64,000 nt of DNA, from sequence record MN648445. One strand, written 5' to 3'. This document shows, piece by piece, positions 1 to 64,000 of this stretch. The DNA comes from Escherichia phage FP43. How positions within the stretch are numbered: position 1 is the first letter of the stretch; the number at the start of each line of letters is the position of its first letter. Position numbers and translations under genes: made by a program. A model generated the notes under the pieces. It was not told the DNA's origin, did not search any database, and saw only the letters and a program-made list of their open reading frames with translations.

Positions 1-267
1 GCTTTGCTTGATTCAGACGAAACACTTGAATATCCATGTACTGACTCAGTGACTTATTATATTCGTGATGGTAAGCTTTATACCCACTGCCATATGCGTT
101 CTCAGAACTGTGCTGTTGTTATGCAGTTGGATTTTTATCTCCAAGGAAAATTACTTCATTATATCGCTAACGAATGTGGTGTAGAAGTTGGTGATTATAC
201 TCATACCATGGTAAGTGCCCATGTGTTTGAACGTGATTTTGATTATGTTAAAGGATTCCTTGACTAA
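1..267 (+). CDS. 42: dCMP hydroxymethylase, C-terminal fragment (gene runs off the 5' edge of the window)
   Basis: Frame-1 ORF open from base 1; thymidylate-synthase-fold C-terminal motifs (CHMRSQN..., IANECG, SAHVF) paralogous to the td gene in this window; lies upstream of uvsX as in T4. Confidence 0.6.
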   Translation, partial: ALLDSDETLEYPCTDSVTYYIRDGKLYTHCHMRSQNCAVVMQLDFYLQGKLLHYIANECGVEVGDYTHTMVSAHVFERDFDYVKGFLD

Positions 268-1166
268 TGGCTATTTTCCGCGTACCAATCTTAAGTATGC
301 GGTCTTATGAAACTGGACAGTATGCTATCCTTAAGGATGGCAACTTCCAACTTCATTTGCACCGTGCTAATCCAGGTGATGTGATTACATATCCACGTAA
401 TGCATCTGATATTAAAGAATGTGAACGTCTTTTCCCGGAATTTAAGTTTGTTCCATTATGGTATAAAGATAACGCGTATAACACTCGTAAATATTTCTGG
501 TCTGAAAATGAATTTGTGGTTGATTCATTAATTGCTTATTATGATTGTGATTTTCTAATAACAGATATCACTGGATATGACGGCGCTTTTGATGTAGAAT
601 TCAATTTCAATATCACGGCAGACCCTAATAAACCACGTTTTTATATTGACGAATTCTTAAAAACCGATATGTTGTCAGTTAATCGTTCACTTCAAACTAC
701 TGTGTTGAATGAACGTCAAAAAGAAGTGCTGGTTAACGCCGGTGCAGATGTTAATAAGATTATCGTAACGCAGAAAGTTATACGTCCTTCCATCATGCAG
801 CGTCTTGTAGGTGATTTGGCTCCTATTCATCTAGATGGTATTTTTCATCCATTTCGAATTAGTGACCCATGTTATCGTTTTGAACAAGTGGTTGAATGTG
901 CAATTCAATTAGGACAACCGCTTTATATAACCGATCCAAATAATAGCTTTGACAGAAATAAGTATCCTGAAGAAGCGCTGATTCGAATTTTTAAACCAAC
1001 TAAAACTGAGTACTATCAAATTCTTAAAGGACGTCCGAAAATTCAATATTTCGAAAATCCTGAAGAAGTATTCCATCCAGGTCTTGGTGAGTTCATCTAC
1101 TTTAATGCTTTAATTTCTTCACCGTATAATATACCTAAATACGAAGATGTCGTAATCGAGGAATAA
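267..1166 (+). CDS. hypothetical protein at the beta-gt position; possible GT-B glycosyltransferase
   Basis: ATG overlaps upstream stop (TAATG); C-terminal stretch RFEQVVECAIQLGQPLYITD resembles the GT-B donor-binding E-x-x-x-E-x-A-x-x-x-G-x-P motif; no resemblance to T4 beta-gt that I can see. Confidence 0.45.
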   Translation: MAIFRVPILSMRSYETGQYAILKDGNFQLHLHRANPGDVITYPRNASDIKECERLFPEFKFVPLWYKDNAYNTRKYFWSENEFVVDSLIAYYDCDFLITDITGYDGAFDVEFNFNITADPNKPRFYIDEFLKTDMLSVNRSLQTTVLNERQKEVLVNAGADVNKIIVTQKVIRPSIMQRLVGDLAPIHLDGIFHPFRISDPCYRFEQVVECAIQLGQPLYITDPNNSFDRNKYPEEALIRIFKPTKTEYYQILKGRPKIQYFENPEEVFHPGLGEFIYFNALISSPYNIPKYEDVVIEE

Positions 1167-1167
1167 A

Positions 1168-1716
1168 ATGGCTAAAATTATTTTAGTAGACGGCCCGGAT
1201 AATGCCGGTAAAACAACTTTCATTAATGACATAATGGAAATTAGTGAAAGATATGTGAAGATTGATTTCCCTAAACGAACAGTTGATGGACGTTTCGATG
1301 TTAAGTCTCGAAATGAAGTTGGCTGTTTCGAAACGATGTTGAATTATTTAGACCCTACTAAGATTTATCTGTTAGACCGTGGATATATTAGTAACTGGGT
1401 TTATGGACGTATTCGACAAGATGCGGACTCGGTTCTTGACGTTTATGAACAGGACTATGTTCGTCTTTGCCAAAACCATGATGTGTTCACAATTATTTTA
1501 ACACGTAACGAAATGACTGAAAGTTTTGAAGACGACCTTATTACTTTGTCTTCATTCGGTTTTAATACAGTCATTTCACATTTTGAAGAGTTTGCAATTC
1601 ATAACAAAATCCAAACGTATCAATTACTTAATCATGATGGTGCTAACAAAGTTATAGGATTTAATGCAAGCGAACGTAATGGTTTGATTACAGAAATCAT
1701 CAAATGGGCTCGTTAA
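1168..1716 (+). CDS. P-loop nucleotide/nucleoside kinase-like protein (Tmk/dNK-like)
   Basis: Walker A GPDNAGKTT at residues 9-17; LLDRGYISNWVYG about 55 aa downstream resembles the DRY/S motif of thymidylate kinases. Confidence 0.55.
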   Translation: MAKIILVDGPDNAGKTTFINDIMEISERYVKIDFPKRTVDGRFDVKSRNEVGCFETMLNYLDPTKIYLLDRGYISNWVYGRIRQDADSVLDVYEQDYVRLCQNHDVFTIILTRNEMTESFEDDLITLSSFGFNTVISHFEEFAIHNKIQTYQLLNHDGANKVIGFNASERNGLITEIIKWAR

Positions 1717-1815
1717 GAGCCTATTTAAAGTTTTAAATGCTGTATAACCCTTAGTATATAATCGTTTTATCTTTTAAACATGAGTAAAATATAATGATGC
1801 CTATGGAAAAATACA

Positions 1816-2988
1816 ATGTCTGATTTAAAATCTCGTCTGATTAAAGCTTCTACTTCTAAAATGACTGCAGACTTGACTAAGTCTAAGCTGTTTAATAATC
1901 GTGATGAAGTCCCTACTCGTATTCCGATGTTGAATATCGCACTAGGTGGTGCTCTGAATGCAGGATTGCAATCAGGCTTGACTATTTTTGCTGCACCTTC
2001 TAAACACTTTAAAACGCTGTTTGGACTGACTATGGATGCAGCGTATATGAAGAAATATAAAGATGCAATCTGTTTGTTTTATGACTCGGAATTTGGTGCT
2101 TCAGAATCTTATTTTCGTTCAATGGGTGTTGATTTAGACCGTGTAGTTCATACACCAATTCAGTCCGTCGAACAACTTAAAGTTGATATGACTAATCAGC
2201 TTGACGCTATTGAACGTGGTGATAAAGTTATTATCTTTATCGATTCAATCGGTAATACTGCATCTAAGAAAGAAACCGAAGATGCATTGAACGAGAAAGT
2301 CGTAGGTGATATGTCCCGTGCTAAGGCACTTAAATCTCTGTTCCGTATTGTGACCCCTTATCTGACTATTAAAGATATTCCGTGTGTTGCAATCAACCAT
2401 ACAGCAATGGAAATCGGCGGACTATATCCTAAAGAGATTATGGGTGGTGGTACAGGTATTCTTTACTCTGCTAACACTGTATTCTTTATCTCTAAACGTC
2501 AGGTTAAAGAAGGTACAGAATTGACCGGTTATGACTTCACGTTGAAAGCAGAAAAATCTCGTACAGTTAAAGAGAAATCTACTTTCCCAATCACGGTTAA
2601 TTTTGATGGCGGTATCGACCCATTCAGTGGCTTGTTAGAAATGGCAACTGAAATTGGATTTGTTGTTAAGCCTAAAGCCGGTTGGTATGCTCGTGAATTC
2701 CTTGACGAAGAAACAGGTGAAATGATTCGTGAAGAGAAATCGTGGCGTGCTAAAGCTACTGATTGTGTAGAATTCTGGGGACCGTTGTTTAAACACAAAC
2801 CTTTCCGAGATGCAATTGAAACTAAATATAAACTAGGTGCTATCTCTTCTATTAAAGAAGTTGATGACGCTGTTAACGACCTTATTAATTGCAAAGCAAC
2901 AACTAAAGTTCCTGTTAAAGCTTCTGATGCTCCGTCTGCAGCAGATATAGAAAACGACCTTGACGAAATGGAAGATTTCGATGAATAA
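1816..2988 (+). CDS. uvsX: UvsX recombinase (RecA-like strand-exchange protein)
   Basis: 390 aa; RecA-fold core and N-terminus MSDLKSRLIKASTSKMTA as recalled for T4 UvsX; acidic C-terminal tail. Confidence 0.93.
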   Translation: MSDLKSRLIKASTSKMTADLTKSKLFNNRDEVPTRIPMLNIALGGALNAGLQSGLTIFAAPSKHFKTLFGLTMDAAYMKKYKDAICLFYDSEFGASESYFRSMGVDLDRVVHTPIQSVEQLKVDMTNQLDAIERGDKVIIFIDSIGNTASKKETEDALNEKVVGDMSRAKALKSLFRIVTPYLTIKDIPCVAINHTAMEIGGLYPKEIMGGGTGILYSANTVFFISKRQVKEGTELTGYDFTLKAEKSRTVKEKSTFPITVNFDGGIDPFSGLLEMATEIGFVVKPKAGWYAREFLDEETGEMIREEKSWRAKATDCVEFWGPLFKHKPFRDAIETKYKLGAISSIKEVDDAVNDLINCKATTKVPVKASDAPSAADIENDLDEMEDFDE

Positions 2989-3322
2989 TCTCGATGATTT
3001 AAATCTAGAAATCGTTGATGAATCCCCTTCTTCGGAAGGGGAAGACATTCGCAAAGAACGAGTGTTTAATGAATCTCTTAAAATTATCCGTTCAGCAATG
3101 GAAAATGTCATTCAAGAGATTCTGATTACACTTGAAGACGGTTCCCATCATATAGTCTATATTACAAAACTAGACTGGGTTGATGGTAAAATCGTAATGG
3201 ACTTTGCAGTTCTTGACCAGGACAGAAAAGCAGAACTTGCACCACATGTTGAAAAATGTGTTACAATGCAAGTACAACAAGCTTTTAATGAACGAACCAA
3301 GAAAAAATTTAAATTCTTTTAA
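2981..3322 (+). CDS. 40: gp40 head vertex assembly protein (probable)
   Basis: ORF between uvsX and gene 41 as in T4; start ambiguous (ATG 2960 or 2981, both overlapping uvsX 3' end). Confidence 0.55.
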   Translation: MNNLDDLNLEIVDESPSSEGEDIRKERVFNESLKIIRSAMENVIQEILITLEDGSHHIVYITKLDWVDGKIVMDFAVLDQDRKAELAPHVEKCVTMQVQQAFNERTKKKFKFF

Positions 3323-3331
3323 GGAGTTATC

Positions 3332-4774
3332 GTGGTAGAAATTATTTTGTCTCATCTCGTATACGACCAGGCTTATTTTTCTAAGGTCTGGCCTTATATG
3401 GATTCTGAGTATTTTGAGCGTGGACCGGCAAAAAATGTCTTTAAAATTATAAAGAGCCACGTTAACGAATATAATGCAATGCCATCTATCAATGCATTAA
3501 AGGTGGCTTTAGATAACAGTTCTTTAACTGAAGCCGAATATAAAGGAACTTCAGACCTAATTGAAAAATTGGCTGATACTCCTGAAGACCACGAATGGTT
3601 GGTTAAAGAAACTGAGAAATATGTCCAGCAAAAAGCGATGTATAATGCTACATCCAAAATCATTGAGATTCAGTCTAATGCTGAACTACCTCCAGAACAA
3701 CGTAACAAGAAAATGCCTGACGTAGGAGCTATTCCTGATATTATGCGTCAAGCACTTTCAATTTCGTTTGATAGTTATGTTGGTCATGACTGGATGGAAG
3801 ACTATGAAGCACGCTGGCTTTCTTATCTAAATAAAGCACGTAAGGTCCCGTTCAAATTAAACATTCTTAATAAAATCACCAAAGGTGGCGCAGAAACAGG
3901 TACACTGAACGTTTTAATGGCCGGTGTTAACGTTGGTAAATCTTTAGGCCTTTGTTCACTTGCTGCAGATTATCTTCAAACAGGACATAATGTTCTTTAT
4001 ATTTCCATGGAAATGGCTGAAGAAGTTTGTGCTAAGCGTATAGATGCAAACATGCTTGACGTATCACTCGATGATATCGATGATGGTAACGTATCTTATG
4101 CTGAATATAAAGCCAAGATGGAAAAATGGCGTTCAAAATCAACATTAGGACGTTTAGTAGTTAAACAGTATCCTACTGGTGGAGCTAACGCTAATACATT
4201 TCGTGCATTGCTTAATGAGTTAAAACTTAAGAAGAACTTTGTGCCATCTGTAATCATGGTTGATTACTTAGGTATTTGTGGGTCTTGTCGTATCAGAGTT
4301 TACACTGAAAATAGCTACACATTAGTTAAAGCTATCGCAGAAGAACTTCGTGCATTAGCAGTAGAATCTGAAACAGTTCTATGGACTGCAGCCCAAGTAG
4401 GACGTGCAGCATGGGATGCTTCAGACATGAACATGAGTGATATCGCAGAATCAGCAGGTTTACCAGCAACGGCAGATTTCATGTTGGCTGTAATTGAAAC
4501 CGAAGAACTTGCACAAGCTGAACAACAACTTATCAAACAAATCAAATCACGATATGGTGATAAGAATAAGTGGAATAAATTCCTGATGGGTGTACGTAAA
4601 GGTAACCAGAAATGGATTGAGATTGAGCAAGAAGGCATGAACACACCTAACACAGTAAATGAAAACGCAGGTGCTCAGATGCGTCAGGCAGAGGTGAATC
4701 GTACGGAACGCGTAGGTAAAGCCAAAGCAACACGTGCTGACCTAGATAGCTTAGCCAATGAGTTAAAATTTTAA
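3332..4774 (+). CDS. 41: gp41 replicative DNA helicase (DnaB family)
   Basis: GTG start 6 nt after AAGGAG; Walker A GVNVGKS; sequence nearly identical to T4 gp41 as I recall it; 480 aa. Confidence 0.95.
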   Translation: MVEIILSHLVYDQAYFSKVWPYMDSEYFERGPAKNVFKIIKSHVNEYNAMPSINALKVALDNSSLTEAEYKGTSDLIEKLADTPEDHEWLVKETEKYVQQKAMYNATSKIIEIQSNAELPPEQRNKKMPDVGAIPDIMRQALSISFDSYVGHDWMEDYEARWLSYLNKARKVPFKLNILNKITKGGAETGTLNVLMAGVNVGKSLGLCSLAADYLQTGHNVLYISMEMAEEVCAKRIDANMLDVSLDDIDDGNVSYAEYKAKMEKWRSKSTLGRLVVKQYPTGGANANTFRALLNELKLKKNFVPSVIMVDYLGICGSCRIRVYTENSYTLVKAIAEELRALAVESETVLWTAAQVGRAAWDASDMNMSDIAESAGLPATADFMLAVIETEELAQAEQQLIKQIKSRYGDKNKWNKFLMGVRKGNQKWIEIEQEGMNTPNTVNENAGAQMRQAEVNRTERVGKAKATRADLDSLANELKF

Positions 4775-4780
4775 TAAAAA

Positions 4781-4800
4781 GGAGACTTCGGTCTCCTTTC
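4781..4800 (+). terminator. hairpin GGAGAC-TTCG-GTCTCC followed by short T run
   Basis: perfect 6-bp stem with TTCG tetraloop directly after gene 41 stop. Confidence 0.5.
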
Positions 4801-4862
4801 GGGGTTTACATCTTCCTCTAGGCATGATATGATGTACTTACACCAACCAAGAGGAAAACATT

Positions 4863-5237
4863 ATGAATATGTCTCAAGCAATTTTTACTGCAATCACCGA
4901 AAACACAACTGTTGAAGTAGTTTCTCCGCTAGCAACCTACGTTATTCTTGCTCCTAAAACTATTGTATCTCGTATGGAAAACATGGGCAAACGTATCGTA
5001 CAAATTGTTGGAGCCGGAAATCAAAAACTTGATTATCTGCGAACCATCAAAGCTTATGAACATTTCCAACTCGAAAAAGGTTCTCCTATCCAGGTAGAAC
5101 TCGTAAATGGTGATATCGTTCGAGCAATGTTCCATCATTTCTATGCATTGAATGACCCATCTAAAGCGGTTCGTTTAATTGCATACGACGCAAACCAAAA
5201 CGAAATCAACGCAGATATATCTAAATTACGTTTTTAA
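4863..5237 (+). CDS. hypothetical protein (61.x/dmd region)
   Basis: 124-aa ORF, co-directional in early-gene block; no recognisable motif. Confidence 0.6.
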   Translation: MNMSQAIFTAITENTTVEVVSPLATYVILAPKTIVSRMENMGKRIVQIVGAGNQKLDYLRTIKAYEHFQLEKGSPIQVELVNGDIVRAMFHHFYALNDPSKAVRLIAYDANQNEINADISKLRF

Positions 5238-5288
5238 GTTTACTTCTCCAGTAGTTGTGTTATTATAGACCTATCAACTACTGGAGAA
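5238..5288 (+). promoter_or_regulatory. early-type promoter (GTTTAC 5238-5243, TATTAT 5261-5266) embedded in 14-bp inverted repeat 5244-5257/5275-5288
   Basis: sigma70-like -35/-10 spacing; perfect inverted repeat TTCTCCAGTAGTTG/CAACTACTGGAGAA with -10 in the loop; 5 nt upstream of ORF 5293. Confidence 0.6.
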
Positions 5289-5292
5289 CAAA

Positions 5293-5610
5293 ATGAAAAC
5301 CATCGATTGTAAAGCAGAATTTAAGATTTTTTATCACGGTTCAAGTAGTTCAGCTAACATCGAAAACATGCTTTGTCCTCCTGAAGAAACAGGAGTTCTG
5401 TCTGAAACCGGACGTAAGAAAAACTTGAATCGTGTATTCTTTACTGAAGATATCGGTTTAGCAAAGATTTATGCAGGACGAGCCGCACGCTCTTATGGAG
5501 GTGAACCGCGTCTCTATCGAGTAATTTCTCCGGTAGACGTAGTTCAAATGAATAATACTAAAGGTGCTACAGTTTATCACGCTGAATGGGCATTTTGCGA
5601 GGAAATATGA
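5293..5610 (+). CDS. hypothetical protein
   Basis: 105-aa ORF; stop overlaps dmd start (ATGA); contains YHGSSS ... YAGRAARSY ... YHAEW stretches. Confidence 0.6.
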   Translation: MKTIDCKAEFKIFYHGSSSSANIENMLCPPEETGVLSETGRKKNLNRVFFTEDIGLAKIYAGRAARSYGGEPRLYRVISPVDVVQMNNTKGATVYHAEWAFCEEI

Positions 5611-5795
5611 GCAAATTAACTAAAGTTACTTTTATTGGCTGGTTTAAAAGCGGCGAGATGTTCACTAAAGATATCATGTTATCAGGTGATCGTGAAGAAA
5701 TCGAGTGGGTTGCGGTACAACTTGCTGAAGTGAACAATGCATTAGTTAAAGCATTTATTAATGACGAGAAAGTTTTTGAAGCTGATTTTCGATAA
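5607..5795 (+). CDS. dmd: Dmd antitoxin-like protein (inhibitor of RnlA/LsoA-type RNases)
   Basis: 62 aa; FIGWFKSGEMFTK ... VKAFINDEKV matches my recollection of T4 Dmd (61.5); position next to gene 41 block. Confidence 0.75.
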   Translation: MSKLTKVTFIGWFKSGEMFTKDIMLSGDREEIEWVAVQLAEVNNALVKAFINDEKVFEADFR

Positions 5796-5808
5796 TTTTA
5801 AAATAGCT

Positions 5809-5838
5809 GTTTACAAGCACCACATACTGTGTTACTAT
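5809..5838 (+). promoter_or_regulatory. early-type promoter (GTTTAC / TACTAT)
   Basis: GTTTACA at 5809-5815, -10-like at 5833-5838, upstream of ORF 5867. Confidence 0.5.
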
Positions 5839-5866
5839 CTTTCTATCAACTACAGAGGAAATTGAA

Positions 5867-6235
5867 ATGAAAAAATTAATCGCTTTAGCAATGGTATTTG
5901 GATTAACCGGATGCGGTGCTCATGGCTTTATCCCTAATAACGTTGGCCAATTGATTTACAATCCGAATGTTAAACAGTATGACCAACCTAAAGTTGAAGT
6001 GGAAGACCCGGTTACTGTAGGTAATCGAATGATTCAAGCTGATGCCCATGCTCAACGTTATCGTGATTCTGATACTATAGCATTGACAAAAGAACAACGC
6101 GTTAAAGAACATTGTCTACAGGCTACTGAAATCGCATTCATTCGCTATGTTGAAACAACGGGTAAAGAGCCTACCCAGAAACAAATCGCGAATAACTACG
6201 TCCGGTGTATTGAACGTTTAAACAAATTTAATTAA
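5867..6235 (+). CDS. putative lipoprotein
   Basis: N-terminal signal with lipobox LTGC (MKKLIALAMVFGLTGCGA). Confidence 0.6.
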   Translation: MKKLIALAMVFGLTGCGAHGFIPNNVGQLIYNPNVKQYDQPKVEVEDPVTVGNRMIQADAHAQRYRDSDTIALTKEQRVKEHCLQATEIAFIRYVETTGKEPTQKQIANNYVRCIERLNKFN

Positions 6236-6296
6236 TTGGTTTACGCCAAAGTTAAAACAAGATACTATAAACATAACAAATCAAGAGGAAATTAAC

Positions 6297-6545
6297 ATGG
6301 AATTATTCGTAGCTAGTTCAGTAGCAGTTTTAATCGCAGGTATTGGTTCAATCATCATTTACATGTTGCCTTGGGTAATCGCACTTATTCGTGGCACAAA
6401 AAGCACAACAGCAATCTTCTTTGTATCTTTACTCTTTAACTGGACGATGGTTGGTTGGATTGGAACTTTAATTTGGTCTATCGTTGCCGAAAAGAAATCT
6501 TCTCAGCAGCCTCAACAAGTAATTATTATTCGCGAAAAAGAATAA
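6297..6545 (+). CDS. small membrane protein
   Basis: 82 aa, two hydrophobic helices. Confidence 0.55.
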   Translation: MELFVASSVAVLIAGIGSIIIYMLPWVIALIRGTKSTTAIFFVSLLFNWTMVGWIGTLIWSIVAEKKSSQQPQQVIIIREKE

Positions 6546-6549
6546 ACTT

Positions 6550-6584
6550 GTTTACATTATAGATGGACTATAGTATAGTAGTCC
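6550..6584 (+). promoter_or_regulatory. early-type promoter with short stem-loop (GGACTA/TAGTCC)
   Basis: GTTTAC 6550-6555; inverted repeat 6565-6570/6579-6584 spanning the -10 region; upstream of sp. Confidence 0.5.
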
Positions 6585-6608
6585 TATCAAATCAACTAAG
6601 GAGTTAAA

Positions 6609-6902
6609 ATGAAAAAGTTATCATTGGCAGCAATCTTACTTGCAGTATCATGTGCACCGGCTCCAGTTACAGCAGGTTATGATAAAGACCTCTGTGAGTG
6701 GTCAATGACTGCAAATCAAGAAGATGTTGAACATCAAATCTTCGCTGATATCATGAACATTACTAAACGAGACCGTCCTAATATGGTTAATAAAGTTGTT
6801 GAACAACTTAAGTCTGGCGGTATCATGCAGTACAACTATGTTTTGTATTGTGACCCTAATTTCGATAACAAAGATATCGTAACCGAAATCACAGGTGAAT
6901 AA
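6609..6902 (+). CDS. sp: Spackle periplasmic protein (superinfection exclusion / lysozyme inhibitor)
   Basis: 97 aa with signal peptide; AGYDKDLCEWSMTA ... MQYNYVLYCD matches recalled T4 Sp (61.3). Confidence 0.75.
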   Translation: MKKLSLAAILLAVSCAPAPVTAGYDKDLCEWSMTANQEDVEHQIFADIMNITKRDRPNMVNKVVEQLKSGGIMQYNYVLYCDPNFDNKDIVTEITGE

Positions 6903-6903
6903 T

Positions 6904-7554
6904 ATGATTTATTACATGCACAAAAACGCACCGTTTAAATATGGTAAATTTCCTAATGCACAATGTTATAATATAACGCCGAATGAAAATAATAACGGAT
7001 ATCATATTGGTGTAATTTTTGTAATTGTTAAAGATAACGAAATCGTTGCCTGGGCAGATTTTAAAGGTACAACGTATGACGTTAATCCAGTTCCGTTCAC
7101 ATATTATAATTTAATGGATTTGGCATACGACTATAATTGGTTTACTCATGATACTCTAGCACATGTTGAAGGCGTAGGATTTGACATCTCTTATTCTAGT
7201 TATTCATTATGTCCTATGAGCCGAGCTCACGGTAAAGATGTATCATATCTTTCAATTCGGAAACGTGTAAACTTCAAACGTAGTACAGAGTATGTTGGTG
7301 GACTCTTTGTTAAAGATAATAAAATAACCCGTATTAGTTATCCTTTAAGTGTAGGTCAAAAAGATGTTGATGTTGATTTAGACTTAACTGAAAATAACAT
7401 TAATCATATTGCTTCTGTATATTTTGATATCGATGAAAAAATTGTAGTGTGTGGATATGAATTACCACCTGAAGAAAAGGCTGAAACAATTGAAGTCGAA
7501 TTAGAAATTTCTGTTGATGACCAAATATTTAATGCATTTATGAATCGAGGTTAA
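6904..7554 (+). CDS. hypothetical protein
   Basis: ORF; ATG at 6904 preferred over upstream GTG 6895. Confidence 0.55.
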   Translation: MIYYMHKNAPFKYGKFPNAQCYNITPNENNNGYHIGVIFVIVKDNEIVAWADFKGTTYDVNPVPFTYYNLMDLAYDYNWFTHDTLAHVEGVGFDISYSSYSLCPMSRAHGKDVSYLSIRKRVNFKRSTEYVGGLFVKDNKITRISYPLSVGQKDVDVDLDLTENNINHIASVYFDIDEKIVVCGYELPPEEKAETIEVELEISVDDQIFNAFMNRG

Positions 7555-7555
7555 A

Positions 7556-7753
7556 ATGACTACTGCAATTTGCACTGGTTCTAAAATTAGTGTTTTTACA
7601 AGTTTTGAAGATTATGAAGTTGTTTCAAAACACCAATACCATATTAGCGTAAAAGCTAATGATGGTGTAATTTGGAATATTCCACACTATGAAGACACTA
7701 CATATGAAGTCACAGATGCGAACGGTGATAAAGCGATCTTTGTGATTGATTAA
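7556..7753 (+). CDS. hypothetical protein
   Basis: 65-aa ORF tightly packed between neighbours. Confidence 0.45.
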   Translation: MTTAICTGSKISVFTSFEDYEVVSKHQYHISVKANDGVIWNIPHYEDTTYEVTDANGDKAIFVID

Positions 7754-7772
7754 ATATACTCAGGAGGTACCT

Positions 7773-8240
7773 ATGGGTATTATTAACACTGCAATAGATT
7801 CAGTTTATGCATATAAGTTTATTCGACTAATGCAAAAACCTTTTACCGAATGGAAAGCGTACGAAGCCAAAATCATCGACGAACGTGGAAGTGTTCTTAA
7901 ACGTCCTTCCACTCCTGAAGAGAAAGCGGCTTATACACCTTTTCATGCTTCAGTTCGTTCAATGAAGCGAATGATGAGTACTGTTCCAGGTCTTAATGGA
8001 ATGGCCTCAATGATGTCTGCCTGGAGTGCCGTAGCATCCCGCTATAACATTACAGAAGAACAACAGAAAGAAATATTTAAAGAACTCCCTTTATTTGAGG
8101 ATATGGTTGCTGGTGATTCAGGTGGCAGCCCTCAAGCTATTGCATCAGGAACAACTACAGGTGCAGTCGTAAATAAAGGTCCAGAACAAATTCCTTCCAA
8201 GAAAAGAAAGCGAATTAAAGTAAATATTAATAAGTTGTGA
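7773..8240 (+). CDS. hypothetical protein
   Basis: ATG 7773 preceded by AGGAGG; Lys/Arg-rich C-terminus. Confidence 0.6.
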   Translation: MGIINTAIDSVYAYKFIRLMQKPFTEWKAYEAKIIDERGSVLKRPSTPEEKAAYTPFHASVRSMKRMMSTVPGLNGMASMMSAWSAVASRYNITEEQQKEIFKELPLFEDMVAGDSGGSPQAIASGTTTGAVVNKGPEQIPSKKRKRIKVNINKL

Positions 8241-8279
8241 TATGATGGCCTTATTAATTTAAGGCCTCTGGAGAATACT

Positions 8280-9302
8280 ATGGCTGAATGGATAGATAAT
8301 GAATTTGCTTATCGTGCGTTTTCTCACCTCCCTCGTTTTAGACAAATCAATAATTCAAGCACATTTAAATTAACATTTCGATGCCCAGTTTGTGGCGACT
8401 CTCAGACAGATGCAATGAAAGCCCGCGGATGGTATTACGGCGGTACTCCAGGTAATGTGCATTGCTATAACTGTCAATACCACAATACAATTTCCGGATA
8501 CTTAAAAGAGTATGATGAAGAGCTTTATCGCGAATATCTAATGGAAGTTCGTAAAGAAAAAGCTAGAATGGAACCGAAGATTGAAAAGGTTCCTGAACAT
8601 AAACCAGAACCGGAGAAAAAGACTATAAATTCTTTGCCGTCTTGTTCTCGTCTGGACAAACTGCCTGAAGAGCATCCTATTGTGAAATATGTTAAGTCTC
8701 GGTGTATTCCTAAAGAATCGTGGAATAGATTATGGTTCACATTAGAATGGCCTAAATTGGTCAACAAGATTCAACCTGGTACGTATAAGAAAGAGATTCC
8801 CGAGCCACGTTTAGTGATTCCTATTTTTAATAAAGATGGGAAGGCCGAGTCATTCCAAGGACGTGCACTTCGTAAAGATGCTCCTCAGAAATATATCACT
8901 ATTAAAGCGTTTGAGTCTGCAACAAAAATTTATGGTGTTGAACGTGTTAAGGAAGGAGACGTCTGGGTAATGGAAGGCCCTATTGATAGTTTATTCATAC
9001 CCAATGCAATCGCTATTACAGGCGGCTCGATAGATTTAGATGTGGTACCATTTAAAGAACGTCGGGTATGGGTAATGGATAATGAACCTAGGCATCCGGA
9101 TACTATAGCTCGCATGAAGCGATTAGTTGATGCAGGCGAACGTGTCATGTTCTGGGATCGAGCTCCATGGAGTTCAAAGGATGTGAATGATATGGTAATG
9201 AAAGAAAATGCAACACCACAAGAAATTTTAGAATATATGAAACAGAATATTTCAAGTGGGTTGCATGCTAAAATGAGATTATCTCGTTATTCGAAGATTT
9301 AA
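8280..9302 (+). CDS. 61: gp61 DNA primase
   Basis: 340 aa; N-terminal Cys4 zinc ribbon (CPVCGD ... CYNCQYH), Toprim-like C-terminal half; matches recalled T4 gp61. Confidence 0.92.
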   Translation: MAEWIDNEFAYRAFSHLPRFRQINNSSTFKLTFRCPVCGDSQTDAMKARGWYYGGTPGNVHCYNCQYHNTISGYLKEYDEELYREYLMEVRKEKARMEPKIEKVPEHKPEPEKKTINSLPSCSRLDKLPEEHPIVKYVKSRCIPKESWNRLWFTLEWPKLVNKIQPGTYKKEIPEPRLVIPIFNKDGKAESFQGRALRKDAPQKYITIKAFESATKIYGVERVKEGDVWVMEGPIDSLFIPNAIAITGGSIDLDVVPFKERRVWVMDNEPRHPDTIARMKRLVDAGERVMFWDRAPWSSKDVNDMVMKENATPQEILEYMKQNISSGLHAKMRLSRYSKI

Positions 9303-9496
9303 ACAAGCCCTATAATAGCAAAGGCCAAATCAACTACAGTATCCAATGGAACAGAAGGAACTATAATACCATGGGCAACTAACAATGGTGCAATCCCGAA
9401 GTTCCATGAAATAATGCCACCTACAACTATTGCAGCGATAGCAGTTTTCTTTTTATTGCCTTTAATAGCGTTGATTAACGATGGAAGTTTAAACAT
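9299..9496 (-). CDS. small membrane protein on opposite strand
   Basis: 65 aa, two TM-like segments; AAGGAG 7 nt upstream of ATG on minus strand; convergent with gene 61. Confidence 0.5.
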   Translation of the reverse strand: MFKLPSLINAIKGNKKKTAIAAIVVGGIISWNFGIAPLLVAHGIIVPSVPLDTVVDLAFAIIGLV

Positions 9497-9584
9497 AATA
9501 TCTCCTTAGTTACCTATTATTTATTACGCTTTATAAAATTAATGTTAGAATTAACTCTCTTATACTGAATTGAAAGGAAAAATA

Positions 9585-10106
9585 ATGGCACACTTTAACG
9601 AATGTTCACAACTTATTTCTGGTGTTGATAAAGCAGAAGAAGCTTATTTTAATGCTCTGATTCACGAAGATAAAGACCCACTGCAGGTAATGCTTGATAT
9701 GCAGAAATCTTTACAGGTTCGTCTGGCAAATGACAAGCCTGAACATAACAAACATCCTGATGAATTGGCTACTGCTGGTGATGTTGTTGATTGGCTGCGT
9801 AATCAGAAAGATTATATTGATGATGAATTCCGTGAACTGCTGACTTCACTTGGTGGTATGAGCAATGGTGAAAAAGCCGCTAGCAGTGTATGGAAGCCAT
9901 GGAAAGCACAACATGCTGAATATCGAAATCGTCGTATCGATGAACTGTCTCCTGAAGACCAGCTTGAAATTAAATTTGAAATGATTGATATTCTGCATTT
10001 CGTTCTGAACATGTTCCAAGGTCTTGGTCTTTCTGCTGAAGAAATCTTTAAACTTTACTACTTGAAAAACCAACACAACTTTGAACGTCAGGATAATGGT
10101 TACTAA
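9585..10106 (+). CDS. 56: gp56 dCTPase/dUTPase (MazG-like NTP pyrophosphatase)
   Basis: MAHFNEC N-terminus, EE-x-x-E MazG-like acidic motifs; ATG 9585 preferred over in-frame 9570. Confidence 0.8.
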   Translation: MAHFNECSQLISGVDKAEEAYFNALIHEDKDPLQVMLDMQKSLQVRLANDKPEHNKHPDELATAGDVVDWLRNQKDYIDDEFRELLTSLGGMSNGEKAASSVWKPWKAQHAEYRNRRIDELSPEDQLEIKFEMIDILHFVLNMFQGLGLSAEEIFKLYYLKNQHNFERQDNGY

Positions 10107-10112
10107 TTAAGT

Positions 10113-10120
10113 TATAAATA
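10113..10120 (+). promoter_or_regulatory. late promoter TATAAATA
   Basis: exact T4 late consensus about 30 nt upstream of soc ATG. Confidence 0.6.
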
Positions 10121-10151
10121 CACCTGTAATTAAACAACAAAGGAGTTAATT

Positions 10152-10388
10152 ATGGGTGGTTATGTAAACATCAAAACCTTTACGCATCCTGCTGGTGAAG
10201 GTAAAGAAGTTAAAGGTATGGAAGTTTCTGTGCCGTTTGAGATTTATTCAAACGAACATCGGATTGCAGATTCTCATTACCAAATCTTTCCATCAGAAAA
10301 GGCAGCTTATTCTACTGTAGTTTCTGATGCAGCTGACTGGAAAACTAAGAACGCTGCAATGTTTACCCCTACACCAGTAAGTGGTTAA
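10152..10388 (+). CDS. soc: Soc small outer capsid protein
   Basis: 78 aa; GYVNIKTF ... FPSEKAAYSTV matches recalled T4 Soc. Confidence 0.85.
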   Translation: MGGYVNIKTFTHPAGEGKEVKGMEVSVPFEIYSNEHRIADSHYQIFPSEKAAYSTVVSDAADWKTKNAAMFTPTPVSG

Positions 10389-10396
10389 ATAATTTA

Positions 10397-10421
10397 AGGA
10401 ATCCTTCGGGATTCCTTTTTT
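10397..10421 (+). terminator. rho-independent terminator
   Basis: AGGAATCC-TTCG-GGATTCCT hairpin followed by TTTTT. Confidence 0.75.
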
Positions 10422-10430
10422 GTTTCTACA

Positions 10431-10460
10431 GTTTACAACCACTAAAAACTGTGTTAAGAT
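10431..10460 (+). promoter_or_regulatory. early-type promoter
   Basis: GTTTACAACC then TGTTAAGAT about 17 nt downstream. Confidence 0.5.
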
Positions 10461-10488
10461 ATTCTTACTTACTCAAGAGGAGAACAAT

Positions 10489-10930
10489 ATGTTAAATCGT
10501 TGGATTAAACCTAATAACACATTAGGTGCTTTGATTGCTCAAGAAGTTTCGTTGAAATACGGTCTTGGATATTACGATGATGTAGTCGTACACTCATTCA
10601 TGATGGATGGTGAAGACGTCAAATTTAATGCCGAAATCCGTTGGGATGATGGTGGTGTTCGTTTTGTTCGAGGAACAATTAATGCTTACGATGCTGAAGA
10701 AGTTTTTTGCTGTTAAACCAGGCGAAGGTATGATGCCTATTCCTGATACACATGAAAAAAGTTGGGAATATATTGGTGACGGAATGATGGAAGAAGTTAT
10801 TCATCCAAAAACAAAACAGGTTAATGCTTCAAGCTCTTCAAGTTATAATCATTCATACGTATCGTCTTGGTCTGGTGATTCTGGTTCAAGTTATTCTGAT
10901 TGTAGTTCGGACTCAGGGAGTTGTGATTAA
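10489..10930 (+). pseudogene. single gene split into two frames at a T6 homopolymer (10703-10708); mrh-position gene
   Basis: ORF 10489-10716 and ORF 10709-10930 become one continuous 146-aa reading frame if the T run is 5 instead of 6. Confidence 0.5.
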
Positions 10931-11109
10931 TGAACAGAATAGTTAAATGGTTTAAAAGCTGGGACGATGGTGTCGGTCCAGAAGATTGGCTGGATGTTCT
11001 TGAAGAGAATATGGCTAAAGAATTCCAGAAACATGAAGAAAAGCTCGTCGAAGATGAAGGCGAACGTATTGTAAAACTTTATATGGGTGAACCATCGAGG
11101 AAATTATAA
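10930..11109 (+). CDS. small hypothetical protein
   Basis: 59-aa ORF with TAATG start overlap and TAATG overlap with the next gene. Confidence 0.4.
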   Translation: MNRIVKWFKSWDDGVGPEDWLDVLEENMAKEFQKHEEKLVEDEGERIVKLYMGEPSRKL

Positions 11110-11573
11110 TGGATGCTATGCTATTTAAAATGTATTTGCTTGAAGCCAAGTCATTTAAACATATACCAGTGGAAGATAAGACTCCACTAGAAATAGCTAT
11201 TCTCATTAACAAAAGTCTAAATAATCCGCAATATATCGTAGAAGAATTCTGCAAATTGCAGATTCCTAAAGGTTACAAAATTCGTGTAGAGCGAGTTGGA
11301 GCTATTACTCGTTCTAAAAATTCTCCGTTTAGTCTTGAAGAAGGCATAAAGGACTTAGGTTATGAATCCACGGAAAATGCTGTTTATGTGAATCCTGAAA
11401 AGCGTTTAGACTTGTTTGAAAAGCGAGACCATAAGTATTTTGCCAAAAAATACTTTATTACATCATTAGCAGATTTAGTCCATTTGCAACGAGCTATTTG
11501 GAAATTTTTTAAGACAAAAGGTGTAGCGCTAGAAACATTCTCTGAACCTGTTAGTTTTTATCTCGGTGAATAA
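11109..11573 (+). CDS. hypothetical protein
   Basis: 154-aa ORF. Confidence 0.6.
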   Translation: MDAMLFKMYLLEAKSFKHIPVEDKTPLEIAILINKSLNNPQYIVEEFCKLQIPKGYKIRVERVGAITRSKNSPFSLEEGIKDLGYESTENAVYVNPEKRLDLFEKRDHKYFAKKYFITSLADLVHLQRAIWKFFKTKGVALETFSEPVSFYLGE

Positions 11574-11754
11574 TATGGACCTTATGAGTATGTTTGACGA
11601 GCCTGAAGTTGAGGCTCCTAAAGTGCATCGTAGTGAACTTGTTGATGAACTAGATAGTATTATACAACGACACGGCTTTAGTTTACCTGTCGAAGCCCTG
11701 AAAGACCTTGCCTCTTATTATGACGACCCTCCACCATGGAGTCCTTGGAAATGA
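11566..11754 (+). CDS. hypothetical protein
   Basis: 62-aa acidic ORF overlapping the upstream stop. Confidence 0.45.
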   Translation: MNNMDLMSMFDEPEVEAPKVHRSELVDELDSIIQRHGFSLPVEALKDLASYYDDPPPWSPWK

Positions 11755-11914
11755 AAGATAAATTGAAAGAGAAATTCTTACTAGAAATCAAGGAAAAAGA
11801 CTTTGAGACATGGTATCGAATGGTGAAAGGGTTGACATTGCTTTTTAAAGCGTCCTTATTCATGTTAGAACAACCTGGCCCAGATGGTCCTTTAGTAGGA
11901 AAGCTTAAAAAGTA

Positions 11915-11943
11915 GTTTACATTCCCTCCTCTCGTGTTATGAT
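11915..11943 (+). promoter_or_regulatory. early-type promoter
   Basis: GTTTACATT and TATGAT 17 nt apart upstream of ORF 11971. Confidence 0.5.
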
Positions 11944-11970
11944 AGGCTTATCTTTAAATGGAGGTCTATC

Positions 11971-12552
11971 ATGACATGTCAATCTGAACTTCAAGAACGT
12001 GAATACCTAACAAATCTGATTGATAGCAAATTCACCCGCCAAGAACAAAACATTCTCTGGGCTTGCACCGATTCTAAGGAAGACCCGGATTTCCACTATG
12101 AATTAGACCATCTTGTTCGTAAGCATATGACTTCTACAGTACCAGTAGAACTCTACCGTGGTGTAACTCCAGAAGAAGTAGAACGTCTTTCTCTTCTTTC
12201 TGTTGGATGCCATTGGTCTCCTGGACGAGTAACATCGTTCACAACTGATTTCAGTACAGCTCGTCAATTCTCCGGGAGATGGGAATATCAGACGTACACT
12301 ATTCTTAGTCTCAGGAATGCTCCATTCATTTTTGATTACTACCAAAACATGGTTAACATTGTACTTGCCGGAAAGAATCCTAAGCATGTTATGGAAGAAA
12401 CGCGTGTTGATGTCCTAGATATGATTGAATCTGAACAAGAGTACATGGTCTCAGGTATCTCTAGATTTGAGATTGTGGAAATTGAAGACTTAGAATATGA
12501 CCCTTTATCTCGACTATACAAAATCATTCATTTAAAAATGTTGAATTTTTAG
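11971..12552 (+). CDS. modB: ModA/ModB-family ADP-ribosyltransferase (first of two paralogs)
   Basis: R (LYRGV), S-x-S-like (SFTTDFS) and E-x-E (ESEQEYM) motif order; paralogous to the next ORF; synteny soc..mod..srd..dda. Confidence 0.55.
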   Translation: MTCQSELQEREYLTNLIDSKFTRQEQNILWACTDSKEDPDFHYELDHLVRKHMTSTVPVELYRGVTPEEVERLSLLSVGCHWSPGRVTSFTTDFSTARQFSGRWEYQTYTILSLRNAPFIFDYYQNMVNIVLAGKNPKHVMEETRVDVLDMIESEQEYMVSGISRFEIVEIEDLEYDPLSRLYKIIHLKMLNF

Positions 12553-12581
12553 TGTACAAACTCTACCGACGATGATACTAT
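12553..12581 (+). promoter_or_regulatory. early-type promoter
   Basis: GTGTACAAA with -10-like GATACTAT. Confidence 0.45.
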
Positions 12582-12609
12582 ACCTTTATCAACCACAGGA
12601 GAAACCTAA

Positions 12610-13218
12610 ATGTTTATGCCGTATAATGAATGTGAAATTGAGGAAATGGTTCGCCGTGCTCAATGCCCTGAATATCAAGATGAATTGCAGTACGAAATTG
12701 ATAGTCAATTCAACGATAATGAACAAAGCATCCTTTGGCAGTGTATGGAAAACAAGCCAGACTGTATTCAACAGGAGTTAAGTTCAATCGTTCGTAGAAA
12801 TTGGACGTCTTCAGTTCCTGAGACAATGTATCGTGGAATCTCTAAGAAAACTATGGCCACACTCGACGATAAAGATGTTGGTAGTATTATTAAATTTGAT
12901 AGAGTAATGAGCTTTAGTCCAGTGTTCGGTGTAGCACGTAACTTCGCTTCATATAATTTTTATGGAACATTTAATATGTTCTGCATCAAAGATGCACCAT
13001 TTGCTTTCAACTTCCGTGAACATATGCTTAACATGATTCTGGCTGCGCCATCTTGTGAGTTCAATGGAGCTTTCCCTGAAGCGACAAGACGGTCTAATGC
13101 TAGACTTATATCTGACGAATGCGAATTTATGCTCCCTATAGGGACTACACTGCGTGTAGATTCTATTATTCAAGATGGACGTTATACAATCTGGAATCTG
13201 TCTATTGTCGGTTACTGA
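12610..13218 (+). CDS. modA: ModA/ModB-family ADP-ribosyltransferase (second paralog)
   Basis: shares ILW-x-C, MYRGIS, SFSP and ECEFM motifs with the preceding ORF. Confidence 0.55.
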   Translation: MFMPYNECEIEEMVRRAQCPEYQDELQYEIDSQFNDNEQSILWQCMENKPDCIQQELSSIVRRNWTSSVPETMYRGISKKTMATLDDKDVGSIIKFDRVMSFSPVFGVARNFASYNFYGTFNMFCIKDAPFAFNFREHMLNMILAAPSCEFNGAFPEATRRSNARLISDECEFMLPIGTTLRVDSIIQDGRYTIWNLSIVGY

Positions 13219-13292
13219 CTGGATTGGAATAACCGGATGGAACTCAGAACCATTATAACACATAAAAAATTAAAGCATTTTATGAAAAAAGA

Positions 13293-13321
13293 GTGTACAC
13301 TACCTGAGGGCATGATATTAT
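13293..13321 (+). promoter_or_regulatory. early-type promoter
   Basis: GTGTACAC and GATATTATAGACCTATCA cassette. Confidence 0.5.
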
Positions 13322-13370
13322 AGACCTATCAGCTAAATGACCTAACGTCCGTAAGACAGAGGAAAATATT

Positions 13371-14117
13371 ATGTTATCAAATAATAAAATTAACAAAATA
13401 AATCGTCGTCTTGACCACACCAGAGCTTCTGCGAAGAGACGCTCTAAGGATTTTAACTTAGACTTTAATTACCTTAAAAACATTCTTGATCAAAAGGTCT
13501 GCGCTTACTCAGGTGAATCTTTCAATAACTCTGTTGAAGGTGAGAAATTATCCTTAGAACGTTTTAATAACGATATCGGCTACATTAAAGGTAATGTTAT
13601 CCCAGTTAAGAAAAAATATAACACGGCTCGTTCTGATTTAACATTAGAAGAACTTATTGAGAAACGTGATGCCATTGCAAGGCGTATCGCTAATCCTTCT
13701 GCCCGTAAAGTAGAGAAACTTAATCTCGACGAGAAGAAATGGGCCCAAATTAAAAAGGTTTATGGTACTATTTTAAAAATCCGAGCAAAACGTGAAAATC
13801 GTGTTAAGCATATGGCGAACATGATGAAAAATCAACCTTTATCTAACGAATCTAAACTTAGAATTGTTGCTTTGAAAGCACGCATTAATGGCTCACATCA
13901 AGCAGAAGGCCATGAACTTACTAAACTCAACGTTCTTCTTAAAGGCTCTGACTGGAAAACTAAAACTAAATTAACTGACGCTGAATCGCTTTTCGATACA
14001 TATGATAAAGTTATCCAAGGTCTGCGACGTTTTGAAAAGATTGGTTTCATTGGTAAATTAAAATTGAAACGTGGCTTACCACTTAGCGCATCATTATTCC
14101 AACTGATTAAAGGTTAA
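13371..14117 (+). CDS. srd: Srd-position protein with degenerate HNH-like N-terminal motif
   Basis: 248 aa, very basic; CAYSGESF ... LSLERFNNDIGYIKGNVIPV resembles an HNH finger with catalytic residues replaced; sits before dda.1/dda as srd does in T4. Confidence 0.45.
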   Translation: MLSNNKINKINRRLDHTRASAKRRSKDFNLDFNYLKNILDQKVCAYSGESFNNSVEGEKLSLERFNNDIGYIKGNVIPVKKKYNTARSDLTLEELIEKRDAIARRIANPSARKVEKLNLDEKKWAQIKKVYGTILKIRAKRENRVKHMANMMKNQPLSNESKLRIVALKARINGSHQAEGHELTKLNVLLKGSDWKTKTKLTDAESLFDTYDKVIQGLRRFEKIGFIGKLKLKRGLPLSASLFQLIKG

Positions 14118-14119
14118 TT

Positions 14120-14431
14120 ATGGTTTATGTATATGCAATAGTTTATCGAGATATGGAAGGATTTACTGTCCCGGTTCCACTTGATGAGCATCGTCCTGCA
14201 GTATTTTTTAGAAAGGATATTGCAGATAAAGTTTTCGATACTTTGAAAACACAGTATAAAACAGATTTAAAAATGGGAGTTCTAAGAATGGTCGAAACTC
14301 CGCGTAAGTTCTGGTTTAATAAGCTTGAAATGAAACACGTTAAACTAGATGCGGAGACGCAAAGATTGTATCAACGAATTCTGGACACAGGCCGTATTGT
14401 TAGTATTCCAATTGCAGGGACTTTACGATGA
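14120..14431 (+). CDS. Dda.1-like protein
   Basis: 103-aa ORF immediately upstream of, and overlapping, dda. Confidence 0.55.
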   Translation: MVYVYAIVYRDMEGFTVPVPLDEHRPAVFFRKDIADKVFDTLKTQYKTDLKMGVLRMVETPRKFWFNKLEMKHVKLDAETQRLYQRILDTGRIVSIPIAGTLR

Positions 14432-15741
14432 CATTTGATGATTTGACTGAAGGCCAGAAAAACGCCTTCAACGTTGTTATGAACGCTATTAAAGAAAAGA
14501 AACATCACGTAACTATTAATGGGCCTGCTGGTACAGGTAAAACAACCCTTACTAGATTCATCGTTGAAGCCCTTATTTCTTCTGGAGAATCAGGTATTAT
14601 TTTAGCAGCCCCTACACATGCTGCTAAAAAGGTTCTAAGCAAACTTGCAGGTCAAGAAGCATCGACTATTCATAGCATTCTTAAAATCAACCCAACTACA
14701 TACGAAGAAAACGTATTATTTGAACAGAAAAAGGTTCCCGACTTAGCCTTGTGTCGTGTACTGTTATTTGATGAAGCGTCAATGTGTGACCGTTCTCTGT
14801 TTAAAATAATGTTAGCTAGTATCCCTAAATGGTGCACAGTAATTGGAATCGGCGACCGATGCCAGATTCGTCCGGTAGACCCAGGCGAATCAACGGCGTA
14901 TCTAAGTCCTTTCTTCACTCACAAAGACTTCGTGCAATGCAACCTTACAGAAGTTAAACGTAGCAATGCACCAATTATTGATGTTGCGACTGATATTCGT
15001 AATGGCAAATGGATTTATGATAAAGTAGTTGATGGGCACGGTGTTCATGGATATACAGACCTTAAATCATATATGATGAACTATTTTAATGTCGTTAAAA
15101 CTCCTGAAGACCTTTTCGAAAATCGAATGATGGCATTCACAAATAAGTCAGTAGATAAGTTGAATTCAATTATTCGCCGAAAACTTCTCGAAACAGAAAA
15201 GCCATTTATTAAAGATGAAGTCATTGTTCTACAAGAGCCGTTTACCAAGACGTATAAGCTAGATGGCAAAAATATGTCTGAAATGCTTTTCAATAACGGG
15301 CAATTCGTTCGTATTCGAGATGCTGTAGAAACGTCTACATTCGTTAAAGCACGTGGTGTTTCGGGCGAATATATGATACGATACTGGAATCTTACAGTAG
15401 AAACATATGGGGATGATGAAGAATACATCCGCGAAGATATAAAGGTTATTTCTTCTGAAGAAGAGCTTTATAAATTCAATTTGTTTTTGGCTAAGACTGC
15501 AGAAACATACAAATTCTGGAATAAAGGTGGTAAAGCTCCATGGAGCGAATTCTGGGATGCTAAACGTATGTTCACTAAGGTGAAGGCACTACCAGTATCA
15601 ACCTTCCATAAGGCCCAGGGTATGTCTGTTGACACGGCCTTTGTTTATACACCGTGTATCCATTATGCTGATTCAGAATTAGCTAAACAGTTATTGTATG
15701 TCGGCACAACTCGTGGTCGTTTTGACGTCCATTTTATTTGA
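14428..15741 (+). CDS. dda: Dda DNA helicase (SF1B)
   Basis: 437 aa; Walker A GPAGTGKTT; close match to recalled T4 Dda. Confidence 0.92.
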   Translation: MTFDDLTEGQKNAFNVVMNAIKEKKHHVTINGPAGTGKTTLTRFIVEALISSGESGIILAAPTHAAKKVLSKLAGQEASTIHSILKINPTTYEENVLFEQKKVPDLALCRVLLFDEASMCDRSLFKIMLASIPKWCTVIGIGDRCQIRPVDPGESTAYLSPFFTHKDFVQCNLTEVKRSNAPIIDVATDIRNGKWIYDKVVDGHGVHGYTDLKSYMMNYFNVVKTPEDLFENRMMAFTNKSVDKLNSIIRRKLLETEKPFIKDEVIVLQEPFTKTYKLDGKNMSEMLFNNGQFVRIRDAVETSTFVKARGVSGEYMIRYWNLTVETYGDDEEYIREDIKVISSEEELYKFNLFLAKTAETYKFWNKGGKAPWSEFWDAKRMFTKVKALPVSTFHKAQGMSVDTAFVYTPCIHYADSELAKQLLYVGTTRGRFDVHFI

Positions 15742-15750
15742 GAGAAAATT

Positions 15751-16428
15751 ATGAGCACTGATGTTATTATAGATTTTGAAACATTCGGCAATACGTCAAA
15801 AGCTGCTGTTATTGACCTTGCGGTTATTGCATATAATTCGGACCCTGAAATTGTTGAATCATTCGAAGAACTTGTTCAACGAGGTAAGCGAATTAAATTT
15901 AATTTAGCTTCTCAGAAAGGGAAGCGAGTTTTCGCTAAATCCACTATGAAATGGTGGAAAGAACAATCAGCAGAAGCACGTAAAAACCTGGCCCCGTCTG
16001 AAGACGATGTCACTACGCTTGAAGGCGTTAAAATCTTTTTAGATTATTGTCGAGCTAATAAAGTTGACCAATGGAAATCACAGATGTGGTGCCGTGGTAT
16101 GAGCTTTGACTTCCCGATATTGGTCGATTTGATTCGTGACCTCTATCGTGATGAAGGTGTTCTTGAACCAGATATTGATACCGATAAATTAGAACCGGTT
16201 AAATTCTGGGCTCAACGCGATATTCGTACGGCAATCGAAGCTTACTCGTTGACACGAGGATTAAGTATGTGTCCATTACCGATGGGTACGCTAAAAGGAT
16301 TCGTTGCCCATGATAGTATTCACGATTGTGCTAAAGATATTTTGATGTTAAAATATGCTCAGCGTTATGCGCTTGGCCTTGAAGATGTCCCTGAGAATCC
16401 TGACCCGTTAAGTGTAAAACAGCGATAA
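15751..16428 (+). CDS. dexA: DexA exonuclease A (DEDD family)
   Basis: 225 aa; N-terminal DFETFG exonuclease motif; synteny after dda. Confidence 0.85.
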   Translation: MSTDVIIDFETFGNTSKAAVIDLAVIAYNSDPEIVESFEELVQRGKRIKFNLASQKGKRVFAKSTMKWWKEQSAEARKNLAPSEDDVTTLEGVKIFLDYCRANKVDQWKSQMWCRGMSFDFPILVDLIRDLYRDEGVLEPDIDTDKLEPVKFWAQRDIRTAIEAYSLTRGLSMCPLPMGTLKGFVAHDSIHDCAKDILMLKYAQRYALGLEDVPENPDPLSVKQR

Positions 16429-16433
16429 AAACA

Positions 16434-16463
16434 GTTTACAACCAAGGATGGTTGGAGTATAAT
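16434..16463 (+). promoter_or_regulatory. early-type promoter cassette with 5-bp stem (CAACC/GGTTG)
   Basis: GTTTACAACCAAGGATGGTTGGAGTATAAT; same cassette as at 16990 and 63887 with compensatory stem changes. Confidence 0.6.
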
Positions 16464-16493
16464 CTTTCTATCTTAACCAAACAGGAAAACATT

Positions 16494-16988
16494 ATGAATA
16501 TCAATACCACGGCTACTTACATCCTGAAAGATGAAAAACAAATCAACTGGTACGGTGCTTCAGTGCGAGCTTATGAAAAGTTTTGTGAAATTTTAGGTGC
16601 CACTCAAGGTAATAGTTTCACTATTGTTAACTTCATCAAACAAGTTGAAGGCCCTTGGTTATTCTTAGAAATTAAAAATTCATATGGTACAATTTCTACT
16701 ACCGCCCTTCCAAGCACCGACTTTGAACTGTTGATTGAAGAAGTAGAACCCGTTAAAGATATCTGTATTGATATGGATATCGCTTGTATGTACGGTACTC
16801 TGATTAAGCCTATTGAGCCTACTGATTTGTTGTGTAAATATGTTTCAATTCGACGTCCGTTCGCAGGTCCAGTAAATGGATGGGTAACTGACCAATGGAT
16901 TGAAGACGGTGTTGAACTTCTGAACGTTGTTCATGCAGGTGATTTTAGTGTAGTTCCACGTAGTGCTGTGGTTAATATCCTTAATTAA
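16494..16988 (+). CDS. hypothetical protein, member 1 of a tandem paralog triplet
   Basis: C-terminal W(V/I)EDG-x-(K/E)L-x-N(I/V)V-x-(A/L)G-x-F-x-VVP motif shared with the next two ORFs; ATG 16494 preferred over TTG 16452. Confidence 0.6.
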   Translation: MNINTTATYILKDEKQINWYGASVRAYEKFCEILGATQGNSFTIVNFIKQVEGPWLFLEIKNSYGTISTTALPSTDFELLIEEVEPVKDICIDMDIACMYGTLIKPIEPTDLLCKYVSIRRPFAGPVNGWVTDQWIEDGVELLNVVHAGDFSVVPRSAVVNILN

Positions 16989-16989
16989 T

Positions 16990-17020
16990 GTTGTACATCC
17001 AAGGACGGATGGAGTATAAT
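16990..17020 (+). promoter_or_regulatory. early-type promoter cassette with 5-bp stem (CATCC/GGATG)
   Basis: GTTGTACATCCAAGGACGGATGGAGTATAAT. Confidence 0.6.
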
Positions 17021-17050
17021 GAATTCAATTTAAACAAAGAGAGAGAAATT

Positions 17051-17506
17051 ATGATTACTATTGGTGAAATTAAGCGTGTATCGTCTGCATCTCGTTCTAA
17101 AGCTGCAGGTCGTCTAGTTGAAGTGGTAGGACTTCGTACTAATGGTACTGGACGTGTTAAAGAAGTTAAAGTTCGAATCATTCCTAGTTCTGGAAAAACT
17201 GAAACTCAGTACGCTTACGTAAGTCCTAAATTCTTGGAAACTCATGTGAGCGCTCATTTTGCTTCTACTGAACCTAATGTACAGTTCAAATGGGCCCTTT
17301 GCAAAGGCGTTGAATTCCGGACTGATAAAGAATTTGATTTCATCGACGAATATGGTTATCCAAACAAAACTGATATTATGTGCGGCTTCATCAGTGACCA
17401 ATGGGTTGAAGATGGTGAAAAGTTATACAATATCGTATTCTTAGGTGACTTCCGAGTTGTTAAAGAATCTGAAATCACTCGCTATGTGTCTCCTCGTAAA
17501 GCTTAA
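17051..17506 (+). CDS. hypothetical protein, paralog 2 of triplet
   Basis: N-terminal SASRSKAAGRLVEV and C-terminal DQWVEDGEKLYNIVFLGDFRVV shared with paralog 3. Confidence 0.65.
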   Translation: MITIGEIKRVSSASRSKAAGRLVEVVGLRTNGTGRVKEVKVRIIPSSGKTETQYAYVSPKFLETHVSAHFASTEPNVQFKWALCKGVEFRTDKEFDFIDEYGYPNKTDIMCGFISDQWVEDGEKLYNIVFLGDFRVVKESEITRYVSPRKA

Positions 17507-17515
17507 GGAATTATT

Positions 17516-17935
17516 ATGAATATTGTAAATCTCTCTACAGGTGATTACGTATATGTATCTGTTGCTTCTCGCTCTAAAGTTGCCGGGAAGTTGGTTGAAG
17601 TTCTTTCTGTGAGTGATCCGGTTTTTGGTCGTAACCAAGTTAAAGTTCGTGATGCTAATGGTAATATTGGCTACGTCTCAAGCCAGTTCATTGAGCCAGA
17701 AGAAAAAGCGTTCAAATGGGGACTATGCAGATCAGTTTCTGTTGAAAAAGACCATGAATTCACTATTGCTGCGGCAACTGATGGAACGCCATGGAAAACT
17801 AAGCAAATCGCCGGATTTATTAGCGACCGTTGGGTAGAAGATGGTGTTAAGCTTTATAACATCGTTTTCGCTGGTCAGTTCATGGTAGTTCCTGAATTCC
17901 AAATTAAAAAATATAGCCCAGCTGCTTTCGCATAA
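17516..17935 (+). CDS. hypothetical protein, paralog 3 of triplet
   Basis: SVASRSKVAGKLVEV and DRWVEDGVKLYNIVFAGQFMVVP. Confidence 0.65.
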   Translation: MNIVNLSTGDYVYVSVASRSKVAGKLVEVLSVSDPVFGRNQVKVRDANGNIGYVSSQFIEPEEKAFKWGLCRSVSVEKDHEFTIAAATDGTPWKTKQIAGFISDRWVEDGVKLYNIVFAGQFMVVPEFQIKKYSPAAFA

Positions 17936-17939
17936 AGTT

Positions 17940-17990
17940 GTTTACTTCTCCTCTGGTTTTGATATTATAACCATATCAACCAGAGGAGAA
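17940..17990 (+). promoter_or_regulatory. early-type promoter (GTTTAC 17940-17945, TATTAT 17963-17968) inside 13-bp inverted repeat 17946-17958/17978-17990
   Basis: perfect stem TTCTCCTCTGGTT/AACCAGAGGAGAA; loop carries the -10; right arm contains the GAGGAG RBS of ORF 17995. Confidence 0.65.
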
Positions 17991-17994
17991 TAAT

Positions 17995-18519
17995 ATGTTA
18001 GTTTACCGCGTAGAACGTAGTTTTTGTACTCAACGTGAATCATTACCAGGAATTGTTATCGAAGACGGTAAAGCCGTCAGAATTTGGGAAACCTCTTGGA
18101 ATAAAGAACCTCGCTCACCTTACGGTTGGTCTGGCACTGACAACTCTGAAGAAACATGGGAGTTCCTTGATAAGCATGGAATACTCTCAGGTAACTTCTA
18201 CCATCACGGCGACAACTATAATGTCCCTAATCGTCCTACAGTAAATGAAGACAAACTTCTTGAACAAAATATCTTAAGATACCATAGAATTGAGTACACA
18301 TTTGAATTGAGTGAAGATTGGGCTCAAGGGTTCTATTTTGGATTTGAAAGCGTTGACGCGGTTTATGCATGGTTTGATGACCAGGTGGATGTTGAACTCT
18401 TGAAAGCTAAAGGATACTACATCGCGGTCTATGAAGCACCTGATTTCATCCTCGGAAGTTGTCAATTAATGTTTAGACGTTCATTGGCAGAACAAGTTGA
18501 TTTTATTTTGCTAAAATGA
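17995..18519 (+). CDS. hypothetical protein
   Basis: 174-aa ORF. Confidence 0.6.
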   Translation: MLVYRVERSFCTQRESLPGIVIEDGKAVRIWETSWNKEPRSPYGWSGTDNSEETWEFLDKHGILSGNFYHHGDNYNVPNRPTVNEDKLLEQNILRYHRIEYTFELSEDWAQGFYFGFESVDAVYAWFDDQVDVELLKAKGYYIAVYEAPDFILGSCQLMFRRSLAEQVDFILLK

Positions 18520-18546
18520 TGTACAACAACTATGGCCTATGATACT
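18519..18546 (+). promoter_or_regulatory. early-type promoter
   Basis: TGTACAACAA and TATGATACTATAGACCTATCA cassette. Confidence 0.45.
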
Positions 18547-18576
18547 ATAGACCTATCAAAACAAGAGGAGAATATT

Positions 18577-18804
18577 ATGAAACGTCAAATCATTAAAAAC
18601 GTAACTACTGATTCAAACATCGATGAGTTTGAAGATGTTCTGTTTAATCCTGATTTAGTTGTTGTACAGAAAAACTGGACCGGATTTTTATGCTACACCG
18701 AAGTGGTTTACGTTTACGAAAAACTCGGTGATGAAATGCCTATCTACGGTATCTTCCGTGAAATCACTGAAAACGGTACAACTTATTGGAAGGAAACTTA
18801 CTAA
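18577..18804 (+). CDS. hypothetical protein
   Basis: ATG 18577 after GAGGAG; 75 aa. Confidence 0.5.
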
Positions 18805-19214
18805 TGGCTAATAAATTCCGCGTTAACTCGTGGTACCAATTTAAAGATAAACGTGCCCAAGAAGAGTTTATTAAGGACCACACCGATAATGGGATTTATG
18901 CACGACGTCTTGGCATGGAACCATTTAAAGTATTAGATGTTGACCATCTTGGTCGTCCTACTAAAATTGTGACATCTACTGGCATGGTTGGATACGCAAC
19001 AGGTGGTGATATCCTTGATGAAAACTTTATCTGGCTCTCCACGAATGAAGCAGAGTTCTTTGACGAAGTTGGAAATCCATATCAAGCGTCCGAAGAGCAA
19101 GATTCTAGTGAACTTGGTGAATTGTCTGAATTTCCGGTGATGTCGATTACTATCGAAAATAACGACCAGGCATGGTCTTTGTATCAAATGTTGAAAGCAC
19201 ATTTTAAGGAATAA
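18804..19214 (+). CDS. hypothetical protein
   Basis: TAATG overlap start; 136 aa. Confidence 0.55.
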
Positions 19215-19216
19215 TA

Positions 19217-19396
19217 ATGCCGTTATACGACTATAAATGTCAATCTGAAGATTGTGGTCATGAATATGAAAAAATTAAAAGGATTTCTGAACGAGAAAAC
19301 GATGTTTGCCCTGAATGTCATCGTCTGTCTACTCGTCGGGTTTCTGCTCCTAAACATGTGAACGGTGGTTTTTACGACTTACTTAAGAAGGGATAA
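19217..19396 (+). CDS. FmdB-like zinc-ribbon protein
   Basis: 59 aa; MPLYDYKCQSEDCGHEYE ... CPECH matches the M-P-x-Y-x-Y-x-C-x-x-C-G ... C-P-x-C pattern. Confidence 0.55.
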   Translation: MPLYDYKCQSEDCGHEYEKIKRISERENDVCPECHRLSTRRVSAPKHVNGGFYDLLKKG

Positions 19397-19398
19397 TT

Positions 19399-19824
19399 AT
19401 GGCTTTTAAAGGTTTTGAAGTTGGTAAGAAATATCATATTATCAAAGGTCAAGAAGATAATTTCTTGAGAATTCTTAATACGACTGGTAAACGTCTTAAT
19501 ACTAATCTGCATACTACTTTATTGTCCAAAGATTTTATTGTGGAAGAGATGATTGGTTACGGTGTTTCGGTTATTGCTGTAGAAGCCGTAGGCGATTATG
19601 GCCGAACTATTCATAGTATGCAAGGTGATATTCTGCTTTATGGTGCAGAATTTAAATTCTTTGAAGAAGTTCAGGAACCAGATACAGCTGTCGATTTCAA
19701 AAAAGGCTCTATAGAATTTGTTGATGGTTCGGTGATCGTATCAGGTGATGTGGTCATTACAGTTAAAAGTGAACAAGGGCGTTTGGCTGCAATTGATGCA
19801 CTTCAGAAAATTAAATTTAAATAA
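19399..19824 (+). CDS. hypothetical protein
   Basis: 141-aa ORF followed by terminator. Confidence 0.6.
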   Translation: MAFKGFEVGKKYHIIKGQEDNFLRILNTTGKRLNTNLHTTLLSKDFIVEEMIGYGVSVIAVEAVGDYGRTIHSMQGDILLYGAEFKFFEEVQEPDTAVDFKKGSIEFVDGSVIVSGDVVITVKSEQGRLAAIDALQKIKFK

Positions 19825-19841
19825 GGGCTTCGGCCCTTTTT
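19825..19841 (+). terminator. rho-independent terminator
   Basis: GGGC-TTCG-GCCC hairpin followed by TTTTT. Confidence 0.7.
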
Positions 19842-19865
19842 GCTTTAGATTTCGGATGATAGAAT
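19841..19865 (+). promoter_or_regulatory. middle-type promoter (MotA box TGCTTTA, then TAGAAT 12 bp downstream)
   Basis: MotA-box-like sequence at 19841-19847 with -10-like 19860-19865 upstream of gene 39. Confidence 0.5.
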
Positions 19866-19887
19866 ACCTTCATAACGAGGAGACAAC

Positions 19888-21705
19888 ATGATTAAAAATG
19901 AAATTAAGGTATTGTCAGATGTAGAACATATTAAGAAACGTAGTGGTATGTATATTGGTTCTTCGGCCAAAGAAGCCCACGAGCGTTTTTTGTTTGGTAA
20001 ATATCAACAAGTTGAATATGTTCCTGGTCTGGTTAAATTAATCGATGAGATTATTGACAACTCGGTTGATGAAGCTATTCGTACATCATTTAAGTTTGCA
20101 AATAAAATTGATGTGCAAATTAAAAATAATCAAGTTTCGGTGGAAGATAACGGACGTGGTATTCCTCAAGGTTTAGTTACCGACCAAACAGGTGAACAAA
20201 TTCCTGGGCCTGTAGCAGCCTGGACTATTCCAAAGGCCGGTGGTAACTTTGGTGATGACTCTGAACGCAAGACTGGTGGTATGAACGGCGTCGGGAGTAG
20301 TTTAACTAATATCTTCTCTACGTTGTTTACAGGCATCACGTCAGATGGCGAAAATGAAATCACTGTTAACTGTTCAAACGGAATGGAAAACAAATCATGG
20401 TCTTCTAAGAAATCTAAAGGTAAAGGCACTAAAGTAATCTTCACTCCTGATTTCACTTCATTTGAAGAGCATAATTTATCTCAAATTTATTTAGATATTA
20501 CTTTAGACCGACTTCAAACATTGGCAGTCGTTTATCCTGATATCACGTTCACATTTAATGGTAAAAAGGTTGATGGTAATTTTAAACGATTTGCTAAACA
20601 ATTTGGTGAAGATAATATCATTCAAGAAAATGATAAAGTCTCTATAGCATTCACAACATCACCAGATGGCTTCCGTCATTTAACTTATGTGAATAACATC
20701 CATACTAAAAATGGTGGACATCATGTTGAATGTGTAATGGACGATATCTGCGAACATCTTTTGCCGGGTATTAAAAAGAAATATAAGGGTATTGAAGTCA
20801 CTAAAGCTCGTGTTAAAGAATGTCTCACAATGTTGATGTTTATTAGAGACATGAGCAACATGCGTTTTGATTCTCAGACTAAAGAACGTTTAACGTCAAC
20901 GTATGGTGATATTCGTAATCATATCCAATTAGATGCTAAGAAAATTGCTCAGGCACTTCTTAAAAATGAAGCCTTGATTATGCCTATTGTTGAAGCAGCA
21001 TTAGCTCGTAAATTGGCGGCAGAAAAGGCTGCAGAAACTAAAGCAGCTAAAAAGGCAACTAAAGCTAAGGTTCATAAGCATATTAAAGCTAACCAATGTG
21101 GTAAAGATGCAGATACGACATTGTTTTTAACAGAAGGTGATTCGGCAATTGGATATCTCATTGATGTTCGTGACCGTGAACTACACGGCGGATTCCCGTT
21201 ACGTGGTAAGGTGATGAATAGCTGGGGTATGTCATATGCTGATATGATGAAGAACAAAGAGCTCTTTGATATCTGTGCTATCACAGGTCTTATTCTTGGT
21301 GAAAAGGCAGAGAATACGAACTATCGTAATATTGCAATTATGACCGATGCCGATCATGACGGCCTTGGAAGTATTTATCCTGCTTTGCTTGCTTTCTTTA
21401 GTAATTGGCCTGAATTGTTTGAACAAGGACGTATTCGCTTTGTTAAAACACCTGTAATTATTGCACAAATTGGCAAAACTCAAAAATGGTTTTATACTGT
21501 AGCTGAGTATGAAGAAGTTAAAGATACACTGCCTAAGCATAGTATTCGATACATCAAGGGATTGGGCTCCCTTGAAAAGTCAGAGTATCGTGAAATGATT
21601 CAGAACCCTGTGTACGACGTAGTTAAACTTCCTGAAAATTGGAAAGAACTCTTTGAAATGCTGATGGGTGATGATTCAGAACTTCGTAAAGAATGGATGT
21701 CCTAA
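19888..21705 (+). CDS. 39: DNA topoisomerase II large subunit (GyrB-like), gp39 and gp60 as one contiguous ORF
   Basis: 605 aa; GHKL ATPase N-terminus and Toprim-like C-terminal part; 605 aa is more than the roughly 516 aa I recall for T4 gp39, so the gp60 portion appears fused. Confidence 0.88.
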   Translation: MIKNEIKVLSDVEHIKKRSGMYIGSSAKEAHERFLFGKYQQVEYVPGLVKLIDEIIDNSVDEAIRTSFKFANKIDVQIKNNQVSVEDNGRGIPQGLVTDQTGEQIPGPVAAWTIPKAGGNFGDDSERKTGGMNGVGSSLTNIFSTLFTGITSDGENEITVNCSNGMENKSWSSKKSKGKGTKVIFTPDFTSFEEHNLSQIYLDITLDRLQTLAVVYPDITFTFNGKKVDGNFKRFAKQFGEDNIIQENDKVSIAFTTSPDGFRHLTYVNNIHTKNGGHHVECVMDDICEHLLPGIKKKYKGIEVTKARVKECLTMLMFIRDMSNMRFDSQTKERLTSTYGDIRNHIQLDAKKIAQALLKNEALIMPIVEAALARKLAAEKAAETKAAKKATKAKVHKHIKANQCGKDADTTLFLTEGDSAIGYLIDVRDRELHGGFPLRGKVMNSWGMSYADMMKNKELFDICAITGLILGEKAENTNYRNIAIMTDADHDGLGSIYPALLAFFSNWPELFEQGRIRFVKTPVIIAQIGKTQKWFYTVAEYEEVKDTLPKHSIRYIKGLGSLEKSEYREMIQNPVYDVVKLPENWKELFEMLMGDDSELRKEWMS

Positions 21706-21727
21706 GCTCCTTCGGGAGCTTCATTTT
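21705..21727 (+). terminator. terminator-like hairpin
   Basis: AGCTCC-TTCG-GGAGCT then TCATTTT. Confidence 0.55.
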
Positions 21728-21747
21728 AATTTTAATAAGGCTTAATT

Positions 21748-22848
21748 ATGAAAGTTATGTTTATCCCATCTCGCGCAGTCCCATTTAACCCAGAACGTGT
21801 ACAAGGTGGTCTTGAAGCAGTACATTTAAATGTATTGAAATATCTTGTGTCCATCGGTGCTGATATTGATTATATCGGCTTTGATAATGACACGTTTGGT
21901 GACTGGAAGGTTAATCATCATCCTGTTGGTCATCTGACTAAATTCAGTCTAGGTATGAGTTATACTATGGCTCGTAAGATTGTTGAACTAGCCGGCATCC
22001 ATGAATACGATTTTGTTGTTACTATGGAACCGACCAAACTAACCGTTCAGGCAATTAAAGACGCAGGTCTCTCTAAAGTTCATAAGAATTTTATGGCAAC
22101 ACCATTTGAACCGGTATCTCGTGGCATTGTTCAAATTTGGGACCAGACTATTCAAATTCATAAGAACGGTGGTAAGAGTTATGCTCCTACTAAAGCCTTC
22201 CGTGAATTTGAACGCAAATATTGTTATATGACTTCAGGTCTGACTGACAAAATTGATTATGATTATTGGCGAGCAAATCCGTTGTTTGAAGCCGAAGATT
22301 ATCCGGTTATTTGTTTGAATGAGAAACCTGAAGTTCTTCCGGCGACTGATCTGATTATTAGTGCACAACGTTATGACACTAAAATGCGTCGTACTGATGT
22401 TGCTCTTGAAGCGATTAAAGCACTAGGCGAAAATGGTGCAGGATACTGTCCTAGTAAATGGGCACCACCAGCTAAATATCCTGTTATTATTGATGCTCCA
22501 CACAGTGAAATCATGGAACGTCTTAAAACAGCTAAAGCACTTATCAATACGTGTCCTGACACGGGTACGGTAGAGAATAGTTCTATTGAAGCCATCTCTA
22601 AAGGTGTCCCTGTGATTCAGTTAGTTTTTAAGGATTATCCGCACGCGACATTCGAATATGACCCAGATACTGTGCGTGTAGAAATTGATTCCTCTACTCC
22701 TAAGAAAGAAGTAGTTGCGCTTTACACAAAAGCTGTATTAGAATTCACTGACACATACGAAGCTCGAGTTAAACGTGCTGAAGCAGTATGGAAGAAGTAT
22801 AACCGAGATGCAGTTGTTGCGATGTGGGATAAAATCTTCACAGCGTAA
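21748..22848 (+). CDS. putative GT-B fold glycosyltransferase
   Basis: 366 aa; C-terminal TGTVENSSIEAISKGVPVIQ matches the GT-B donor-binding E-x7-E / EA-x-x-x-G-x-PVI motif; lies between 39 and rIIA, not at a T4 glucosyltransferase locus. Confidence 0.5.
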   Translation: MKVMFIPSRAVPFNPERVQGGLEAVHLNVLKYLVSIGADIDYIGFDNDTFGDWKVNHHPVGHLTKFSLGMSYTMARKIVELAGIHEYDFVVTMEPTKLTVQAIKDAGLSKVHKNFMATPFEPVSRGIVQIWDQTIQIHKNGGKSYAPTKAFREFERKYCYMTSGLTDKIDYDYWRANPLFEAEDYPVICLNEKPEVLPATDLIISAQRYDTKMRRTDVALEAIKALGENGAGYCPSKWAPPAKYPVIIDAPHSEIMERLKTAKALINTCPDTGTVENSSIEAISKGVPVIQLVFKDYPHATFEYDPDTVRVEIDSSTPKKEVVALYTKAVLEFTDTYEARVKRAEAVWKKYNRDAVVAMWDKIFTA

Positions 22849-22940
22849 ATCCTGAATCGCCTGAGGCACTATTACACATAAGATGATAGATTATATGGTC
22901 TTTAGTAATAGTGCCCTAGGAATCTACTGAAGAGAATATT

Positions 22941-23141
22941 ATGAGAACATATAACGTGGACTTGGAACTTTTTGATAAAGCGGTGCTCCGGGAATTCCGG
23001 CTTATCCAAAGATTTTTTGATATCGAGTCAGCAGAGTCCTTTAAAGAACGCTTTAAAGAAATTCGATATAAAATACAAACCGATACAGCTACTAAAGAAG
23101 AACTTCTTGAAGTAGCAGAAATTTTTAAACGTAACTTGTGA
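22941..23141 (+). CDS. small hypothetical protein (rIIA.1 position)
   Basis: 66-aa ORF immediately upstream of rIIA. Confidence 0.45.
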   Translation: MRTYNVDLELFDKAVLREFRLIQRFFDIESAESFKERFKEIRYKIQTDTATKEELLEVAEIFKRNL

Positions 23142-23153
23142 TGAGAGAAAAAT

Positions 23154-25367
23154 ATGATTATTGAAACGGCTAAAGAAACGATTATTGGTTCAGGCGGTAA
23201 GAGCACAGCATTTACTATTCAAGGCAATAGCAAAGTTTATAAGATTTTGTCTAATGACCTTTATACAAACAAAGAATTGGCTTGTGTACGTGAATTAATC
23301 ACAAACTGTATCGATGGACAAATTCTTAATGGTTGCACTGATAAGTTTATTGTTCAGGCTCCAGGTCGTTTAGACCCACGTTTTGTAGTTCGAGACTTTG
23401 GTCCTGGTATGAGTGATTTCACCATTCGAGGTAATGACGAAGAGCCAGGAATCTATAACTCATATTTTGCTTCAACTAAAACATCGAGTAACGATTTCAT
23501 TGGTGGATTCGGACTCGGCTCTAAAGCTCCACTAGCATATACCGACACATTTAACCTTACGTCTTATCACAACGGCGAAGTTCGTGGTTATGTAATTTAT
23601 CAAGATGACACAGGTCCACAGATTAAGCCGACCTTTGTAGATAAGATGGGTCCTGATGACCGTACGGGTGTAGAAGTAGTTGTACCGGTTAACCCGGAAG
23701 ATTTTGAAAAGTTTGCATCCGAAATTGCATATGTTATGCGTCCTCTAGGTGACATTGCAGAAGTTCGTGGTGTTAAAGATATCAAATACTTTCCTGAATT
23801 TGATGATGTATATTTGGCCAAGGAAGCTCCATGGGGTGAACGCGGTAATATCATGGCTGTTTATGGCGGTATTGTATATCCAATCGGAAGTGTTATTAAA
23901 GAACAAACGTGGATGATGACGCGATGCACTACAGCTTATATTAAATTCCCTATGGGTGAACTAGATGTAGCTCCGTCTCGTGAAGCATTGTCATTTGATA
24001 AACGTACAGTAGCAAATATCCATAAACGCGTTGCAGAAATCGATGCTAAATTGTTCGCTGAAGATTCTAAGAAATGGATTGATTGTAAATACCCACGTCA
24101 TGTGTTCCGTGAAATTGATTCTCTTGGCTATACCGCTCGTAAATACATGGAAAAGGCCGGGTCTAATATTGAATCACTGAAATACTCTAAAGAACAACTA
24201 ACTTATTCTGAGTTGTACAAACGTTTTAAAATGGGGCCTGAGTGGTGTAATCTTGGTGTCGTATACGATATCGTTGAATCCCCTCGTCTTCGTCGTATTC
24301 GTGAAAGCGGCAGCTCAACGGCAACCATTTCAATTAACAGTCTGATTGGCATTAACATTAAAAATGTTGAAATTGTTATTGACGACGTTAAGGGACGCGT
24401 TCCATTAATGCGAGCTCTTAATTCAATTGAAATGTCTAAAGACGAGGTTAAATTAACCGGTAAAGTTCCACGCGGTTTTGGTAAAAGCGTACTATTCGTT
24501 GACCCTACAGACGAAGATGCAATGAAACTTCTGGAACGCCTTAAAGTTATCTTTGATGGCGACAACATTAACATGTACAAGACTTCAGAGCTTTTACAAA
24601 TCGTTAAGCCATGGATTGAAGTCAGGAAACGGACTAATGAGCCTCGTCCTAAATCGCCAAGTGCTCATCGATTCTTTAAGAATGAAAACGATGTTTGGGT
24701 ATCAGAAGACCTCTTTATTCCGGCAAGTGAAGCAGATGAAATCCAAGGTTATGCTATAGTTCGTAATCGTTCTAATGCTGAATGTCTTGACGCAGATAAA
24801 GGTTGGTTGAACTATGACTCCAATTTCTTAACCCGTATTGCTGATTTGTCAGGTATTAAAGAGTTCACTGTAGTTCGTCCACAGATTGCTAAGAAAGTTC
24901 GTAAACTTGGTGAAGTAGAATGCTTGTTCGAAAAATCAATTAATGACTATATTACGCTAATCGATAAAGTGGATTATGATGAGTATGTATCACCAAGTCG
25001 TAGAGCACAGCCTTATTTGAATCATATTACTCGTAATGAAGAGCTTAACTTCCTTAGTAAGTATTTTAGCTCTAAGAACAAAGAAATCAGTAAAGACTTT
25101 GCAAAACTCTCAACAGTAAATAATCGTTGGGGATGGAATCGATTCGCAGGTGCTACTAATACAGACCTGAATAAGAAGTTAGAACTGTGTGCTAAAATTT
25201 TCGATAAGCTTAAAGATAATGCTTACGATAATGATGATAAAATGGTTATTGAATTCGAAACCAATTATCATATTGTGTCAGACTACATGGGACGACGTGG
25301 TACTCTTTCTAAAGAACAAGTCGCTCAAATCGTTAAATTCATGAAGGCTGTGGAAGCAGCCAAATAA
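23154..25367 (+). CDS. rIIA: rIIA protein
   Basis: 737 aa; N-terminal GHKL-type ATPase-like motifs; followed by rIIB. Confidence 0.85.
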   Translation: MIIETAKETIIGSGGKSTAFTIQGNSKVYKILSNDLYTNKELACVRELITNCIDGQILNGCTDKFIVQAPGRLDPRFVVRDFGPGMSDFTIRGNDEEPGIYNSYFASTKTSSNDFIGGFGLGSKAPLAYTDTFNLTSYHNGEVRGYVIYQDDTGPQIKPTFVDKMGPDDRTGVEVVVPVNPEDFEKFASEIAYVMRPLGDIAEVRGVKDIKYFPEFDDVYLAKEAPWGERGNIMAVYGGIVYPIGSVIKEQTWMMTRCTTAYIKFPMGELDVAPSREALSFDKRTVANIHKRVAEIDAKLFAEDSKKWIDCKYPRHVFREIDSLGYTARKYMEKAGSNIESLKYSKEQLTYSELYKRFKMGPEWCNLGVVYDIVESPRLRRIRESGSSTATISINSLIGINIKNVEIVIDDVKGRVPLMRALNSIEMSKDEVKLTGKVPRGFGKSVLFVDPTDEDAMKLLERLKVIFDGDNINMYKTSELLQIVKPWIEVRKRTNEPRPKSPSAHRFFKNENDVWVSEDLFIPASEADEIQGYAIVRNRSNAECLDADKGWLNYDSNFLTRIADLSGIKEFTVVRPQIAKKVRKLGEVECLFEKSINDYITLIDKVDYDEYVSPSRRAQPYLNHITRNEELNFLSKYFSSKNKEISKDFAKLSTVNNRWGWNRFAGATNTDLNKKLELCAKIFDKLKDNAYDNDDKMVIEFETNYHIVSDYMGRRGTLSKEQVAQIVKFMKAVEAAK

Positions 25368-25376
25368 GGAAACATT

Positions 25377-26312
25377 ATGTACAATATTAAATGCTTGTCT
25401 CAAGAAGAACAGTTAGAAGCTTACGGTCTGGTTAAATCAGGCCAATGGACCCGTCGGGAAATTGCTGATTACTTCAATATTTCCACTGACACTCTTCGTA
25501 AGATTGTTAAGAATTTTAAAGCTGAAGAGAAAGCCGCTGAATTTGAAGACGAAGAACAAGTCCAAGAAAATAATGAACCTATTATTACAGGTCATCGTCC
25601 AGAAATCGTATGGAACGCATCATCTAAATTTATTTCAATCATTGAAGGACGCGTAGCATACAATGCGACCCCATCAAGTCATGCAAATTTTGAAGAAATT
25701 AAAGCTAATTTGGTCGCAGGAAACCTTAGTAAAGCTGTCGAACTTATTAACATCAAGAAAGCTATTACTAAGTTTGTTGACGGTAATGTTACTATTGAAG
25801 GTGGTAGTTTATTTTATCAAGGTATAGAAATTCGTTCAGGACTGGTTAATCGTATTATTGATTCTATGGAAAAAGGCGAAGACTTTAAATTCTATCTGCC
25901 GTTCCTTGAAAACCTGTTAGAAAACCCAAGCGAAAAAGCTGTACAACGTTTATTCGACTTCTTGGTTGCAAACGATATTGAAATCACTGAAGATGGGCAT
26001 TTTTATGCATGGAAAGTAGTTCGTAAAGACTATTTAGACTGCTATAGTGGTACATTTGATAACTCCCCAGGTAAAGTTGTTTCAATGCCTCGTACTCGAG
26101 TTAACGACGATGATACTCAAACCTGTTCTCGCGGTCTCCATGTTTGTGCTAAATCTTATATTCGCCACTTTGGTTCAAGCTCAGATAAAGTTGTTAAGGT
26201 TAAAGTTCATCCACGTGATGTTGTATCCATCCCAGTTGACTATGGTGATGCTAAGATGCGTACTTGTCGTTATGAAGTAATTTCAGACGTTACTGAATTA
26301 TTTGCAGAATAA
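25377..26312 (+). CDS. rIIB: rIIB protein
   Basis: 311 aa; synteny after rIIA; length close to the roughly 312 aa I recall for T4 rIIB. Confidence 0.8.
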   Translation: MYNIKCLSQEEQLEAYGLVKSGQWTRREIADYFNISTDTLRKIVKNFKAEEKAAEFEDEEQVQENNEPIITGHRPEIVWNASSKFISIIEGRVAYNATPSSHANFEEIKANLVAGNLSKAVELINIKKAITKFVDGNVTIEGGSLFYQGIEIRSGLVNRIIDSMEKGEDFKFYLPFLENLLENPSEKAVQRLFDFLVANDIEITEDGHFYAWKVVRKDYLDCYSGTFDNSPGKVVSMPRTRVNDDDTQTCSRGLHVCAKSYIRHFGSSSDKVVKVKVHPRDVVSIPVDYGDAKMRTCRYEVISDVTELFAE

Positions 26313-26316
26313 TAAT

Positions 26317-26340
26317 TGGGGACTTCGGTCCCCTTTTCTT
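26317..26340 (+). terminator. rho-independent terminator
   Basis: GGGGAC-TTCG-GTCCCC followed by TTTT. Confidence 0.7.
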
Positions 26341-26351
26341 TAGGGGTAATT

Positions 26352-26639
26352 ATGATTCATCCATTTGACGTATCAGAAACCAAAATTGCTAATCTTCGTG
26401 GTCATCATAAGTGTAAATCAGTTTATTGTGCTAAATTGGTAAAACATCCTGGTGATGCACACTACGGCTGGTTAGAATGCGACGAAGTTGTTATTGAAAT
26501 CCCGCCGGTAGATGCAGAATATCTTGAAGAAGGAGACCGCATTTATTTTGGTGAACTACACATCAGAGGTATTTATGGTAAAGACGAACTTGGGACTGTT
26601 GAGACTGAAGAATCTTCCGACATTTATCCTGTCGAATGA
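26352..26639 (+). CDS. hypothetical protein
   Basis: ATG 26352 downstream of terminator; 95 aa. Confidence 0.5.
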   Translation: MIHPFDVSETKIANLRGHHKCKSVYCAKLVKHPGDAHYGWLECDEVVIEIPPVDAEYLEEGDRIYFGELHIRGIYGKDELGTVETEESSDIYPVE

Positions 26640-26655
26640 GTTTTTGACTAGTGAA

Positions 26656-27132
26656 ATGAAAGTGAAGATTGCTGACACTGCTCGATATTCGTTGAGCCAA
26701 AATCCAGACCAAAATAAAGAAGATGTAGTTCGACGTTGTAAGGTTGCAGTCTTTGCAGAGTATGTAGTAGCAAATTGGCTAGACGGATATGTTAATAAAG
26801 GTATTGAAGATGTAGAAGACCCGTATACGTATGCATGGGACGTGTTAGCTCATCCCAAATATTGTGGAATTCGTGTAGAAGTCAAGACACATCAGATGGA
26901 TTCTAAATGGATTTCTGTTACCACAGGATACAGTGGTGATTATCCAGGCGGCAACGGAATCAACATAGGGCCCTTCCTTAATCATCGAGTCGCTGACTGT
27001 ATTATTATATTGAATGTCAAAGAAACCTCACCTGACGTCTTCTCTTATTCTATAAAGTTCGTGGGAGACCATGAAGACCTAAAGAAAATCGTCCGCAAGA
27101 GCAACTACAACGGCTGGTATCTTCATCTTTAA
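26656..27132 (+). CDS. hypothetical protein (denB position)
   Basis: 158-aa ORF between rIIB and ndd where T4 carries denB; identity not verifiable by eye. Confidence 0.45.
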   Translation: MKVKIADTARYSLSQNPDQNKEDVVRRCKVAVFAEYVVANWLDGYVNKGIEDVEDPYTYAWDVLAHPKYCGIRVEVKTHQMDSKWISVTTGYSGDYPGGNGINIGPFLNHRVADCIIILNVKETSPDVFSYSIKFVGDHEDLKKIVRKSNYNGWYLHL

Positions 27133-27144
27133 TTTCATAAAAGT

Positions 27145-27181
27145 GTTTACAACTAAGTAGGACTATGATATAGTAGTCCTA
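27145..27181 (+). promoter_or_regulatory. early-type promoter with 8-bp stem (TAGGACTA/TAGTCCTA)
   Basis: GTTTAC 27145-27150; inverted repeat 27158-27165/27174-27181. Confidence 0.55.
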
Positions 27182-27200
27182 TCTAAAAGAGGATAACATC

Positions 27201-27464
27201 ATGAAATTTAAATTTTTCTACGCAAAACATAAAGTGACTGGTGAGTTTGTTTCAATGTACAACACCGCAGATGACGAAGGGATGATTTATACTCATTTAG
27301 GTCTATCTCATTGGGACTCGGACGTGCCTTATATGTCATCTGAAGCCGAAATAACTCGTCTGGTTAACGGGCATATGAACGACCATTTTAATGTTATTCT
27401 TTCTAAAGACCTTAAAGAGGTTATCAACAAAGGATATATGGAACTTGCGGAAGTTGAGATATGA
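27201..27464 (+). CDS. hypothetical protein
   Basis: 87-aa ORF. Confidence 0.55.
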   Translation: MKFKFFYAKHKVTGEFVSMYNTADDEGMIYTHLGLSHWDSDVPYMSSEAEITRLVNGHMNDHFNVILSKDLKEVINKGYMELAEVEI

Positions 27465-27547
27465 GCTCTAAAATGTGGATAGGAATATGGTTGCTTAGTA
27501 TCCCAATGATTTGTATAATATTTTCAATTGTATTGAGGTACTTATGA
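27461..27547 (+). CDS. tiny hydrophobic peptide
   Basis: 28 aa, single TM-like segment, ATGA start overlap. Confidence 0.3.
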   Translation: MSSKMWIGIWLLSIPMICIIFSIVLRYL

Positions 27548-27654
27548 AAAATGCACTTCTTATTGTACTAAGAACAATTTGTGATACGGGTTTTTACATT
27601 GCATGTTCGTTCACTGGAACATGGTTGGCTTTAACATATTTTAATGTAATTTAA
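27544..27654 (+). CDS. tiny hydrophobic peptide
   Basis: 36 aa, ATGA overlap with previous. Confidence 0.3.
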   Translation: MKNALLIVLRTICDTGFYIACSFTGTWLALTYFNVI

Positions 27655-27656
27655 TT

Positions 27657-27694
27657 GTTTACAACAAGGTAGGATTATGGTATAGTAGTCCTAC
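27657..27694 (+). promoter_or_regulatory. early-type promoter with stem-loop
   Basis: GTTTAC 27657-27662; GTAGGA/TCCTAC arms 27669-27674/27689-27694. Confidence 0.5.
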
Positions 27695-27714
27695 TGAAAC
27701 ATGAGGAACACAAA

Positions 27715-27915
27715 ATGGCTAAGCTTTTTAAAGATGTTGAAATTGGTGAAAAATTTGTTCTGAATAATGGTCAGCAGCTTATTCGTGTAGCTTCTATCGC
27801 CGGACAAACTCATAACTGTATCGCCCCAACGTGTTGGACTCGATTCTTTATTGAAGATGACACTGAATGTTTAACTGTTGAAGAGCTTTTTGAACGTTCT
27901 GATATAGCCGAATAA
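27715..27915 (+). CDS. hypothetical protein
   Basis: 66-aa ORF. Confidence 0.5.
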   Translation: MAKLFKDVEIGEKFVLNNGQQLIRVASIAGQTHNCIAPTCWTRFFIEDDTECLTVEELFERSDIAE

Positions 27916-27917
27916 AA

Positions 27918-27954
27918 TTGTACAAACTCTTGAGAGCAGAGTATAATGCTCTCA
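27918..27954 (+). promoter_or_regulatory. early-type promoter cassette with 8-bp stem (TGAGAGCA/TGCTCTCA) around TATAAT
   Basis: TTGTACAAACTCTTGAGAGCAGAGTATAATGCTCTCA; near-identical cassette at 56649. Confidence 0.6.
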
Positions 27955-27992
27955 TGGATTACAAAAAACATTAATCAATTGAGGAAATTAGC

Positions 27993-28439
27993 ATGTCCAA
28001 ATATTTAACTCGTAAAGACCTTCTGGCAGTTGGCGGTGAAGTTGTTGCAGTGGTTCGTAACGGCGAATACGGTTCTGAAGTTTCTAAAGAGTTTCGTTCT
28101 CGTGAAGGTTTTTACTTCTTTGTTAAAGGTTCATCTGATTGGCGACAAGTAGCAGCACGATTCTTTGTAGGACGTCAACGTTCTAAACAAGGGTTGGATG
28201 CAATTCTTTCTCACATTCGTCAAGGCCGTTCGCAACTAGCCCGTACCATGGGTACTAATAATATTGAATATGACGTAATCTTTGTTTCAGCCAAGAACAT
28301 GAAACCACTGACCACTGGTTATGGTAAAGGTCAATTGGCTCTGGCATTCACTCGCAACCATACATCAGAATATCAAACACTCACTGAAATGAACCGTCTT
28401 CTGGCCGATAATTTCAAATTCATTCTGCAGAGTTACTAA
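27993..28439 (+). CDS. ndd: Ndd nucleoid disruption protein
   Basis: 148 aa; SKQG ... LSHIRQ-x-RSQLART ... [13 protein letters not shown] ... ADNFKF match recalled T4 Ndd. Confidence 0.75.
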
Positions 28440-28446
28440 TTTATAC

Positions 28447-28476
28447 AGGCCTATTAAGTTAGGCCTTTAATTTATT
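28447..28476 (+). terminator. terminator-like hairpin
   Basis: AGGCCT-8nt-AGGCCT palindromic stem followed by T-rich tract. Confidence 0.4.
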
Positions 28477-28491
28477 TTTGAGGTAATTAAA

Positions 28492-28638
28492 ATGATATCA
28501 TGGATTATTGCATTGTTGTGTTGGTCGTTTTTATTCGTTAACACTTTAGTTACAGGCGAAACAACAGTATTTCAACAGGCCGTATCACAAGGCACCTTAG
28601 CGGTCTTAGCTCTTTTTAACGTGTTAAAAGGCGAGTAA
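28492..28638 (+). CDS. small membrane protein (stp/ac region)
   Basis: 48 aa hydrophobic ORF between ndd and gene 52. Confidence 0.4.
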   Translation: MISWIIALLCWSFLFVNTLVTGETTVFQQAVSQGTLAVLALFNVLKGE

Positions 28639-28778
28639 TGATTAAGAAAATCTTAGCAGGAGCCTTCGGGCTCTTGTTGTTGCTTACGGTTCTGTACTAT
28701 GGTGTGATGTTTGGACTAATCCAAGTAGTGCTTTTCATTTCAGATGTTATAATGGATATTCGTTCATTAATATGGTGA
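28638..28778 (+). CDS. small membrane protein (stp/ac region)
   Basis: 46 aa hydrophobic ORF, TAATG overlap. Confidence 0.4.
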   Translation: MIKKILAGAFGLLLLLTVLYYGVMFGLIQVVLFISDVIMDIRSLIW

Positions 28779-28782
28779 AAAT

Positions 28783-30108
28783 ATGCAATTGAATTCTCGT
28801 AATCTAAAAAGTATTATTGATAACGAAGCCTTAGCATATGCGATGTACACCGTTGAAAACCGTGCAATCCCAAACATGATTGATGGATTTAAGCCGGTTC
28901 AACGTTTTGTGGTTCATCGTGCATTAGATTTGGCTCGTGGTAATAAAGAAAAATTTCATAAACTTGCGTCAATTGCAGGCGGTGTTGCAGATTTAGGTTA
29001 TCACCATGGTGAATCTTCTGCACAAGATGCAGGTGCATTGATGGCTAACACATGGAACAACAACTATCCACTGTTAGATGGCCAAGGCAACTTTGGTTCT
29101 AGAACAGTCCAAAAAGCTGCAGCATCTCGTTATATTTTTGCTCGTGTAAGTAAAAATTTCTATAACGTATATAAAGATACTGAATATGCTCCAGCTCATG
29201 AAGATAAAGAACACATTCCACCAAAATTCTATCTTCCTATTATTCCGACAGTTCTTTTGAATGGCGTCTCTGGTATTGCAACCGGTTACGCAACAAATAT
29301 TCTGCCTCATAGTTTTAAATCGGTCAAAAAGGCTGTATTACAAGCTCTTCAAGGTAAAAATGTCACTAAGCCAAAAGTTGAATTCCCGGAATTCCGTGGT
29401 GAAGTGCATGAAGTTGATGGGCGTTATGAGATTCACGGAACATACAAGTTCACATCTCGTACTCAAATGCAGATAACTGAAATCCCATATAAATTCGACC
29501 GTGAAACGTATGTGAGTAAGGTTCTTGACCCGTTGGAAGACAAAGGTCTAATCTCATGGGAAGATGATTGTGGTGAACACGGCTTTGGGTTTAAGGTGAA
29601 GTTCCGTAAAGAGTACTCGCTTCCTGATGATGAAGAGCTACGTCATGAAAAAATCATGAAAGATTTTAGTCTCATCGAACGTCGTTCACAAAACATCACA
29701 GTGATTAATGAAAAGGGTAAATTAGCGGTCTACGATAATGTAGTAGACTTAATCAAAGATTTTGTTGAAGTCCGTAAGACTTACGTTCAGAAACGTATTG
29801 ACAACAAAATCATTGAATCTGAAAAAGCATTTAAACTGGCTTTTGCTAAGGCACACTTCATCAAAAAAGTTATCAGTGGCGAAATTGTGATTCAAGGCAA
29901 GACCCGTAAAGCTTTGACTGAAGAGCTAGCACAAATCGAAATGTACAAAGAACATGTCGATAAACTGGTGGGTCTTAACATCTTCCATATCACTTCCGAT
30001 GAAGCACGTAAACTAGCAGAAGAAGCTAAAGCTAAGAAAGAAGAAAATGAGTATTGGAAGTCTACTGATGTTGTGACAGAGTACACTAAAGACTTGGAGG
30101 CACTTTGA
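28783..30108 (+). CDS. 52: DNA topoisomerase II medium subunit (GyrA-like)
   Basis: 441 aa; N-terminal AMYTVENRAIPNMIDGFKPVQRF typical of type II topoisomerase A subunits. Confidence 0.9.
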   Translation: MQLNSRNLKSIIDNEALAYAMYTVENRAIPNMIDGFKPVQRFVVHRALDLARGNKEKFHKLASIAGGVADLGYHHGESSAQDAGALMANTWNNNYPLLDGQGNFGSRTVQKAAASRYIFARVSKNFYNVYKDTEYAPAHEDKEHIPPKFYLPIIPTVLLNGVSGIATGYATNILPHSFKSVKKAVLQALQGKNVTKPKVEFPEFRGEVHEVDGRYEIHGTYKFTSRTQMQITEIPYKFDRETYVSKVLDPLEDKGLISWEDDCGEHGFGFKVKFRKEYSLPDDEELRHEKIMKDFSLIERRSQNITVINEKGKLAVYDNVVDLIKDFVEVRKTYVQKRIDNKIIESEKAFKLAFAKAHFIKKVISGEIVIQGKTRKALTEELAQIEMYKEHVDKLVGLNIFHITSDEARKLAEEAKAKKEENEYWKSTDVVTEYTKDLEAL

Positions 30109-30184
30109 GTGCCCTAGCCTTAGGATTTCTAGGTGCAATAGCTGCACTAGTGATTTGGCTGTATTGGTTAGACAAACATGATTA

Positions 30185-30204
30185 GGGAGCTTCGGCTCCC
30201 TTTT
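30185..30204 (+). terminator. rho-independent terminator
   Basis: GGGAGC-TTCG-GCTCCC followed by TTTT. Confidence 0.7.
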
Positions 30205-30225
30205 GTGTTTTTTTCTCACAAAACA

Positions 30226-30296
30226 GTTTACATGTGCTTCAAACGTGATATTATAGACCTATCAAAACAAAACAACCAAATTGGAGAAATAAAATG
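30226..30296 (+). repeat. promoter/5'UTR cassette copy A (early-type promoter GTTTAC/TATTAT plus leader)
   Basis: about 70 nt nearly identical to 30547-30615, ending in AATTTGGAGAAATAAAATGTCTAAA. Confidence 0.7.
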
Positions 30297-30509
30297 TCTA
30301 AAATGAAATTAACCCAAAACACAACTACTCGTTTCGGTAAAGTTAAACCTGGTATGAATGCTCCTCGTAAAGCACTTGTTGAAGAATTAAATTTCTTAGA
30401 AGTTGAAATCAATTCTTTAGTGGTTCGCGGTTCAAATGGACGTCATTTAGAAAAGCTTCGTTCTAAAAAGGCAAAACTTATTGGCCTTATTAAAGAAATG
30501 AGTTTGTAA
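30294..30509 (+). CDS. hypothetical protein (motA.1 position)
   Basis: 71-aa basic ORF. Confidence 0.55.
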   Translation: MSKMKLTQNTTTRFGKVKPGMNAPRKALVEELNFLEVEINSLVVRGSNGRHLEKLRSKKAKLIGLIKEMSL

Positions 30510-30546
30510 ATTTTACCAGGGCTTTTTAAAAAGAGCCCAAAATAAA

Positions 30547-30615
30547 GTTTACTTTTGCTTCAAACATGATATTATAGACCTATCAAAACAAATACTAATT
30601 TGGAGAAATAAAATG
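30547..30615 (+). repeat. promoter/5'UTR cassette copy B
   Basis: direct repeat of 30226-30296 in front of motA. Confidence 0.7.
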
Positions 30616-31245
30616 TCTAAAGTTACTTACATCATCAAAGCTTCTGAAAACGCTCTGAATGAAAAAACTGCTGCAATAATGGTTTATATCATTAAGAACA
30701 ACTTCACCACTGCTGCCAATGTCCGTGAAGCCCTGGAAGCAGAATACAGTGCATCAGTTGTTAACTCTAACATTGGTGTATTGATTAAGAAAGGTTTAGT
30801 CGAAAAATCCGGTGATGGACTTGTAGCAACAGGCGAAGCAATGGATATTATCCAAAAAGCTGCAGACCTCTTTGCCCAAGAAAATGCTCCAGAACTTCTT
30901 CAGAAACGTAACACCAGAAAAGCACGTGGAGTTACTCCTGAAATGCATGAATTAGCAAACTTTGTTTTTGAAAATATTAAAGATAAAGTTGAAGTTAAAG
31001 AAATTGGTGAAAACCGTAGTAACTTAGAAGTTCGATTCGCTAAACGAGTTCTAGGCATTCGCCAAATTGAAATTCGACGAGATGGCGCTCTTAGAATCTT
31101 TGCATACAACATGTCAGAAACTGAATCAAAGCTGTTTACTTCTCTTGAAAATGATGTTAAGATTAAGATCGGTGGTAAATATACTTACATTGACTTCCCT
31201 AATGTGTCTAAAGAAATCATTACCCTTGTAACTAACGTACTGTGA
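30613..31245 (+). CDS. motA: MotA middle-transcription activator
   Basis: 210 aa; MSKVTYIIKAS ... NSNIGVLIKKGLVEKSGDGL matches recalled T4 MotA. Confidence 0.85.
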   Translation: MSKVTYIIKASENALNEKTAAIMVYIIKNNFTTAANVREALEAEYSASVVNSNIGVLIKKGLVEKSGDGLVATGEAMDIIQKAADLFAQENAPELLQKRNTRKARGVTPEMHELANFVFENIKDKVEVKEIGENRSNLEVRFAKRVLGIRQIEIRRDGALRIFAYNMSETESKLFTSLENDVKIKIGGKYTYIDFPNVSKEIITLVTNVL

Positions 31246-31255
31246 GGAATACATA

Positions 31256-31585
31256 ATGAATAAGCTGAATATTATTAACGAACTTCGTAAATGTGCAGAA
31301 CCTACTCAGGAAGGATGGGATATTTGGTACCACGGGGCTTATTTAGGGACAATTGTAAAGATTAAAGCAGGCCAATATACGGTTATTCGTGAAAATAATG
31401 ACGCGCCATTTGGCCTTCGTAAAAACTACATGGCAGCGATCAGTTCATTTGTTGATGCAGCTTACGAAATCTATAAAGAAGATTATAAAGAATATCAGCA
31501 GTCACAACCAGTTATTCGTTCGATTGGTGTAAATAAACAAGCACAAAAATCTATTTGGCAACGTATTAAGGAATGGTTTAAATGA
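31256..31585 (+). CDS. hypothetical protein
   Basis: 109-aa ORF. Confidence 0.55.
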
Positions 31586-32043
31586 AAACTTTTAAAGAAC
31601 GTTTAGCTCTGTTAGATAAAGCTTTGTCGCGTGAGACTCCGGAAAGTCTGGCTGCTAAATTAGCTTCTTACGGTGGTGAATATACAGAACAAAATGTTTT
31701 AGACGAAGTTCCTGAAATCTGTTGGCAGACTCTGTATTGGGATGAAAACCAAAAGTATCAACGACGAATTGTCTGCGCAGCCAACCGTTTTAAATTAAAA
31801 GATGGACGAACTCTTATTATTCCAGGTGCTCGTCATTATTCTAAAGATATGGCAGAAGTTTTAGATGTAGTTAAACCTCAATTAGTTACTCAACAAGTTT
31901 GTGATGATGACCAAGGGTTTATTGACCAATATAGTAATTATTGGACACGTGAAGAAGCAATGATTATTGCAACTTACGCTGGACAAGTACGTATTGAACG
32001 TGGTGGTAATGAAAAAGAACTTTACTCTGAGGACCTTTACTAA
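31582..32043 (+). CDS. hypothetical protein
   Basis: 153-aa ORF. Confidence 0.55.
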
Positions 32044-32324
32044 TGAATCTTAAACAACTCCAGATTGATGCTATTGAAGCCCACATTAATCATATCAAAC
32101 GCCTGAATGTTATGATGGAAGAAAATTATGGTATGTATGCTAATCAGCCTGGTTGGGATGCTTTAGATCATCCTTATTTGGTTAATTTATGTAAAGGTGA
32201 TACGTTAGCAATTATTCGTGATGGGTTAAAACCTTTCTTGCGCGACATGTATATTAAAATGAACGAAGAAATTATTAGCTCGTTGCAATATCAATTAAGG
32301 AAATTAGATGATGAGAATAATTGA
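32043..32324 (+). CDS. hypothetical protein
   Basis: 93-aa ORF. Confidence 0.5.
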   Translation: MNLKQLQIDAIEAHINHIKRLNVMMEENYGMYANQPGWDALDHPYLVNLCKGDTLAIIRDGLKPFLRDMYIKMNEEIISSLQYQLRKLDDENN

Positions 32325-32535
32325 TTCTAAAGCAGATTATTTTAATTCTGTTAATGATAAGAATAAAGCTTTAATTCGCCACTTTATTACTGAGATGGGT
32401 TATACTGACTCTAAAGATTTGAAAGAGCACATTATCGAATGTTCTGTGGCTAAAAAGTTTTCTTTCACAGACAAATGTTTAAATGAGGTTATAAATCATT
32501 ATGAACAATCTTGTAGCAAAACACGATTTCAATAA
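32308..32535 (+). CDS. hypothetical protein
   Basis: 75-aa ORF. Confidence 0.45.
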   Translation: MMRIIDSKADYFNSVNDKNKALIRHFITEMGYTDSKDLKEHIIECSVAKKFSFTDKCLNEVINHYEQSCSKTRFQ

Positions 32536-32609
32536 GGCTTCTGTCCATAAGGACAAGAAGAAATCAGAACTTCAATCTAAACGCAAACAAAAACATAAGG
32601 GTAAAGACT

Positions 32610-32909
32610 ATGCTTACTAAAATCAAAGAAAATCCTGCCACTGAACTTGTTATTCGTTGTGAAGAACTTGCAGAGCTTTATCAGGTTAACCGAGAAGTGT
32701 GTCGTAGTGTTATCGTAGATATGGAAGACGAAGTATGTTCTCGTATTCCTTTTAGTGTCGATTTCAATCACATGAAGCCTGGTGAAATCACTATCGTCTT
32801 TGGTTCTGACTATACTGAAGAACGGGCTCTTAATGCCCTAGAATATGAAATGTCATTCTTCGACATACAGGACTACATTGATAGTTATAAGGAACAATAT
32901 GAGTCATAA
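32610..32909 (+). CDS. hypothetical protein
   Basis: 99-aa ORF. Confidence 0.5.
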   Translation: MLTKIKENPATELVIRCEELAELYQVNREVCRSVIVDMEDEVCSRIPFSVDFNHMKPGEITIVFGSDYTEERALNALEYEMSFFDIQDYIDSYKEQYES

Positions 32910-33060
32910 TCTTCAGAACGTAGTAGAGGCCGAACGTGAGCGTGAGGCTTTAGTCTATAATGAACTATTAGCTCCGTTCTTAGCCTTACACTCGTACGAA
33001 CAAGAAGACTACATTGATTATGTTAAAAGCGTAGAAAAAGCCGTTTACAATCAACACTGA
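32900..33060 (+). CDS. small hypothetical protein
   Basis: 53-aa ORF; ATG 32900 preferred over upstream 32845. Confidence 0.35.
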
Positions 33061-33106
33061 TAATGGTACTATATCCATATCAACCAAGTGGAATGAATAA
33101 AACGTT

Positions 33107-33379
33107 ATGAATAAAGACATTGAAATCGTACGTGAAATTATTACTATTGCTTCTATTTTGATTAAATTCTCTAGGGAAGATATTGTTGAAGACCGAGCAA
33201 GTTTCATCGGATTCTTGAATGAGATTGGAATTAAAAAAGATGGTCGGCAGCTAAATCAGAATTCGTTCAGAAAACTAATTACAAATTTAACTGCCGAAGA
33301 AAAGAAAACACTGATTAGTGAATTCAATGAAGGTTTTGAAAATATTTATCGTCATTTAGCGATGTATTCTAACAACTAA
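33107..33379 (+). CDS. asiA: AsiA anti-sigma70 factor
   Basis: 90 aa; VREIITIASILIKFSREDIVE ... LNEIGI matches recalled T4 AsiA. Confidence 0.9.
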   Translation: MNKDIEIVREIITIASILIKFSREDIVEDRASFIGFLNEIGIKKDGRQLNQNSFRKLITNLTAEEKKTLISEFNEGFENIYRHLAMYSNN

Positions 33380-34039
33380 TTATTTAGCCCTTCCTAGTAT
33401 TCGGACCGCTTGGTTGCATATAGCTGCTAAGCGATCTTCCTCAAGTATATTACTCCCCTTATACCAATACATCGTCACAGTTCCAGCATAGATGTTATCC
33501 AAATTAAAGTATGGACAACTATACATATAAGAAAGTTCAGCAGTCTTAGATTTTGTAGGCAAAAATGCAAATTCTGATTTAGATGAGAAATGACGGCCAC
33601 TTAAATGAATTATATATTCATTGGCCGTTTTATCCACCGGGAATCCGCCAAGGGACTTTTCAGAAATTGTGCTAGGTAGTTTGCCTTCATAAGCTATAAG
33701 GTCGACGAAATAATTTAAGTTTTTAGGTCTGAAAGAATACACAGCACTAAAATCTGCACCAGATGAGATATGAACTATTTGCAGTTGTTCTAGAGCCGCA
33801 GATTCAAAACGTAAAGCTCGTTCTTTTTGGATTATTTCAGTATAAGTATCATACTTAGCTCTTACATAATAATCCAGCAAAATACTTCCTTTGTACCATA
33901 TTAGTGCCATTAGGAACAAAAGAATAATTACCGCTACTCGGGACATTAAAACCTTTCCAGTAGCGTTATCTTTGAAAATACGATCTAGCAACCCAAATAG
34001 AATATCACTAAGCGAAAATGATACTTTTGGTGTTGCCAT
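33380..34039 (-). CDS. t: T holin
   Basis: 219 aa; one N-terminal TM segment and a large periplasmic domain; matches recalled T4 holin; follows gene 38. Confidence 0.88.
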   Translation of the reverse strand: MATPKVSFSLSDILFGLLDRIFKDNATGKVLMSRVAVIILLFLMALIWYKGSILLDYYVRAKYDTYTEIIQKERALRFESAALEQLQIVHISSGADFSAVYSFRPKNLNYFVDLIAYEGKLPSTISEKSLGGFPVDKTANEYIIHLSGRHFSSKSEFAFLPTKSKTAELSYMYSCPYFNLDNIYAGTVTMYWYKGSNILEEDRLAAICNQAVRILGRAK

Positions 34040-34048
34040 AATACCTCC

Positions 34049-34600
34049 TTACTTAAAGATATTTATAATCGCTTTGATAATAGATTTGTTTTCAAGGTCA
34101 GGGAATTTAGGGAATTCGCCGCCAAGATGTTCATGTTTTTCTAAAAGGGCAAAGAATTTTTTGAGCTCTTTAAATTTTCGTTTTTCTTCTCTATTAGCAA
34201 CCTCTGCGTCAATAAGAGAACTTAAAACACTGAATAATTTATAGAGTTCATGAATTTTCTTATCACGTTGAACTACTCGTTTATATGCTTCATCTTCCTT
34301 CCACCCGTCGTCGGTCCAAATGTCAAATTCACCAGGTTCTTCTGTAGTAACATTTTGAAGAGCACCTGGAGTGTCAATAACAATTTTTTGCTTATCATAT
34401 GTCCATACTGTTTTTCCTCGATGGTCTTCAACATATACCCATTCTTGCTCGCGTTCGTCAAATATAACAGCATAGCCTTCTTTAGGGTCTAAAGGTTTTT
34501 TTGGTGTCGAATGAGCTGGAAATCCTACGCCTTTTAATGGTTTATAATTTTCTTCTTTGTAAAATTCTTTAGTGTCAAAATAATAGTGATAGAGTTTCAT
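34049..34600 (-). CDS. 38: gp38 tail-fibre assembly chaperone (T4-type, not T2-type adhesin)
   Basis: 183 aa; MKLYHYYFDTKEFYKEENYKP ... ALLEKHEHLGGEFP matches recalled T4 gp38. Confidence 0.85.
   Translation of the reverse strand: MKLYHYYFDTKEFYKEENYKPLKGVGFPAHSTPKKPLDPKEGYAVIFDEREQEWVYVEDHRGKTVWTYDKQKIVIDTPGALQNVTTEEPGEFDIWTDDGWKEDEAYKRVVQRDKKIHELYKLFSVLSSLIDAEVANREEKRKFKELKKFFALLEKHEHLGGEFPKFPDLENKSIIKAIINIFK
34060..34067 (-). promoter_or_regulatory. late promoter TATAAATA (minus strand) for gene t
   Basis: TATTTATA on the plus strand, about 20 nt upstream of the t start codon, inside the 3' end of gene 38. Confidence 0.5.
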
Positions 34601-34605
34601 ATTAT

Positions 34606-34624
34606 AAAAAGGGACAGAAGTCCC
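34606..34624 (-). terminator. rho-independent terminator on minus strand after gene 37
   Basis: GGGAC-4nt-GTCCC hairpin followed by TTTTT on the minus strand. Confidence 0.6.
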
Positions 34625-34630
34625 TTCTCC

Positions 34631-37600
34631 TTATGCTAAACGAACGATATAGTTAAAAGCAACGTTTTTAACAGTGTTTTCTGTATTTCCTGTGGCATTT
34701 ACAGTTATTGTATGGCCATGGGAACCAATTGCAACAGTATGAGAATGAGCACCAATACCCACCGAATGGGTATGAGCACCAATACCTACCGTATGAGCAT
34801 GGTTACCCGTAGAGCTAGTAGTTCCTGACCAACTATGGGTGTGGGCACCGTCATTTGATGTTTTACCGACCTTAGTTGCTAAAGTCGAACCAGTGATACC
34901 TGAGTTAATTTTAGCATATGAGTTTGCACCTATCGTAGTAACCCCGTCTCTAAACAAATCGTCTGCCCATGCAGCAGTGACCTGTGGACCTGAACGCGCG
35001 TGTTGGTGAGCTCCTGCGGAACTAGTATTACCACTCACTGTATGGTTATGGTTACCAGTGGTATTACTGGTCTTAGTACCATAATCAAAGCTTGAAGTCG
35101 TTTTGCTACCGTAATCAAAACTAGAAGTGGTCTTAGTACCCAAATCTGTGTTTGATGCACTTGCACTATGGCTATGTGACTTAACACCGTCTGCTTCTGT
35201 ACTTAATACAGCGCGCCCAGATGGTTTACCCTTGATAGTTTGACCACGCATATCAGGCAGAGCGCCAGAAGGATACACCGCAGCTAACTTAGGATACAAG
35301 CCAGTATCAAATGTTTGGCCTTCCATTATGGCATAACCTTCAGGAGGTGTATCGGTAGGCCAAGGAATCGGAGCACCAATTGGGTAACTCGAGACAATAT
35401 CCGTTTTAAGGTTATTTATTGTGGTATTCAAGTTAGCAAAGTTGCCAGAACCACCAGTAATATTACCATCAGTACCGAATTGAGCATTACCAACTTTTAA
35501 TGGTTTAGTAATATCGACAGAATCAGAGTTTAATGCAATACCATGTGAATATGTGTAGCTGTGCATACGAACGACGTTGCCGCCATCTCCAATACCTAAA
35601 TACCATTTCGGAACATCTGCTTTACGTCCTTGAATGAAGTTAGAAGACTCTTGTGTTGGAGCATTTATTCTAATAGCATCTGATGCCATATTTACTGTTA
35701 TGCGTTGACCAGCCGTAGTTCCAGCCGCTTCTACTTTAAATCTACCGCCGCCGATATCTACATCATGATCCATGGAAACTTTACCAGTACTTAATGTAAT
35801 ATAGAACGGACGTAAATTAGAAATACCACCTGATTCACCAACATTCTGTGGAGTTGGAATAATATAAAGCTTATCTTCAGAACGACGGAAAATAGCCCCG
35901 TATTCAGCATCGTAAATACGGAAAGCATCAGCAGTCCCGCCAATTTTAACCTGTCCAGTAATTGAGGCACCACCTTGAACAAACAATCCATTATTCATTG
36001 TAACGTTGCCAACTAGAGTGCTTAATCCGTTAACTCTAAGACTTCCGTCGGTTATTAAGCTTCCTCTAGCATTAACCTGTCCATTGAACTGAGTTACAAC
36101 AGGGCCTGTAGTTTCAGAACCGGTCGGAGCTACGCGTTGAGAATAGAAATAATAACCTTGGCCATCAGAAACCTCAAATACGGTTTCTCGAGCTTTATCA
36201 CCAGTAGCATTAAATGAGTTACCCCATGCTTTCACGGTCACATAACTTTTGTTCTGACCTGCACGAGTACCGCCTTCCCAAAGGATTTGTTTGGTGCCAT
36301 CAATACCTGAAGCCGCTTTAAAAACTAGAGAAGCATTAGTTCCATCACCATTAAAATATAATCCATTATTAAGTTTTAACGTTTGAACAGAAGCGATGGT
36401 ACCATCAGCACGCAAATTTAACGAATTTGAACCAGTTTTAATATCTAAAATGCCAGGCTCAACAAGAAGCCCATCACCCATACTAACGGACATACGACCA
36501 GTGCCACGGAAATAGTGATACATCTTGGCATTGCTGCTATAACCAATATGAGTCTGACCGTCACCGTTATTATTACCATCAACATCGGTACGCGCAGTAA
36601 ACATTGCTTGGTTGTTATTTGGGTAATCCCAAGTAGAACCAGAATCTCGACTATAACCAACCATCAATTTTTTAGTACTGTTAATACCGTTATTAAGAAT
36701 AGTGCCGGCAGAAATACCATTCGAAACTAAATCGATAACCCCGTCACGAACCCATTTAATACCAGTATCATTGTCACCAATTGCAATACCTTTACCAAAC
36801 GAAACCAATGGATAACGTCCTTGGTCACCAACATCAGCAAGACCTATACCTATCGAATTAGCAACAGACATACGCCCATCTGTGGTATAAGACCATTGAT
36901 AAACTTCAGCATTACGTCCCGTCCAATACGAAATATTCTGTGGTTTACCTGAACGAGCATCAGCAACTTCATGGAAAATAGCAGAAGAAACATGTCCGCG
37001 GAATTTACGAAGGTAGTTTATACCATTAGTATCCAAATCTGTTTCGGTTGGAGTATAGTGCCAAGTCGGTAATGAAACTAAATCATATGCAGTATCAATA
37101 TTAGTGTCCCAAGATTTAGTGCTCACATTGATATTTTTGGTAATAACTTTAGGACCAATTAAAGAACCAGCTTTAGTTTCAATATTACTTTGAGTAACTA
37201 AATATCCATTAGATACTAATAAACTTCCGGAATCAACTTGAAAATTACCGTTTCGATTAAAAGTCCAGTATTTTGAAGTCCCGGTTTCATCAATATAATG
37301 GAATTTAAAACTACCTTCGTTTACTAATGTACCAGCAGAAAAAGTTCCATCTTTATAGCGTTGTTTAATCAGTGGATGGTATTCTGAAACAGAAGTAGTT
37401 GAACTTAAATCTGTAAAGATAGGGGCTTTATTCGAATGTTGGTTAGCCCAAGCGCCATTTCCAGTGGTTTTAGGTAAAAATTCAATGTATTTTCCTGCAT
37501 AAACAAACTGATTTCCATTGAGATTATACGTGCCGTTTTGTAAATAATCGCCAGTTTGAGTTACATTACCGTTAATATCCCCACCCTTAGCAAAGCCTAG

Positions 37601-37747
37601 GCTAATAATATTACCGAGGTCATCTTTAGTAAAAAGAGTTCGATCTTTTAAGTTTATCGCTAATTCGCCTTCGGCTAATTGTGCTGCAGTAGGATTAACT
37701 CCTGCTACTTTGCTTCTTTTAAATTGTATCTGTTTTAATGTAGCCAT
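34631..37747 (-). CDS. 37: gp37 long tail fibre distal subunit (receptor-binding)
   Basis: 1038 aa; C-terminal His-box repeats ([26 protein letters not shown]) and KTTSSFDYG tandem repeats; synteny 34-35-36-37-38. Confidence 0.9.
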
Positions 37748-37755
37748 AAGTCCTC

Positions 37756-38421
37756 TTAATAATAGCCGAAATCTTGAACAGAATCTTTAATTACAATCTG
37801 GTCGAAACGAGGAACATGATTAGCCTCAGACGCCGGATTCTGTGAGAAAAAGTTTGGTGCTGTTAAAGTACCAGTCATGGTATCGCCTTTACGCAATACA
37901 CGGGAATTTGCGTTATCCGTAACAATATTTATTCGTCCATCAACATAATCTTTTCTTGTGAGATCATTTGCTGCAACCGGCGCAGTAGCGTTAGAACGGA
38001 CAGGACCAGTTGCATAAATACCACCTTTAGTGCTGATATCACCAGTACGAGTGTTAACAACAACAGTTCTACCTGCAGATCCTTGTGATGATTTAAAACC
38101 AATGCCATACCATGAAACAATATCAATATTTGCTGTATCAAAAGTAGCAGCATCGCCATTGCCAGGATAAATACCACTTTGATTTGTGTTATTTACGGCA
38201 TAAGGTACTTGCACACCATTATTAAATGTTACTCGAGCGGCATACGTACCACCATTAGCTTTAGAAACGAAATCGTTATCAGCCGCTTGTGGTTTATTAT
38301 ATTCTGAATAGAGTTTAAACGTTTTATACAGGACGTCATCACCTGCTGGCATTAAAGGGAAATTACCTTGATGCCATATAACAGCACCGCCAGTTGTACT
38401 ACCAGCTTTTAAATCGGCCAT
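37756..38421 (-). CDS. 36: gp36 tail fibre hinge connector
   Basis: 221 aa; synteny. Confidence 0.85.
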
Positions 38422-38445
38422 AGTTGTCTCCTTATATGTATACCA

Positions 38446-38453
38446 TATTTATA
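38446..38453 (-). promoter_or_regulatory. late promoter TATAAATA (minus strand) for gene 36
   Basis: TATTTATA on the plus strand about 25 nt upstream of gene 36 ATG. Confidence 0.55.
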
Positions 38454-38477
38454 CAAAAATAGGAGACCGAAGTCTCC
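38454..38477 (-). terminator. terminator on minus strand after gene 35
   Basis: GGAGAC-4nt-GTCTCC hairpin with T-rich tail on minus strand. Confidence 0.5.
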
Positions 38478-38483
38478 CTAAAT

Positions 38484-39611
38484 TTATTCTGATGCTTCTT
38501 TAAATTCTTGTCCAAATACCTTACCAGTATCAGTTGAAGATTGAGTAGGTAGTGTCATTATGTCTGGGGCACTTAAAGATTCTGAAACATAATTTACACG
38601 AATACCATTTATACCAAACTCGGCCGGTTTTGAAACGCTTCCATTATATGATACTTCAGTGAATATAACGTTTCTTAATCCACCTTGCCCAACTGGAGCT
38701 GTACGATAACAATAAATCGTGAACCCGTCAGCACCAGCAGGAATTTCTATGTAGTCTTCATATATCTTCCATTCACCTGCACCCCCATCAAAGTTTATAT
38801 CCTTAAATGAAATAGGTGAAGTAGAAGGAGATTTAAAGAAACGAATAGAAAGTCGTGTCGTCCCTTGTGCTAACAAATCAGCATCGGCCATTAGTTGGAA
38901 TTTCATATAAAGGAAATCTCCAGGCTTCAATTTATACCCGGCGAGAGGTGTAATAACGGATGTTGTAGGCATCCTTTTAATTTCATTATTAGTACCTCCA
39001 ACAGCAGATAAAAATGTGTCTGTCGATTCGTACGTACGTCTAGGGAAGCCGGTAGCACCAATATCATCGATCGTGTCGTACACAACATCAAGTGGTGTAC
39101 TATAGTCGGTTGAAGTTTTCTTATTACTATACTTAATATGTTCTAGCGCTATAGCATTCTTACCAGAAATATAAAATGCAGAATAAGAAATGTCCACTAT
39201 ATTTAAAACTTGTTGAGCTAATGGAATAGCAGAACTCCCAGCTTTAGTAAACCATGCAAGAACTTCAGGTGGAAAGTTTGTTTTAGCGTTAGTAACAAGA
39301 GCAAATATAAAATTTGAAGCATACGCGTCCATGAAAGTAACAAATGCACTTGACGTGGCGTCGTTTTCAGTAGAGAAATTATATGTCTTAGATTCAACTA
39401 CTGCACCTGTTGTAGGATTTATTACACGAACGTTTAATCCAACGGAAAAAACCTGGGACCCAAGTGGATTATCTTGGAACTTAATATAAGCAGGAGATGT
39501 TGATAGCGGACAAGAGCCCGCTATGCTTAATTTAAATCGTACTGAATTGCTTTCCGATAAAAATGGCGTTTGGACGTATCCTTGTCCAAACTTAGCCATA
39601 AATTTTTCCAT
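38484..39611 (-). CDS. 35: gp35 tail fibre hinge protein
   Basis: 375 aa; synteny. Confidence 0.85.
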   Translation of the reverse strand: MEKFMAKFGQGYVQTPFLSESNSVRFKLSIAGSCPLSTSPAYIKFQDNPLGSQVFSVGLNVRVINPTTGAVVESKTYNFSTENDATSSAFVTFMDAYASNFIFALVTNAKTNFPPEVLAWFTKAGSSAIPLAQQVLNIVDISYSAFYISGKNAIALEHIKYSNKKTSTDYSTPLDVVYDTIDDIGATGFPRRTYESTDTFLSAVGGTNNEIKRMPTTSVITPLAGYKLKPGDFLYMKFQLMADADLLAQGTTRLSIRFFKSPSTSPISFKDINFDGGAGEWKIYEDYIEIPAGADGFTIYCYRTAPVGQGGLRNVIFTEVSYNGSVSKPAEFGINGIRVNYVSESLSAPDIMTLPTQSSTDTGKVFGQEFKEASE

Positions 39612-39619
39612 AATACCTC

Positions 39620-42600
39620 TTATTCAATCCACTCAAATTTAACAGATTTATTCACAGGGTCTGGAATAACGCGGACATTACCAATCCTTAAGAAATCCCT
39701 TATTGTCAAGTTTCCGATTGTTGCATTATCAGAAGGTAAAGCACCAATATCAGAAGGTTGAGGAGGGTTTCCACCATCAAATACCTGAACAAAACTTGAC
39801 CAAGAATTTTTAGTTTTCTGCCATGTACGTGTCCAACGGGTTGTACGTGCCTCTGGAGTTGTTGGATAAGTAATCCAATCTTGGTAAAGCGAATCAAGTG
39901 TATTACCAAACTGAGTCAATGTACCAGGAGATTTAACTTCTTCGCCACGTTCTAAGTATGGAAGCCCAGTCACTTCATTAGTTTTTTCAACCATTTTAAA
40001 ATAACCCGGGAACTGGTTATAAGTGGCTGAATCATTAATATCGATTGACCAGAATCCTACGGTATCAGATGTTGGCGCGCGGGTATATAAATCAGATGCT
40101 TTAGTACCCTGAGAACGAATTCTCGAGTTAACAGTTAAACCACCTGAATTTATAGTAGCACCTTTGGCAATGATTAAGCCTTCACCAATCGTTACTTGGC
40201 CAGATGCATTATTAATAGCCAAAGGACGTAATCCATTAAATCCACCGGTCTGATCACCGGATGCAGTAAGCATAAAATAGGTATTAGCAGCATCATTACG
40301 AATAAAGAATCCGTAATTACCACTAATTGCTCTGAATGCGTTTGCACTATAGGTTATAAATTCACCCTGTGCTGTCACCGAACGTCCAAATGTTGCCGCA
40401 CCATTAGCATTCAATGTTCCGGATGCATTAACATTAATCGGCCGAACTGTACCGTTGATGCTGAAAGTAATATTACCAAGGTTATCCCGTTGTGAATAAA
40501 AGTGGTTAGATGTTTCATCACCAACTTCAAATATCGTAGCACGAGATGTATCAGAACCGCCGGCGAATTGGTTACCCCATACACGGATATTCATCGCCTG
40601 AGCAGGGTTGTTTCCAGTTTGTGGACCTTTTTCAAATATTAAGCGAGTTGAAGCACCTGTATTAGAAATAGTTAATGTACTATTAGCAGATACCGAACCA
40701 CCAAACGTAGCAGTACTAGATGATACAAGAGGGGCACTCAGATTCGTTTGTTGGGTTAAGGTTAGTGAACCATTAACCGTCTGCGCAATGTCCCTACGAA
40801 TGAACTGAGATGAATCTAGGCCATCTAATAAATTTGCATCAGCAGCTTTAGCTTTCAATGGCAAATAGTTAGCAAGTACACGGTTTAATTCATATGGAGA
40901 TATAGCATAGCTATTTTTTTCATACGATTCTAAAGGTTGTGTTGAACCAACTGTATCATTACCAACAAATGTAATAGAACCAGATGAAGTTTTAACGAAT
41001 CCGCGAATTGCTGTAGTAGCAGCCCATGTTGGTTCATTCTGGACAATCCATTTTAAATTCTTAGGAGATACAGCAGTATTAGCAGAAGTTCCTGTTACAG
41101 TTTCAGCCTGAGTAGCAACCTTAATTACGCCTTCAGACGTTTCAGTGGACTTAGTCCCTAAAAGCTTTTTAGGAGTAATAAGAACATCATCTAAAGTTCC
41201 TGCATTAGATTCTGCCTGGGTCGCTACGCGAAGTGTACCACGTTGTGTTTCATTTGCTTTATAAATATCAAGAGTATAATGGTTCCACAAGGTTCCTTCT
41301 TCAATAAGTCCGGAATCAGAATTAACACTGGTACGGTCAGAAGAATCAAAATGAGTTTTAATTTTCAGTGGAGTCGAGATACGAGTATCATCAGTTCCAG
41401 TATCAAATTCAACTTGCGTAGCAATTTCGGCTATGCCGGATAATCCTTCCGTAGCTTTCCTATCATTTAACGTCTTAGGCGTTACTGCACGTGTATAATC
41501 AGTCCCAGCATTAGTTTCTGCTTGCGTAGCAATTTCAATTAAACCAATACGTCCATCAGTAGAAGTTTTCTTATGTAGTGTTTCAGGAGTTACTACAGCG
41601 TGAGAATAACCTGCTTGTGATTGACCAGCAATTACTTCACTATCAACAGCTAAAATTACTGCACCTTGTTGAGCATAAGTTGCTTTATATTGGTCAAGGG
41701 CTTTAGGAGAAATAGTTAAATTATTTACGGTTTTATTATAAACGTTAGTGCCTGCAGCCCCACGAGTTTCAGCAGGAGTAGCAGAAGTAGTTGATACATA
41801 TTTAACTATACCAGACAGTGTTTCAGAACCCTGACGTGCCTGTAATTTCTTAGGTGTAATAATCGTTGTGTCATCAAGACCAGCATCGGTTTCAACCTGA
41901 GTAGCAATTTCAGCAAGACCACGACGAGTTTCAGTTGCTGTACGCTCATTTAATTTTTTAGGCGTAACAATAGTATCGTCCACAAATGCTGCTGTGGAAT
42001 TCTGGTTAACTTGTGCTGTTGTAGCAATTTTAGCGATACCACGTCGAGCTTCAGTTGCTGTACGATTTGCCAACGTTTCAGGAGTAATAGCCACTTCTTT
42101 AGCTGGAGTATTCTCTAAATCAACATTTGCTTGCGCTTGAGTAGCAAGAGCAATAACACCTAAACGAGCTCGTGTAGCATCAGTTCCAGCATCGACACGT
42201 TCTACGGTTGGGACGTTTTGTTGAACAACCCAATAACGTGTACCAGCAACGGTGTCTTCGATATACGCTAATTCTAATACAGGAACATATGAAGTAGTGC
42301 CATTGAATTCTAGTTCAGTAACAGAGACCCATTGAGCATCAGGTGGATATTCAGAACGTTTAGGGAACTGAAGCAATGCAACAGTGGAAGCAATTGTATC
42401 ACCTTCGGCAGCTTTAATTTTTACTGTTTGGCCTTTACGCATGTAGTTCATTGAAATTTTAACAGTGTCACCACTCAAAATTCCGGTAGGCAGCGTAAGA
42501 TTAATAGTTCCGGTTGTAGCGTTATTTGTGCCAAAGATAAGAACTTCTTCATTTGGACGAATATTTGAATCCGCACGGATAATACGAAGACGCGATTTCT

Positions 42601-43495
42601 GGTCGCCTTCCCATATACGCCATAAACTATTTGCAGCATCAAAAACAAAAAACGCGTCAGAGTCATTTCTGCCTTCAGCAATATGAGTCCCGACTTCACC
42701 AATAGACGTTGTATCATCAAATGTTTTAACAATTGTATGATACAGTGGGTTTAATCTATCTAAATCGACTAGGCTGATTATATCACCATTGTTAGCATTA
42801 CGTGGAAGTGTAATGTTGATTGGTGCTGCACTAGTAAAACGACGAACGATAAAATCATTTGCTTGTGCTTGATATGGTGTCGCAGGTGTAACAGTGATTG
42901 ATTCTTTACCATAATCGGTAATATACATCTGCCACAAACGATTACTAAACACAAACAATAGTTGTGAACGTGGGCGCGTCATTAAAACCGTACGAACTTG
43001 TTCACCTCTAAAGTTTAAAATACTCTGTACAGACGCGTTAATCTGTACTTTAACTGTCCCGGTTCGTCCACCAATATCAGCCAAAACAACAGTATCACCA
43101 TCAACTGGAGTATTTGGCAATGTAAAAACCATATCATTGCCGGCCCCAGTGTTAACCGAAATCGATTCACCTGAAGAAAGTTGATAAGTCCCAGAAGCGA
43201 CAGTTATCCATTGTGCATCAGTACGAACTGCACGCCATTGTAAAAGGTTAAATGCCCCGGAAGGAGACACGATATCATTTATTGCTTGATATAAACGGTT
43301 GTCATAAAGAACAACAAATCCTTTGTTGTATCCACGCGTAGAATCATATACTTGAACGGTGTTTTCTTGTACCAGGAAGTCAACGTTTACGCCATCAGTA
43401 CCTACTGTACGGTCGGCTAATGCTACGTTAACAATCTTGTCGCCACCGGCGTCCAGACCGTCTTCGGCTCTGAACTTACGTTTGATGTCGGCCAT
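39620..43495 (-). CDS. 34: gp34 long tail fibre proximal subunit
   Basis: 1291 aa; repeated TP(K/E)xL ... ATE ... G ... IAT motifs; N-terminal MADIKRKFRAEDGLDAGGDKIVNVALADR. Confidence 0.9.
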   Translation of the reverse strand: MADIKRKFRAEDGLDAGGDKIVNVALADRTVGTDGVNVDFLVQENTVQVYDSTRGYNKGFVVLYDNRLYQAINDIVSPSGAFNLLQWRAVRTDAQWITVASGTYQLSSGESISVNTGAGNDMVFTLPNTPVDGDTVVLADIGGRTGTVKVQINASVQSILNFRGEQVRTVLMTRPRSQLLFVFSNRLWQMYITDYGKESITVTPATPYQAQANDFIVRRFTSAAPINITLPRNANNGDIISLVDLDRLNPLYHTIVKTFDDTTSIGEVGTHIAEGRNDSDAFFVFDAANSLWRIWEGDQKSRLRIIRADSNIRPNEEVLIFGTNNATTGTINLTLPTGILSGDTVKISMNYMRKGQTVKIKAAEGDTIASTVALLQFPKRSEYPPDAQWVSVTELEFNGTTSYVPVLELAYIEDTVAGTRYWVVQQNVPTVERVDAGTDATRARLGVIALATQAQANVDLENTPAKEVAITPETLANRTATEARRGIAKIATTAQVNQNSTAAFVDDTIVTPKKLNERTATETRRGLAEIATQVETDAGLDDTTIITPKKLQARQGSETLSGIVKYVSTTSATPAETRGAAGTNVYNKTVNNLTISPKALDQYKATYAQQGAVILAVDSEVIAGQSQAGYSHAVVTPETLHKKTSTDGRIGLIEIATQAETNAGTDYTRAVTPKTLNDRKATEGLSGIAEIATQVEFDTGTDDTRISTPLKIKTHFDSSDRTSVNSDSGLIEEGTLWNHYTLDIYKANETQRGTLRVATQAESNAGTLDDVLITPKKLLGTKSTETSEGVIKVATQAETVTGTSANTAVSPKNLKWIVQNEPTWAATTAIRGFVKTSSGSITFVGNDTVGSTQPLESYEKNSYAISPYELNRVLANYLPLKAKAADANLLDGLDSSQFIRRDIAQTVNGSLTLTQQTNLSAPLVSSSTATFGGSVSANSTLTISNTGASTRLIFEKGPQTGNNPAQAMNIRVWGNQFAGGSDTSRATIFEVGDETSNHFYSQRDNLGNITFSINGTVRPINVNASGTLNANGAATFGRSVTAQGEFITYSANAFRAISGNYGFFIRNDAANTYFMLTASGDQTGGFNGLRPLAINNASGQVTIGEGLIIAKGATINSGGLTVNSRIRSQGTKASDLYTRAPTSDTVGFWSIDINDSATYNQFPGYFKMVEKTNEVTGLPYLERGEEVKSPGTLTQFGNTLDSLYQDWITYPTTPEARTTRWTRTWQKTKNSWSSFVQVFDGGNPPQPSDIGALPSDNATIGNLTIRDFLRIGNVRVIPDPVNKSVKFEWIE

Positions 43496-43525
43496 TCGTT
43501 TTTCCTTTATTGTTTCAATAATACT

Positions 43526-43533
43526 TATTTATA
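43526..43533 (-). promoter_or_regulatory. late promoter TATAAATA (minus strand) for gene 34
   Basis: TATTTATA on the plus strand about 30 nt upstream of gene 34 ATG. Confidence 0.6.
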
Positions 43534-43536
43534 CCA

Positions 43537-43566
43537 GTTTACGCTTTCAAATGAGTGTGTTACTAT
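43537..43566 (+). promoter_or_regulatory. early-type promoter for rnh
   Basis: GTTTAC 43537-43542 and TACTAT 43561-43566; divergent from the gene 34 late promoter. Confidence 0.55.
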
Positions 43567-43598
43567 AGACAAGTTGACTAACTGAACAAGAGGTTCAT

Positions 43599-44516
43599 AT
43601 GGATTTAGAAATGATGTTGGATGAAGATTACAAAGAAGGTATTGCACTTGCCGACTTTAGTAACATTGCGTTGGCAGCCGCATTAAACAACTTTGAAGAT
43701 GGCGATAAAATTACTGTTCCAATGGTTCGCCATGTAATATTGAATTCAATTCGTAAAAACGTAGTGATGTTCCGTAAGCAAGGCTATACAAAATTTGTAT
43801 TGTGTATGGATAATGCTACTTCAGGTTATTGGCGACGTGACTTTGCTTACTATTACAAGAAAAATCGCAAAACCGATCGTGAAGCTTCAAAGTGGGATTG
43901 GGAAGGATATTTTACTGCACTCCATCAAGTTGTTGATGAGATTAAGAAATACATGCCATACGTTGTAATGGATATTGACAAGTATGAAGCGGATGACCAT
44001 ATCGGTGTATTAACTAAATATTTGTCATTAGCTGGTCATAAGGTATGTATTGTTGCATCAGATGGTGACTTTACACAATTACACAAATATCCTAACGTTA
44101 AACAGTGGTCGCCACCACAGAAAAAATGGGTTAAAATTAAGAATGGTTCTGCTGAAATTGATTGCATGACTAAAATTCTTAAAGGCGACCGTAAGGATGG
44201 TGTTGCATCTGTTCGAGTTCGTGGTGACTTCTGGTTTACTCGAGTTGAAGGTGAACGAACTCCAAGCATGAAAACATCAATTATTGAAGCAATTGCTAAC
44301 GACCGTTCTCAAGCTGAAGTATTATTAAGTGCAGAAGAATATAAACGGTATCAAGAAAATTTGGTTCTCATTGATTTTGATTATATCCCTGATAATATTG
44401 CTTCAACCATTATAGAGTATTATAACTCGTATAAACAACAACCTAAAGGCAAGATTTATTCATACTTTGTAAAATCTGGTCTTTCTAAATTAACAAGTGT
44501 AATTAATGAATTCTGA
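43599..44516 (+). CDS. rnh: RNase H (5'-3' exonuclease / flap endonuclease)
   Basis: 305 aa; close match to recalled T4 RNase H throughout. Confidence 0.9.
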   Translation: MDLEMMLDEDYKEGIALADFSNIALAAALNNFEDGDKITVPMVRHVILNSIRKNVVMFRKQGYTKFVLCMDNATSGYWRRDFAYYYKKNRKTDREASKWDWEGYFTALHQVVDEIKKYMPYVVMDIDKYEADDHIGVLTKYLSLAGHKVCIVASDGDFTQLHKYPNVKQWSPPQKKWVKIKNGSAEIDCMTKILKGDRKDGVASVRVRGDFWFTRVEGERTPSMKTSIIEAIANDRSQAEVLLSAEEYKRYQENLVLIDFDYIPDNIASTIIEYYNSYKQQPKGKIYSYFVKSGLSKLTSVINEF

Positions 44517-44523
44517 GGTAAAC

Positions 44524-44793
44524 ATGGCTAAGAAAGAAGCAGTTGAATTTAATCAAGATGTGCATGGTGAAGAACTGGCTAAACTAGTCAAGGAAGCTTC
44601 CGATAACAAACTTAAAATTTCTGGTTATAATGAACTGATTAAAGACATTCGTACTCGTGCTAAAGAAGAGCTTGGTGTCGATGGAAAAATGTTTAATCGT
44701 TTGTTAGCTCTTTATCATAAAGATGCTCGTGACCAATTTGAAGCTGAAAACGAAGAGGTAGTCGAGCTTTATGACACAGTTTTCACTAAGTGA
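44524..44793 (+). CDS. dsbA: DsbA double-stranded DNA-binding protein
   Basis: 89 aa from ATG 44524 (GAGG RBS); between rnh and gene 33. Confidence 0.7.
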   Translation: MAKKEAVEFNQDVHGEELAKLVKEASDNKLKISGYNELIKDIRTRAKEELGVDGKMFNRLLALYHKDARDQFEAENEEVVELYDTVFTK

Positions 44794-45109
44794 TATTAAA
44801 CCGGTTGATGAGGCCGGTTTATCTGAACAAGAATTAGCAGTAAAACATGATAAAGATGATATCGCTAAATTGCTTGACCGCCAAGAAAACGGATTCATTA
44901 TCGAATCTATGGTTGAACAATTTGGTATGTCTTATTTAGAAGCAACAACTGCTTTCTTGGAAGAAAATTCTATTCCAGAAACACAATTTGCTAAATTTAT
45001 TCCTACAGGAATTGTTGAAAAAATTACAAGCGAAGCAATTGACGAAAACATGCTTCGCCCATCAGTTGCTCGTGGTGAAAAAACTAATACGTTAGATTTC
45101 TTATTATGA
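44771..45109 (+). CDS. 33: gp33 late-transcription co-activator
   Basis: 112 aa; synteny dsbA-33-59-32. Confidence 0.75.
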   Translation: MTQFSLSDIKPVDEAGLSEQELAVKHDKDDIAKLLDRQENGFIIESMVEQFGMSYLEATTAFLEENSIPETQFAKFIPTGIVEKITSEAIDENMLRPSVARGEKTNTLDFLL

Positions 45110-45759
45110 TTAAAATACGCATGCCTCCTGATGGAGAACGTTATATTAACGGAAAATCGGTATACAAACTATACTTGATGTGCAAACAACATTTTAATGG
45201 TCGGTATGACGTAATCAAATATAACTGGTGCATGCGTGTTTCGGATAATGCGTATCAAAAACGCCGAGATAAATATTTCTTTGAAAAACTAGCAGAGAAA
45301 TATAAATTGAAGGAACTCACCTTGATATTCATAAGCAACTTAGTTGCTAACCAAGACGCATGGATTGGTGAGATATCAGACGCTGATGCATTAGTTTTCT
45401 ATAGGGAATATATTGGACGTCTCAAACAAGCTAAAGAGACGTTTGCCGAAGACGTACGTAACATCTACTATTTCAGTAAGAAAGTTGAAGTTAGTGCGCT
45501 TCAAGAGATATTTGATTATAATAACAACGTTCAGTCGAGCTACATATTCAAATTGCTACAAAGCAATATAATTTCATTTGAAACCTTCTTGTTGTTGGAT
45601 TCATTCTTGAATATTATAGATAAGCATGACGAACTTACTGACAATTTAGTCTGGCAAAATTATTCTACAAAATTAAAGGCATATCGAAAAATACTTCAAA
45701 TCGATGGAAATGCTGCTAAGAAATTGTTCATAGAAACAATCAAATCATGTAAGTATTAA
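45106..45759 (+). CDS. 59: gp59 helicase loader
   Basis: 217 aa; synteny upstream of gene 32. Confidence 0.8.
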   Translation: MIKIRMPPDGERYINGKSVYKLYLMCKQHFNGRYDVIKYNWCMRVSDNAYQKRRDKYFFEKLAEKYKLKELTLIFISNLVANQDAWIGEISDADALVFYREYIGRLKQAKETFAEDVRNIYYFSKKVEVSALQEIFDYNNNVQSSYIFKLLQSNIISFETFLLLDSFLNIIDKHDELTDNLVWQNYSTKLKAYRKILQIDGNAAKKLFIETIKSCKY

Positions 45760-45789
45760 GCTTTATTTCTTGTGTGTTAAAATTACTTT

Positions 45790-45797
45790 ATAAATAA
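45790..45797 (+). promoter_or_regulatory. late promoter TATAAATA upstream of gene 32
   Basis: exact TATAAATA. Confidence 0.5.
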
Positions 45798-45806
45798 ATC
45801 ATACCA

Positions 45807-45875
45807 GCTACGAGGTATAAGTGTCGTAGCAACCAACTGTAAATAAATTAAATAATCTAAATAAAGGTAAATATA
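45807..45875 (+). promoter_or_regulatory. gene 32 translational operator (hairpin/pseudoknot element plus unstructured A/U-rich tract)
   Basis: 7-bp stem GCTACGA/TCGTAGC (45807-45813/45824-45830) followed by about 45 nt of (U)UAAA-rich sequence up to the gene 32 ATG. Confidence 0.6.
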
Positions 45876-46775
45876 ATGTTTAAACGTAAATCTACTGCTG
45901 ACCTCGCTGCTCAAATGGCTAAACTGAACGGTAACAAAGGTTTCTCTTCAGAAGATAAAGGCGAATGGAAGCTGAAGCTAGATGCATCAGGTAATGGTCA
46001 AGCGGTAATTCGTTTCCTGCCAGCAAAAACTGATGACGCACTACCATTTGCAATTCTTGTTAACCACGGTTTCAAGAAAAATGGTAAATGGTATATTGAA
46101 AATTGCTCTTCTACACATGGTGATTACGACTCTTGTCCTGTATGTCAGTACATTATTAAAAATGACCTGTACAATACCAACAAAACTGAATATTCTCAAC
46201 TGAAACGTAAAACTTCTTATTGGGCTAATATTCTGGTTGTTAAAGACCCTCAAGCTCCAGATAACGAAGGTAAAGTATTTAAATATCGTTTCGGTAAAAA
46301 GATTTGGGACAAAATCAATGCAATGATTGCAGTTGATACCGAAATGGGTGAAACTCCGGTTGATGTTACTTGCCCGTTTGAAGGTGCCAACTTCGTTCTG
46401 AAAGCTAAGCAGGTTTCCGGTTTTAGCAACTATGACGAATCTAAATTCTTGGGTCAATCTGAAATTCCTCGTATTAATGACGAAGCATTCCAGAAAGAAC
46501 TATATGACCAGATGGTAGACCTTACTACTTTGACGGCTAAAGACCAGTTCAAATCCTTTGAAAAATTAAATGAATCTTTCGCTAAGGTTCTTGGTACTGC
46601 CGCTCTTGGTGGTGCAGCAGCTGCCGCAGCTTCTGTTGCAGATAAAGTTGCTTCTGACCTCGACGATTTTGATAAAGACATGGAAGCCTTTAGTTCTGCA
46701 AAAACTGAAGATGACTTCATGAGTTCCTCGTCTTCTGACGATGGCGACCTCGATGACCTGTTAGCTGGTCTATAA
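45876..46775 (+). CDS. 32: gp32 single-stranded DNA-binding protein
   Basis: 299 aa; N-terminal [19 protein letters not shown], Zn-binding [11 protein letters not shown], acidic Ser/Asp-rich C-terminus. Confidence 0.93.
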
Positions 46776-46782
46776 TAAATTG

Positions 46783-46803
46783 GGAGACTTCGGTCTCCCT
46801 TTT
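46783..46803 (+). terminator. rho-independent terminator
   Basis: GGGAGAC-TTCG-GTCTCCC followed by TTTT. Confidence 0.75.
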
Positions 46804-46831
46804 GGGCATCTGTAACTTACCTAAAAAAGTT

Positions 46832-46860
46832 GTTTACTTCCTCCAAGGACATGATACTAT
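46832..46860 (+). promoter_or_regulatory. early-type promoter
   Basis: GTTTACTTCC and GATACTATAGACCTATCA. Confidence 0.5.
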
Positions 46861-46889
46861 AGACCTATCAACAACATGAGGAAATCAAG

Positions 46890-47276
46890 ATGGAAATCGG
46901 AAAAACTTATATCATTAACCCTTTATTTAAAGATGACTTTGTCCAAGAAGCTCCACGCAATAACAGCCGGATGCTAGATTTGATCGAGAAACATGGCCCA
47001 AGTTTTGTTGTGGAAGAAGATGAATATGATGGCGACGGCTACAACGTAGTATGTGTAACCATGGAAGATGGCACAGAATGTTCTGCTGGCGGTCCGGCAG
47101 AAACTTATTTTGAAATTTATCCTGACGAGTTCAAATACTTCAACGAGGTGACTTTAGAAAAGCCTCAACCTATTGACGAAGGTATAGTTTTAGGTGTAAC
47201 AAAAATTCATTGTGTCGTGGATGAAACTAACGTTGACGAAATCATCGAACTTTTGCAAAAAACTTTTAAAAAGTAG
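46890..47276 (+). CDS. hypothetical protein, paralog 1 of tandem pair
   Basis: M(E/K)IGKTYIINP ... HGPSFVV ... DGTE shared with next ORF. Confidence 0.65.
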   Translation: MEIGKTYIINPLFKDDFVQEAPRNNSRMLDLIEKHGPSFVVEEDEYDGDGYNVVCVTMEDGTECSAGGPAETYFEIYPDEFKYFNEVTLEKPQPIDEGIVLGVTKIHCVVDETNVDEIIELLQKTFKK

Positions 47277-47313
47277 TATACAAAAAGATAGGACTATGTT
47301 ATAGTAGTCCTAT
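47276..47313 (+). promoter_or_regulatory. early-type promoter with 9-bp stem (ATAGGACTA/TAGTCCTAT)
   Basis: GTATAC 47276-47281; inverted repeat 47288-47296/47305-47313. Confidence 0.55.
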
Positions 47314-47337
47314 CAAAACAAATGAGAGGAAATCAAA

Positions 47338-47700
47338 ATGAAAATTGGAAAAACTTATATCATCAATCCAGAATGTAAAGCTATCTTCGCCAATGAATGC
47401 CCACAAAACGCCGATATGCTGGCTTTGATTGAGCTTCATGGTCCTAGTTTTGTTGTAAAAGACATGAACACAGATTATGATGATGATAAATGTGTAACCC
47501 GTGTAACTATGCGAGACGGTACTGAATTCGGTTTTGATGGTAAGCCAGGTTCATATTTTGAGCTTTATGATGATGAGTTTAAACACTTCATCGAGGTATC
47601 TCCAGAGTCTATTTCTAAACAATCACTCATCTTTGAAGTGACTACGGAAAATGCTCGAGATGTGATTGCAGAAATTAAAGAAATTTTTGGAATAAAATAG
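47338..47700 (+). CDS. hypothetical protein, paralog 2 of tandem pair
   Basis: see paralog 1. Confidence 0.65.
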   Translation: MKIGKTYIINPECKAIFANECPQNADMLALIELHGPSFVVKDMNTDYDDDKCVTRVTMRDGTEFGFDGKPGSYFELYDDEFKHFIEVSPESISKQSLIFEVTTENARDVIAEIKEIFGIK

Positions 47701-47737
47701 TATACAACAGAGTAATGGTGTGATACTATTACTCTGT
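47700..47737 (+). promoter_or_regulatory. early-type promoter with 10-bp stem (ACAGAGTAAT/ATTACTCTGT)
   Basis: GTATAC 47700-47705; perfect inverted repeat 47707-47716/47728-47737 with GATACT in loop. Confidence 0.6.
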
Positions 47738-47765
47738 CAAAACAAATGAAGCAACGGAGAATAAA

Positions 47766-48014
47766 ATGAAATTACAACGCCAAAGCATTAACGATTCTGA
47801 AGTTAAAGGCAAATGGTACTTCAACATCCTTGATAAAGATGCTGAACTCCTTGAACAAGCTGAAGCAGCTTTACGTGAAATGGGCTGGAATGAAGAATGT
47901 GATGGATGTCCACTTTATGAAGACGGCGAAAGCGCAGGATTCTGGATTCACCACTCCGACGTTGAAATGTTCAAAGCTGATTGGAAAGTTGTTAAAGCAA
48001 ATCTGAGGAAATAA
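47766..48014 (+). CDS. hypothetical protein
   Basis: 82-aa ORF. Confidence 0.55.
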   Translation: MKLQRQSINDSEVKGKWYFNILDKDAELLEQAEAALREMGWNEECDGCPLYEDGESAGFWIHHSDVEMFKADWKVVKANLRK

Positions 48015-48016
48015 AA

Positions 48017-49792
<1,776 letters not shown>

Positions 49793-49794
49793 AA

Positions 49795-50048
49795 TGATTT
49801 TACGTTTTATTAATTCATATGGCACCACAATTTTTGAAATGAAAAATCCAAGTGAACTGGATATCCCTTCACCGAATAGTGAAATCACAGTTAAAGGTGA
49901 ACGATTCATTTGCCATTCACATGAACGAATTTATGAATATCGTGAATTTTGTGGTGGATTCGGTATGGAAAAAGAGCCTCTGGTTTATTTCGATATTACA
50001 GTCTTGACTCCTAAAGAATATGAAGAAATTATTGCTGAGGATAATTAA
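49795..50048 (+). CDS. hypothetical protein
   Basis: 84-aa ORF between td and nrdA. Confidence 0.45.
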
Positions 50049-50077
50049 CGCTTCAGTTTAAAAGTGTATAATAAATT

Positions 50078-50100
50078 AACGGGATAAATACTATCCCGTT
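50078..50100 (+). promoter_or_regulatory. hairpin upstream of nrdA (9-bp stem AACGGGATA/TATCCCGTT, 5-nt loop)
   Basis: perfect inverted repeat immediately after a TATAAT-like box at 50067-50072; not followed by a T run. Confidence 0.4.
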
Positions 50101-50135
50101 TGGAGTAATGATTACTAACCTATGCTGAGGAATAT

Positions 50136-52391
50136 ATGCAAGTAACTAAGAGTAGTGGTGTAAGCCAGAATTTTGATGCACAAAAAATTATCCAAGTCTT
50201 AACTTGGCAATGTGAAGGAACACAAATCGACCCATATGAATTGTACGAAGAAATTAAGACCCATCTTGTCGATGGGATGAGCACCAAAGATATCCAGAAG
50301 ATTTGTATTAAAGTTGCAGCTAACTTGATTTCTGTCGAAGAACCTGACTATCAATATGTTGCCGCTAAAGGATTAATGTTTGCACTTCGTAAAGATGTAT
50401 ATGGGCAGTTTGAACCGCCTGCTTTTATCGACCATATTTCTTACTGTGTTAATGAAGGCAAATATGACCCTGAGCTGTTGTCTCAATATTCAGCAGAAGA
50501 AATCATTTATCTCGATTCACAGATTAAACATGAACGAGACTTTGATCTGACTTATGCTGGTGCTATGCAGCTTAAAGAAAAATATCTAGTTAAAGATAAA
50601 ACAACTGGGAAGATTTATGAAACTCCACAGTTTGCTATCATGGCTATTGGCATGGCCTTACATCAAGACGAAACTCATGACCGTTTGAAACATATTATTC
50701 GTTTTTATGATGCCGTTTCTACTCATCAAGTTTCATTGCCAACCCCAATTATGGCAGGTGCTCGTACTCCAACTCGCCAGTTCTCTAGTTGTGTAGTTAT
50801 TGAAGCCGGTGATTCGTTAAAATCTATTAACAAAACTTCAGCATCAATTATTGAATATATTTCTAAACGAGCTGGTATCGGTATCAACGTTGGTATGCTT
50901 CGTGCAGAAGGTTCTAAGATCGGTACGGGTGAAGTTCGACATACAGGTGTTATTCCATTCTGGAAACATTTCCAAACTGCAGTAAAATCTTGTTCTCAAG
51001 GTGGTATTCGTGGTGGTGCTGCTACAGCGTATTATCCGATGTGGCACTTAGAAGTAGAGAACCTGTTAGTTCTGAAAAATAACAAAGGCGTGGATGAAAA
51101 CCGTATTCGACATATGGACTACGGAATTCAGATTAATGACCTTATGATGGAACGCCTTGGTAAAAATGATTATATTACTTTATTTAGCCCTCACGAAATG
51201 TCAGGCGAACTATACTACTCGTTCTTTGAAGATCAAGATAAATTCCGTGAGCTTTATGAGAAAGCTGAAAAAGACCCAACAATCAGAAAGAAAAGAATCA
51301 AAGCACTAGAACTCTTTGAATTGTTCATGACTGAACGTTCTGGCACTGCTCGAATTTATCCACAGTTTGTTGATAACACGAATAACTACACTCCATTTAT
51401 TCGTGAAAAAGCTCCAATTCGACAGAGTAACTTATGTTGTGAAATCGCTATTCCAACTAATGATGTGAATGGTCCTGATGCTGAAATTGGATTGTGCACA
51501 TTATCTGCTTTTGTATTAGATAAATTTGATTGGCAAGACCAAGATAAAATTAATGAACTTGCTGAAGTACAAGTACGTGCACTTGATAACCTGTTAGACT
51601 ATCAAGATTATCCGGTTCCAGAAGCTTTAAAAGCTAAAAAGCGTCGAAACCTAGGTGTCGGTGTTACGAACTATGCCGCATGGTTAGCTTCTAACTTCGC
51701 TTCATATGAAGACGCTAACGATTTGACTCATGAATTGTTTGAGAGATTGCAATATGGCCTTATCAAAGCATCAATCAAACTCGCCAAAGAAAAAGGATGT
51801 TGCGAGTATTATTCAGACACTAAATGGTCTAGAGGCGAATTACCTATCGACTGGTACAATAAAAAGATTGACCAAATCGCAGCCCCGAACTACGTCTGTG
51901 ACTGGGAAGAACTTCGAGCTGAACTCAAAGAACATGGAATTCGTAACTCAACGTTGTCTGCACTCATGCCTTGTGAGTCAAGCAGTCAAGTATCGAACTC
52001 TACAAACGGGATTGAGCCACCACGCGGCCCAGTAAGTATTAAAGAATCTAAAGAAGGCAACTTCCGACAGGTTGTTCCTAATATCGAACATAACATGAGT
52101 CTTTACGACTATGCGTGGAAACTTGCTAAGAAAGGTAATAAACCTTATTTGACTCAAGTTGCTATCATGTTGAAATGGGTGTGCCAATCTGCTTCTGCTA
52201 ATACTTACTATGACCCTGCAGTATTTGAGAAAGGTAAAGTGCCAATGTCAGTAATGCTTGACGATCTGCTTTACTTCTGGTACTTTGGTGGAAAAAACCT
52301 CTACTATCATAACACTCGTGATGGGTCAGGTACAGATGACTATGAATTAGAAACACCTAAAGCTGAAGATTGTTCTGCTTGTAAGCTTTAA
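50136..52391 (+). CDS. nrdA: aerobic ribonucleotide reductase large subunit
   Basis: 751 aa; ATP-cone N-terminus; C-terminal C-x-x-C tail (CSACKL). Confidence 0.92.
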   Translation: MQVTKSSGVSQNFDAQKIIQVLTWQCEGTQIDPYELYEEIKTHLVDGMSTKDIQKICIKVAANLISVEEPDYQYVAAKGLMFALRKDVYGQFEPPAFIDHISYCVNEGKYDPELLSQYSAEEIIYLDSQIKHERDFDLTYAGAMQLKEKYLVKDKTTGKIYETPQFAIMAIGMALHQDETHDRLKHIIRFYDAVSTHQVSLPTPIMAGARTPTRQFSSCVVIEAGDSLKSINKTSASIIEYISKRAGIGINVGMLRAEGSKIGTGEVRHTGVIPFWKHFQTAVKSCSQGGIRGGAATAYYPMWHLEVENLLVLKNNKGVDENRIRHMDYGIQINDLMMERLGKNDYITLFSPHEMSGELYYSFFEDQDKFRELYEKAEKDPTIRKKRIKALELFELFMTERSGTARIYPQFVDNTNNYTPFIREKAPIRQSNLCCEIAIPTNDVNGPDAEIGLCTLSAFVLDKFDWQDQDKINELAEVQVRALDNLLDYQDYPVPEALKAKKRRNLGVGVTNYAAWLASNFASYEDANDLTHELFERLQYGLIKASIKLAKEKGCCEYYSDTKWSRGELPIDWYNKKIDQIAAPNYVCDWEELRAELKEHGIRNSTLSALMPCESSSQVSNSTNGIEPPRGPVSIKESKEGNFRQVVPNIEHNMSLYDYAWKLAKKGNKPYLTQVAIMLKWVCQSASANTYYDPAVFEKGKVPMSVMLDDLLYFWYFGGKNLYYHNTRDGSGTDDYELETPKAEDCSACKL

Positions 52392-52444
52392 GACTTTTGA
52401 TTATAATTTACTCATGGATGAGTTAAAACTAAGTGAGAAATATA

Positions 52445-53623
52445 ATGAGTACAGTTTTTAACACACAACAAGTCGATGTTTTGAATGAACCGATGTTCTT
52501 TGGTTCTGGTCTTGGTATTGCGCGTTATGATATTCAACGCCATAAAGTTTTTGAAGATTTGACCGAAAAGCAATTGTCATTTTTCTGGCGCCCCGAAGAG
52601 GTAAACTTGATGTTGGACTCTGCGCAGTTCAATAAGCTTCCTCAGTTCCAACAGGACATCTTTACAAACAATCTTAAGTATCAATCATTATTAGATTCTA
52701 TCCAAGGCAGGGCCCCATCTGCGGTACTTATGGCACTGATTTCTGACCCTTCATTAGATACATGGGTTGCAACATGGACATTCAGTGAAACTATTCACTC
52801 TCGTTCGTATACTCATATTATGCGAAATCTTTATACAGACCCATCTAAGGTATTTGATGAGATTGTATTAGACGAAGCAATCATGAAACGAGCTGAATCA
52901 ATAGGTAAATATTACGATGATGTTCTGGTTAAAACTCGTTATTGGGAAAACGCTAAAGCTGATATCGAATACCAAAAAGAAATTAATGCAGACGAAGACG
53001 TTATTGAAGATGCTATTGAGCATGAGACATATTGGAAGCGTGAGCTAATGAAATCTCTTTACCTCTGCCTCCATGTAATCAACGCGTTGGAAGCTATTCG
53101 TTTTTACGTATCATTTGCATGTACTTTCAACTTCCATAAAAATATGGAAATTATGGAAGGTAATGCAAAGATTATGAAGTTCATTGCTCGTGACGAACAA
53201 CTCCACCTCAAGGGTACTCAGTACATTATCCGTCAACTTCAATCTGGTACTGATGGTGATGAGTGGGTTCAAATTGCTAAAGAATGCGAACAAGAAGCAG
53301 TTGATATTTTTATGGAAGTAAATAGACAAGAGAAGGAATGGGCTGCACACCTCTTTAAAGACGGTACATGTCCAGGTATCAATACGCAGAGTATGTGTGC
53401 TTTTGTCGATTACTTGACTGTGTCTCGTATGAAACAGTGTGGTTTGCCATGCCCAATCACTGATGCTCCGACCAAGCATCCGTATCCTTGGATTCGTGAA
53501 TATCTGAACTCCGATTTAGTTCAAGCAGCTCCTCAGGAAGTTGAAATCAGTTCTTATCTTGTCGCACAAATTGATAATGATGTAGACCAAAATGTAATCA
53601 ATTCATACAAAAAATATTTCTAA
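52445..53623 (+). CDS. nrdB: aerobic ribonucleotide reductase small subunit (uninterrupted)
   Basis: 392 aa from ATG 52445 (MSTVFNT); di-iron ligand motifs; no intron-like gap. Confidence 0.9.
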   Translation: MSTVFNTQQVDVLNEPMFFGSGLGIARYDIQRHKVFEDLTEKQLSFFWRPEEVNLMLDSAQFNKLPQFQQDIFTNNLKYQSLLDSIQGRAPSAVLMALISDPSLDTWVATWTFSETIHSRSYTHIMRNLYTDPSKVFDEIVLDEAIMKRAESIGKYYDDVLVKTRYWENAKADIEYQKEINADEDVIEDAIEHETYWKRELMKSLYLCLHVINALEAIRFYVSFACTFNFHKNMEIMEGNAKIMKFIARDEQLHLKGTQYIIRQLQSGTDGDEWVQIAKECEQEAVDIFMEVNRQEKEWAAHLFKDGTCPGINTQSMCAFVDYLTVSRMKQCGLPCPITDAPTKHPYPWIREYLNSDLVQAAPQEVEISSYLVAQIDNDVDQNVINSYKKYF

Positions 53624-53627
53624 GGAC

Positions 53628-53648
53628 GGGACTTCGGTCCCACTTTAT
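53628..53648 (+). terminator. terminator-like hairpin
   Basis: GGGAC-TTCG-GTCCC then ACTTTATT. Confidence 0.55.
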
Positions 53649-53649
53649 T

Positions 53650-54060
53650 ATGAAAGATATTGCCGCCGAATATTCCTTTATTAAATATACAGAATTGGAG
53701 CTATTAGAAGATGCAACAATTAAAACAGTTGATGTCCCTAATAAGAAAAATGTCATATACGCTATTGCTATAGATGACGAACTTGTGTATATTGGTAAAA
53801 CCAAGAATTTAAAGAAACGCATTAACTATTATCGAACAGCCATAAATCGAAAAGACCAGACTTCAGATTCAAGAAAATCACTTATGATTTTGGATGCCTT
53901 AATGCAAGGCAAAAAGGTTGAATTCTGGGCCCGCCAATGTTTTGACCTTTCAGTCACCAACGAACTTGGTTCAATGACCATCGCAACAATGGACCTTGAA
54001 GAACCGCTTTTTATCAAAAAGTTCAACCCGCCTTGGAATATCCAACATAAGAAAAAGTAG
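53650..54060 (+). CDS. denA: endonuclease II (GIY-YIG family)
   Basis: 136 aa; VIYAIAIDDELVYIGKTKNLKKRINYY GIY-YIG core; synteny nrdB-denA-rnlA. Confidence 0.75.
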   Translation: MKDIAAEYSFIKYTELELLEDATIKTVDVPNKKNVIYAIAIDDELVYIGKTKNLKKRINYYRTAINRKDQTSDSRKSLMILDALMQGKKVEFWARQCFDLSVTNELGSMTIATMDLEEPLFIKKFNPPWNIQHKKK

Positions 54061-54089
54061 TTTACACACCACAAGGATTGTGGTATAAT
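54060..54089 (+). promoter_or_regulatory. early-type promoter with short stem (CCACAA/TTGTGG)
   Basis: GTTTAC 54060-54065 and TATAAT 54084-54089. Confidence 0.55.
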
Positions 54090-54106
54090 TTAAAAAAACT
54101 AACTGA

Positions 54107-55240
<1,134 letters not shown>

Positions 55241-55242
55241 TG

Positions 55243-55272
55243 GTTTACAAACACCAAGGAAGGTGTTACTAT
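55243..55272 (+). promoter_or_regulatory. early-type promoter with short stem (AACACC/GGTGTT)
   Basis: GTTTAC 55243-55248 and TACTAT 55267-55272. Confidence 0.5.
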
Positions 55273-55302
55273 GGCTTTTATCAATAACACGAGGAGAAAA
55301 TT

Positions 55303-55803
55303 ATGAATATGCAATTGATTACTAATGATATGGTCGTAACCGCTTTTGGAGACACAACTGACGGAATCCGAGTCTTTAAGAAAGGACGTCCAGTTGGTTA
55401 TCTTACTGACCTACGTGTTACACTGGCCAAAAATCTTAAAAAGAAAGTAAAACAAAAAGAGTATTCCACCCGATACGCTGAAGAGAAACGTGAAGCAATG
55501 CCGGAAGCAGTTAATGCCATGGTAGAATTTCTTCAAAACAATTTGACTAAATATGACGCTAATGTTTTCGTTAATATTAGTCAACCAAACGTACATATCG
55601 CAGGTATAAAATTCTACATTATTTGCGACCCTCTTACCGACAAATTCAACCGCCTCGGAATTTCAAGTCCATATCATACAGCAGAAGAGTTGTGTGTATT
55701 GTTTGAATCGTACAAAATCCAGTGTGATGGTTTGAAAACCGTTCTTATCAATGGATTATCCCGAGATGAAATCATTGAGATTATTAAAACATGCTTAAAG
55801 TAA
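55303..55803 (+). CDS. alc: Alc-position protein (host transcription shutoff)
   Basis: 166 aa; placed by synteny between rnlA and the pseT.x genes. Confidence 0.55.
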   Translation: MNMQLITNDMVVTAFGDTTDGIRVFKKGRPVGYLTDLRVTLAKNLKKKVKQKEYSTRYAEEKREAMPEAVNAMVEFLQNNLTKYDANVFVNISQPNVHIAGIKFYIICDPLTDKFNRLGISSPYHTAEELCVLFESYKIQCDGLKTVLINGLSRDEIIEIIKTCLK

Positions 55804-56147
55804 ATCCAATTTATGCTATAGTAGCAGCTTTTGCTCTAGTTTCTACGGTAACAATAGTTGTCTTAAACAACAAAGTTGATTCGTTGAATACTGAATTAGC
55901 TTCTGTTAAAAAGACCGCTAAAAACAATGCTAAAGTATTAGACGACTTCAAAGCTCAATATCAGTCAATCGAAGAAATGACTTACAAGAATCGTGTTTTA
56001 GTTGACCAACTTAAGGCCGAAAATGAAAAGCTCCGTAAGGATTCGAAGAAGAAGAACGTGGTGGCAAGTAAACCAGGATTGGTCGAAAAACAAATCAACA
56101 AGTCCTTCGATTCCTTTGCAGAAGACCTCAGGAAGCTCTCAGAATGA
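55791..56147 (+). CDS. membrane protein (pseT.3 position)
   Basis: 118 aa, N-terminal TM helix then coiled-coil-like region. Confidence 0.55.
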   Translation: MLKVNPIYAIVAAFALVSTVTIVVLNNKVDSLNTELASVKKTAKNNAKVLDDFKAQYQSIEEMTYKNRVLVDQLKAENEKLRKDSKKKNVVASKPGLVEKQINKSFDSFAEDLRKLSE

Positions 56148-56434
56148 TTAAATTAACCGCAGTTGTATTATCTATTGGTATTTTGGCTGGATGTGCCCAG
56201 GATGTGCCCTTAAGCCCTAAAGAAACTTTACATCCGCCATGGCCTGAATCTATTGTTGAATATAACCAGAAATGGCAAGTAAAGGTTATTGATGGTAATC
56301 CATGGGTTGGAATGCCATTTGAAGACTCTCAAGAATTTCGTATCTGGTTAAACGACGTAAAAAGATATGTACATGACCAGAAGACTATGATATGTTATTA
56401 TCGTAGTGGTTTAAAAGAGGAAAAATGCCAATGA
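56144..56434 (+). CDS. putative lipoprotein (pseT.2 position)
   Basis: signal peptide with lipobox LAGC. Confidence 0.55.
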   Translation: MIKLTAVVLSIGILAGCAQDVPLSPKETLHPPWPESIVEYNQKWQVKVIDGNPWVGMPFEDSQEFRIWLNDVKRYVHDQKTMICYYRSGLKEEKCQ

Positions 56435-56649
56435 CTAAAGAACAGCATGAATACATTAAAGGGCTTATCTATGAATCTGAAATGGCGGCTATGATTTATG
56501 GGCGCCAGATTCAACGATTAGAATCTTTGCCTCCGACTAATGACCGCTTGTTAGTTCAGTCTCGTGCTAATCTGAAAAATGAATATCAGAATAAGTGGGC
56601 AGTAGCGACTAAAGCTCTTCACGAGTATATTGAATCTTTAGTAAAATAG
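56425..56649 (+). CDS. hypothetical protein
   Basis: 74-aa ORF. Confidence 0.5.
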   Translation: MPMTKEQHEYIKGLIYESEMAAMIYGRQIQRLESLPPTNDRLLVQSRANLKNEYQNKWAVATKALHEYIESLVK

Positions 56650-56684
56650 TTTACAAACTCTCAGGAGCAGAGTATAATGCTCCT
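56649..56684 (+). promoter_or_regulatory. early-type promoter cassette with 7-bp stem (AGGAGCA/TGCTCCT) around TATAAT
   Basis: GTTTACAAACTCTCAGGAGCAGAGTATAATGCTCCT; paired with the 27918 cassette. Confidence 0.6.
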
Positions 56685-56706
56685 ATGGATAATTGAGGAA
56701 ATCTAA

Positions 56707-57005
56707 ATGAAAACATTACTAGAGAATTACATCAAACGGTCTGATGAGTATATTGATATCTGCCGTGGAATGTCACTTGGCAATTATGACAAAGATGCAG
56801 CAAAGGCACTAGATGAAGCAGGTAAAGCTCTTCGTAAAGCTGCTAAAGAAAAAGGGTTGGATTTGCAACAACTCAAAAGTCATATGATTAAATTTATTTC
56901 TTCAAACGTTAGAAGTACGTCAATTAATAAAAACGTTGCTGAAATTAATAAAGACCGGCGCGAGCATAACATTCGTATTCTTGAAATTTTCTTAGGAATA
57001 AAATA

Positions 57006-57006
<1 letters not shown>
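56707..57006 (+). CDS. hypothetical protein
   Basis: 99-aa ORF. Confidence 0.55.
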
Positions 57007-58092
<1,086 letters not shown>

Positions 58093-58093
<1 letters not shown>

Positions 58094-58284
58094 TGAAACG
58101 ATTATATGAAGTGATTGAGGCCATCGAACAGCATAAAGAATATTTGTTTGTAGCCTGGCCTTTAGTAAATGGACAGTTCGGTATTGATGTGCTGGACTAT
58201 GAGCATGAAGAACGTTTGGACGGTGGTATATTTGATAACGTCGACCAGGCAATTGAATGGTTAAATGAAAACTATGTACGATAA
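58093..58284 (+). CDS. hypothetical protein
   Basis: 63-aa ORF. Confidence 0.45.
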
Positions 58285-58489
58285 ACATCATGAAATCGAA
58301 GATGAAGCATACAAAATGCTTCGTAAACTAGTGGGACTTAATATGAGTCCTACATTAATCAACAAACTCGCAGGAATTCGTAATGATCTGAATACTCGTT
58401 ACAAAGGCGAATATCATGTAGAGTTTGTTCCTGTAGGTGAACCGACCGAGCGATTTGTTGTTCGAGTTAAAGTAAATACTGTACACTGA
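58265..58489 (+). CDS. hypothetical protein
   Basis: 74-aa ORF. Confidence 0.45.
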   Translation: MKTMYDKHHEIEDEAYKMLRKLVGLNMSPTLINKLAGIRNDLNTRYKGEYHVEFVPVGEPTERFVVRVKVNTVH

Positions 58490-58496
58490 GGTAATT

Positions 58497-58772
58497 ATGT
58501 TCCCAACTTATTCTGAAATTGTAAAGGTAGTCTTCAGTCAGATTATTGCTAATAATATGTTTGAAGTGCTTGATAATGCAGCCGAACTCAGAGTTCATGC
58601 TCAACTAACTCATGTACTCAATGCTTTGCTCCCAGACCAAGTAGATTCTATTGCTATTACTCTTCTCCCTGGGTCTGCACACGTCATAGTGGTATTTGAT
58701 CTTGACGGCGATTTAGTTATCCAATGTGATATCAATTTCGGTACACAAAAAATTGAATGCAAAGCAATTTAA
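58497..58772 (+). CDS. hypothetical protein
   Basis: 91-aa ORF. Confidence 0.5.
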   Translation: MFPTYSEIVKVVFSQIIANNMFEVLDNAAELRVHAQLTHVLNALLPDQVDSIAITLLPGSAHVIVVFDLDGDLVIQCDINFGTQKIECKAI

Positions 58773-58774
58773 TG

Positions 58775-58813
58775 GTTTACAACATGGTGGAGTTGTGATA
58801 CTATAACTCTACC
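58775..58813 (+). promoter_or_regulatory. early-type promoter with 9-bp imperfect stem
   Basis: GTTTAC 58775-58780; arms GGTGGAGTT/AACTCTACC with one mismatch. Confidence 0.5.
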
Positions 58814-58832
58814 AACAAATGAGGAAATAGAA

Positions 58833-59069
58833 ATGCTAAGTGAAAACCCAATTACAGTACACGAATTTCAGATTAAAGTAAAAGAATTTGCTCAAGCACT
58901 CATCAATAAAGTGTCTGAACGTTTCCAAGATGCAACATTACGAGTTATTCAAGAATCTCCACGTTCTTTTCTCATAATCGTTAATCCTAAAGATGGTGAC
59001 CAAATTACTAATCTTAAATTAGGCAGTGATGGTCTTGTTGAAGCAACTCGAGTATATGGAACACTATAA
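58833..59069 (+). CDS. hypothetical protein
   Basis: 78-aa ORF. Confidence 0.5.
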   Translation: MLSENPITVHEFQIKVKEFAQALINKVSERFQDATLRVIQESPRSFLIIVNPKDGDQITNLKLGSDGLVEATRVYGTL

Positions 59070-59189
59070 TGAGAGCTATCTCATTACTATCGAGAATGGT
59101 CATAAATCTGAGCACTACCAACTTAGCCTATCTAATCCGGTTAAAGGTATTGTTGAATCAGAATCTGTTTATATCTCCTAAGGATTGTT

Positions 59190-60182
59190 ATGTTACCTGT
59201 CATCAGAAAACTTATTTCTCCAAAAGAACTGGCTGAGATTATTCCTTTGTCGGAAGCTTACGCATCACAAGTGGCTTCTCATCGCGAACAAGTTAATTCG
59301 ATTATGAACGGTGAAGACCCACGCAAACTTATTGTTGTAGGTCCTTGTTCAATTCATGACCCTATTGCTGCTGTTGAATACGGCAAACGTCTGGCTGAAC
59401 TTCAAACTCGTCTTCCTAATGTTCTGTTAGTGATGCGCGTTTATTTTGAAAAGCCTCGAACTACCGTAGGTTGGAAAGGTCTTGTAAATGATCCATATCT
59501 TGACGGAAGTTTTGATATGAACCACGGTCTTATAGTTGCACGAACATTGTGTCGTAAACTTCTACGTATGGGACTTCCATTAGCAACTGAAGTATTAGAC
59601 CCATTCACGATTAAGTATCTTTCTGGTATTTTCTCATGGGTTGCTATTGGCGCCCGTACGACTGAAAGTCAGACACATCGTGAAATTGCTTCGGGTCTAC
59701 CGATGTGCGTAGGCTTCAAGAACGCAACCAATGGTTCTATTAAAGTAGCTACAGACGCGATGTATAGTGCCGCCTGGCCTCATCGGTATATGGGTATGGA
59801 CGTCGATGGTACTGTAGGCATTGTTGAAGCTGAAGGTAATCAGAATACGCATATCGTATTGCGTGGCGGGACCAACGGCCCGAACTATCATTCTTCTGAT
59901 ATTCAAGAAGCTTCTAACAAAGCAAGGGCAGTAGGTCTGAATCATTATGTAATGGTTGACTGTAGCCATGCAAACGCTGATGGGCATTATAGCAATCAAA
60001 TTGGTATTGGTAAAAATTTAGCAGCTAATGATTTGGTCAAAGGAATTATGATAGAATCATTCCTACATGAAGGAAATCAAAAAATTTCCGATAATATGTC
60101 CTATGGCGTTTCCGTTACCGATGCGTGCATCAGTTGGGAACAAACTAAAGAGCTGTTAACTTATATTAATAAGGTTCAATAA
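59190..60182 (+). CDS. 3-deoxy-D-arabino-heptulosonate 7-phosphate (DAHP) synthase, AroG-type
   Basis: 330 aa; GPCSIHD, VMRVYFEKPRTTVGWKGL, IGARTTESQTHRE, GFKNATNGSIKVA, VLRGG and the C-terminal HEGNQ/ACISWE region align block-by-block with E. coli AroG as I recall it. Confidence 0.85.
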   Translation: MLPVIRKLISPKELAEIIPLSEAYASQVASHREQVNSIMNGEDPRKLIVVGPCSIHDPIAAVEYGKRLAELQTRLPNVLLVMRVYFEKPRTTVGWKGLVNDPYLDGSFDMNHGLIVARTLCRKLLRMGLPLATEVLDPFTIKYLSGIFSWVAIGARTTESQTHREIASGLPMCVGFKNATNGSIKVATDAMYSAAWPHRYMGMDVDGTVGIVEAEGNQNTHIVLRGGTNGPNYHSSDIQEASNKARAVGLNHYVMVDCSHANADGHYSNQIGIGKNLAANDLVKGIMIESFLHEGNQKISDNMSYGVSVTDACISWEQTKELLTYINKVQ

Positions 60183-60763
60183 TGAAAGCTAGCACATACC
60201 TTCAGATTGCATATCTGATTTCTCAAGAATCAAAATGTTGTTCATGGAAAGTTGGCGCAGTCATTGAAAAAGATGGGCGCATTATTTCTACTGGGTATAA
60301 CGGTTCACCTGCAGGTGGCGTTAACTGTTGCGAACATGCATCTGAAAATGGTTGGTTGAAGAATAAACCAATCCCAGTCATCGTTGCTGGGCATAAAGAA
60401 GGCACTACAGCATTTGGACGGGCCGATAATTTTGTTTTGGCTAAAGAACATCGGGCTGCTCATAGTGCATGGTCTGCCAATAACGAAATCCATGCGGAAC
60501 TGAATGCAATTTTGTTTGCAGCTCGTAAAGGTAATTCTATTGAAGGTGCTACGTTGTATACGACACTTTCTCCATGTCCTGATTGCACTAAAGCTATTAC
60601 ACAGTCAGGTATTAAAAAGGTTGTATATGCAGAATTATATGACCGATCTCCTGAAAATTGGGCAGACATTCTTAAACAAGCTGGTATTGAAGTAATTCAG
60701 TACTCTCGTAATAATCTTCGTTCTCTGAATTGGGAACAAATCCGAAACTTTTGTGGTGAATAA
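60182..60763 (+). CDS. cd: dCMP deaminase
   Basis: 193 aa; zinc-binding HAELNA ... SPCPDC motifs. Confidence 0.9.
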   Translation: MKASTYLQIAYLISQESKCCSWKVGAVIEKDGRIISTGYNGSPAGGVNCCEHASENGWLKNKPIPVIVAGHKEGTTAFGRADNFVLAKEHRAAHSAWSANNEIHAELNAILFAARKGNSIEGATLYTTLSPCPDCTKAITQSGIKKVVYAELYDRSPENWADILKQAGIEVIQYSRNNLRSLNWEQIRNFCGE

Positions 60764-60764
60764 T

Positions 60765-61061
60765 ATGATTTTAACTGAACAAGAAACTATGGTTCTTCGT
60801 GAACGTATTAAAACTATTCTGTCTGTAGGCGTTCATTGTGTTGTATTTGAAAAGGCTAACGGTGATGTTCGTACGATGTTTGCCTCCCGTGATGAACTTG
60901 AAGTCAAATACGAAAATAACAATCCGGCAACAGAAGTTCGTTATGAACCTCGTGAATCAGTTCGAGCATTCGATACCAAGTTAGGCCAGTGGCGTTCTTT
61001 CCGCCTTGATAAAGTAATTTCGGTTGATGGTACTCCGGTAGAACGTTTGCTTCTTATGTAA
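60765..61061 (+). CDS. hypothetical protein (31.x position)
   Basis: 98 aa from ATG 60765. Confidence 0.5.
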   Translation: MILTEQETMVLRERIKTILSVGVHCVVFEKANGDVRTMFASRDELEVKYENNNPATEVRYEPRESVRAFDTKLGQWRSFRLDKVISVDGTPVERLLLM

Positions 61062-61063
61062 TA

Positions 61064-61088
61064 TGCTTTACGAATAGTATGGTATTAT
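61064..61088 (+). promoter_or_regulatory. middle-type promoter (MotA box TGCTTTA, then TATTAT 12 bp downstream)
   Basis: MotA box 61064-61070 and -10-like 61083-61088 upstream of gene 31. Confidence 0.5.
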
Positions 61089-61118
61089 TAATCTATCGAC
61101 AAACAACAAGGAAATAAG

Positions 61119-61451
61119 ATGTCTGAAGTACAACTCCCAATTCGTGCTGTTGGTGAATATGTCATTCTGGTTTCTGAACCCGCTCAAGCAGGTGATGAAG
61201 AAGTTACCGAATCAGGACTTGTGATTGGTAAACGTGTTCAAGGTGAAGTTCCTGAACTATGCGTAGTTCATTCTGTAGGTCCTGATGTTCCTGAAGGTTT
61301 TGTTGAAGTCGGTGATTTGACTCCACTACCAGTTGGACAAATTCGAAATGTTCCACATCCATTTGTGGCTTTGGGACTTAAACAACCTAAAGAAATTAAA
61401 CAGAAATTCGTAACATGCCACTATAAAGCTATTCCGTGTCTTTATAAGTGA
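61119..61451 (+). CDS. 31: gp31 co-chaperonin (GroES analogue)
   Basis: 110 aa; almost identical to recalled T4 gp31 ([29 protein letters not shown]). Confidence 0.92.
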
Positions 61452-61458
61452 TATAAAT
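61451..61458 (+). promoter_or_regulatory. late promoter TATAAATA
   Basis: exact TATAAATA between gene 31 and rIII. Confidence 0.45.
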
Positions 61459-61575
61459 AACTATATGAAGAGAACACTCTTCTAAGCGGTAGCCTACAAC
61501 TGAGAGACTTGTCGAAAGAAGGTGAAATTCAGACGAACGTGGCTACTAAATATTATCTCGAATTGAGAATTTAAA

Positions 61576-61824
61576 ATGATTAAACAATTACAACACGCTC
61601 TTGAACTGCAACGCAACGCATGGAATAACGGTCACGAAAACTACGGCGCGTCAATTGATGTTGAAGCCGAAGCACTGGAAATCCTGCGTTATTTCAAACA
61701 CCTGAATCCTGCTCAGGCTACTCTGGCTTCTGAACTGGAAGCTAAAGATGAATTGAAATATGCTAAGCCTCTGGCTTCTGCAGCACGCAAAGCAGTTCGT
61801 CATTTTGTTATTACCCTTAAATAA
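61576..61824 (+). CDS. rIII: rIII lysis-inhibition accessory protein
   Basis: 82 aa; synteny after gene 31. Confidence 0.75.
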   Translation: MIKQLQHALELQRNAWNNGHENYGASIDVEAEALEILRYFKHLNPAQATLASELEAKDELKYAKPLASAARKAVRHFVITLK

Positions 61825-62118
61825 GTTTTAGGTGATTCGCTACCTTAGTGCGGCTAGAAAATCGAGGAGCCGTCGAACTGTCTGATTAATGATTTGCGAA
61901 TCATTATAGTTTTAAGACCCCGGCAGTTTTACGGTGTACCTCTTGAATGTATTTTATACTATCACGCGTCAGAAAAAGGTTATCTGTCTAAGTCGTGGTT
62001 GGTATGATGACGGGTTTATGGTTATCCTGTCGTTAAATATCCAAAACCTATGTTCCCCTTGAGGGCTTGCGCAGGCAATGTCAATAAGTCCTGCATTTTC
62101 ATTTAAAGAGAATTTATA

Positions 62119-62298
62119 ATGGCAAAACAAGCTAAAGCAAAGAAAGCAGTTGAAAAGAAAGTTGATGGTACCTCTAAACGCGCTGGATACAAGCGTGGGT
62201 CGAACTCTCGTATTAATCAAACAGTTGAGAAGATCATGCGCAGAGCACGTGCAGTTCTTCGAGATGATGCTTCTCGTTTTGGAAAGGTTGTTGCATAA
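62119..62298 (+). CDS. small basic protein (30.9 position)
   Basis: 59 aa, Lys/Arg-rich (MAKQAKAKKAVEKK); followed by a strong terminator. Confidence 0.5.
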   Translation: MAKQAKAKKAVEKKVDGTSKRAGYKRGSNSRINQTVEKIMRRARAVLRDDASRFGKVVA

Positions 62299-62303
62299 TT
62301 TTA

Positions 62304-62325
62304 GGGAGACTTCGGTCTCCCTTTT
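62304..62325 (+). terminator. rho-independent terminator
   Basis: GGGAGAC-TTCG-GTCTCCC followed by TTTT. Confidence 0.75.
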
Positions 62326-62357
62326 GTGCGTTTAGGGCAGAAAAAGTTTAAAAAGAT

Positions 62358-62386
62358 GTTTACTCTCCTGTAGGATGTGTTACTAT
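62358..62386 (+). promoter_or_regulatory. early-type promoter (degenerate copy of the 62801 cassette)
   Basis: GTTTACTCTCCTGTAGGATGTGTTACTATAGACTTGTACC. Confidence 0.5.
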
Positions 62387-62428
62387 AGACTTGTACCATC
62401 TAATCAATAAAACAACCTGGAGAACAAA

Positions 62429-62797
62429 ATGAAAATCAATCTGAACTCATACATCAAATGTAAAGACCACGACGGTTATAAAGCTATCGAAATTAAAGAA
62501 TTCCAGTGGATGTTATACAAAGAGCAATTTGAGATCGTAAGTTGTATGACCCCTGAAGGTCCTTCAAATGATTTCTCTTGGAAAATTGTGTTAGCAAACT
62601 TTTTCACAGGTGACACATACGAATTAAAAACTATTATTACAGGTAAAATTCGCTCAGAAACATATGTTGACGAAGAAACTGGTTACTCTGAAGATGTCAC
62701 ATGGTATCAAAATGGACGCATTACAGCAGATAACCTGATCGAAAAAATGAAAGCCAAAGGTGTTTTAAATTTAGACAATTGGATTAAAGTTGCATAA
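62429..62797 (+). CDS. hypothetical protein
   Basis: 122-aa ORF. Confidence 0.6.
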   Translation: MKINLNSYIKCKDHDGYKAIEIKEFQWMLYKEQFEIVSCMTPEGPSNDFSWKIVLANFFTGDTYELKTIITGKIRSETYVDEETGYSEDVTWYQNGRITADNLIEKMKAKGVLNLDNWIKVA

Positions 62798-62800
62798 AAC

Positions 62801-62842
62801 AGTTTACTTTGGTACAGGTTATGTTATTATAGACCTGTACCA
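62801..62842 (+). promoter_or_regulatory. early-type promoter inside 11-bp inverted repeat (TTGGTACAGGT/ACCTGTACCAA)
   Basis: GTTTAC 62801-62806; stem 62808-62818/62832-62842; TATTAT 62824-62829 in loop. Confidence 0.6.
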
Positions 62843-62871
62843 ACAAACAACTTAAACATCTGGAGAATAAA

Positions 62872-63237
62872 ATGAACTACATCAACTTCGAACGCAAATA
62901 TGTTTCTAACGGTATCGCTGGTTCTTCTGAAGTTATTTGCTTATGGAAACATAAAAATGGTTCAGTATGTGAAATTGAGCAGTATATGACTCCTAATTAC
63001 GTTTATATGCGATTTGAAAATGGCATCACGGTTTCAATCACGATGGAAGGTTCCAACTTCAAAATTGCATTAGATGACGATTTCCGTCAGCGTGATTTAG
63101 GTACTCATCCTTGCTGGAATGGTGATAATCGTAAACTTCTGGTTAAAACTTGGATTCGTCATATCCTGAGTAACCGAGCTAAACCTGAACATCTCGAAGC
63201 AATCTTTGATGTAGTTCTTAATGAATTCGATATCTAA
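62872..63237 (+). CDS. hypothetical protein
   Basis: 121-aa ORF. Confidence 0.6.
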   Translation: MNYINFERKYVSNGIAGSSEVICLWKHKNGSVCEIEQYMTPNYVYMRFENGITVSITMEGSNFKIALDDDFRQRDLGTHPCWNGDNRKLLVKTWIRHILSNRAKPEHLEAIFDVVLNEFDI

Positions 63238-63272
63238 TTTAACTGGGAGCTTCGGCTCCTACTGAGGAAATT

Positions 63273-63887
63273 ATGTTTAAAGTTAATACTTTTTATAAAA
63301 TGAATTTTAAAAATGGGGATATTACTCCACGCCTTAAAAACATGTTCTCATATGACCTTATCGAGCCTTTTGAAGTTTTAGAAGTTACTGATGCCGGCTC
63401 AGTTTGTGAAATTAGAACTTCTGAAGGTAAAATTTATCAGGCAGGTGTCGGTAAATTCAGTAATTGTTTTACTTTAATATTCTCGACTGATTTAGATGAG
63501 CATTTTATTGAATGTCCTAACCCTAAGGTCTATGAAGTTCCACATCAAGAAATTAAGAAAAATGGACCGCACGAATATACGAAGGTTGAAACTCCTCACG
63601 GCGTGATGTGGCGTCATAACTCTCCTTTTGGAAGTAAAGGAACATTTGCTCAACTGGCTAAGCCCTACGACGATGAAAAATATGTAGTAGTCCTTTTATC
63701 TGAACAGGGTACTCAAGACCGTGGATGTCAACGAAGTGGTTTACTAAGTGAACTCGAAGCTCATAACCGAGCACGTGAATTCGTTGAGAAAAATCCTGGT
63801 TCTGAAGCTCTAGTCATGAAAGCAATTACTCAATATATCACTGCTCAACCTGTTGTTCATCCGGTAGAAATTAATTTCATTAAGTAG
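63273..63887 (+). CDS. hypothetical protein
   Basis: 204-aa ORF. Confidence 0.6.
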   Translation: MFKVNTFYKMNFKNGDITPRLKNMFSYDLIEPFEVLEVTDAGSVCEIRTSEGKIYQAGVGKFSNCFTLIFSTDLDEHFIECPNPKVYEVPHQEIKKNGPHEYTKVETPHGVMWRHNSPFGSKGTFAQLAKPYDDEKYVVVLLSEQGTQDRGCQRSGLLSELEAHNRAREFVEKNPGSEALVMKAITQYITAQPVVHPVEINFIK

Positions 63888-63917
63888 TTTACATCCAAGG
63901 ACGGATTAGAGTATAAT
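63887..63917 (+). promoter_or_regulatory. early-type promoter cassette (copy of the 16990 cassette with a degraded stem)
   Basis: GTTTACATCCAAGGACGGATTAGAGTATAAT. Confidence 0.55.
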
Positions 63918-64000
63918 GATTTCTTTACTAAGTGGAAAAAAATATGAAATTTTTAATAGCACAAACAGTCCAATTAAAAGGTGTTGGAATTCCTGGGGTG

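Follow-up and report, generated by a model that had tools for sequence, protein, structure and literature searches.

The window analysed here is a 64,000-nucleotide stretch of Escherichia phage FP43 (MN648445). Its first 1716 nucleotides hold the end of one gene and two complete genes, with uvsX directly downstream. The features to which this analysis refers are the following.

1–267, + strand: 3' end of a predicted 5-hydroxy-dCMP synthase gene of the ThyA family (88 codons plus the stop at 265–267; PF00303, E = 6.6e-11)
267–1166, + strand: predicted compact GT-B glycosyltransferase, 299 aa (phrog_3891, 'unknown function', E = 7.9e-156)
1168–1716, + strand: P-loop kinase of predicted thymidylate kinase fold, 182 aa (phrog_761, 'thymidylate kinase', E = 5.7e-45)
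1816–2988, + strand: uvsX, directly 3' of the three-gene unit
9570–10106, + strand: dCTPase-like NTP pyrophosphohydrolase, which would supply dCMP and remove dCTP (phrog_173, E = 1.8e-45; PF08761)
21748–22848, + strand: second glycosyltransferase, 366 aa, between topoisomerase gene 39 and rIIA
48932–49792: td
60182–60763, + strand: dCMP deaminase, part of the pyrimidine pool remodelling context (PF00383, E = 1.5e-26)

The stop codon of the synthase gene and the start codon of the 299-aa ORF share one base (TAATG at 265–269), a single base separates the stop of this ORF (1166) from the kinase start (1168), and GAGG sits 5' of the kinase start codon, indicating that the synthase, the glycosyltransferase and the kinase form one translationally coupled unit. 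A scan of positions 1–3400 found no terminator-like site inside the triad, and promoter-like sites numbered 11, against 12.9 in shuffles, and so did not exceed chance. On the T4 map, beta-gt and segA fill this interval. The layout given in the first-pass annotation was thus confirmed, together with the presence of the dCTPase and the dCMP deaminase and the replacement of beta-gt by a different GT-B protein and a Tmk-like kinase. That annotation had also called the backbone nearly identical to T4, which did not hold: UvsX is 67% identical to T4 UvsX, and the closest matches at the DNA level were to Mosigvirus, which makes the backbone RB69-like. In a megablast search, 152 phage records matched positions 1–3000 at 95–99% over the full length, all of them RB69-like Mosigvirus; OLB35, ATK47, p000v and the LF82 series are among them.

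The synthase fragment was identical to residues 151–238 of RB69 gp48 (88/88). Alignment placed its segment HMRSQN against YQRSCD of E. coli ThyA and NMRSND of T4 gp42, so that an Asn occupies E. coli ThyA position 169 (D169N), where T4 gp42 keeps Asp. The fragment also carries N177D, the dCMP-selecting residue, in QLD (PFN in E. coli, RND in T4), and its LEYPC holds the equivalents of the catalytic Cys146 and of L143E. The ThyA numbering was checked by the invariants C146, R166 and S167, the part inside the window being the C-terminal 88 residues. RB69 gp48 itself shares about 22% identity with E. coli ThyA and stands well apart from T4 gp42 in the alignment; it matched PDB 9iqc at 540 bits and also 9ir2/9iqu (phage HY126 entries). 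RB69 gp48 is a flavin-dependent 5-hydroxy-dCMP synthase with bound flavin, 18O2 incorporation and dCMP as its substrate, and D169N has been proposed as the diagnostic residue of 5hodCMP synthases (Lee et al., 2026; PMC13326640). The D169N signature indicates that the gene first annotated as gp42-like is, judged by its sequence, an orthologue of RB69 gp48 and a 5-hydroxy-dCMP synthase, and no hydroxymethylase. The first-pass premise of a dCMP hydroxymethylase and of hydroxymethylcytosine DNA fell with it. Public records label such genes variously as thymidylate synthase, dCMP hydroxymethylase, 'RNA polymerase binding protein' and thymidylate kinase.

The chemistry of RB69 DNA has been described in several studies. 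Thomas et al. (2018; PMC6024577) reported that it contains arabinose, termed the base arabinosyl-hmC and proposed ORF003c as the transferase. By LC-MS and NMR, Lee et al. (NAR 2026; PMC13326640, preprint June 2025) assigned the RB69 cytosines as mono- and di-arabinosylated 5-hydroxycytosine, with the arabinose joined through an ether oxygen directly on C5, and described a gene cluster that includes exactly these three genes. The Durham-collection paper reported the same chemistry in another Mosigvirus and judged the earlier hydroxymethyl assignment erroneous. As cited by Lee et al., He et al. (Nat Chem Biol 2026) deal with the Afh genes of E. coli phage HY126, and Mahler et al. (Cell Host Microbe 2025) with Aat transferases. 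In the HY126 work, again as cited there, UDP-arabinose synthesis is assigned to AfhE/AfhF homologues, and a bifunctional kinase/uridylyltransferase is reported to make UDP-arabinose. The UDP-arabinose genes adjoin the window start on its upstream side.

The 299-aa protein was 99% identical to RB69 ORF047c plus ORF046c (tblastn). The GenBank entry for RB69 splits the ORF by an additional T that follows window position 810 (GTAGTGTGA vs. GTAGGTGA in the DNA alignment), and Lee et al. likewise describe RB69 genes 46 and 47 as a single ORF broken by a sequencing error (PMC13326640). Its orthologues are RB69 gp46:47, gp79 of Acinetobacter phage DLP3 and Thanatos TH1_063 (47.5% identity), and those in Acinetobacter phages are 46% identical. 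A structure model built from a 53-sequence alignment (pLDDT 95.2, pTM 0.90) predicted a compact two-Rossmann GT-B fold resembling retaining GT4 enzymes. In sequence, the protein resembled neither T4 beta-gt (E = 3.7) nor the 366-aa glycosyltransferase of the window (E = 3.5). Of the profile and structure searches that the first-pass annotation had proposed, modelling gave a GT-B fold for this protein and a Tmk fold for the kinase; profile scans placed the glycosyltransferase in no Pfam or NCBIfam family, and a profile search with its family alignment found no match among PDB sequences. The family is acidic (median pI 5.15), while T4 beta-gt is basic (9.05). Charge was considered as a proxy for a DNA or a nucleotide acceptor and was dropped, as T4 alpha-gt, a DNA enzyme, has a pI of 6.11.

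The 366-aa glycosyltransferase is 99.5% identical to RB69ORF003c (RB69 gp3) and matched PDB 9iqz/9ir0, 'phage HY126 glycosyltransferase', at 829 bits. The two glycosyltransferases differ in distribution. By tblastn, 348 phage records contained the 299-aa protein and 343 the kinase, the genus counts being nearly equal; the 366-aa protein was found in 211 records only, from Mosigvirus and from Acinetobacter phages, the latter with two copies each. Serratia phage LC53 and Thanatos possess the 299-aa protein and a kinase homologue and are absent from the carriers of the 366-aa protein. LC53 DNA bears a single arabinose and Bas46 DNA two. This phyletic pattern is consistent with a scheme in which the 299-aa protein is the core transferase next to the base and members of the 366-aa family extend the chain, and Lee et al. 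argued for the same order from synteny (PMC13326640). Together with the predicted fold, it suggests that the 299-aa protein is probably the first arabinofuranosyltransferase of the pathway. In the experiments of Lee et al., single DLP3 glycosyltransferases, gp79 included, made no transfer onto 5hoC-DNA from UDP-Araf or UDP-Arap, while DLP3 gp76 and gp77 added a third arabinose on DNA; these authors cannot tell whether the first arabinose is placed on the mononucleotide or on DNA (PMC13326640).

The 182-aa kinase was identical to RB69 gp45 ('nucleotide kinase') at 180 of 182 residues. As first annotated, it contains the Walker A motif GPDNAGKTT (residues 9–17, nt 1192–1218) and a DRG motif (residues 70–72, nt 1375–1383). 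Thymidylate kinases were its best structural matches, and RefSeq labels it thymidylate kinase. With vaccinia (2v54) and human TMPK it shares the fold, the P-loop GxDxxGK(S/T)T with the Tmk-typical Asp, the FP(K/E)R segment and the D-R motif after strand 3; unlike them, it has Gly as the third residue of DRY and falls below all curated thresholds, scoring 16.3 bits against a TIGR00041 cut-off of 83.25 and giving no PF02223 match at E ≤ 1. The thymine O4 contact region could not be aligned to it. In hhalign, only residues 3–40 of the kinase family aligned to human TMPK; by eye, in an unaided alignment, the counterpart of the thymine-contact Arg, which in human TMPK stands four residues after the stacking Phe, would tentatively be Leu58. 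A profile search of PDB sequences with the kinase family alignment gave P-loop-level matches only and no corresponding protein; the kinase also lacks structural or sequence similarity to T4 gp1 (PDB 1dek). Two other roles were considered and rejected. A role as an arabinose or sugar-precursor kinase, one of the options named at first pass, is unlikely, as the bifunctional AfhE/gp52:53, whose gene lies upstream of the window, is credited with this step. A DNA kinase acting on the base hydroxyl (5-HMUDK type) would not be needed for a product in which the 5-oxygen stays in the ether link. A literature text search that covered neither He et al. (2026) nor Mahler et al. (2025) returned no match to an Afh gene name or a 5hodCMP kinase.

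We scanned IMG/VR with the glycosyltransferase alignment and rescanned the 58 resulting loci by HMMs for the glycosyltransferase, the kinase and the ThyA homologue. The glycosyltransferase was present at 33% identity or more in 46 loci, and a kinase homologue lay within 4 kb in 44 of these: directly downstream of the glycosyltransferase in 33, directly upstream of the ThyA homologue in 6 (Dhakavirus-type) and further upstream in 5. Both loci that lacked the kinase were truncated by the end of the contig. In 44/46 loci, the glycosyltransferase was directly preceded by a ThyA homologue reading MRS[QEN]N, the other two being cut on that side. Kinase, synthase and glycosyltransferase were thus co-inherited in 44/44 loci. 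The triad also occurred on a 356-kb (jumbo-phage) contig and on a 122-kb contig, where the kinases, 27–29% identical, keep the P-loop, FPK, DR, SN-VY, TR, F-DD and FN positions. Next to remoter glycosyltransferase homologues (24–27%), the HMM scan found weak kinase-like neighbours or none. A reciprocal IMG/VR scan from the kinase led back largely to these contigs and added Morganella phage MP1. The MP1 kinase is intact, 53% identical to that of the window and retains every family-invariant residue, and no ThyA homologue or glycosyltransferase accompanies it between pol and uvsX. By tblastx, it was about 59% identical to the kinase of its relative Rgz1, vs. 91% for UvsX; megablast with the Rgz1 ThyA and glycosyltransferase DNA gave no match in MP1 at the DNA level, though more distant phages were matched.

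Taken together, we consider that positions 1–1716 carry the core triad of the arabinosyl-5-hydroxycytosine pathway of RB69-like phages, operating in the steps proposed below, with a probability of roughly 0.72; that the triad is identical with the RB69 module is nearly certain. First, the ThyA homologue would hydroxylate dCMP at C5 with flavin and O2 to give 5-hydroxy-dCMP, as shown for RB69 gp48. Second, the kinase would phosphorylate a modified deoxycytidylate, most simply 5hodCMP to 5hodCDP, beside a T4-gp1-type dNMP kinase encoded elsewhere, and 5hodCTP would feed the replisome. Third, as its fold, synteny and phyletic pattern suggest, the retaining-type 299-aa glycosyltransferase may transfer the first Araf from UDP-Araf to the 5-OH of 5hoC in an alpha ether linkage. 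Finally, the 366-aa glycosyltransferase would add a second, beta-linked arabinose. The early proposal that this phage decorates its DNA otherwise than by T4 glucosylation is therefore well founded.

For the kinase, we put the chance that 5hodCMP is the substrate at even. This substrate is favoured because the kinase accompanies the synthase beyond Straboviridae as well, and because Dhakavirus-type loci couple it to the synthase and not to the glycosyltransferase. Phages in which a base is replaced ahead of replication commonly combine a ThyA homologue and a cognate NMP kinase, which points the same way. RB69 gp159, a gp1-type enzyme, already turns 5hodCMP into 5hodCDP in vitro (PMC13326640), so that the Tmk-like kinase is not obviously needed. 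This activity, the inactive DLP3 glycosyltransferases and the MP1 locus make the assignments of the kinase substrate and of the first glycosyltransferase uncertain.

Those observations bear on two other readings of the kinase. It could be an ordinary dTMP or broad dNMP kinase lying in a plastic region of the genome, with no specific part in the modification, as its thymidylate kinase structural matches and RefSeq name would suggest and as its retention in MP1, with invariant residues intact but no ThyA homologue and glycosyltransferase beside it, would allow. Its tracking of the D169N synthase and the glycosyltransferase across very distant viruses, contigs outside Straboviridae among them, makes a chance placement unlikely; its score is far below the Tmk family thresholds, and such phages already have a gp1-type kinase, the enzyme that handles dTMP in T4. 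We regard this reading as unlikely. The other reading takes arabinosylation back before replication: the 299-aa glycosyltransferase would arabinosylate free 5hodCMP, the kinase, dedicated to this bulky product, would convert ara-5hodCMP to ara-5hodCDP, which would then be polymerised, and only the later sugars would be added on DNA. The negative result of the DLP3 orthologue on a DNA substrate, with the level of the first arabinosylation left open by its authors, agrees with such a route (PMC13326640). So do the translational coupling and 44/44 co-inheritance of glycosyltransferase and kinase, the Tmk base-contact region that cannot be aligned to thymidylate kinases, and the need to explain why these phages have another NMP kinase in addition to the gp1-type enzyme. 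These points are all circumstantial, however, and glycosylation of the T4 type is post-replicative. Moreover, Dhakavirus-type loci couple the kinase to the ThyA homologue, MP1 keeps it with no glycosyltransferase between pol and uvsX, global charge does not discriminate, and 5hodC was readily incorporated once gp48 and gp159 were expressed (PMC13326640). A pre-replicative route therefore seems distinctly improbable; if true, the phage polymerase would incorporate a sugar-bearing dCTP analogue, the first natural instance of nucleotides being glycosylated before they enter DNA.

The glycosyltransferase assignment has its own competitor, since purified TH1_063, the 47.5% identical Thanatos protein, formed UDP-xylose from UTP and xylose-1-P by LC-MS (PMC12838424). 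The 299-aa protein would then be a UDP-pentose pyrophosphorylase (sugar-1-phosphate uridylyltransferase) and no DNA glycosyltransferase. That assay was a single end-point, used a non-cognate sugar and included no mutant control; the predicted fold is GT-B and not that of a nucleotidyltransferase, and the cluster, as the HY126 work is cited, already holds a bifunctional kinase/uridylyltransferase for UDP-arabinose. The phyletic pattern calls for one core glycosyltransferase, and in mono-arabinosyl phages the 299-aa protein is its sole candidate; we thus give the pyrophosphorylase little credence. Least credible is the idea put forward in the first-pass annotation, namely an undescribed cassette decorating hydroxymethylcytosine in an otherwise T4-like phage. 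The occupation of the T4 beta-gt interval and the presence of a dCTPase and a dCMP deaminase speak for it; the D169N signature, the 100% identity of the fragment to the characterised RB69 gp48 and the prior publication of the cluster (PMC6024577, PMC13326640 and the Durham-collection paper) leave it hardly any probability.

The arabinosyl-5-hydroxycytosine module is accordingly a known one, its chemistry and distribution having appeared in print from 2018 to 2026, and structures having been solved for two of its proteins. RB69 gp45–gp48, DLP3 gp78–gp80 and the HY126 Afh cluster have the same genes in the same order as the window triad. The RB69 proteins are 99–100% identical, with the same D169N signature and with the second glycosyltransferase (PDB 9iqz) encoded elsewhere in the window; beyond the one-base error that splits the 299-aa ORF in the RB69 record, and from which the window copy is free, nothing of substance differs. 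T4 gp42 and the alpha- and beta-glucosyltransferases use the same slot between gene 43 and uvsX and a like logic, in which a ThyA-family enzyme makes a C5-oxygenated dCMP before replication, a dCTPase depletes dCTP and GT-B enzymes add sugar from a UDP-sugar. The same kinase/glycosyltransferase/D169N synthase triad is reported for gp214–216 of Rhizobium phage RL38J1 (Pootjesviridae; hexosyl-5-hydroxycytosine), with galactose and glucose as sugars and only remote sequence similarity (PMC13326640); remote loci of this kind gave weak or no kinase HMM matches.

Our analysis confirmed the observation at this locus and supported its interpretation in part, while the base chemistry and the claim of novelty first attached to it were wrong. 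Its additions are the D169N check in the window, independent structure models consistent with those already published, phyletic grounds for ordering the transferases, and a tally of loci in which the kinase is an almost obligatory partner of the synthase and the first glycosyltransferase. Unlike thymidylate kinases, this kinase family is linked to a cytidylate-modifying enzyme (44/44 glycosyltransferase loci, though not in the MP1 pol–uvsX interval), and such tight co-inheritance, which extends to kinases only about 27% identical, marks the kinase as a core component of the pathway. A gp42-like gene together with a dCTPase and a dCMP deaminase does not imply hydroxymethylcytosine, and Asn169 flags 5-hydroxycytosine.

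The arrangement of a ThyA-family gene, the GT-B glycosyltransferase (GT) gene and the Tmk-like kinase gene was found on two distant contigs, in a block (locus L005) and a second triad (locus L006).

L005, 2110–7682: pathway-like block on JGI contig Ga0597909_000001 (356 kb, jumbo-phage size)
L006, 4739–5293: Flavodoxin_2 gene (PF02525, NAD(P)H-dependent FMN reductase-like) on metagenome contig Ga0643544_0000138 (122 kb)

The L005 block holds a 522-aa APH-domain protein, an ORF of 207 aa and a ThyA homologue of 346 aa that has an MRSNN motif and a long N-terminal extension; a 200-aa ORF, a 381-aa GT homologue and a 185-aa kinase homologue follow, and a dCMP deaminase gene is nearby. The APH-domain protein resembles the bifunctional sugar kinase/uridylyltransferase of the arabinose pathway. 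The entire pathway looks to be contained in a single block on this contig. In the L006 triad, the Flavodoxin_2 gene lies directly upstream of the ThyA homologue, which carries D169N, the proposed signature of 5hodCMP synthases; the Mosigvirus triad has no Flavodoxin_2 gene at the corresponding position. The Flavodoxin_2 protein would fit the flavin-reducing partner of a flavin-dependent dCMP hydroxylase.

Homologues of triad members also occurred in other settings.

L063, 3010–4909: remote GT homologue and ThyA-family gene on IMG/VR contig 3300028591_000080 (230 kb)
L076, 4995–5525, and L083, 20500–21030: intact kinase homologue of Morganella phage vB_MmoM_MP1 (NC_031020)

The ThyA-family gene adjoining the L063 GT homologue retains Asp at position 169 ('QRSGD'), and this GT-family member could serve a hydroxymethyl- or methyl-type base, not 5hoC. 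The MP1 kinase gene is located between DNA polymerase and uvsX, an interval without the ThyA homologue, GT and arabinose genes that its relative Rgz1 has. Between MP1 and Rgz1, the kinases are ~59% identical (tblastx) and the UvsX proteins 91%.

The annotation of the triad is inconsistent across public phage records. The records of LC53, Rgz1, CAU_ECP01 and IME341 list the GT as 'RNA polymerase binding protein'. The 5hodCMP synthase appears either as dCMP hydroxymethylase or as thymidylate synthase, and thymidylate kinase is the name given to the kinase. The GT orthologue of Shewanella phage Thanatos has received two assignments.

L004, 5995–6897: TH1_063 of Thanatos

TH1_063 was published as a UDP-xylose pyrophosphorylase (PMC12838424). 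This role is at odds both with the GT-B fold of its family and with the assignment by Lee et al., who regard it as the single arabinosyltransferase (PMC13326640). The adjoining TH1_064, a homologue of the 182-aa kinase, was left undiscussed in PMC12838424. In RB69, the 299-aa GT gene is split into ORF047c and ORF046c because NC_004928 has one extra T at ~24947–24949 relative to window position 810/811; the ORF is intact in the window and in hundreds of other Mosigvirus records. This split was previously reported by Lee et al. (PMC13326640).

MotB-family and Alc genes were also present elsewhere in the window.

16452–17506: two adjacent MotB-family ORFs (PF17613; 178 aa, E 1.6e-8; 172 aa, E 2.9e-38)
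55303–55803: Alc homologue (PF17527, E 1.1e-42)

The MotB-family pair is apparently a tandem duplication of a T4 motB-like gene. T4 Alc halts transcription when the DNA contains cytosine but leaves hmC DNA unaffected, whereas the phage encoding this Alc homologue has arabosyl-5-hydroxycytosine instead of hmC.

Follow-up and report, generated by a model that had tools for sequence, protein, structure and literature searches.

A small, probably late inner-membrane protein gene convergent with gene 61 in T4-like phages, and its PHROG 2024 family

Results

A lone minus-strand ORF between genes 61 and 56

The window analysed here (the whole stretch of 64,000 nucleotides from Escherichia phage FP43, record MN648445) belongs to a T4-like phage of the Mosigvirus type. 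Its segment 8280-10400 is 98% identical to phages ATK47, ATK48 and MM02, and the primase encoded by its gene 61 is 100% identical to that of phage CAU_ECP01. Positions 1-33300 are occupied by a plus-strand block of 57 ORFs forming an unbroken chain of about 33 kb, and a search of the gaps in this chain for minus-strand ORFs of at least 35 aa with an RBS returned only one, at 9299-9496, whose product has the sequence MFKLPSLINAIKGNKKKTAIAAIVVGGIISWNFGIAPLLVAHGIIVPSVPLDTVVDLAFAIIGLV. A sequence-only reading of the window had described it as a 65-aa minus-strand ORF with a strong AAGGAG RBS, standing alone against the early block, convergent with gene 61 and wedged between genes 61 and 56. The same features were read in the sequence: the identities of both flanking genes agree with Pfam and with annotated relatives, the stops of the convergent pair overlap by 4 nt, and the ORF is the sole credible one on its strand in some 33 kb of plus-strand genes. 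The features of the locus are the following:

8280-9302, plus strand: gene 61, DNA primase, convergent with the ORF (Pfam and annotated relatives)
9299-9302, both strands: TTAA, the 4-nt overlap of the convergent stops of the ORF and gene 61 (sequence and ORF list)
9299-9496, minus strand: small membrane protein coding sequence, 65 aa, ATG start, TAA stop (stop codon at 9299-9301)
9502-9507, minus strand: AAGGAG, the Shine-Dalgarno sequence, 5 nt ahead of the ATG (seen in the sequence itself)
9518-9525, minus strand: T4 late-promoter-like box AATAAATA, its last base 21 nt before the ATG (motif scans)
9527-9551, plus strand: middle-promoter-like site for gene 56 (pattern scan across lineages, a motif match only)
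9585 (ATG)-10106, plus strand: gene 56, dCTPase, divergent from the ORF (Pfam and annotated relatives)

The ORF and gene 56 share a control region of 88 nt, from which they diverge. On the gene 56 side, a MotA-box-like CGCTTTA precedes TAGAAT at a spacing of 12 nt, and this site stands back-to-back with the late-promoter-like box of the opposite strand. The pattern scan also found a perfect TGCTT(T/C)A, 11 nt and TATAAT, a candidate middle promoter, in T6, SP18 and EAWsc9. Gene 56 is the divergent neighbour here because dam is absent from this phage; in T4 and T2 the place is taken by dam or by another inserted gene.

The ORF is a conserved member of the PHROG 2024 family

Length by itself is weak evidence for a gene at 9299-9496: an ORF this long was found in 3 to 6% of random or shuffled gaps of 282 nt. 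This figure, together with the lack of annotation of the ortholog in the T4 reference records (NC_000866 and AF158101), is what speaks for a chance ORF in an AT-rich intergenic gap, with no gene at all. Against it stands the conservation of the ORF. When the 65-aa protein was used in tblastn, 692 phage records were matched, 685 of them over at least 80% of the query and with the ORF intact. Many Mosigvirus records gave 95-100% identity, and in T4 itself the homolog, located between dam and gene 61 (NC_000866 17,739-17,939), has 66 aa and 54% identity. Profile searches with the protein recovered the PHROG 2024 family only (phrog_2024, match over residues 1-65 of 65, E=1.9e-27); VOG1982 is a further identifier of the ortholog. 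The sequence-only reading had held that absence from close relatives would dispose of the ORF, and it was found well beyond them.

The arrangement convergent with gene 61 was found in seven genera (Tequatro-, Mosig-, Gapriver-, Dhaka-, Karam-, Gelderland- and Jiaodavirus), among them in T4, T6, T2, SP18, EAWsc9, JS10, CkP1, Melville, pzk-kv6-1 and Bas37, and likewise in three metagenomic T4-like contigs (L031-L033). No such ORF was present at the gene 61 position in Winkler-, Slopek-, Krisch-, Pseudoteven-, Hadassah-, Braga- and Biquartavirus. The 4-nt overlap of stops recurs in T4, T6, T2, JS10, CkP1, Melville, Bas37 and the metagenomic T4-like contigs, and is missing in Gaprivervirus, where a spacer of about 110 nt is found, and in Jiaodavirus. 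The ortholog is named dam.1 in T4T and T6; with bas37_0144 of Bas37, these share with the window ORF the position, the length (65-66 aa), the WN...P...G motifs, the RBS and the late-promoter box. In JS10, a Dhakavirus, the ortholog is present and unannotated. Elsewhere it is mostly called a hypothetical protein, sometimes, by automatic naming, a holin family protein or a putative head morphogenesis protein.

The protein sequence is itself under constraint. Among 31 diverse members, the four residues W31, N32, P37 and G43 never vary, and identity among the seven genera ranges from 20 to 55%. Where dN/dS could be measured it was below 1, namely 0.13 for CkP1 versus Melville, 0.30 for T4 versus SP18 and 0.25 for JS10 versus L031, closely related pairs being uninformative as they hold too few changes. 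Between genera, synonymous sites are saturated (pS of about 0.75), yet the protein is still 46-54% identical. Homologs in unrelated phages, tied to the protein by an exhaustive profile search and by hhalign (see below), and a conserved RBS and promoter box add to this.

We counted the ORF as a gene because of its conservation, its dN/dS and its promoter. It is almost certainly a genuine protein-coding gene of T-even phages, orthologous to dam.1 of T4T and T6 and belonging to PHROG 2024; the conservation data effectively refute a chance ORF, to which we give a negligible probability. The family is not new as an object: it is already catalogued, uncharacterised, as a hypothetical protein in hundreds of genomes.

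A variant late-promoter box precedes the gene

Each of the 13 lineages examined has an xATAAATA or ATTAAATA box 20-30 nt before the ATG and a strong AGGAG/GGAGG site at -9 to -13, the rest of the intergenic sequence being poorly conserved. The box of the window, AATAAATA, matches 7 of the 8 positions of the T4 late promoter consensus TATAAATA (Geiduschek and Kassavetis 2010, PMC2988020), and deviates from it by an A at -13. Among 50 listed T4 late sites, 32 match perfectly, 9 show the commonest variant, an A at -13, and most of those left over deviate at one position (PMC2988020). The ATAAATA motif occurs only 17 times in the entire 64-kb window. Five of the copies precede a good RBS and a real ORF: those of the known late genes 34, 36, t and soc, and that of the ORF at 9299-9496.

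The gene most likely has a gp55-type late promoter of its own, with a predicted transcript start near 9511-9513 on the minus strand, and its translation is most likely efficient. Promoters of T4-type late genes depend on gp55, gp33 and gp45 and need no -35 element. Late expression had been proposed earlier from the strand of the ORF, and the variant box, which keeps its distance from the ATG throughout the 13 lineages, lends this proposal support at the level of sequence. No sigma-70-like site was found upstream of the ORF on the minus strand. A terminator scan revealed no terminator-like structure after the ORF on that strand, and a late transcript would therefore read antisense into gene 61. 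Rfam detected no family at the locus, only a chance match below threshold, and our search of the literature on dam.1, on ribosome profiling of small T4 ORFs and on strand-specific T4 transcriptomes found nothing on the locus.

The product is predicted to cross the membrane once

The AlphaFold2 model obtained from an alignment of 31 sequences (mean pLDDT of 82) comprises a short helix at residues 3-11, a long one at 15-41, a Pro-rich loop at 42-50 and a short helix at 51-61. An uncharged core of 30-34 residues is flanked by segments of opposite charge, with a mean net charge over 39 family members of +2.6 on the N-terminal and -1.2 on the C-terminal side; the C-terminal flank has no Lys or Arg, two Asp and a hydrophobic end. 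The sequence-only reading had given the protein two hydrophobic segments. Both are visible on a hydropathy plot, and as membrane spans the count does not hold: the second corresponds to residues 51-65, with two Asp inside, and shortens to some 10 residues in the homologs of Karam-, Gelderland- and Jiaodavirus. Two transmembrane segments were rejected on the structure model and the charge distribution, residues 51-65 being too short to cross the membrane.

That the product is a membrane protein, as first proposed, agrees with both the charge distribution and the model, and it is most likely a single-pass inner-membrane protein of about 65 residues oriented N-in/C-out, an orientation we favour because of the positive-inside rule. 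The Lys/Arg-rich N-terminus would be cytoplasmic. The predicted membrane helix would bear the invariant Trp-Asn pair and, five residues on, the invariant Pro, and would be followed by a periplasmic tail of about 24 residues, made of a conserved HG..LP..PL(D/E) stretch and a short, probably amphipathic, helix.

Distant homologs lie in siphophage and prophage contigs

Searched exhaustively with a profile, 1.84 billion representatives yielded no more than 20 proteins. Eight of them are not from T4-like phages, and share the core motif (W/Y)N-x-I-V-V-P...G-x-x-L-P-P-x-x-L-(E/D); hhalign identified the distant homologs as true family members (probability 98.8%, E=5e-17). Scans of viral contigs with narrower alignments gave five loci, and profile scans of genome contigs for homologs of the prophage type gave no match. 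The contigs that carry distant homologs are not T4-like. They are of siphophage or prophage type and encode a tail-tip protein that resembles gpJ and has about 1,230 aa.

The neighbourhood of these homologs has constant and variable parts. In every siphophage lineage the homolog is accompanied by a basic protein of about 180-196 aa (hereafter p180), which weakly matches phrog_1924, annotated as minor tail protein (E=6.8e-8), and usually by a protein of about 105-109 aa (p109), recognised by blastp in most loci. Comparison of p180 and p109 with Pfam and PDB was uninformative, the weak PHROG match being the only lead. In the phage collection, tblastn with the 180-aa partner matched a single record, apparently chimeric, so that the partner cannot be detected in T4-like genomes. 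Four of the five sampled lineages encode, within about 2 kb of the homolog, both a T4-type lysozyme (PF00959) and a coiled-coil protein with one transmembrane domain and about 91-95 aa. L024-L026 show the genes of the homolog, p180, p109 and the lysozyme tightly packed in this order, and the stop of the homolog overlaps the start of p180. In one siphophage lineage (L023, L029 and L039), the homolog trio stands among tail genes and no lysozyme was seen nearby; in L029 tail genes are found on both sides (phrog_344 and phrog_337). Finally, the phage genes of L020, L034 and L028 end with the homolog, ahead of host genes (L034) or of defence-like cargo (DUF3800 in L020, RelA_SpoT in L028). These contexts place the family, loosely, at the tail-distal and lysis end of siphophage genomes, and do not by themselves choose among roles in lysis, exclusion or the tail.

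The ortholog of Bas37 is dispensable

Bas37 is a close relative of T4, and bas37_0144 is identified by position and length as the ortholog. In the Bas37 gene table of the HIDEN-SEQ preprint (10.1101/2025.11.20.689424), this gene spans 91,945-92,145 on the plus strand, has 66 codons and overlaps the primase gene by 4 nt. It is scored there as non-essential, with transposon insertions at 20 of 24 TA sites and a mean of 120 reads, in the range of other dispensable genes; insertions in rI are depleted in the same library (mean of 16 reads), and those in bas37_0144 are not (10.1101/2025.11.20.689424). In three host comparisons, log2 fold changes were +0.33, +0.20 and -0.28, none of them significant (p=0.46-0.66; 10.1101/2025.11.20.689424). 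The T4 gene table of the same preprint has no entry between dam and 61, where that of Bas37 has the ortholog (10.1101/2025.11.20.689424).

Comparison with known families

Scans of the 65-aa protein against Pfam and NCBIfam gave no match, even at E<=10, and the PADLOC models gave none either; one remote homolog matched part of a 4TM effector model at a chance level (E=0.006). A sequence-profile search of PDB produced chance matches to membrane helices only, and Foldseek against viral predicted structures found family members only. The top Foldseek match is labelled "Holin", which is an automatic name. Direct hhalign comparisons found no relation to the holin T of the same phage (33380-34039, probability 0.2%) or to the Imm-family protein of the window (6297-6545, 0.6%). 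The charged, hydrophilic cytoplasmic C-terminal tail of holins was looked for and not found, the tail being predicted to be periplasmic. No lysis gene adjoins the ORF in the window or in any T4-like genome.

Discussion

Resemblance to small phage membrane proteins

Three groups of small phage proteins invite comparison. The T4 proteins RI, RIII, rI.-1 and rI.1 are, like the window protein as predicted, small, non-essential and located at or near the inner membrane late in infection, and rI.-1, cited in PMC6832632, is a small predicted membrane ORF on the strand opposite to its neighbours. The window protein has no sequence similarity to this group, and its predicted periplasmic part is of about 24 residues against about 70 in RI. 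Class II holins and pinholins such as S21 68 are of similar length (about 65-70 aa) and encoded by late genes, and the Gly/Ala/Ser-rich membrane helix with an internal polar residue, typical of small holins, is also present in the window protein. In contrast to them, it is predicted to have one true span rather than two and no charged cytoplasmic C-terminal tail; it has no Pfam holin match, no endolysin gene adjoins it in T4-like genomes, and the phage already possesses a holin T. Lastly, T4 Imm (PF14373) and HK97 gp15 are also small inner-membrane proteins, non-essential in the laboratory, yet they show no homology to the window protein, whose predicted promoter signal is late rather than early and which would have one span rather than two.

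A tentative role in lysis timing

The sequence-only reading had suggested immunity, superinfection exclusion or lysis timing as possible functions. Our leading proposal, which we advance tentatively, is that the protein acts late, as an accessory to lysis timing or lysis inhibition. Late in infection it would associate, in the inner membrane, with itself or with a partner's membrane helix; this is proposed because a buried Asn with a Pro in a membrane helix suggests helix-helix association. As a dispensable accessory, and not the holin itself, it would tune lysis timing or lysis inhibition around holin T. We rank this role first because most of the characterised small late phage membrane proteins act in lysis control, and because the distant homologs are usually near an endolysin gene. 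The gene is probably late and strongly translated, and its product probably membrane-bound; four of the five distant lineages have the homolog near a T4-type lysozyme, and in L024-L026 it leads the string p180-p109-lysozyme. The dispensability of bas37_0144 fits an accessory role.

Several observations argue the other way. Neither sequence nor profile comparisons related the protein to any family of holins or antiholins, or to holin T, and the C-terminus is hydrophobic and acidic, unlike the charged cytoplasmic tail of typical holins. Near-saturating screens for rapid-lysis mutants of T4 reportedly gave only rI, rII, rIII, rIV (that is, sp) and rV (t), and we know of no r locus between dam and 61, which counts against a lysis role. 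The identity of rIV with sp is documented (PMC6832632). In the Bas37 table of the preprint cited above, insertions in the ortholog are not depleted, unlike those in rI. The lineage of L023, L029 and L039, where the homolog has tail genes but no lysozyme in its vicinity, and the constant company of the weakly tail-like p180 in every siphophage lineage are also against it.

Other functions considered

The protein could instead act in superinfection exclusion or immunity, as an inner-membrane protein that blocks the DNA entry of secondary phages or the membrane damage they cause. It would then act late, extending the protection given by Imm and Spackle during prolonged lysis inhibition, and in the prophage relatives it would protect the lysogen. 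A small inner-membrane protein with a conserved, presumably periplasmic tail would suit such a function, and so would the dispensability of the ortholog in laboratory growth with a single phage; in the window, spackle and a gene of the Imm_superinfect family both lie about 2.4-3 kb away. In prophage-like contigs, moreover, the homolog comes just after the tail genes and is the last before host genes or defence-like cargo, the slot where exclusion genes (cor, llp and HK97 gp15 among them) are typically found. Exclusion in T4 is however set up within minutes by early genes, and the only conserved promoter signal here is the late box. Similarity to Imm (PF14373) or to any PADLOC model was not detected, and in several siphophage contigs the stop of the homolog overlaps the start of the next gene of the structural module (6001-6249 and 6249-6791 in L024), which suggests expression within a late operon, not that of an independent lysogen gene. 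We regard exclusion as rather unlikely, for the late phase of infection as for lysogens. A function in morphogenesis, as a membrane anchor or chaperone for tail, baseplate or head assembly, or as a hydrophobic virion component involved in DNA ejection, would agree with the putative late expression signal and with the siphophage lineages, in all of which the homolog is found with a gpJ-like gene, p180 and p109 and often abuts or overlaps one of them; the L029 trio even lies between the tail genes phrog_344 and phrog_337. The T4-like phages fit it poorly: tblastn did not detect the 180-aa partner in their genomes, the gene is far from any structural module, and it is dispensable in Bas37. To our knowledge no such protein has been reported in the T4 virion, and the ORF is missing from the reference annotation used by proteomic searches. 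On balance, morphogenesis appears improbable.

It may also be asked whether the peptide matters at all, that is, whether late antisense transcription serves to shut down the region of the primase gene and gene 56, the peptide being incidental. The stop codons overlap, nothing resembling a terminator separates the ORF from gene 61 on the minus strand, and T4 transcribes both strands at some sites, at different times (PMC2988020). Yet it is the amino-acid sequence that is under purifying selection, with residues kept invariant despite saturated synonymous sites; the strong RBS is conserved everywhere, Gaprivervirus replaces the overlap by its spacer of about 110 nt, the family persists in siphophage contigs devoid of gene 61, and Rfam offers no family. 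Such an RNA-only function was rejected on the grounds of purifying selection and of homologs in unrelated phages, and we hold it to be very improbable. The probability left by lysis timing and by these alternatives goes to some other membrane function.

Significance

Few viruses have been studied as well as T4, and yet this conserved gene is missing from its reference records; studies of expression, proteome or gene fitness that use the reference annotation therefore cannot see it. Several points are worth recording in themselves: this gap in the T4 annotation, the late-promoter variant kept across lineages, a predicted topology revised to a single span, the published dispensability of the ortholog and the connection with a siphophage module. 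The gene is also an easy experimental target, being small and dispensable, with what looks like a clear late promoter, four invariant residues (W31, N32, P37 and G43) and relatives in a different class of phages. It is possible, although we consider it doubtful, that the protein is an overlooked late inner-membrane player in T-even lysis timing, lysis inhibition or late protection against secondary phages, missed by T4 genetics and omics for want of annotation, and that it represents an ancient family shared with the tail-distal and lysis modules of unrelated siphophages and prophages. If it does tune lysis or exclusion, it would be a new component of a textbook system; if not, it would be another conserved phage membrane protein.

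The control region shared with gene 56

The 65-aa minus-strand ORF (window 9299-9496) and gene 56 (dCTPase, plus strand) diverge from a common region of 88 nt (window 9497-9584, both strands). A motif match in this region, back-to-back with the late-promoter-like box of the small ORF (9518-9525, minus strand), is the putative middle promoter-type site of gene 56:

9527-9551, plus strand, MotA-box-like site and -10 element for gene 56 (CGCTTTA-N12-TAGAAT)

The window, T6, SP18, EAWsc9 and JS10 were compared at this locus. In Gaprivervirus the late box of the small ORF directly adjoins a perfect MotA box, TGCTT(T/C)A, and takes its -13 base from it: C, against T in the consensus. In the three other lineages with a MotA-type box, that box is separate from the late box.

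Conservation of the small ORF and its changing neighbour

Compared with the T4 (L003) and T2 (L002) loci, the small ORF is constant beside gene 61, while its divergent neighbour changes. The gene dam, present between 61 and 56 in T4, where segF also lies between 56 and soc, is absent from that interval in FP43 (window 9303-9584); in T2 the same interval holds a FokI-type methylase and a gene labelled "head outer capsid protein". Orthologs in T4 and T6 are located as follows:

T4 NC_000866 17,739-17,939 (L003 3739-3939), unannotated in the T4 reference records
T6 locus (L001) 2492-2692

The T6 ortholog has ATA at the position of the T4-type ATG start, and the T6 record annotates the gene start five codons later, giving 61 aa and a greater distance to the ribosome-binding site.

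Another minus-strand ORF occupies the gap that separates the plus-strand block from the late tail-fibre/holin cluster:

32986-33207, minus strand, hydrophobic ORF of 73 aa

This ORF is probably spurious; no ribosome-binding site is recognisable before it.

Contigs carrying distant homologs

Several genes accompany the distant homologs in siphophage and prophage-type contigs:

L028 325-1383, 352-aa RelA_SpoT-domain protein, directly after the distant homolog (prophage-type contig)
L020 6269-7378, DUF3800 protein, directly after the distant homolog (prophage-type contig)
L020 4712-4999 and L024 7643-7918 (minus strand), 91-95-aa protein, convergent with the adjacent lysozyme gene

The first two resemble cargo genes of an accessory or defence type, located at the prophage end. 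In the lysozyme neighbour, which has no family match, a single membrane span at the N-terminus precedes basic residues and a coiled coil, with a predicted N-out/C-in topology; the protein is a plausible holin candidate in the siphophage contigs.

A siphophage-type cassette (14,620-33,129), encoding a tail-tip protein of about 1,250 aa, EndoVII, the homologs' partner proteins p180 and p109, and an endolysin, was also found in Escherichia phage DCP80 (PQ671644.1, L030; 141 kb, classed as Gaprivervirus). It adjoins T4-like genes such as motA, and the record appears to be either an assembly chimera or an unusual recombinant.

Exclusion-type and anti-defence genes in the early block

Four plus-strand genes of the window are relevant here:

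5867-6235, plus strand, predicted lipoprotein of 122 aa starting MKKLIALAMVFGLTGC, DUF5481 match
6297-6545, plus strand, two-span Imm_superinfect-like protein of 82 aa (PF14373, E=1.8e-15)
6609-6902, plus strand, spackle (PF25676)
6895-7554, plus strand, gene 61.2 homolog (Pfam AdfA, Anti-DarT factor A, E=1e-119)

The lipoprotein gene closely precedes the Imm-like gene, which is itself directly upstream of spackle; the 41-61 interval therefore holds an exclusion-type gene pair side by side. The imm gene of T4 occupies a different genome position. By its AdfA match, the gene 61.2 homolog adds an anti-defence gene to the same early block.

Follow-up and report, generated by a model that had tools for sequence, protein, structure and literature searches.

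In the papers that cite the original work, Srd of phage T4 is described as binding the N-terminal, catalytic half of RNase E and as stimulating the degradation of host mRNA (Qi et al. 2015, cited in PMC13232886, PMC7430671, PMC4980113). RapZ, an E. coli adaptor that activates RNase E, also binds the catalytic half of the enzyme and promotes cleavage (PMC7430671). The analogy with Srd is functional only: RapZ has no sequence or fold relation to Srd and acts specifically on the sRNA GlmZ, in contrast to the broad action of Srd on host mRNAs.

The other system of comparison is PacI (PDB 3ldy/3m7k), a homodimeric DNA restriction enzyme. PacI belongs to group 20 of the His-Me fingers and is a recognised exception to the catalytic histidine (Jablonska et al. 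2017; PMC5714182). This histidine is absent and is replaced, as general base or nucleophile, by a tyrosine of the omega loop; the single metal has one Asp and one Asn as ligands (PMC5714182, PMC4081073, PMC3384342). In the systematic classification of His-Me proteins, the PacI group comprises 78 viral (giant-virus), 4 bacterial and 6 eukaryotic members, and Srd is not included (PMC5714182).

The window analysed here is a stretch of 64,000 nucleotides of Escherichia phage FP43. An ORF of its plus strand, with an ATG at 13371 and a TAA at 14115-14117 (Table 1), encodes a protein that matches the Srd profile phrog_1400 of PHROG over amino acids 3-248 (E = 2e-99). The tblastn search with this protein matched 1167 phage records. 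Identity is 100% to its counterpart in Escherichia phage vB_EcoM_SA79RD, 98.8% to that of HX01 (a Mosigvirus) and 68%, over amino acids 2-248, to T4 Srd. The genes around it encode, in this order, Mrh, two ModA/ModB-like ADP-ribosyltransferases, Srd, the product of an ORF at the dda.1 position (phrog_1079), the Dda helicase and the DexA exonuclease; the same order is annotated in HX01. The ORF is the Srd orthologue of an RB69/HX01-like Mosigvirus. The first-pass annotation, made from the sequence alone, had placed it at the position that srd occupies in T4, and the profile match, the identity to T4 Srd and the HX01 gene order all bear this out. T4 Srd shares with it the 248-aa architecture, the locus between modA/modB and dda.1/dda and the motif CAYSG...SLERF.N..GY..GNV...K.KYN..R (P0011); it differs in about 32% of residues, mostly in the helical middle region, and in nothing structural.

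Several features of the neighbourhood were recorded. The Mrh gene is at 11109-11573. Directly upstream of srd lie the two ADP-ribosyltransferase genes, which are adjacent and paralogous (11971-12552 and 12610-13218, plus strand; phrog_832, E about 1e-38 each). A 59-aa ORF at 11736-11915 is the counterpart of D299_gp172 of HX01 (702-881 of the locus record), also a 59-aa ORF, which carries the RefSeq label 'molybdenum ABC transporter'; this label is almost certainly an annotation artefact. On the other side of srd, gene packing is tight: the 103-aa ORF at the dda.1 position has its ATG two bases after the TAA of srd (span 14115-14122), and its stop overlaps the start of dda (ATGA at 14428-14431), an overlap that suggests translational coupling. 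The putative promoter upstream of srd is preceded by an A-rich tract and looks like an early promoter of the T4 type. It would fit with an early expression of srd, which is reported for the T4 gene; such sites were no commoner in the promoter scan than in shuffled sequences, so that this candidate is weak evidence. No further copy of the N-terminal domain of Srd was found elsewhere within the 64-kb window.

Table 1. Features of srd and of its product. Positions are those of the window; aa, amino acids of Srd; AF2, AlphaFold2.
Feature	Positions	Strand	Description and basis
Promoter-like sequence (putative), TGTACA-16-TATTAT with upstream TG	13294..13321	+	50 nt 5' of the srd start
srd gene	13371..14117	+	248 aa plus stop; ORF, phrog_1400, tblastn, synteny
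N-terminal domain, PacI-type His-Me (HNH) finger by profile and model, aa 4-107	13380..13691	+	AF2, Foldseek, PDB profile search, hhalign
Two N-terminal helices, aa 4-23 and 32-39	13380..13487	+	Predicted secondary structure; part of the conserved domain
CAYSG, aa 44-48, remnant of the first zinc-knuckle CxxC	13500..13514	+	Aligns with CGYCG of PacI and CHYCG of Gme HNH
Beta strand 1, aa 60-64 (SLER), ending in E63-R64	13548..13562	+	AF2; aligned to GVDR of PacI and TMDH of Gme HNH
Omega loop, aa 65-75 (FNNDIGYIKGN), with Y71 and N75	13563..13595	+	Y71 aligns with the tyrosine of the PacI loop EGY
Beta strand 2 (aa 76-80) and core alpha helix (aa 81-89), with N84 and R87	13596..13637	+	AF2; aligned to CFICNRIK of PacI
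C-terminal helical half, aa 121-248	13731..14114	+	AF2: hairpin 121-191, helix 203-222; conserved tail KLKRGLPLSASLFQLIKG

The motif on which the first-pass annotation was based is present exactly as it was described, with its substitutions. CAYSGESF corresponds to aa 44-51 (nt 13500-13523) and EGEKLSLERFNNDIGYIKGNVIPV to aa 56-79 (nt 13536-13607). Compared with the canonical HNH motif (C-x-x-C ... D-H ... N ... C-x-x-C-N/H), S47 stands at the second Cys and E63-R64 at the Asp-His. This had been read as a module derived from an HNH nuclease that had lost catalysis, to be checked by profile search and structure prediction. Both were carried out: the HNH relationship was found by the former and the beta-beta-alpha fold, retained, by the latter, so that the derivation holds; the loss of catalysis does not follow from what was found.

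The relationship is visible at the level of profiles. The Pfam scan of Srd gave noise only, without any HNH match for Srd itself, and a phmmer search of the PDB with the single Srd sequence gave only spurious matches to ribosomal protein L17, in the helical region. In PHROG, aa 9-106 match phrog_3322 'endonuclease' (E = 4e-18), phrog_3118 'HNH endonuclease' (9e-15) and phrog_1035 'endonuclease VII' (8e-11). The alignment of Srd orthologues (A1) provided the profile for an exhaustive HMMER search, which retrieved 4361 representative proteins at E <= 0.001. Apart from full-length Srd-like proteins, these matches cover only profile positions about 5-100: the N-terminal domain of the Srd type lies at either end, N- or C-terminal, of unrelated proteins or occurs as 2-4 tandem copies. 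Relatives with 2-4 PacI-type domains in tandem include P0088 (852 aa), P0119, P0127, P0131, P0145, P0148, P0151, P0170 and others, some of them with an HTH; they may be equivalent to the members that His-Me group 20 has in giant viruses. Pfam gave no HNH call for ten distant multi-domain or tandem-repeat relatives.

The profile of a second alignment, which gathers 40 diverse copies of the domain (A2), was compared with all PDB sequences. Its best match is PacI (3ldy; E = 1.5e-4 over 77 profile positions), followed by the Gme HNH nicking endonuclease (4h9d; E = 0.047) and then by HNH regions of Cas9. The hhalign probability of A2 with the PacI segment is 94.5%. A database search with A2 added a large set of phage and metagenome proteins, about 180 aa in length, that have a full CxxC...CxxC zinc knuckle. 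Their motif is AKRRG.E..LT...F.....C.YCG...YNGIDR.DN.KGY...NVVPCC..CN.AK., in which Asp-Arg and Gly-Tyr are present despite the zinc knuckle. One of these zinc-containing proteins (P0186) is above the gathering threshold of the Pfam HNH family PF01844 (34 bits vs 21.4).

These zinc-containing proteins (CxYCG...GIDRxDNxKGY..NVVPCCxxCN) are the closest intermediates to Srd. They share with it the N-terminal AKRRG..F.L helix, the D/E-R, the GY and both Asn; unlike Srd, they keep CxxC...CxxC, usually have another N-terminal extension (an HTH in some) and lack the C-terminal half of Srd. The profile built from Srd only aligns with this set at 99.5% probability (hhalign; E = 2e-22, 87 columns), and the set aligns in turn with PacI at 96.6% and with Gme HNH at 95.6%. 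The Srd-only profile aligns directly with Gme HNH at 85.5%, with CAYSGE paired with CHYCGE, SLER with TMDH and GNVIPVKQKYN with GNVVPACKECN. Its hhalign probability with the single PacI sequence is only 19%, over a short segment; the link to PacI therefore runs through the zinc-containing intermediates. An HMM built from the zinc-containing proteins only gives 50.2 bits for the N-terminal domain of Srd and 10.1 bits for the best of 2000 shuffles. The HNH resemblance of this domain is far above chance.

The AlphaFold2 model of full-length Srd (pLDDT 86.9) has helices at 4-23 and 32-39, strands at 60-64 and 76-80, helices at 81-87 and 92-107, a disordered linker at about 108-120 and long helices thereafter. 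In a Foldseek search of the PDB with this model, coiled-coil proteins dominate and PacI is at rank 12. Because coiled coils swamped the full-length search, the N-terminal domain was modelled separately with the A2 alignment (pLDDT 91.8); a beta-beta-alpha core is predicted (strands 60-64 and 76-80, helix 81-89). Ranks 1-4 of the PDB matches of this model are all HNH enzymes, i.e. three 4h9d chains (probability 0.99-1.00, E about 0.01) and PacI 3ldy (probability 0.98, TMq 0.54, rmsd 4.1 A over 92 columns). HNH domains of Cas9 and T4 endonuclease VII rank lower; the E-values are modest (0.01 to 0.12) and the ranking is consistent. The fold of Gme HNH, Cas9 HNH and T4 endonuclease VII is the same as that predicted for the N-terminal domain of Srd. 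Among predicted viral structures, 93 matches were found at E <= 0.001, mostly uncharacterised phage proteins or proteins called 'anti-sigma factor' by label transfer; a few, in giant viruses, are labelled HNH or restriction endonucleases. The N-terminal helices, in which A21, R24, F28 and L30 are conserved, align with residues 30-60 of PacI, upstream of its CxxC. On profiles and modelled fold together, aa ~4-107 of Srd are assigned as a true member of the HNH/His-Me finger superfamily, in its PacI-like branch.

PacI and Srd have in common the D/E-R...GY...N...N..K/R motif in register, the N-terminal helix and the beta-beta-alpha fold. PacI differs in its two Cys4 zinc sites, in an insertion that precedes strand 1, in an Asp as metal ligand (Glu in Srd), in the lack of a C-terminal helical half and in its action on DNA as a homodimer; Srd has one Cys left, no zinc site, a helical extension of 140 aa and a role in host takeover linked to RNase E.

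The HMMER alignment pairs E63-R64 of Srd with D92-R93 of PacI, G70 with G99, Y71 with Y100, N75 with N104 and N84 with N113; R87 is at the position of K116. Y100, with which Y71 pairs, is the sole tyrosine of the PacI omega loop. In Srd, strand 1 ends in R64 and not in the catalytic histidine (general base); the metal-ligand Asn of the core helix (N84) and the structural Asn before strand 2 (N75) are both present. Canonical HNH enzymes have an Asp-His general base and no loop tyrosine, whereas Srd has Glu-Arg and Tyr71. Both marks of the PacI branch are found, i.e. Asp/Glu-Arg where canonical enzymes have Asp-His, and the tyrosine of the omega loop. Judged by position in the alignments, Srd keeps the full PacI-type catalytic set: E63, R64, Y71, N75 and N84, plus R87.

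The invariant columns of the A2 alignment (40 copies) are C44, R64, Y71, N75 and N84. Residue counts were taken over 192 domain instances. Tyr71 and Asn75 are found in all 192, Asn84 in 191 and Arg64 in 190; position 63 is Glu or Asp in all but one, and position 87 is, with few exceptions, Arg or Lys. All these active-site residues are also present in the Srd-like proteins from phages of Acinetobacter and Shewanella. In the most distant orthologues examined (33-51% tblastn identity over the N-terminal domain), Y71 and the metal-ligand positions are still fixed. As the whole clade, including the zinc-containing members and active PacI, has D/E-R, the Glu-Arg of Srd does not imply lost catalysis, and since the PacI-type residue set is complete, the finger is not degenerate. 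The earlier claim that the replacement of Asp-His by Glu-Arg means loss of catalysis is not supported by this distribution: D/E-R is native to the PacI clade, and the 192 copies show little or no variation at E63, R64, Y71, N75 and N84. Loss of catalysis in Srd is not favoured by the conservation pattern.

The part of the finger that is truly degenerate is the zinc knuckle. The Cys4 zinc-binding motifs of the PacI branch are absent from Srd; one Cys of four is left (C44), with S47, K81 and Y83 at the partner positions. Position 44 is Cys in 190 of the 192 domain instances, position 47 is Ser or Thr in all but two, position 81 is variable and position 83 is hydrophobic. As only C44 of the four Cys is kept, Srd belongs to a zinc-less sub-branch. 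In Srd, and generally in the zinc-less branch, this lone Cys (13500-13502) is invariant though its three zinc-knuckle partners have given way to other residues. The active site may have changed when the structural zinc was lost.

The C-terminal half gave only generic coiled-coil matches in the full-length Foldseek search. In its tail, residues K231, G235, P237, L238, S241, F243 and L245 are conserved (A1 alignment). Distant Srd-like genes are found near dda in Acinetobacter phage DLP1 (2950-3903 of the locus record) and Shewanella phage Thanatos-2 (2896-3675). Their products keep the motif of the N-terminal domain and a similar C-terminal tail (GLPLSTPTYKLLK, GLSKDASLLDLLK) and have middle regions that differ in length and sequence; with the ends kept and the middle diverged, constraint appears to fall on the two ends. 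The C-terminal half is presumed to be the protein-interaction part, with RNase E, from the literature on T4, as candidate partner.

The reading favoured here, with moderate confidence, is that of a protein of two modules, a PacI-type HNH head with an intact site, which would engage RNA, and a helical half, which would contact RNase E. The helical C-terminal half would dock on the catalytic N-terminal half of the host RNase E. The HNH head would engage nucleic acid, most likely RNA, beside RNase E by means of its intact metal- and phosphate-binding site, and early in infection the RNase E-dependent decay of host mRNA would thereby increase. The homology, fold, conservation and synteny that enter into this reading come from the present analysis, and the binding and stimulation of RNase E from the literature; what we infer is how the work is shared between the halves and that the active site is used. 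Nucleic-acid binding by the head is plausible, and the conservation argues that the PacI-type site is in use. Qi et al. reportedly found that the RNAs tested were not destabilised by Srd in RNase E-defective cells and that one substrate still needed RppH. Given this RNase E dependence, cleavage by Srd alone would not be sufficient; as the mRNA effect requires RNase E, a free-standing nuclease activity is also unnecessary as an explanation.

That dependence bears on two other readings. An autonomous, active Tyr-dependent HNH nuclease, which would cut host DNA or RNA and stimulate RNase E only as a consequence of its cuts, would account for the complete PacI-type catalytic set, and many of the relatives, as small stand-alone phage proteins or fusions of HTH and HNH, are of a type usually taken for free-standing endonucleases; the reported need for RNase E and, with one substrate, for RppH speaks against it, and it is held to be improbable. 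To our knowledge, neither a nuclease activity of Srd nor a nuclease phenotype of srd has been reported, which counts against an autonomous nuclease and in favour of a catalytically dead HNH relic that serves only as a DNA/RNA- or protein-binding module, like SMAD MH1. Such a relic is unlikely, although less so; the canonical general-base histidine is indeed absent (R64), three of the four zinc cysteines are gone, the mRNA-destabilising effect of Srd depends on RNase E as the citing papers describe it (Qi 2015), and the recruitment of inactive His-Me fingers for binding is documented (SMAD MH1 and Enpp; PMC5714182). The change from His to Arg, however, is ancestral to the whole PacI-like clade, active PacI included, and is not specific to Srd. 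SMAD MH1 and Enpp, which give the precedent for a His-Me finger in a non-nuclease role, have lost both the histidine and the substitute tyrosine, whereas Srd has Y71 and both metal-ligand positions, fixed or nearly so in the 192 copies. Since the known inactive fingers lack both residues and Srd has the tyrosine, its pattern is that of a maintained site and not of a relic.

An older proposal, which reviews and genome papers repeat (PMC3594737, table; PMC3606486) and which most GenBank and PHROG entries carry as a label, makes Srd an anti-sigma factor or a sigma-70/sigma-38 decoy that acts on RNA polymerase through a resemblance to RpoD. It is very improbable. In the literature searched, the direct experiments, as far as the citing papers report them, point to RNase E only and not to RNA polymerase. 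The single pairwise BLASTP comparison of Srd with E. coli RpoD gave a best E of 0.11 over 27 residues, the profile-to-sequence hhalign probability is 0.2%, and no sigma or anti-sigma Pfam family matches Srd even at E <= 10; the sigma-70 resemblance is rejected on these comparisons. A further variant combines catalysis with docking. Srd would be an active Tyr-dependent zinc-less HNH endonuclease that cuts or nicks host RNA while docked on RNase E, and the 5'-monophosphate ends so produced (as by His-Me nucleases) would be part of the 'stimulation' of RNase E; only a small probability is given to it. If true, a docked and active Srd would be a phage nuclease that serves as a cofactor and feeds substrates to a host RNase.

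The Srd protein, the HNH superfamily and its PacI branch were already known; what is new is the assignment of the head of Srd to the PacI branch. Nothing in the literature searched describes Srd, T4 Srd included, as an HNH or His-Me protein. The link is partly visible in automated resources, i.e. the PHROG cross-matches and the GenBank label 'putative HNH endonuclease' on a homologue from an Acinetobacter phage.

The assignment of the N-terminal ~105 residues as a PacI-type HNH domain, made from profiles and models, corrects the anti-sigma annotation of more than 1000 phage genes and enlarges the PacI-like group to a family that runs to thousands of uncharacterised phage proteins, most of them zinc-less. 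Srd is among the few phage proteins known to activate, and not to inhibit, RNase E, the central enzyme of bacterial RNA decay. The four or five residues named here may give a lead on whether nucleic-acid binding or cleavage contributes to this stimulation.

Follow-up and report, generated by a model that had tools for sequence, protein, structure and literature searches.

The window analysed here, a stretch of 64,000 nucleotides, comes from a Mosigvirus, an RB69-like T-even phage: over positions 15500-19500 it shares 99.4% identity with Escherichia phage vB_EcoM_SA79RD, and 96-98% with many further genomes of this genus (RB69-like, Tevenvirinae). The early genes are transcribed along the + strand of the window, and the order at the locus is dda, dexA, cassette A, a motB.1 homologue, cassette B and two motB-like genes; after the motB-like pair come a different promoter, a motB.2 homologue and then cef and goF (Table 1). 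RB69 is known to have two copies of motB and one of motB.1, and the C-terminal domain common to MotB and MotB.1 has already been published (PMC7827196). A third cassette, C, lies at the other end of the window, between a 204-aa ORF and the start of a gene 30.5 homologue.

In T4 and JS98, dexA and motB.1 are separated by the motB.2 gene with its own promoter, which in the present phage are found 3' of motB; this relocation is a further rearrangement with promoters at its edges. In a permissive Rfam scan of 16000-18200 the sole match, to Y_RNA, lay within the coding region of the motB.1-like gene and was below threshold (26.6 bits, gathering score 38); it was taken as chance.

Table 1. Cassettes, spacer inverted repeats and neighbouring genes in the window; all promoter elements are predicted
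Feature	Position	Strand	Details
dexA	15751-16428		after dda, before cassette A
Cassette A	16434-16463	+	GTTTACAACCAAGGATGGTTGGAGTATAAT; -35 TTTACA 16435-16440; 17-nt spacer; -10 TATAAT 16458-16463
Inverted repeat, cassette A	16439-16443 and 16450-16454		CAACC, loop AAGGAT, GGTTG
motB.1-like gene (paralog 1)	16494-16988	+	164 aa; module between cassettes A and B
Cassette B	16990-17020	+	GTTGTACATCCAAGGACGGATGGAGTATAAT; -35 TGTACA 16992-16997; 17-nt spacer; -10 TATAAT 17015-17020
Inverted repeat, cassette B	16996-17000 and 17007-17011		CATCC, loop AAGGAC, GGATG
motB-like gene (paralog 2)	17051-17506	+	151 aa; first gene downstream of cassette B
Second motB-like gene (paralog 3)	17516-17935	+	139 aa; 43% identical to paralog 2
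motB.2 homologue	17995-18519		downstream of paralog 3 and a different promoter
204-aa ORF	63273-63887	+	with cassette C, fills the position of T4/JS98 gene 30.6
Cassette C	63887-63917	+	GTTTACATCCAAGGACGGATTAGAGTATAAT; -35 TTTACA 63888-63893; 18-nt spacer; -10 TATAAT 63912-63917
Degraded stem, cassette C			CATCC ... GGATTAG
Gene 30.5 homologue, start	63944-64000	+	directly downstream of cassette C

Promoter anatomy of the cassettes

A preliminary description of this DNA had reported three copies of a sequence beginning with GTTTAC. Direct reading of the window confirms the three copies, each of about 30 nt, and the GTTTAC start fits cassettes A and C; it does not fit cassette B, whose first hexamer is TGTACA and not TTTACA. 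Each cassette is a predicted sigma-70 early promoter of the T4 type. The consensus published for T4 and RB69 early promoters consists of GTTTAC at -36 to -31, an A-rich UP-like region and a TATAAT-like -10 (Nolan et al. 2006, PMC1524935), and all three cassettes have the T4-type arrangement of -35, spacer and -10 (GTTTAC(A/T), 16-18 nt, TATAAT-like). Against TTGACA-N17-TATAAT the match is 11/12 for cassette A and 10/12 for cassette B, and the cassettes are the top-scoring promoter-like sites of their region. A/T-rich, UP-like flanks are present in each case (GATAAAAACAG for A, CTTAATTAATG for B and TTCATTAAGTA for C); an extended -10 (TGn) is absent from all three.

The position of the cassettes agrees with their anatomy. 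All are intergenic and correctly oriented 5' of early genes, and their upstream ends lie at the stop codon of the preceding gene, the first base of cassette C being the final base of the stop codon of the 204-aa ORF. Downstream of each are a Shine-Dalgarno sequence and an ATG, at a distance from the end of the -10 of 30 nt (ATG at 16494), 30 nt (17051) and 26 nt (63944), and the genes that follow correspond by homology to motB.1, motB and 30.5, which are early genes in T4. The SA79RD record already lists cassettes A and C as sigma-70-like promoters. Judged by these features, the cassettes would be active as promoters in vivo.

In place of a promoter annotation at cassette B, the SA79RD record has a motB-like CDS that runs across the cassette; its long form is probably due to a mis-called start. 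Mini-ORFs or alternative starts inside the cassettes (ATG at 16448 or 17009) were also considered and rejected, as AAGGA is too near the ATG to act as a Shine-Dalgarno sequence.

In RB69, 57 early promoters have been predicted, many of them 5' of novel ORFs (PMC1524935; Hinton 2010, PMC2988021). The + strand of the window carries 24 promoters of the T4 early type, and the extra feature that sets the three cassettes apart among them is their common spacer.

A repeated promoter core

A search with the cassette consensus, allowing up to 3 mismatches, found cassettes A and B, with 0.00 matches expected from 100 dinucleotide shuffles. The pattern GTTTAC-N16-19-TATAAT has 4 matches in the window against 0.06 expected, and recovers cassette C, in which the spacer is longer by 1 nt than in A and B. 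It is hardly conceivable that the cassettes merely resemble one another by chance as AT-rich intergenic sequences. Apart from the short length of the repeats nothing speaks for chance; no shuffle produced a match and the same 27-30-mer occupies defined intergenic positions in the genomes of hundreds of phages, by which chance is already refuted.

The repeated unit is the core from -35 to -10 only. Over these 29 nt the sites are 86-100% identical to each other, while identity between upstream flanks is about 0.2-0.6 (mostly 0.2-0.4, with one pair at 0.61) and that between 5'UTRs is 0.27-0.6. For cassettes A and B the similarity continues to the start codons, at 73% identity across 64 nt (repeat family D11). 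Self-comparison of the window, for which the preliminary description had suggested a dot-plot, recovers this pair at 16437/16994; the largest direct-repeat families of the window are nearly all promoter-like motifs of the same general type as the cassettes.

Distribution of the family among phages

A 32-mer of the cassette family is present in 266 phage records at 771 places. The family had been described as one of three copies; this is the number in the window, but the family is larger in complete relatives, with typically 4-5 places per Mosigvirus genome and up to 5. Two of these further sites, D and E, are outside the window in the nrdC region, where 1,020 bp separate them and a 319-aa ORF lies in between (L005). 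The 29-nt core of cassette A is identical to that of site E, which stands 5' of an unrelated nrdC-region gene. Dhakaviruses (JS98, JS10, Bp7 and others) have one copy at another locus, upstream of nrdC.4, and the degraded form of cassette C also occurs in L002 and L007. The dexA-motB, 30.x and nrdC.x sites all vary between T4, JS98 and the Mosigviruses, as is characteristic of hyperplastic regions.

At the motB locus itself the promoters of other genera are different. The intergenic promoter between motB.1 and motB has the spacer GTTTACAAACTCTTGGGACCAGAGTATAAT in T4 and GTTTACTTTATCGAGAGCCATGTTATAAT in JS98, both unrelated to the cassette spacer, and neither T4 nor JS98 has a promoter directly 5' of motB.1. 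The spacer is therefore common to non-orthologous promoters within a genome and not to orthologous promoters between genera, which points to copying or homogenisation of the cassettes; we infer that copying between loci, rather than selection on the spacer, gave rise to the shared sequence.

These comparisons also bear on the idea that the similarity of A and B is a passive relic, left by a promoter that was duplicated together with its gene at the origin of motB.1 and motB and took no later part in rearrangement. A similarity that extends up to both start codons would agree with such an origin. However, the coding sequences have diverged far beyond the promoter cores (43-55% amino-acid identity among the paralogs, against 86% for the cassette cores), the spacer of the orthologous promoter in T4 and JS98 is completely different, and the core of cassette A recurs at a gene unrelated to motB. 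The idea is already contradicted by natural recombinants, described below, whose crossovers fall at three positions within the cassette, and we regard a passive relic as extremely unlikely.

The inverted repeat of the spacer

The internally complementary stems previously described for A (CAACC/GGTTG) and B (CATCC/GGATG), and the degraded stem described for C (CATCC/GGATT), are all present in the sequence. The stem measures 5-6 bp in A and B, where it overlaps the last bases of the -35, and 4 bp in C. As RNA, the 30-mers fold with -6.9 (A), -8.6 (B) and -3.5 (C) kcal/mol, corresponding to z-scores of -2.3, -3.0 and -1.1; when 80 nt are folded, the minimum-energy structure of cassette A does not include the small hairpin. 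Fold z-scores below -2 are found for 10 of the 24 promoters of the window, and in the strongest-folding of them the inverted repeats bracket the -10, the cassette family being among the weaker ones. No intrinsic terminator-like site was called at any of the three cassettes, and a role as intrinsic terminators is doubtful on this ground and because the hairpins are weak and the U-run is missing.

It is possible, but unlikely, that the stem has a structural role for which it has been selected. The conserved spacer would then be a signal made up of the AAGGA-loop hairpin and the adjoining GGAG, able to coexist with the promoter role and acting as a processing or attenuation site in read-through RNA, or as a protein-binding or targeted recombination site. 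Consistent with this, the two stem variants differ by a paired change from A:T to T:A, and promoters at 54061 and 55244 have other stems around an AAGGA-type loop. Furthermore, in an IMG/VR scan whose pattern left free the variable positions of the 5' arm and the entire 3' arm, all T4-like instances with a 17-nt spacer (17/17) were CAACC/GGTTG or CATCC/GGATG and so kept perfect stems; the scan also yields copies of the degraded cassette C form. GGAG is, in addition, the target of RegB, for which the strong-site consensus is GGAGRAYARAA (PMC3014915).

Several observations argue against selection of the hairpin. The cassette sequence GGAGUAUAAU matches the RegB strong-site consensus only partly and cassette C is without GGAG, so that a RegB site at the cassettes is at most speculative. 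Chimeric, mismatched stems are carried by viable phages, CAACC/GGATG in JK42 and CATCC/GGTTG in JM10 (at site A); given these, strict complementarity was dropped as a proof of selection. Cassette C is stably degraded, and the hairpin is thermodynamically marginal. There are only two stem haplotypes, so that the pairing is explained by one event and subsequent copying, and the crossovers described below are scattered across the cassette, as for homology-driven and not site-specific exchange. Were the hairpin nevertheless selected, the cassettes would be actively targeted exchange points, the target of a phage-encoded recombination or RNA-processing factor, or a read-through attenuator, and the paired stem variants and the stems at 54061 and 55244 would reflect structural selection.

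Cassettes and gene-content breakpoints

The preliminary description would have been contradicted by cassettes that fall away from gene-content breakpoints in related genomes; at the A/B pair the two coincide, with single-piece junctions in at least 17 Mosigvirus genomes. A synthetic junction was made by joining window positions 16340-16463 to 17021-17140, so that it contained the end of dexA, one cassette and the start of paralog 2. In most Mosigviruses the match is split into two parts, with about 800 bp between them. Among the 60 best records, however, at least 17 match it as a single 243-nt piece with 92-95% identity; in these genomes dexA is followed by one hybrid cassette and then by the motB-like genes, with no motB.1 homologue at the site. 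Sequence specific to motB.1 is present in 147 phage records.

The hybrid cassettes fall into three classes. In the first (VIPECOMC06, AV115, ST2, JK45 and PTK) an A-type stem is followed by B-type downstream sequence, placing the crossover in TGGAGTATAAT, 3' of the stem. In the second (phi25-307, NHEP36 and RPN187) the upstream flank and -35 are of A type and the stem of B type, so that the crossover lies between the -35 and the stem. In the third, seen in JK42, the 5' arm is of A type and the 3' arm of B type, with the crossover in the loop. The variation of the crossover point across the 30 bp in common indicates that exchange was driven by homology and took place more than once. Since the adjacency of motB.1 and motB is ancestral, the single-cassette genomes are most simply deletions, and loss rather than insertion of motB.1 appears to be the direction of change.

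The D/E sites are a second pair of the same family that bounds a presence/absence polymorphism. A junction with a single cassette was found at this pair in 21 of 153 records; in p000v its left side is D-type and its right side E-type.

At cassette C the agreement is only partial. The segment made up of the 204-aa ORF and cassette C replaces gene 30.6 of T4 and JS98, cassette C forms its right edge, and homology to T4 and JS98 restarts exactly at the ATG of 30.5. The Mosigvirus phiC120 has 30.6 and is without the 204-aa ORF, cassette C and 30.5; relative to this genome the breakpoints fall at 63280 and where gene 30.4 begins, and do not coincide with cassette C, which is thus inside the variable module and not on its edge. 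Cassette C has no nearby partner copy. Indel endpoints coincide with cassettes at A/B and D/E, and only partly at C.

Origin of the motB paralogs

The location of the cassettes at the borders of the 16494-17935 array had suggested that they mediated the duplication by which its three paralogs arose. The first part of this proposal stands, in that A and B flank paralog 1 and mark breakpoints, but the evidence does not support the view that the cassettes created the array. The three ORFs are true paralogs, and direct repeats can in principle give rise to a duplication, and not just to a deletion, by unequal crossing-over. However, paralog 1 is the motB.1 orthologue (86% identity to JS98 MotB.1 over the C-terminal 56 residues; 37% to T4 MotB.1) and paralogs 2 and 3 are copies of motB, and motB.1 already adjoins motB in T4 and JS98, with an unrelated spacer between them and no motB.1 promoter of its own; the paralogy thus predates the cassettes. 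Between paralogs 2 and 3 there is no cassette or promoter, and the promoter 3' of paralog 3 is a different one. What paralog 1 has in common with paralogs 2 and 3 is a stretch of only about 30-36 C-terminal residues, and the same cassette is found at unrelated loci. A duplication mediated by the cassettes is thus very unlikely, and this reading is largely refuted.

Discussion

The cassettes are most probably PeSL-type elements that form a single sub-family of early promoters of the T4 type and would recombine as portable homology at accessory genes; we put the probability of this reading at roughly 0.8. What defines the sub-family is a 17-nt spacer, almost the same in all copies, with a short inverted repeat. 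Host sigma-70 RNA polymerase would read the cassettes, cassette A driving the motB.1-like gene, B the two motB-like genes and C the 30.5 homologue and the genes that follow. Crossover within the cassette is possible because the sequence of about 30 bp recurs in direct orientation 5' of unrelated accessory genes, and these direct repeats would act as crossover sites for the homologous recombination of the phage. A crossover between neighbouring copies would delete the gene that they bound, the reverse reaction would insert it, and every product would retain one functional hybrid promoter.

Uninterrupted identity between A and B extends over only about 7-11 bp. This is short for efficient homologous recombination and counts against the explanation proposed here.

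In T4-type recombination, patches of homology of tens of bp or fewer suffice to delete the DNA between them. Deletions between short direct repeats in T4 were reportedly described by Singer et al. in 1982 and by Mosig et al. in 1998, both cited in PMC2839356. The present case differs from these in that the repeats are themselves functional promoters, as predicted, and in that the same event recurs in natural populations; because the repeats would be functional promoters, the deletion product should remain correctly expressed.

PeSLs were defined in RB49 and phi1 by Arbiol et al. 2010 (PMC2839356). In these repeated intergenic elements a strong sigma-70-like early promoter, preceded by an AT-rich region, is combined with a stem-loop and with the Shine-Dalgarno sequence and ATG downstream; five positional classes are distinguished, and in the commonest the stem-loop is found between -35 and -10 or covers the -10 (PMC2839356). 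They concentrate in hyperplastic regions and flank the indels that distinguish RB49 from phi1, and recombination of neighbouring PeSLs was shown to form mini-circles (PMC2839356). PeSLs were later extended to T4/PST, with TTTACW-N17-TAYWAT, and to KVP40/nt-1, and degraded copies were described (Comeau, Arbiol and Krisch 2014, PMC4122927).

The present cassettes, as repeated intergenic early promoters with a sequence able to form a stem-loop, albeit a weak one, belong by their sequence to the predicted PeSL class with the stem-loop between -35 and -10. Like the PeSLs of RB49 and phi1 they combine an AT-rich upstream flank and an early promoter of the sigma-70 type with a downstream Shine-Dalgarno sequence and ATG, and the stem-loop is likewise located between -35 and -10. 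Again as in those phages, many copies stand 5' of accessory genes in hyperplastic regions, indels flanked by two copies in one genome correspond to one hybrid copy in a close relative, and crossovers have been mapped within the element, in RB49 and phi1 between the -10 and the ATG or Shine-Dalgarno sequence. The cassette-bounded indels observed in natural Mosigvirus genomes, with their variable crossovers, match the published PeSL model.

There are also differences. The genus is Mosigvirus and not Krischvirus, the -35 is TTTACA in place of TTGACA, the sub-family has only about five copies per genome, and the stem is a weak CAWCC/GGWTG of 5 bp, in contrast to the terminating G-run/C-run stems of RB49 and phi1. 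Terminator function and mini-circles were demonstrated in those phages; with a weak hairpin and no terminator call, the terminator half of the PeSL definition is doubtful here. The PeSLs of T4/PST and KVP40/nt-1 resemble the cassettes in the insertions, deletions and replacements seen in hyperplastic regions and in having degraded copies, as in cassette C; the T-even promoter consensus TTTACW-N17-TAYWAT is also shared. In T4/PST, however, the stem is AGNA/TCNT and lies just upstream of the promoter (PMC4122927), whereas here it is inside the spacer.

Similarly, the GTTTAC -35, the A-rich UP-like region, the TATAAT-type -10 and the position 5' of early genes and novel ORFs are all shared with the T4 and RB69 early promoters (PMC2988021, PMC1524935). 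In the descriptions of those promoters the spacer is weakly conserved, whereas here it is nearly identical at several non-orthologous promoters and carries no TGn extended -10.

The mechanism is not new, having been proposed and partly demonstrated in 2010. The analysis in PMC4122927 had a scope that did not include RB69-like phages, and in the literature searched no mention was found of PeSLs together with RB69 or Mosigvirus; the present findings would extend the concept to the RB69-like genus, beyond the pairs RB49/phi1, T4/PST and KVP40/nt-1. They are chiefly of value as a natural case represented by many genomes, in which three classes of crossover have been mapped; the number of genomes and the several independent crossover points argue for homology-driven rather than site-specific exchange. 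They also flag annotation errors in which a CDS has been extended over a promoter. Recombination at the cassettes would account for the differences between Mosigviruses in motB.1 and in the content of the nrdC region. Because the exchange falls inside a portable promoter, each product would still have a working promoter, and the cassettes may thus represent an example, from natural populations, of how accessory genes can be gained and lost in T4-like phages while expression is left undisturbed.

Promoter-associated hairpins outside the cassette family

Hairpins are also found at early promoters of sub-families other than that of cassettes A, B and C, where the -10 hexamer is bracketed by strong inverted repeats. 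Of all 24 early promoters predicted in the window, 10 have fold z-scores below -2. The AAGGA-type loop of the cassette family recurs in the spacer stems of two promoters that do not belong to it, each with a stem of its own, and the spacer of a third contains CCAAGGAC (see the table); AAGGA looks over-represented among early-promoter spacers. When the window was compared with itself, the promoter families made up nearly all of the largest direct-repeat families.

Other repeated elements were also seen. The window contains several copies of a terminator-like hairpin whose loop is of the UUCG type, and a sequence related to this hairpin lies 3' of gene 30.7. The diverged families D2 and D7 are spaced by 108 nt and multiples thereof, while the tandem family D19 consists of three 30-nt units; these repeats are probably located inside structural genes on the - strand.

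Promoters, repeats and gene modules (window coordinates unless a record is named)
Feature	Position	Strand	Details
Early promoters of other sub-families, -10 hexamer in inverted repeats	5239, 17941, 27146, 27658, 27919, 56650, 58776, 62803	+	fold z-scores -2 to -4.7
Non-family promoters, AAGGA-type spacer loop	54061-54089, 55244-55272		ACCACAA-gga-TTGTGGT, AACACC-aaggaa-GGTGTT
Third non-family promoter	46833		spacer contains CCAAGGAC
motB.2 homologue with own promoter and hairpin	17940-18519		TTTACT...TATTAT, stem TCTCCTCTGGTT/AACCAGAGGAGA
Terminator-like hairpin	4780-4805, 46782-46807, 62304-62329		GGGAGACTTCGGTCTCCC, then T-run
Related sequence	about 63243-63258		gggagcttcggctcc
D2, D7 and D19 repeats	41075-42087, 35068-35155		
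30.7-30.4 module, window	63273-63887 (ORF)		204-aa ORF, then cassette C, 30.5 homologue
30.7-30.4 module, Mosigvirus phiC120	record L038, 3776-4286		30.6 homologue only
30.7-30.4 module, T4 and JS98			30.6 and 30.5

Gene starts, frames and taxonomy in public records

The motB.1 gene of the T4 reference (record L024, NC_000866, 632-805, reverse strand) is annotated as 119 amino acids with an early end, and the conserved C-terminal sequence EDGVELLNVVHAGEYSVVPRSAVVAILN is coded directly past the annotated stop; compared with JS98 and the Mosigviruses, the T4 gene therefore appears to be frameshifted. For the motB-like gene of SA79RD (record L003, 1989-2507, equivalent to window 16988-17506), the annotated ATG overlaps the upstream stop codon, so that the coding sequence crosses cassette B; the PhAPEC2 record instead starts at the ATG at window 17051, and this is the more likely start. 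A Y_RNA match from Rfam within the motB.1-like coding sequence (window 16643-16733) scored 26.6 bits (E = 0.013), below the gathering score of 38, and is regarded as a chance hit.

The records of ST2 (OM982647) and JK45 (MK962757) carry taxonomy lines of Guernseyvirinae/Kagunavirus and Tequatrovirus, respectively, yet both are T-even genomes of Mosigvirus type; these lines look wrong.

Gene modules

The interval from gene 30.7 to 30.4 is occupied by alternative modules among the phages compared (the window, phiC120, T4 and JS98). The motB.2 homologue lies 3' of the motB genes in the window, whereas in T4 and JS98 it is found between dexA and motB.1; its placement is a module relocation with edges at promoters.
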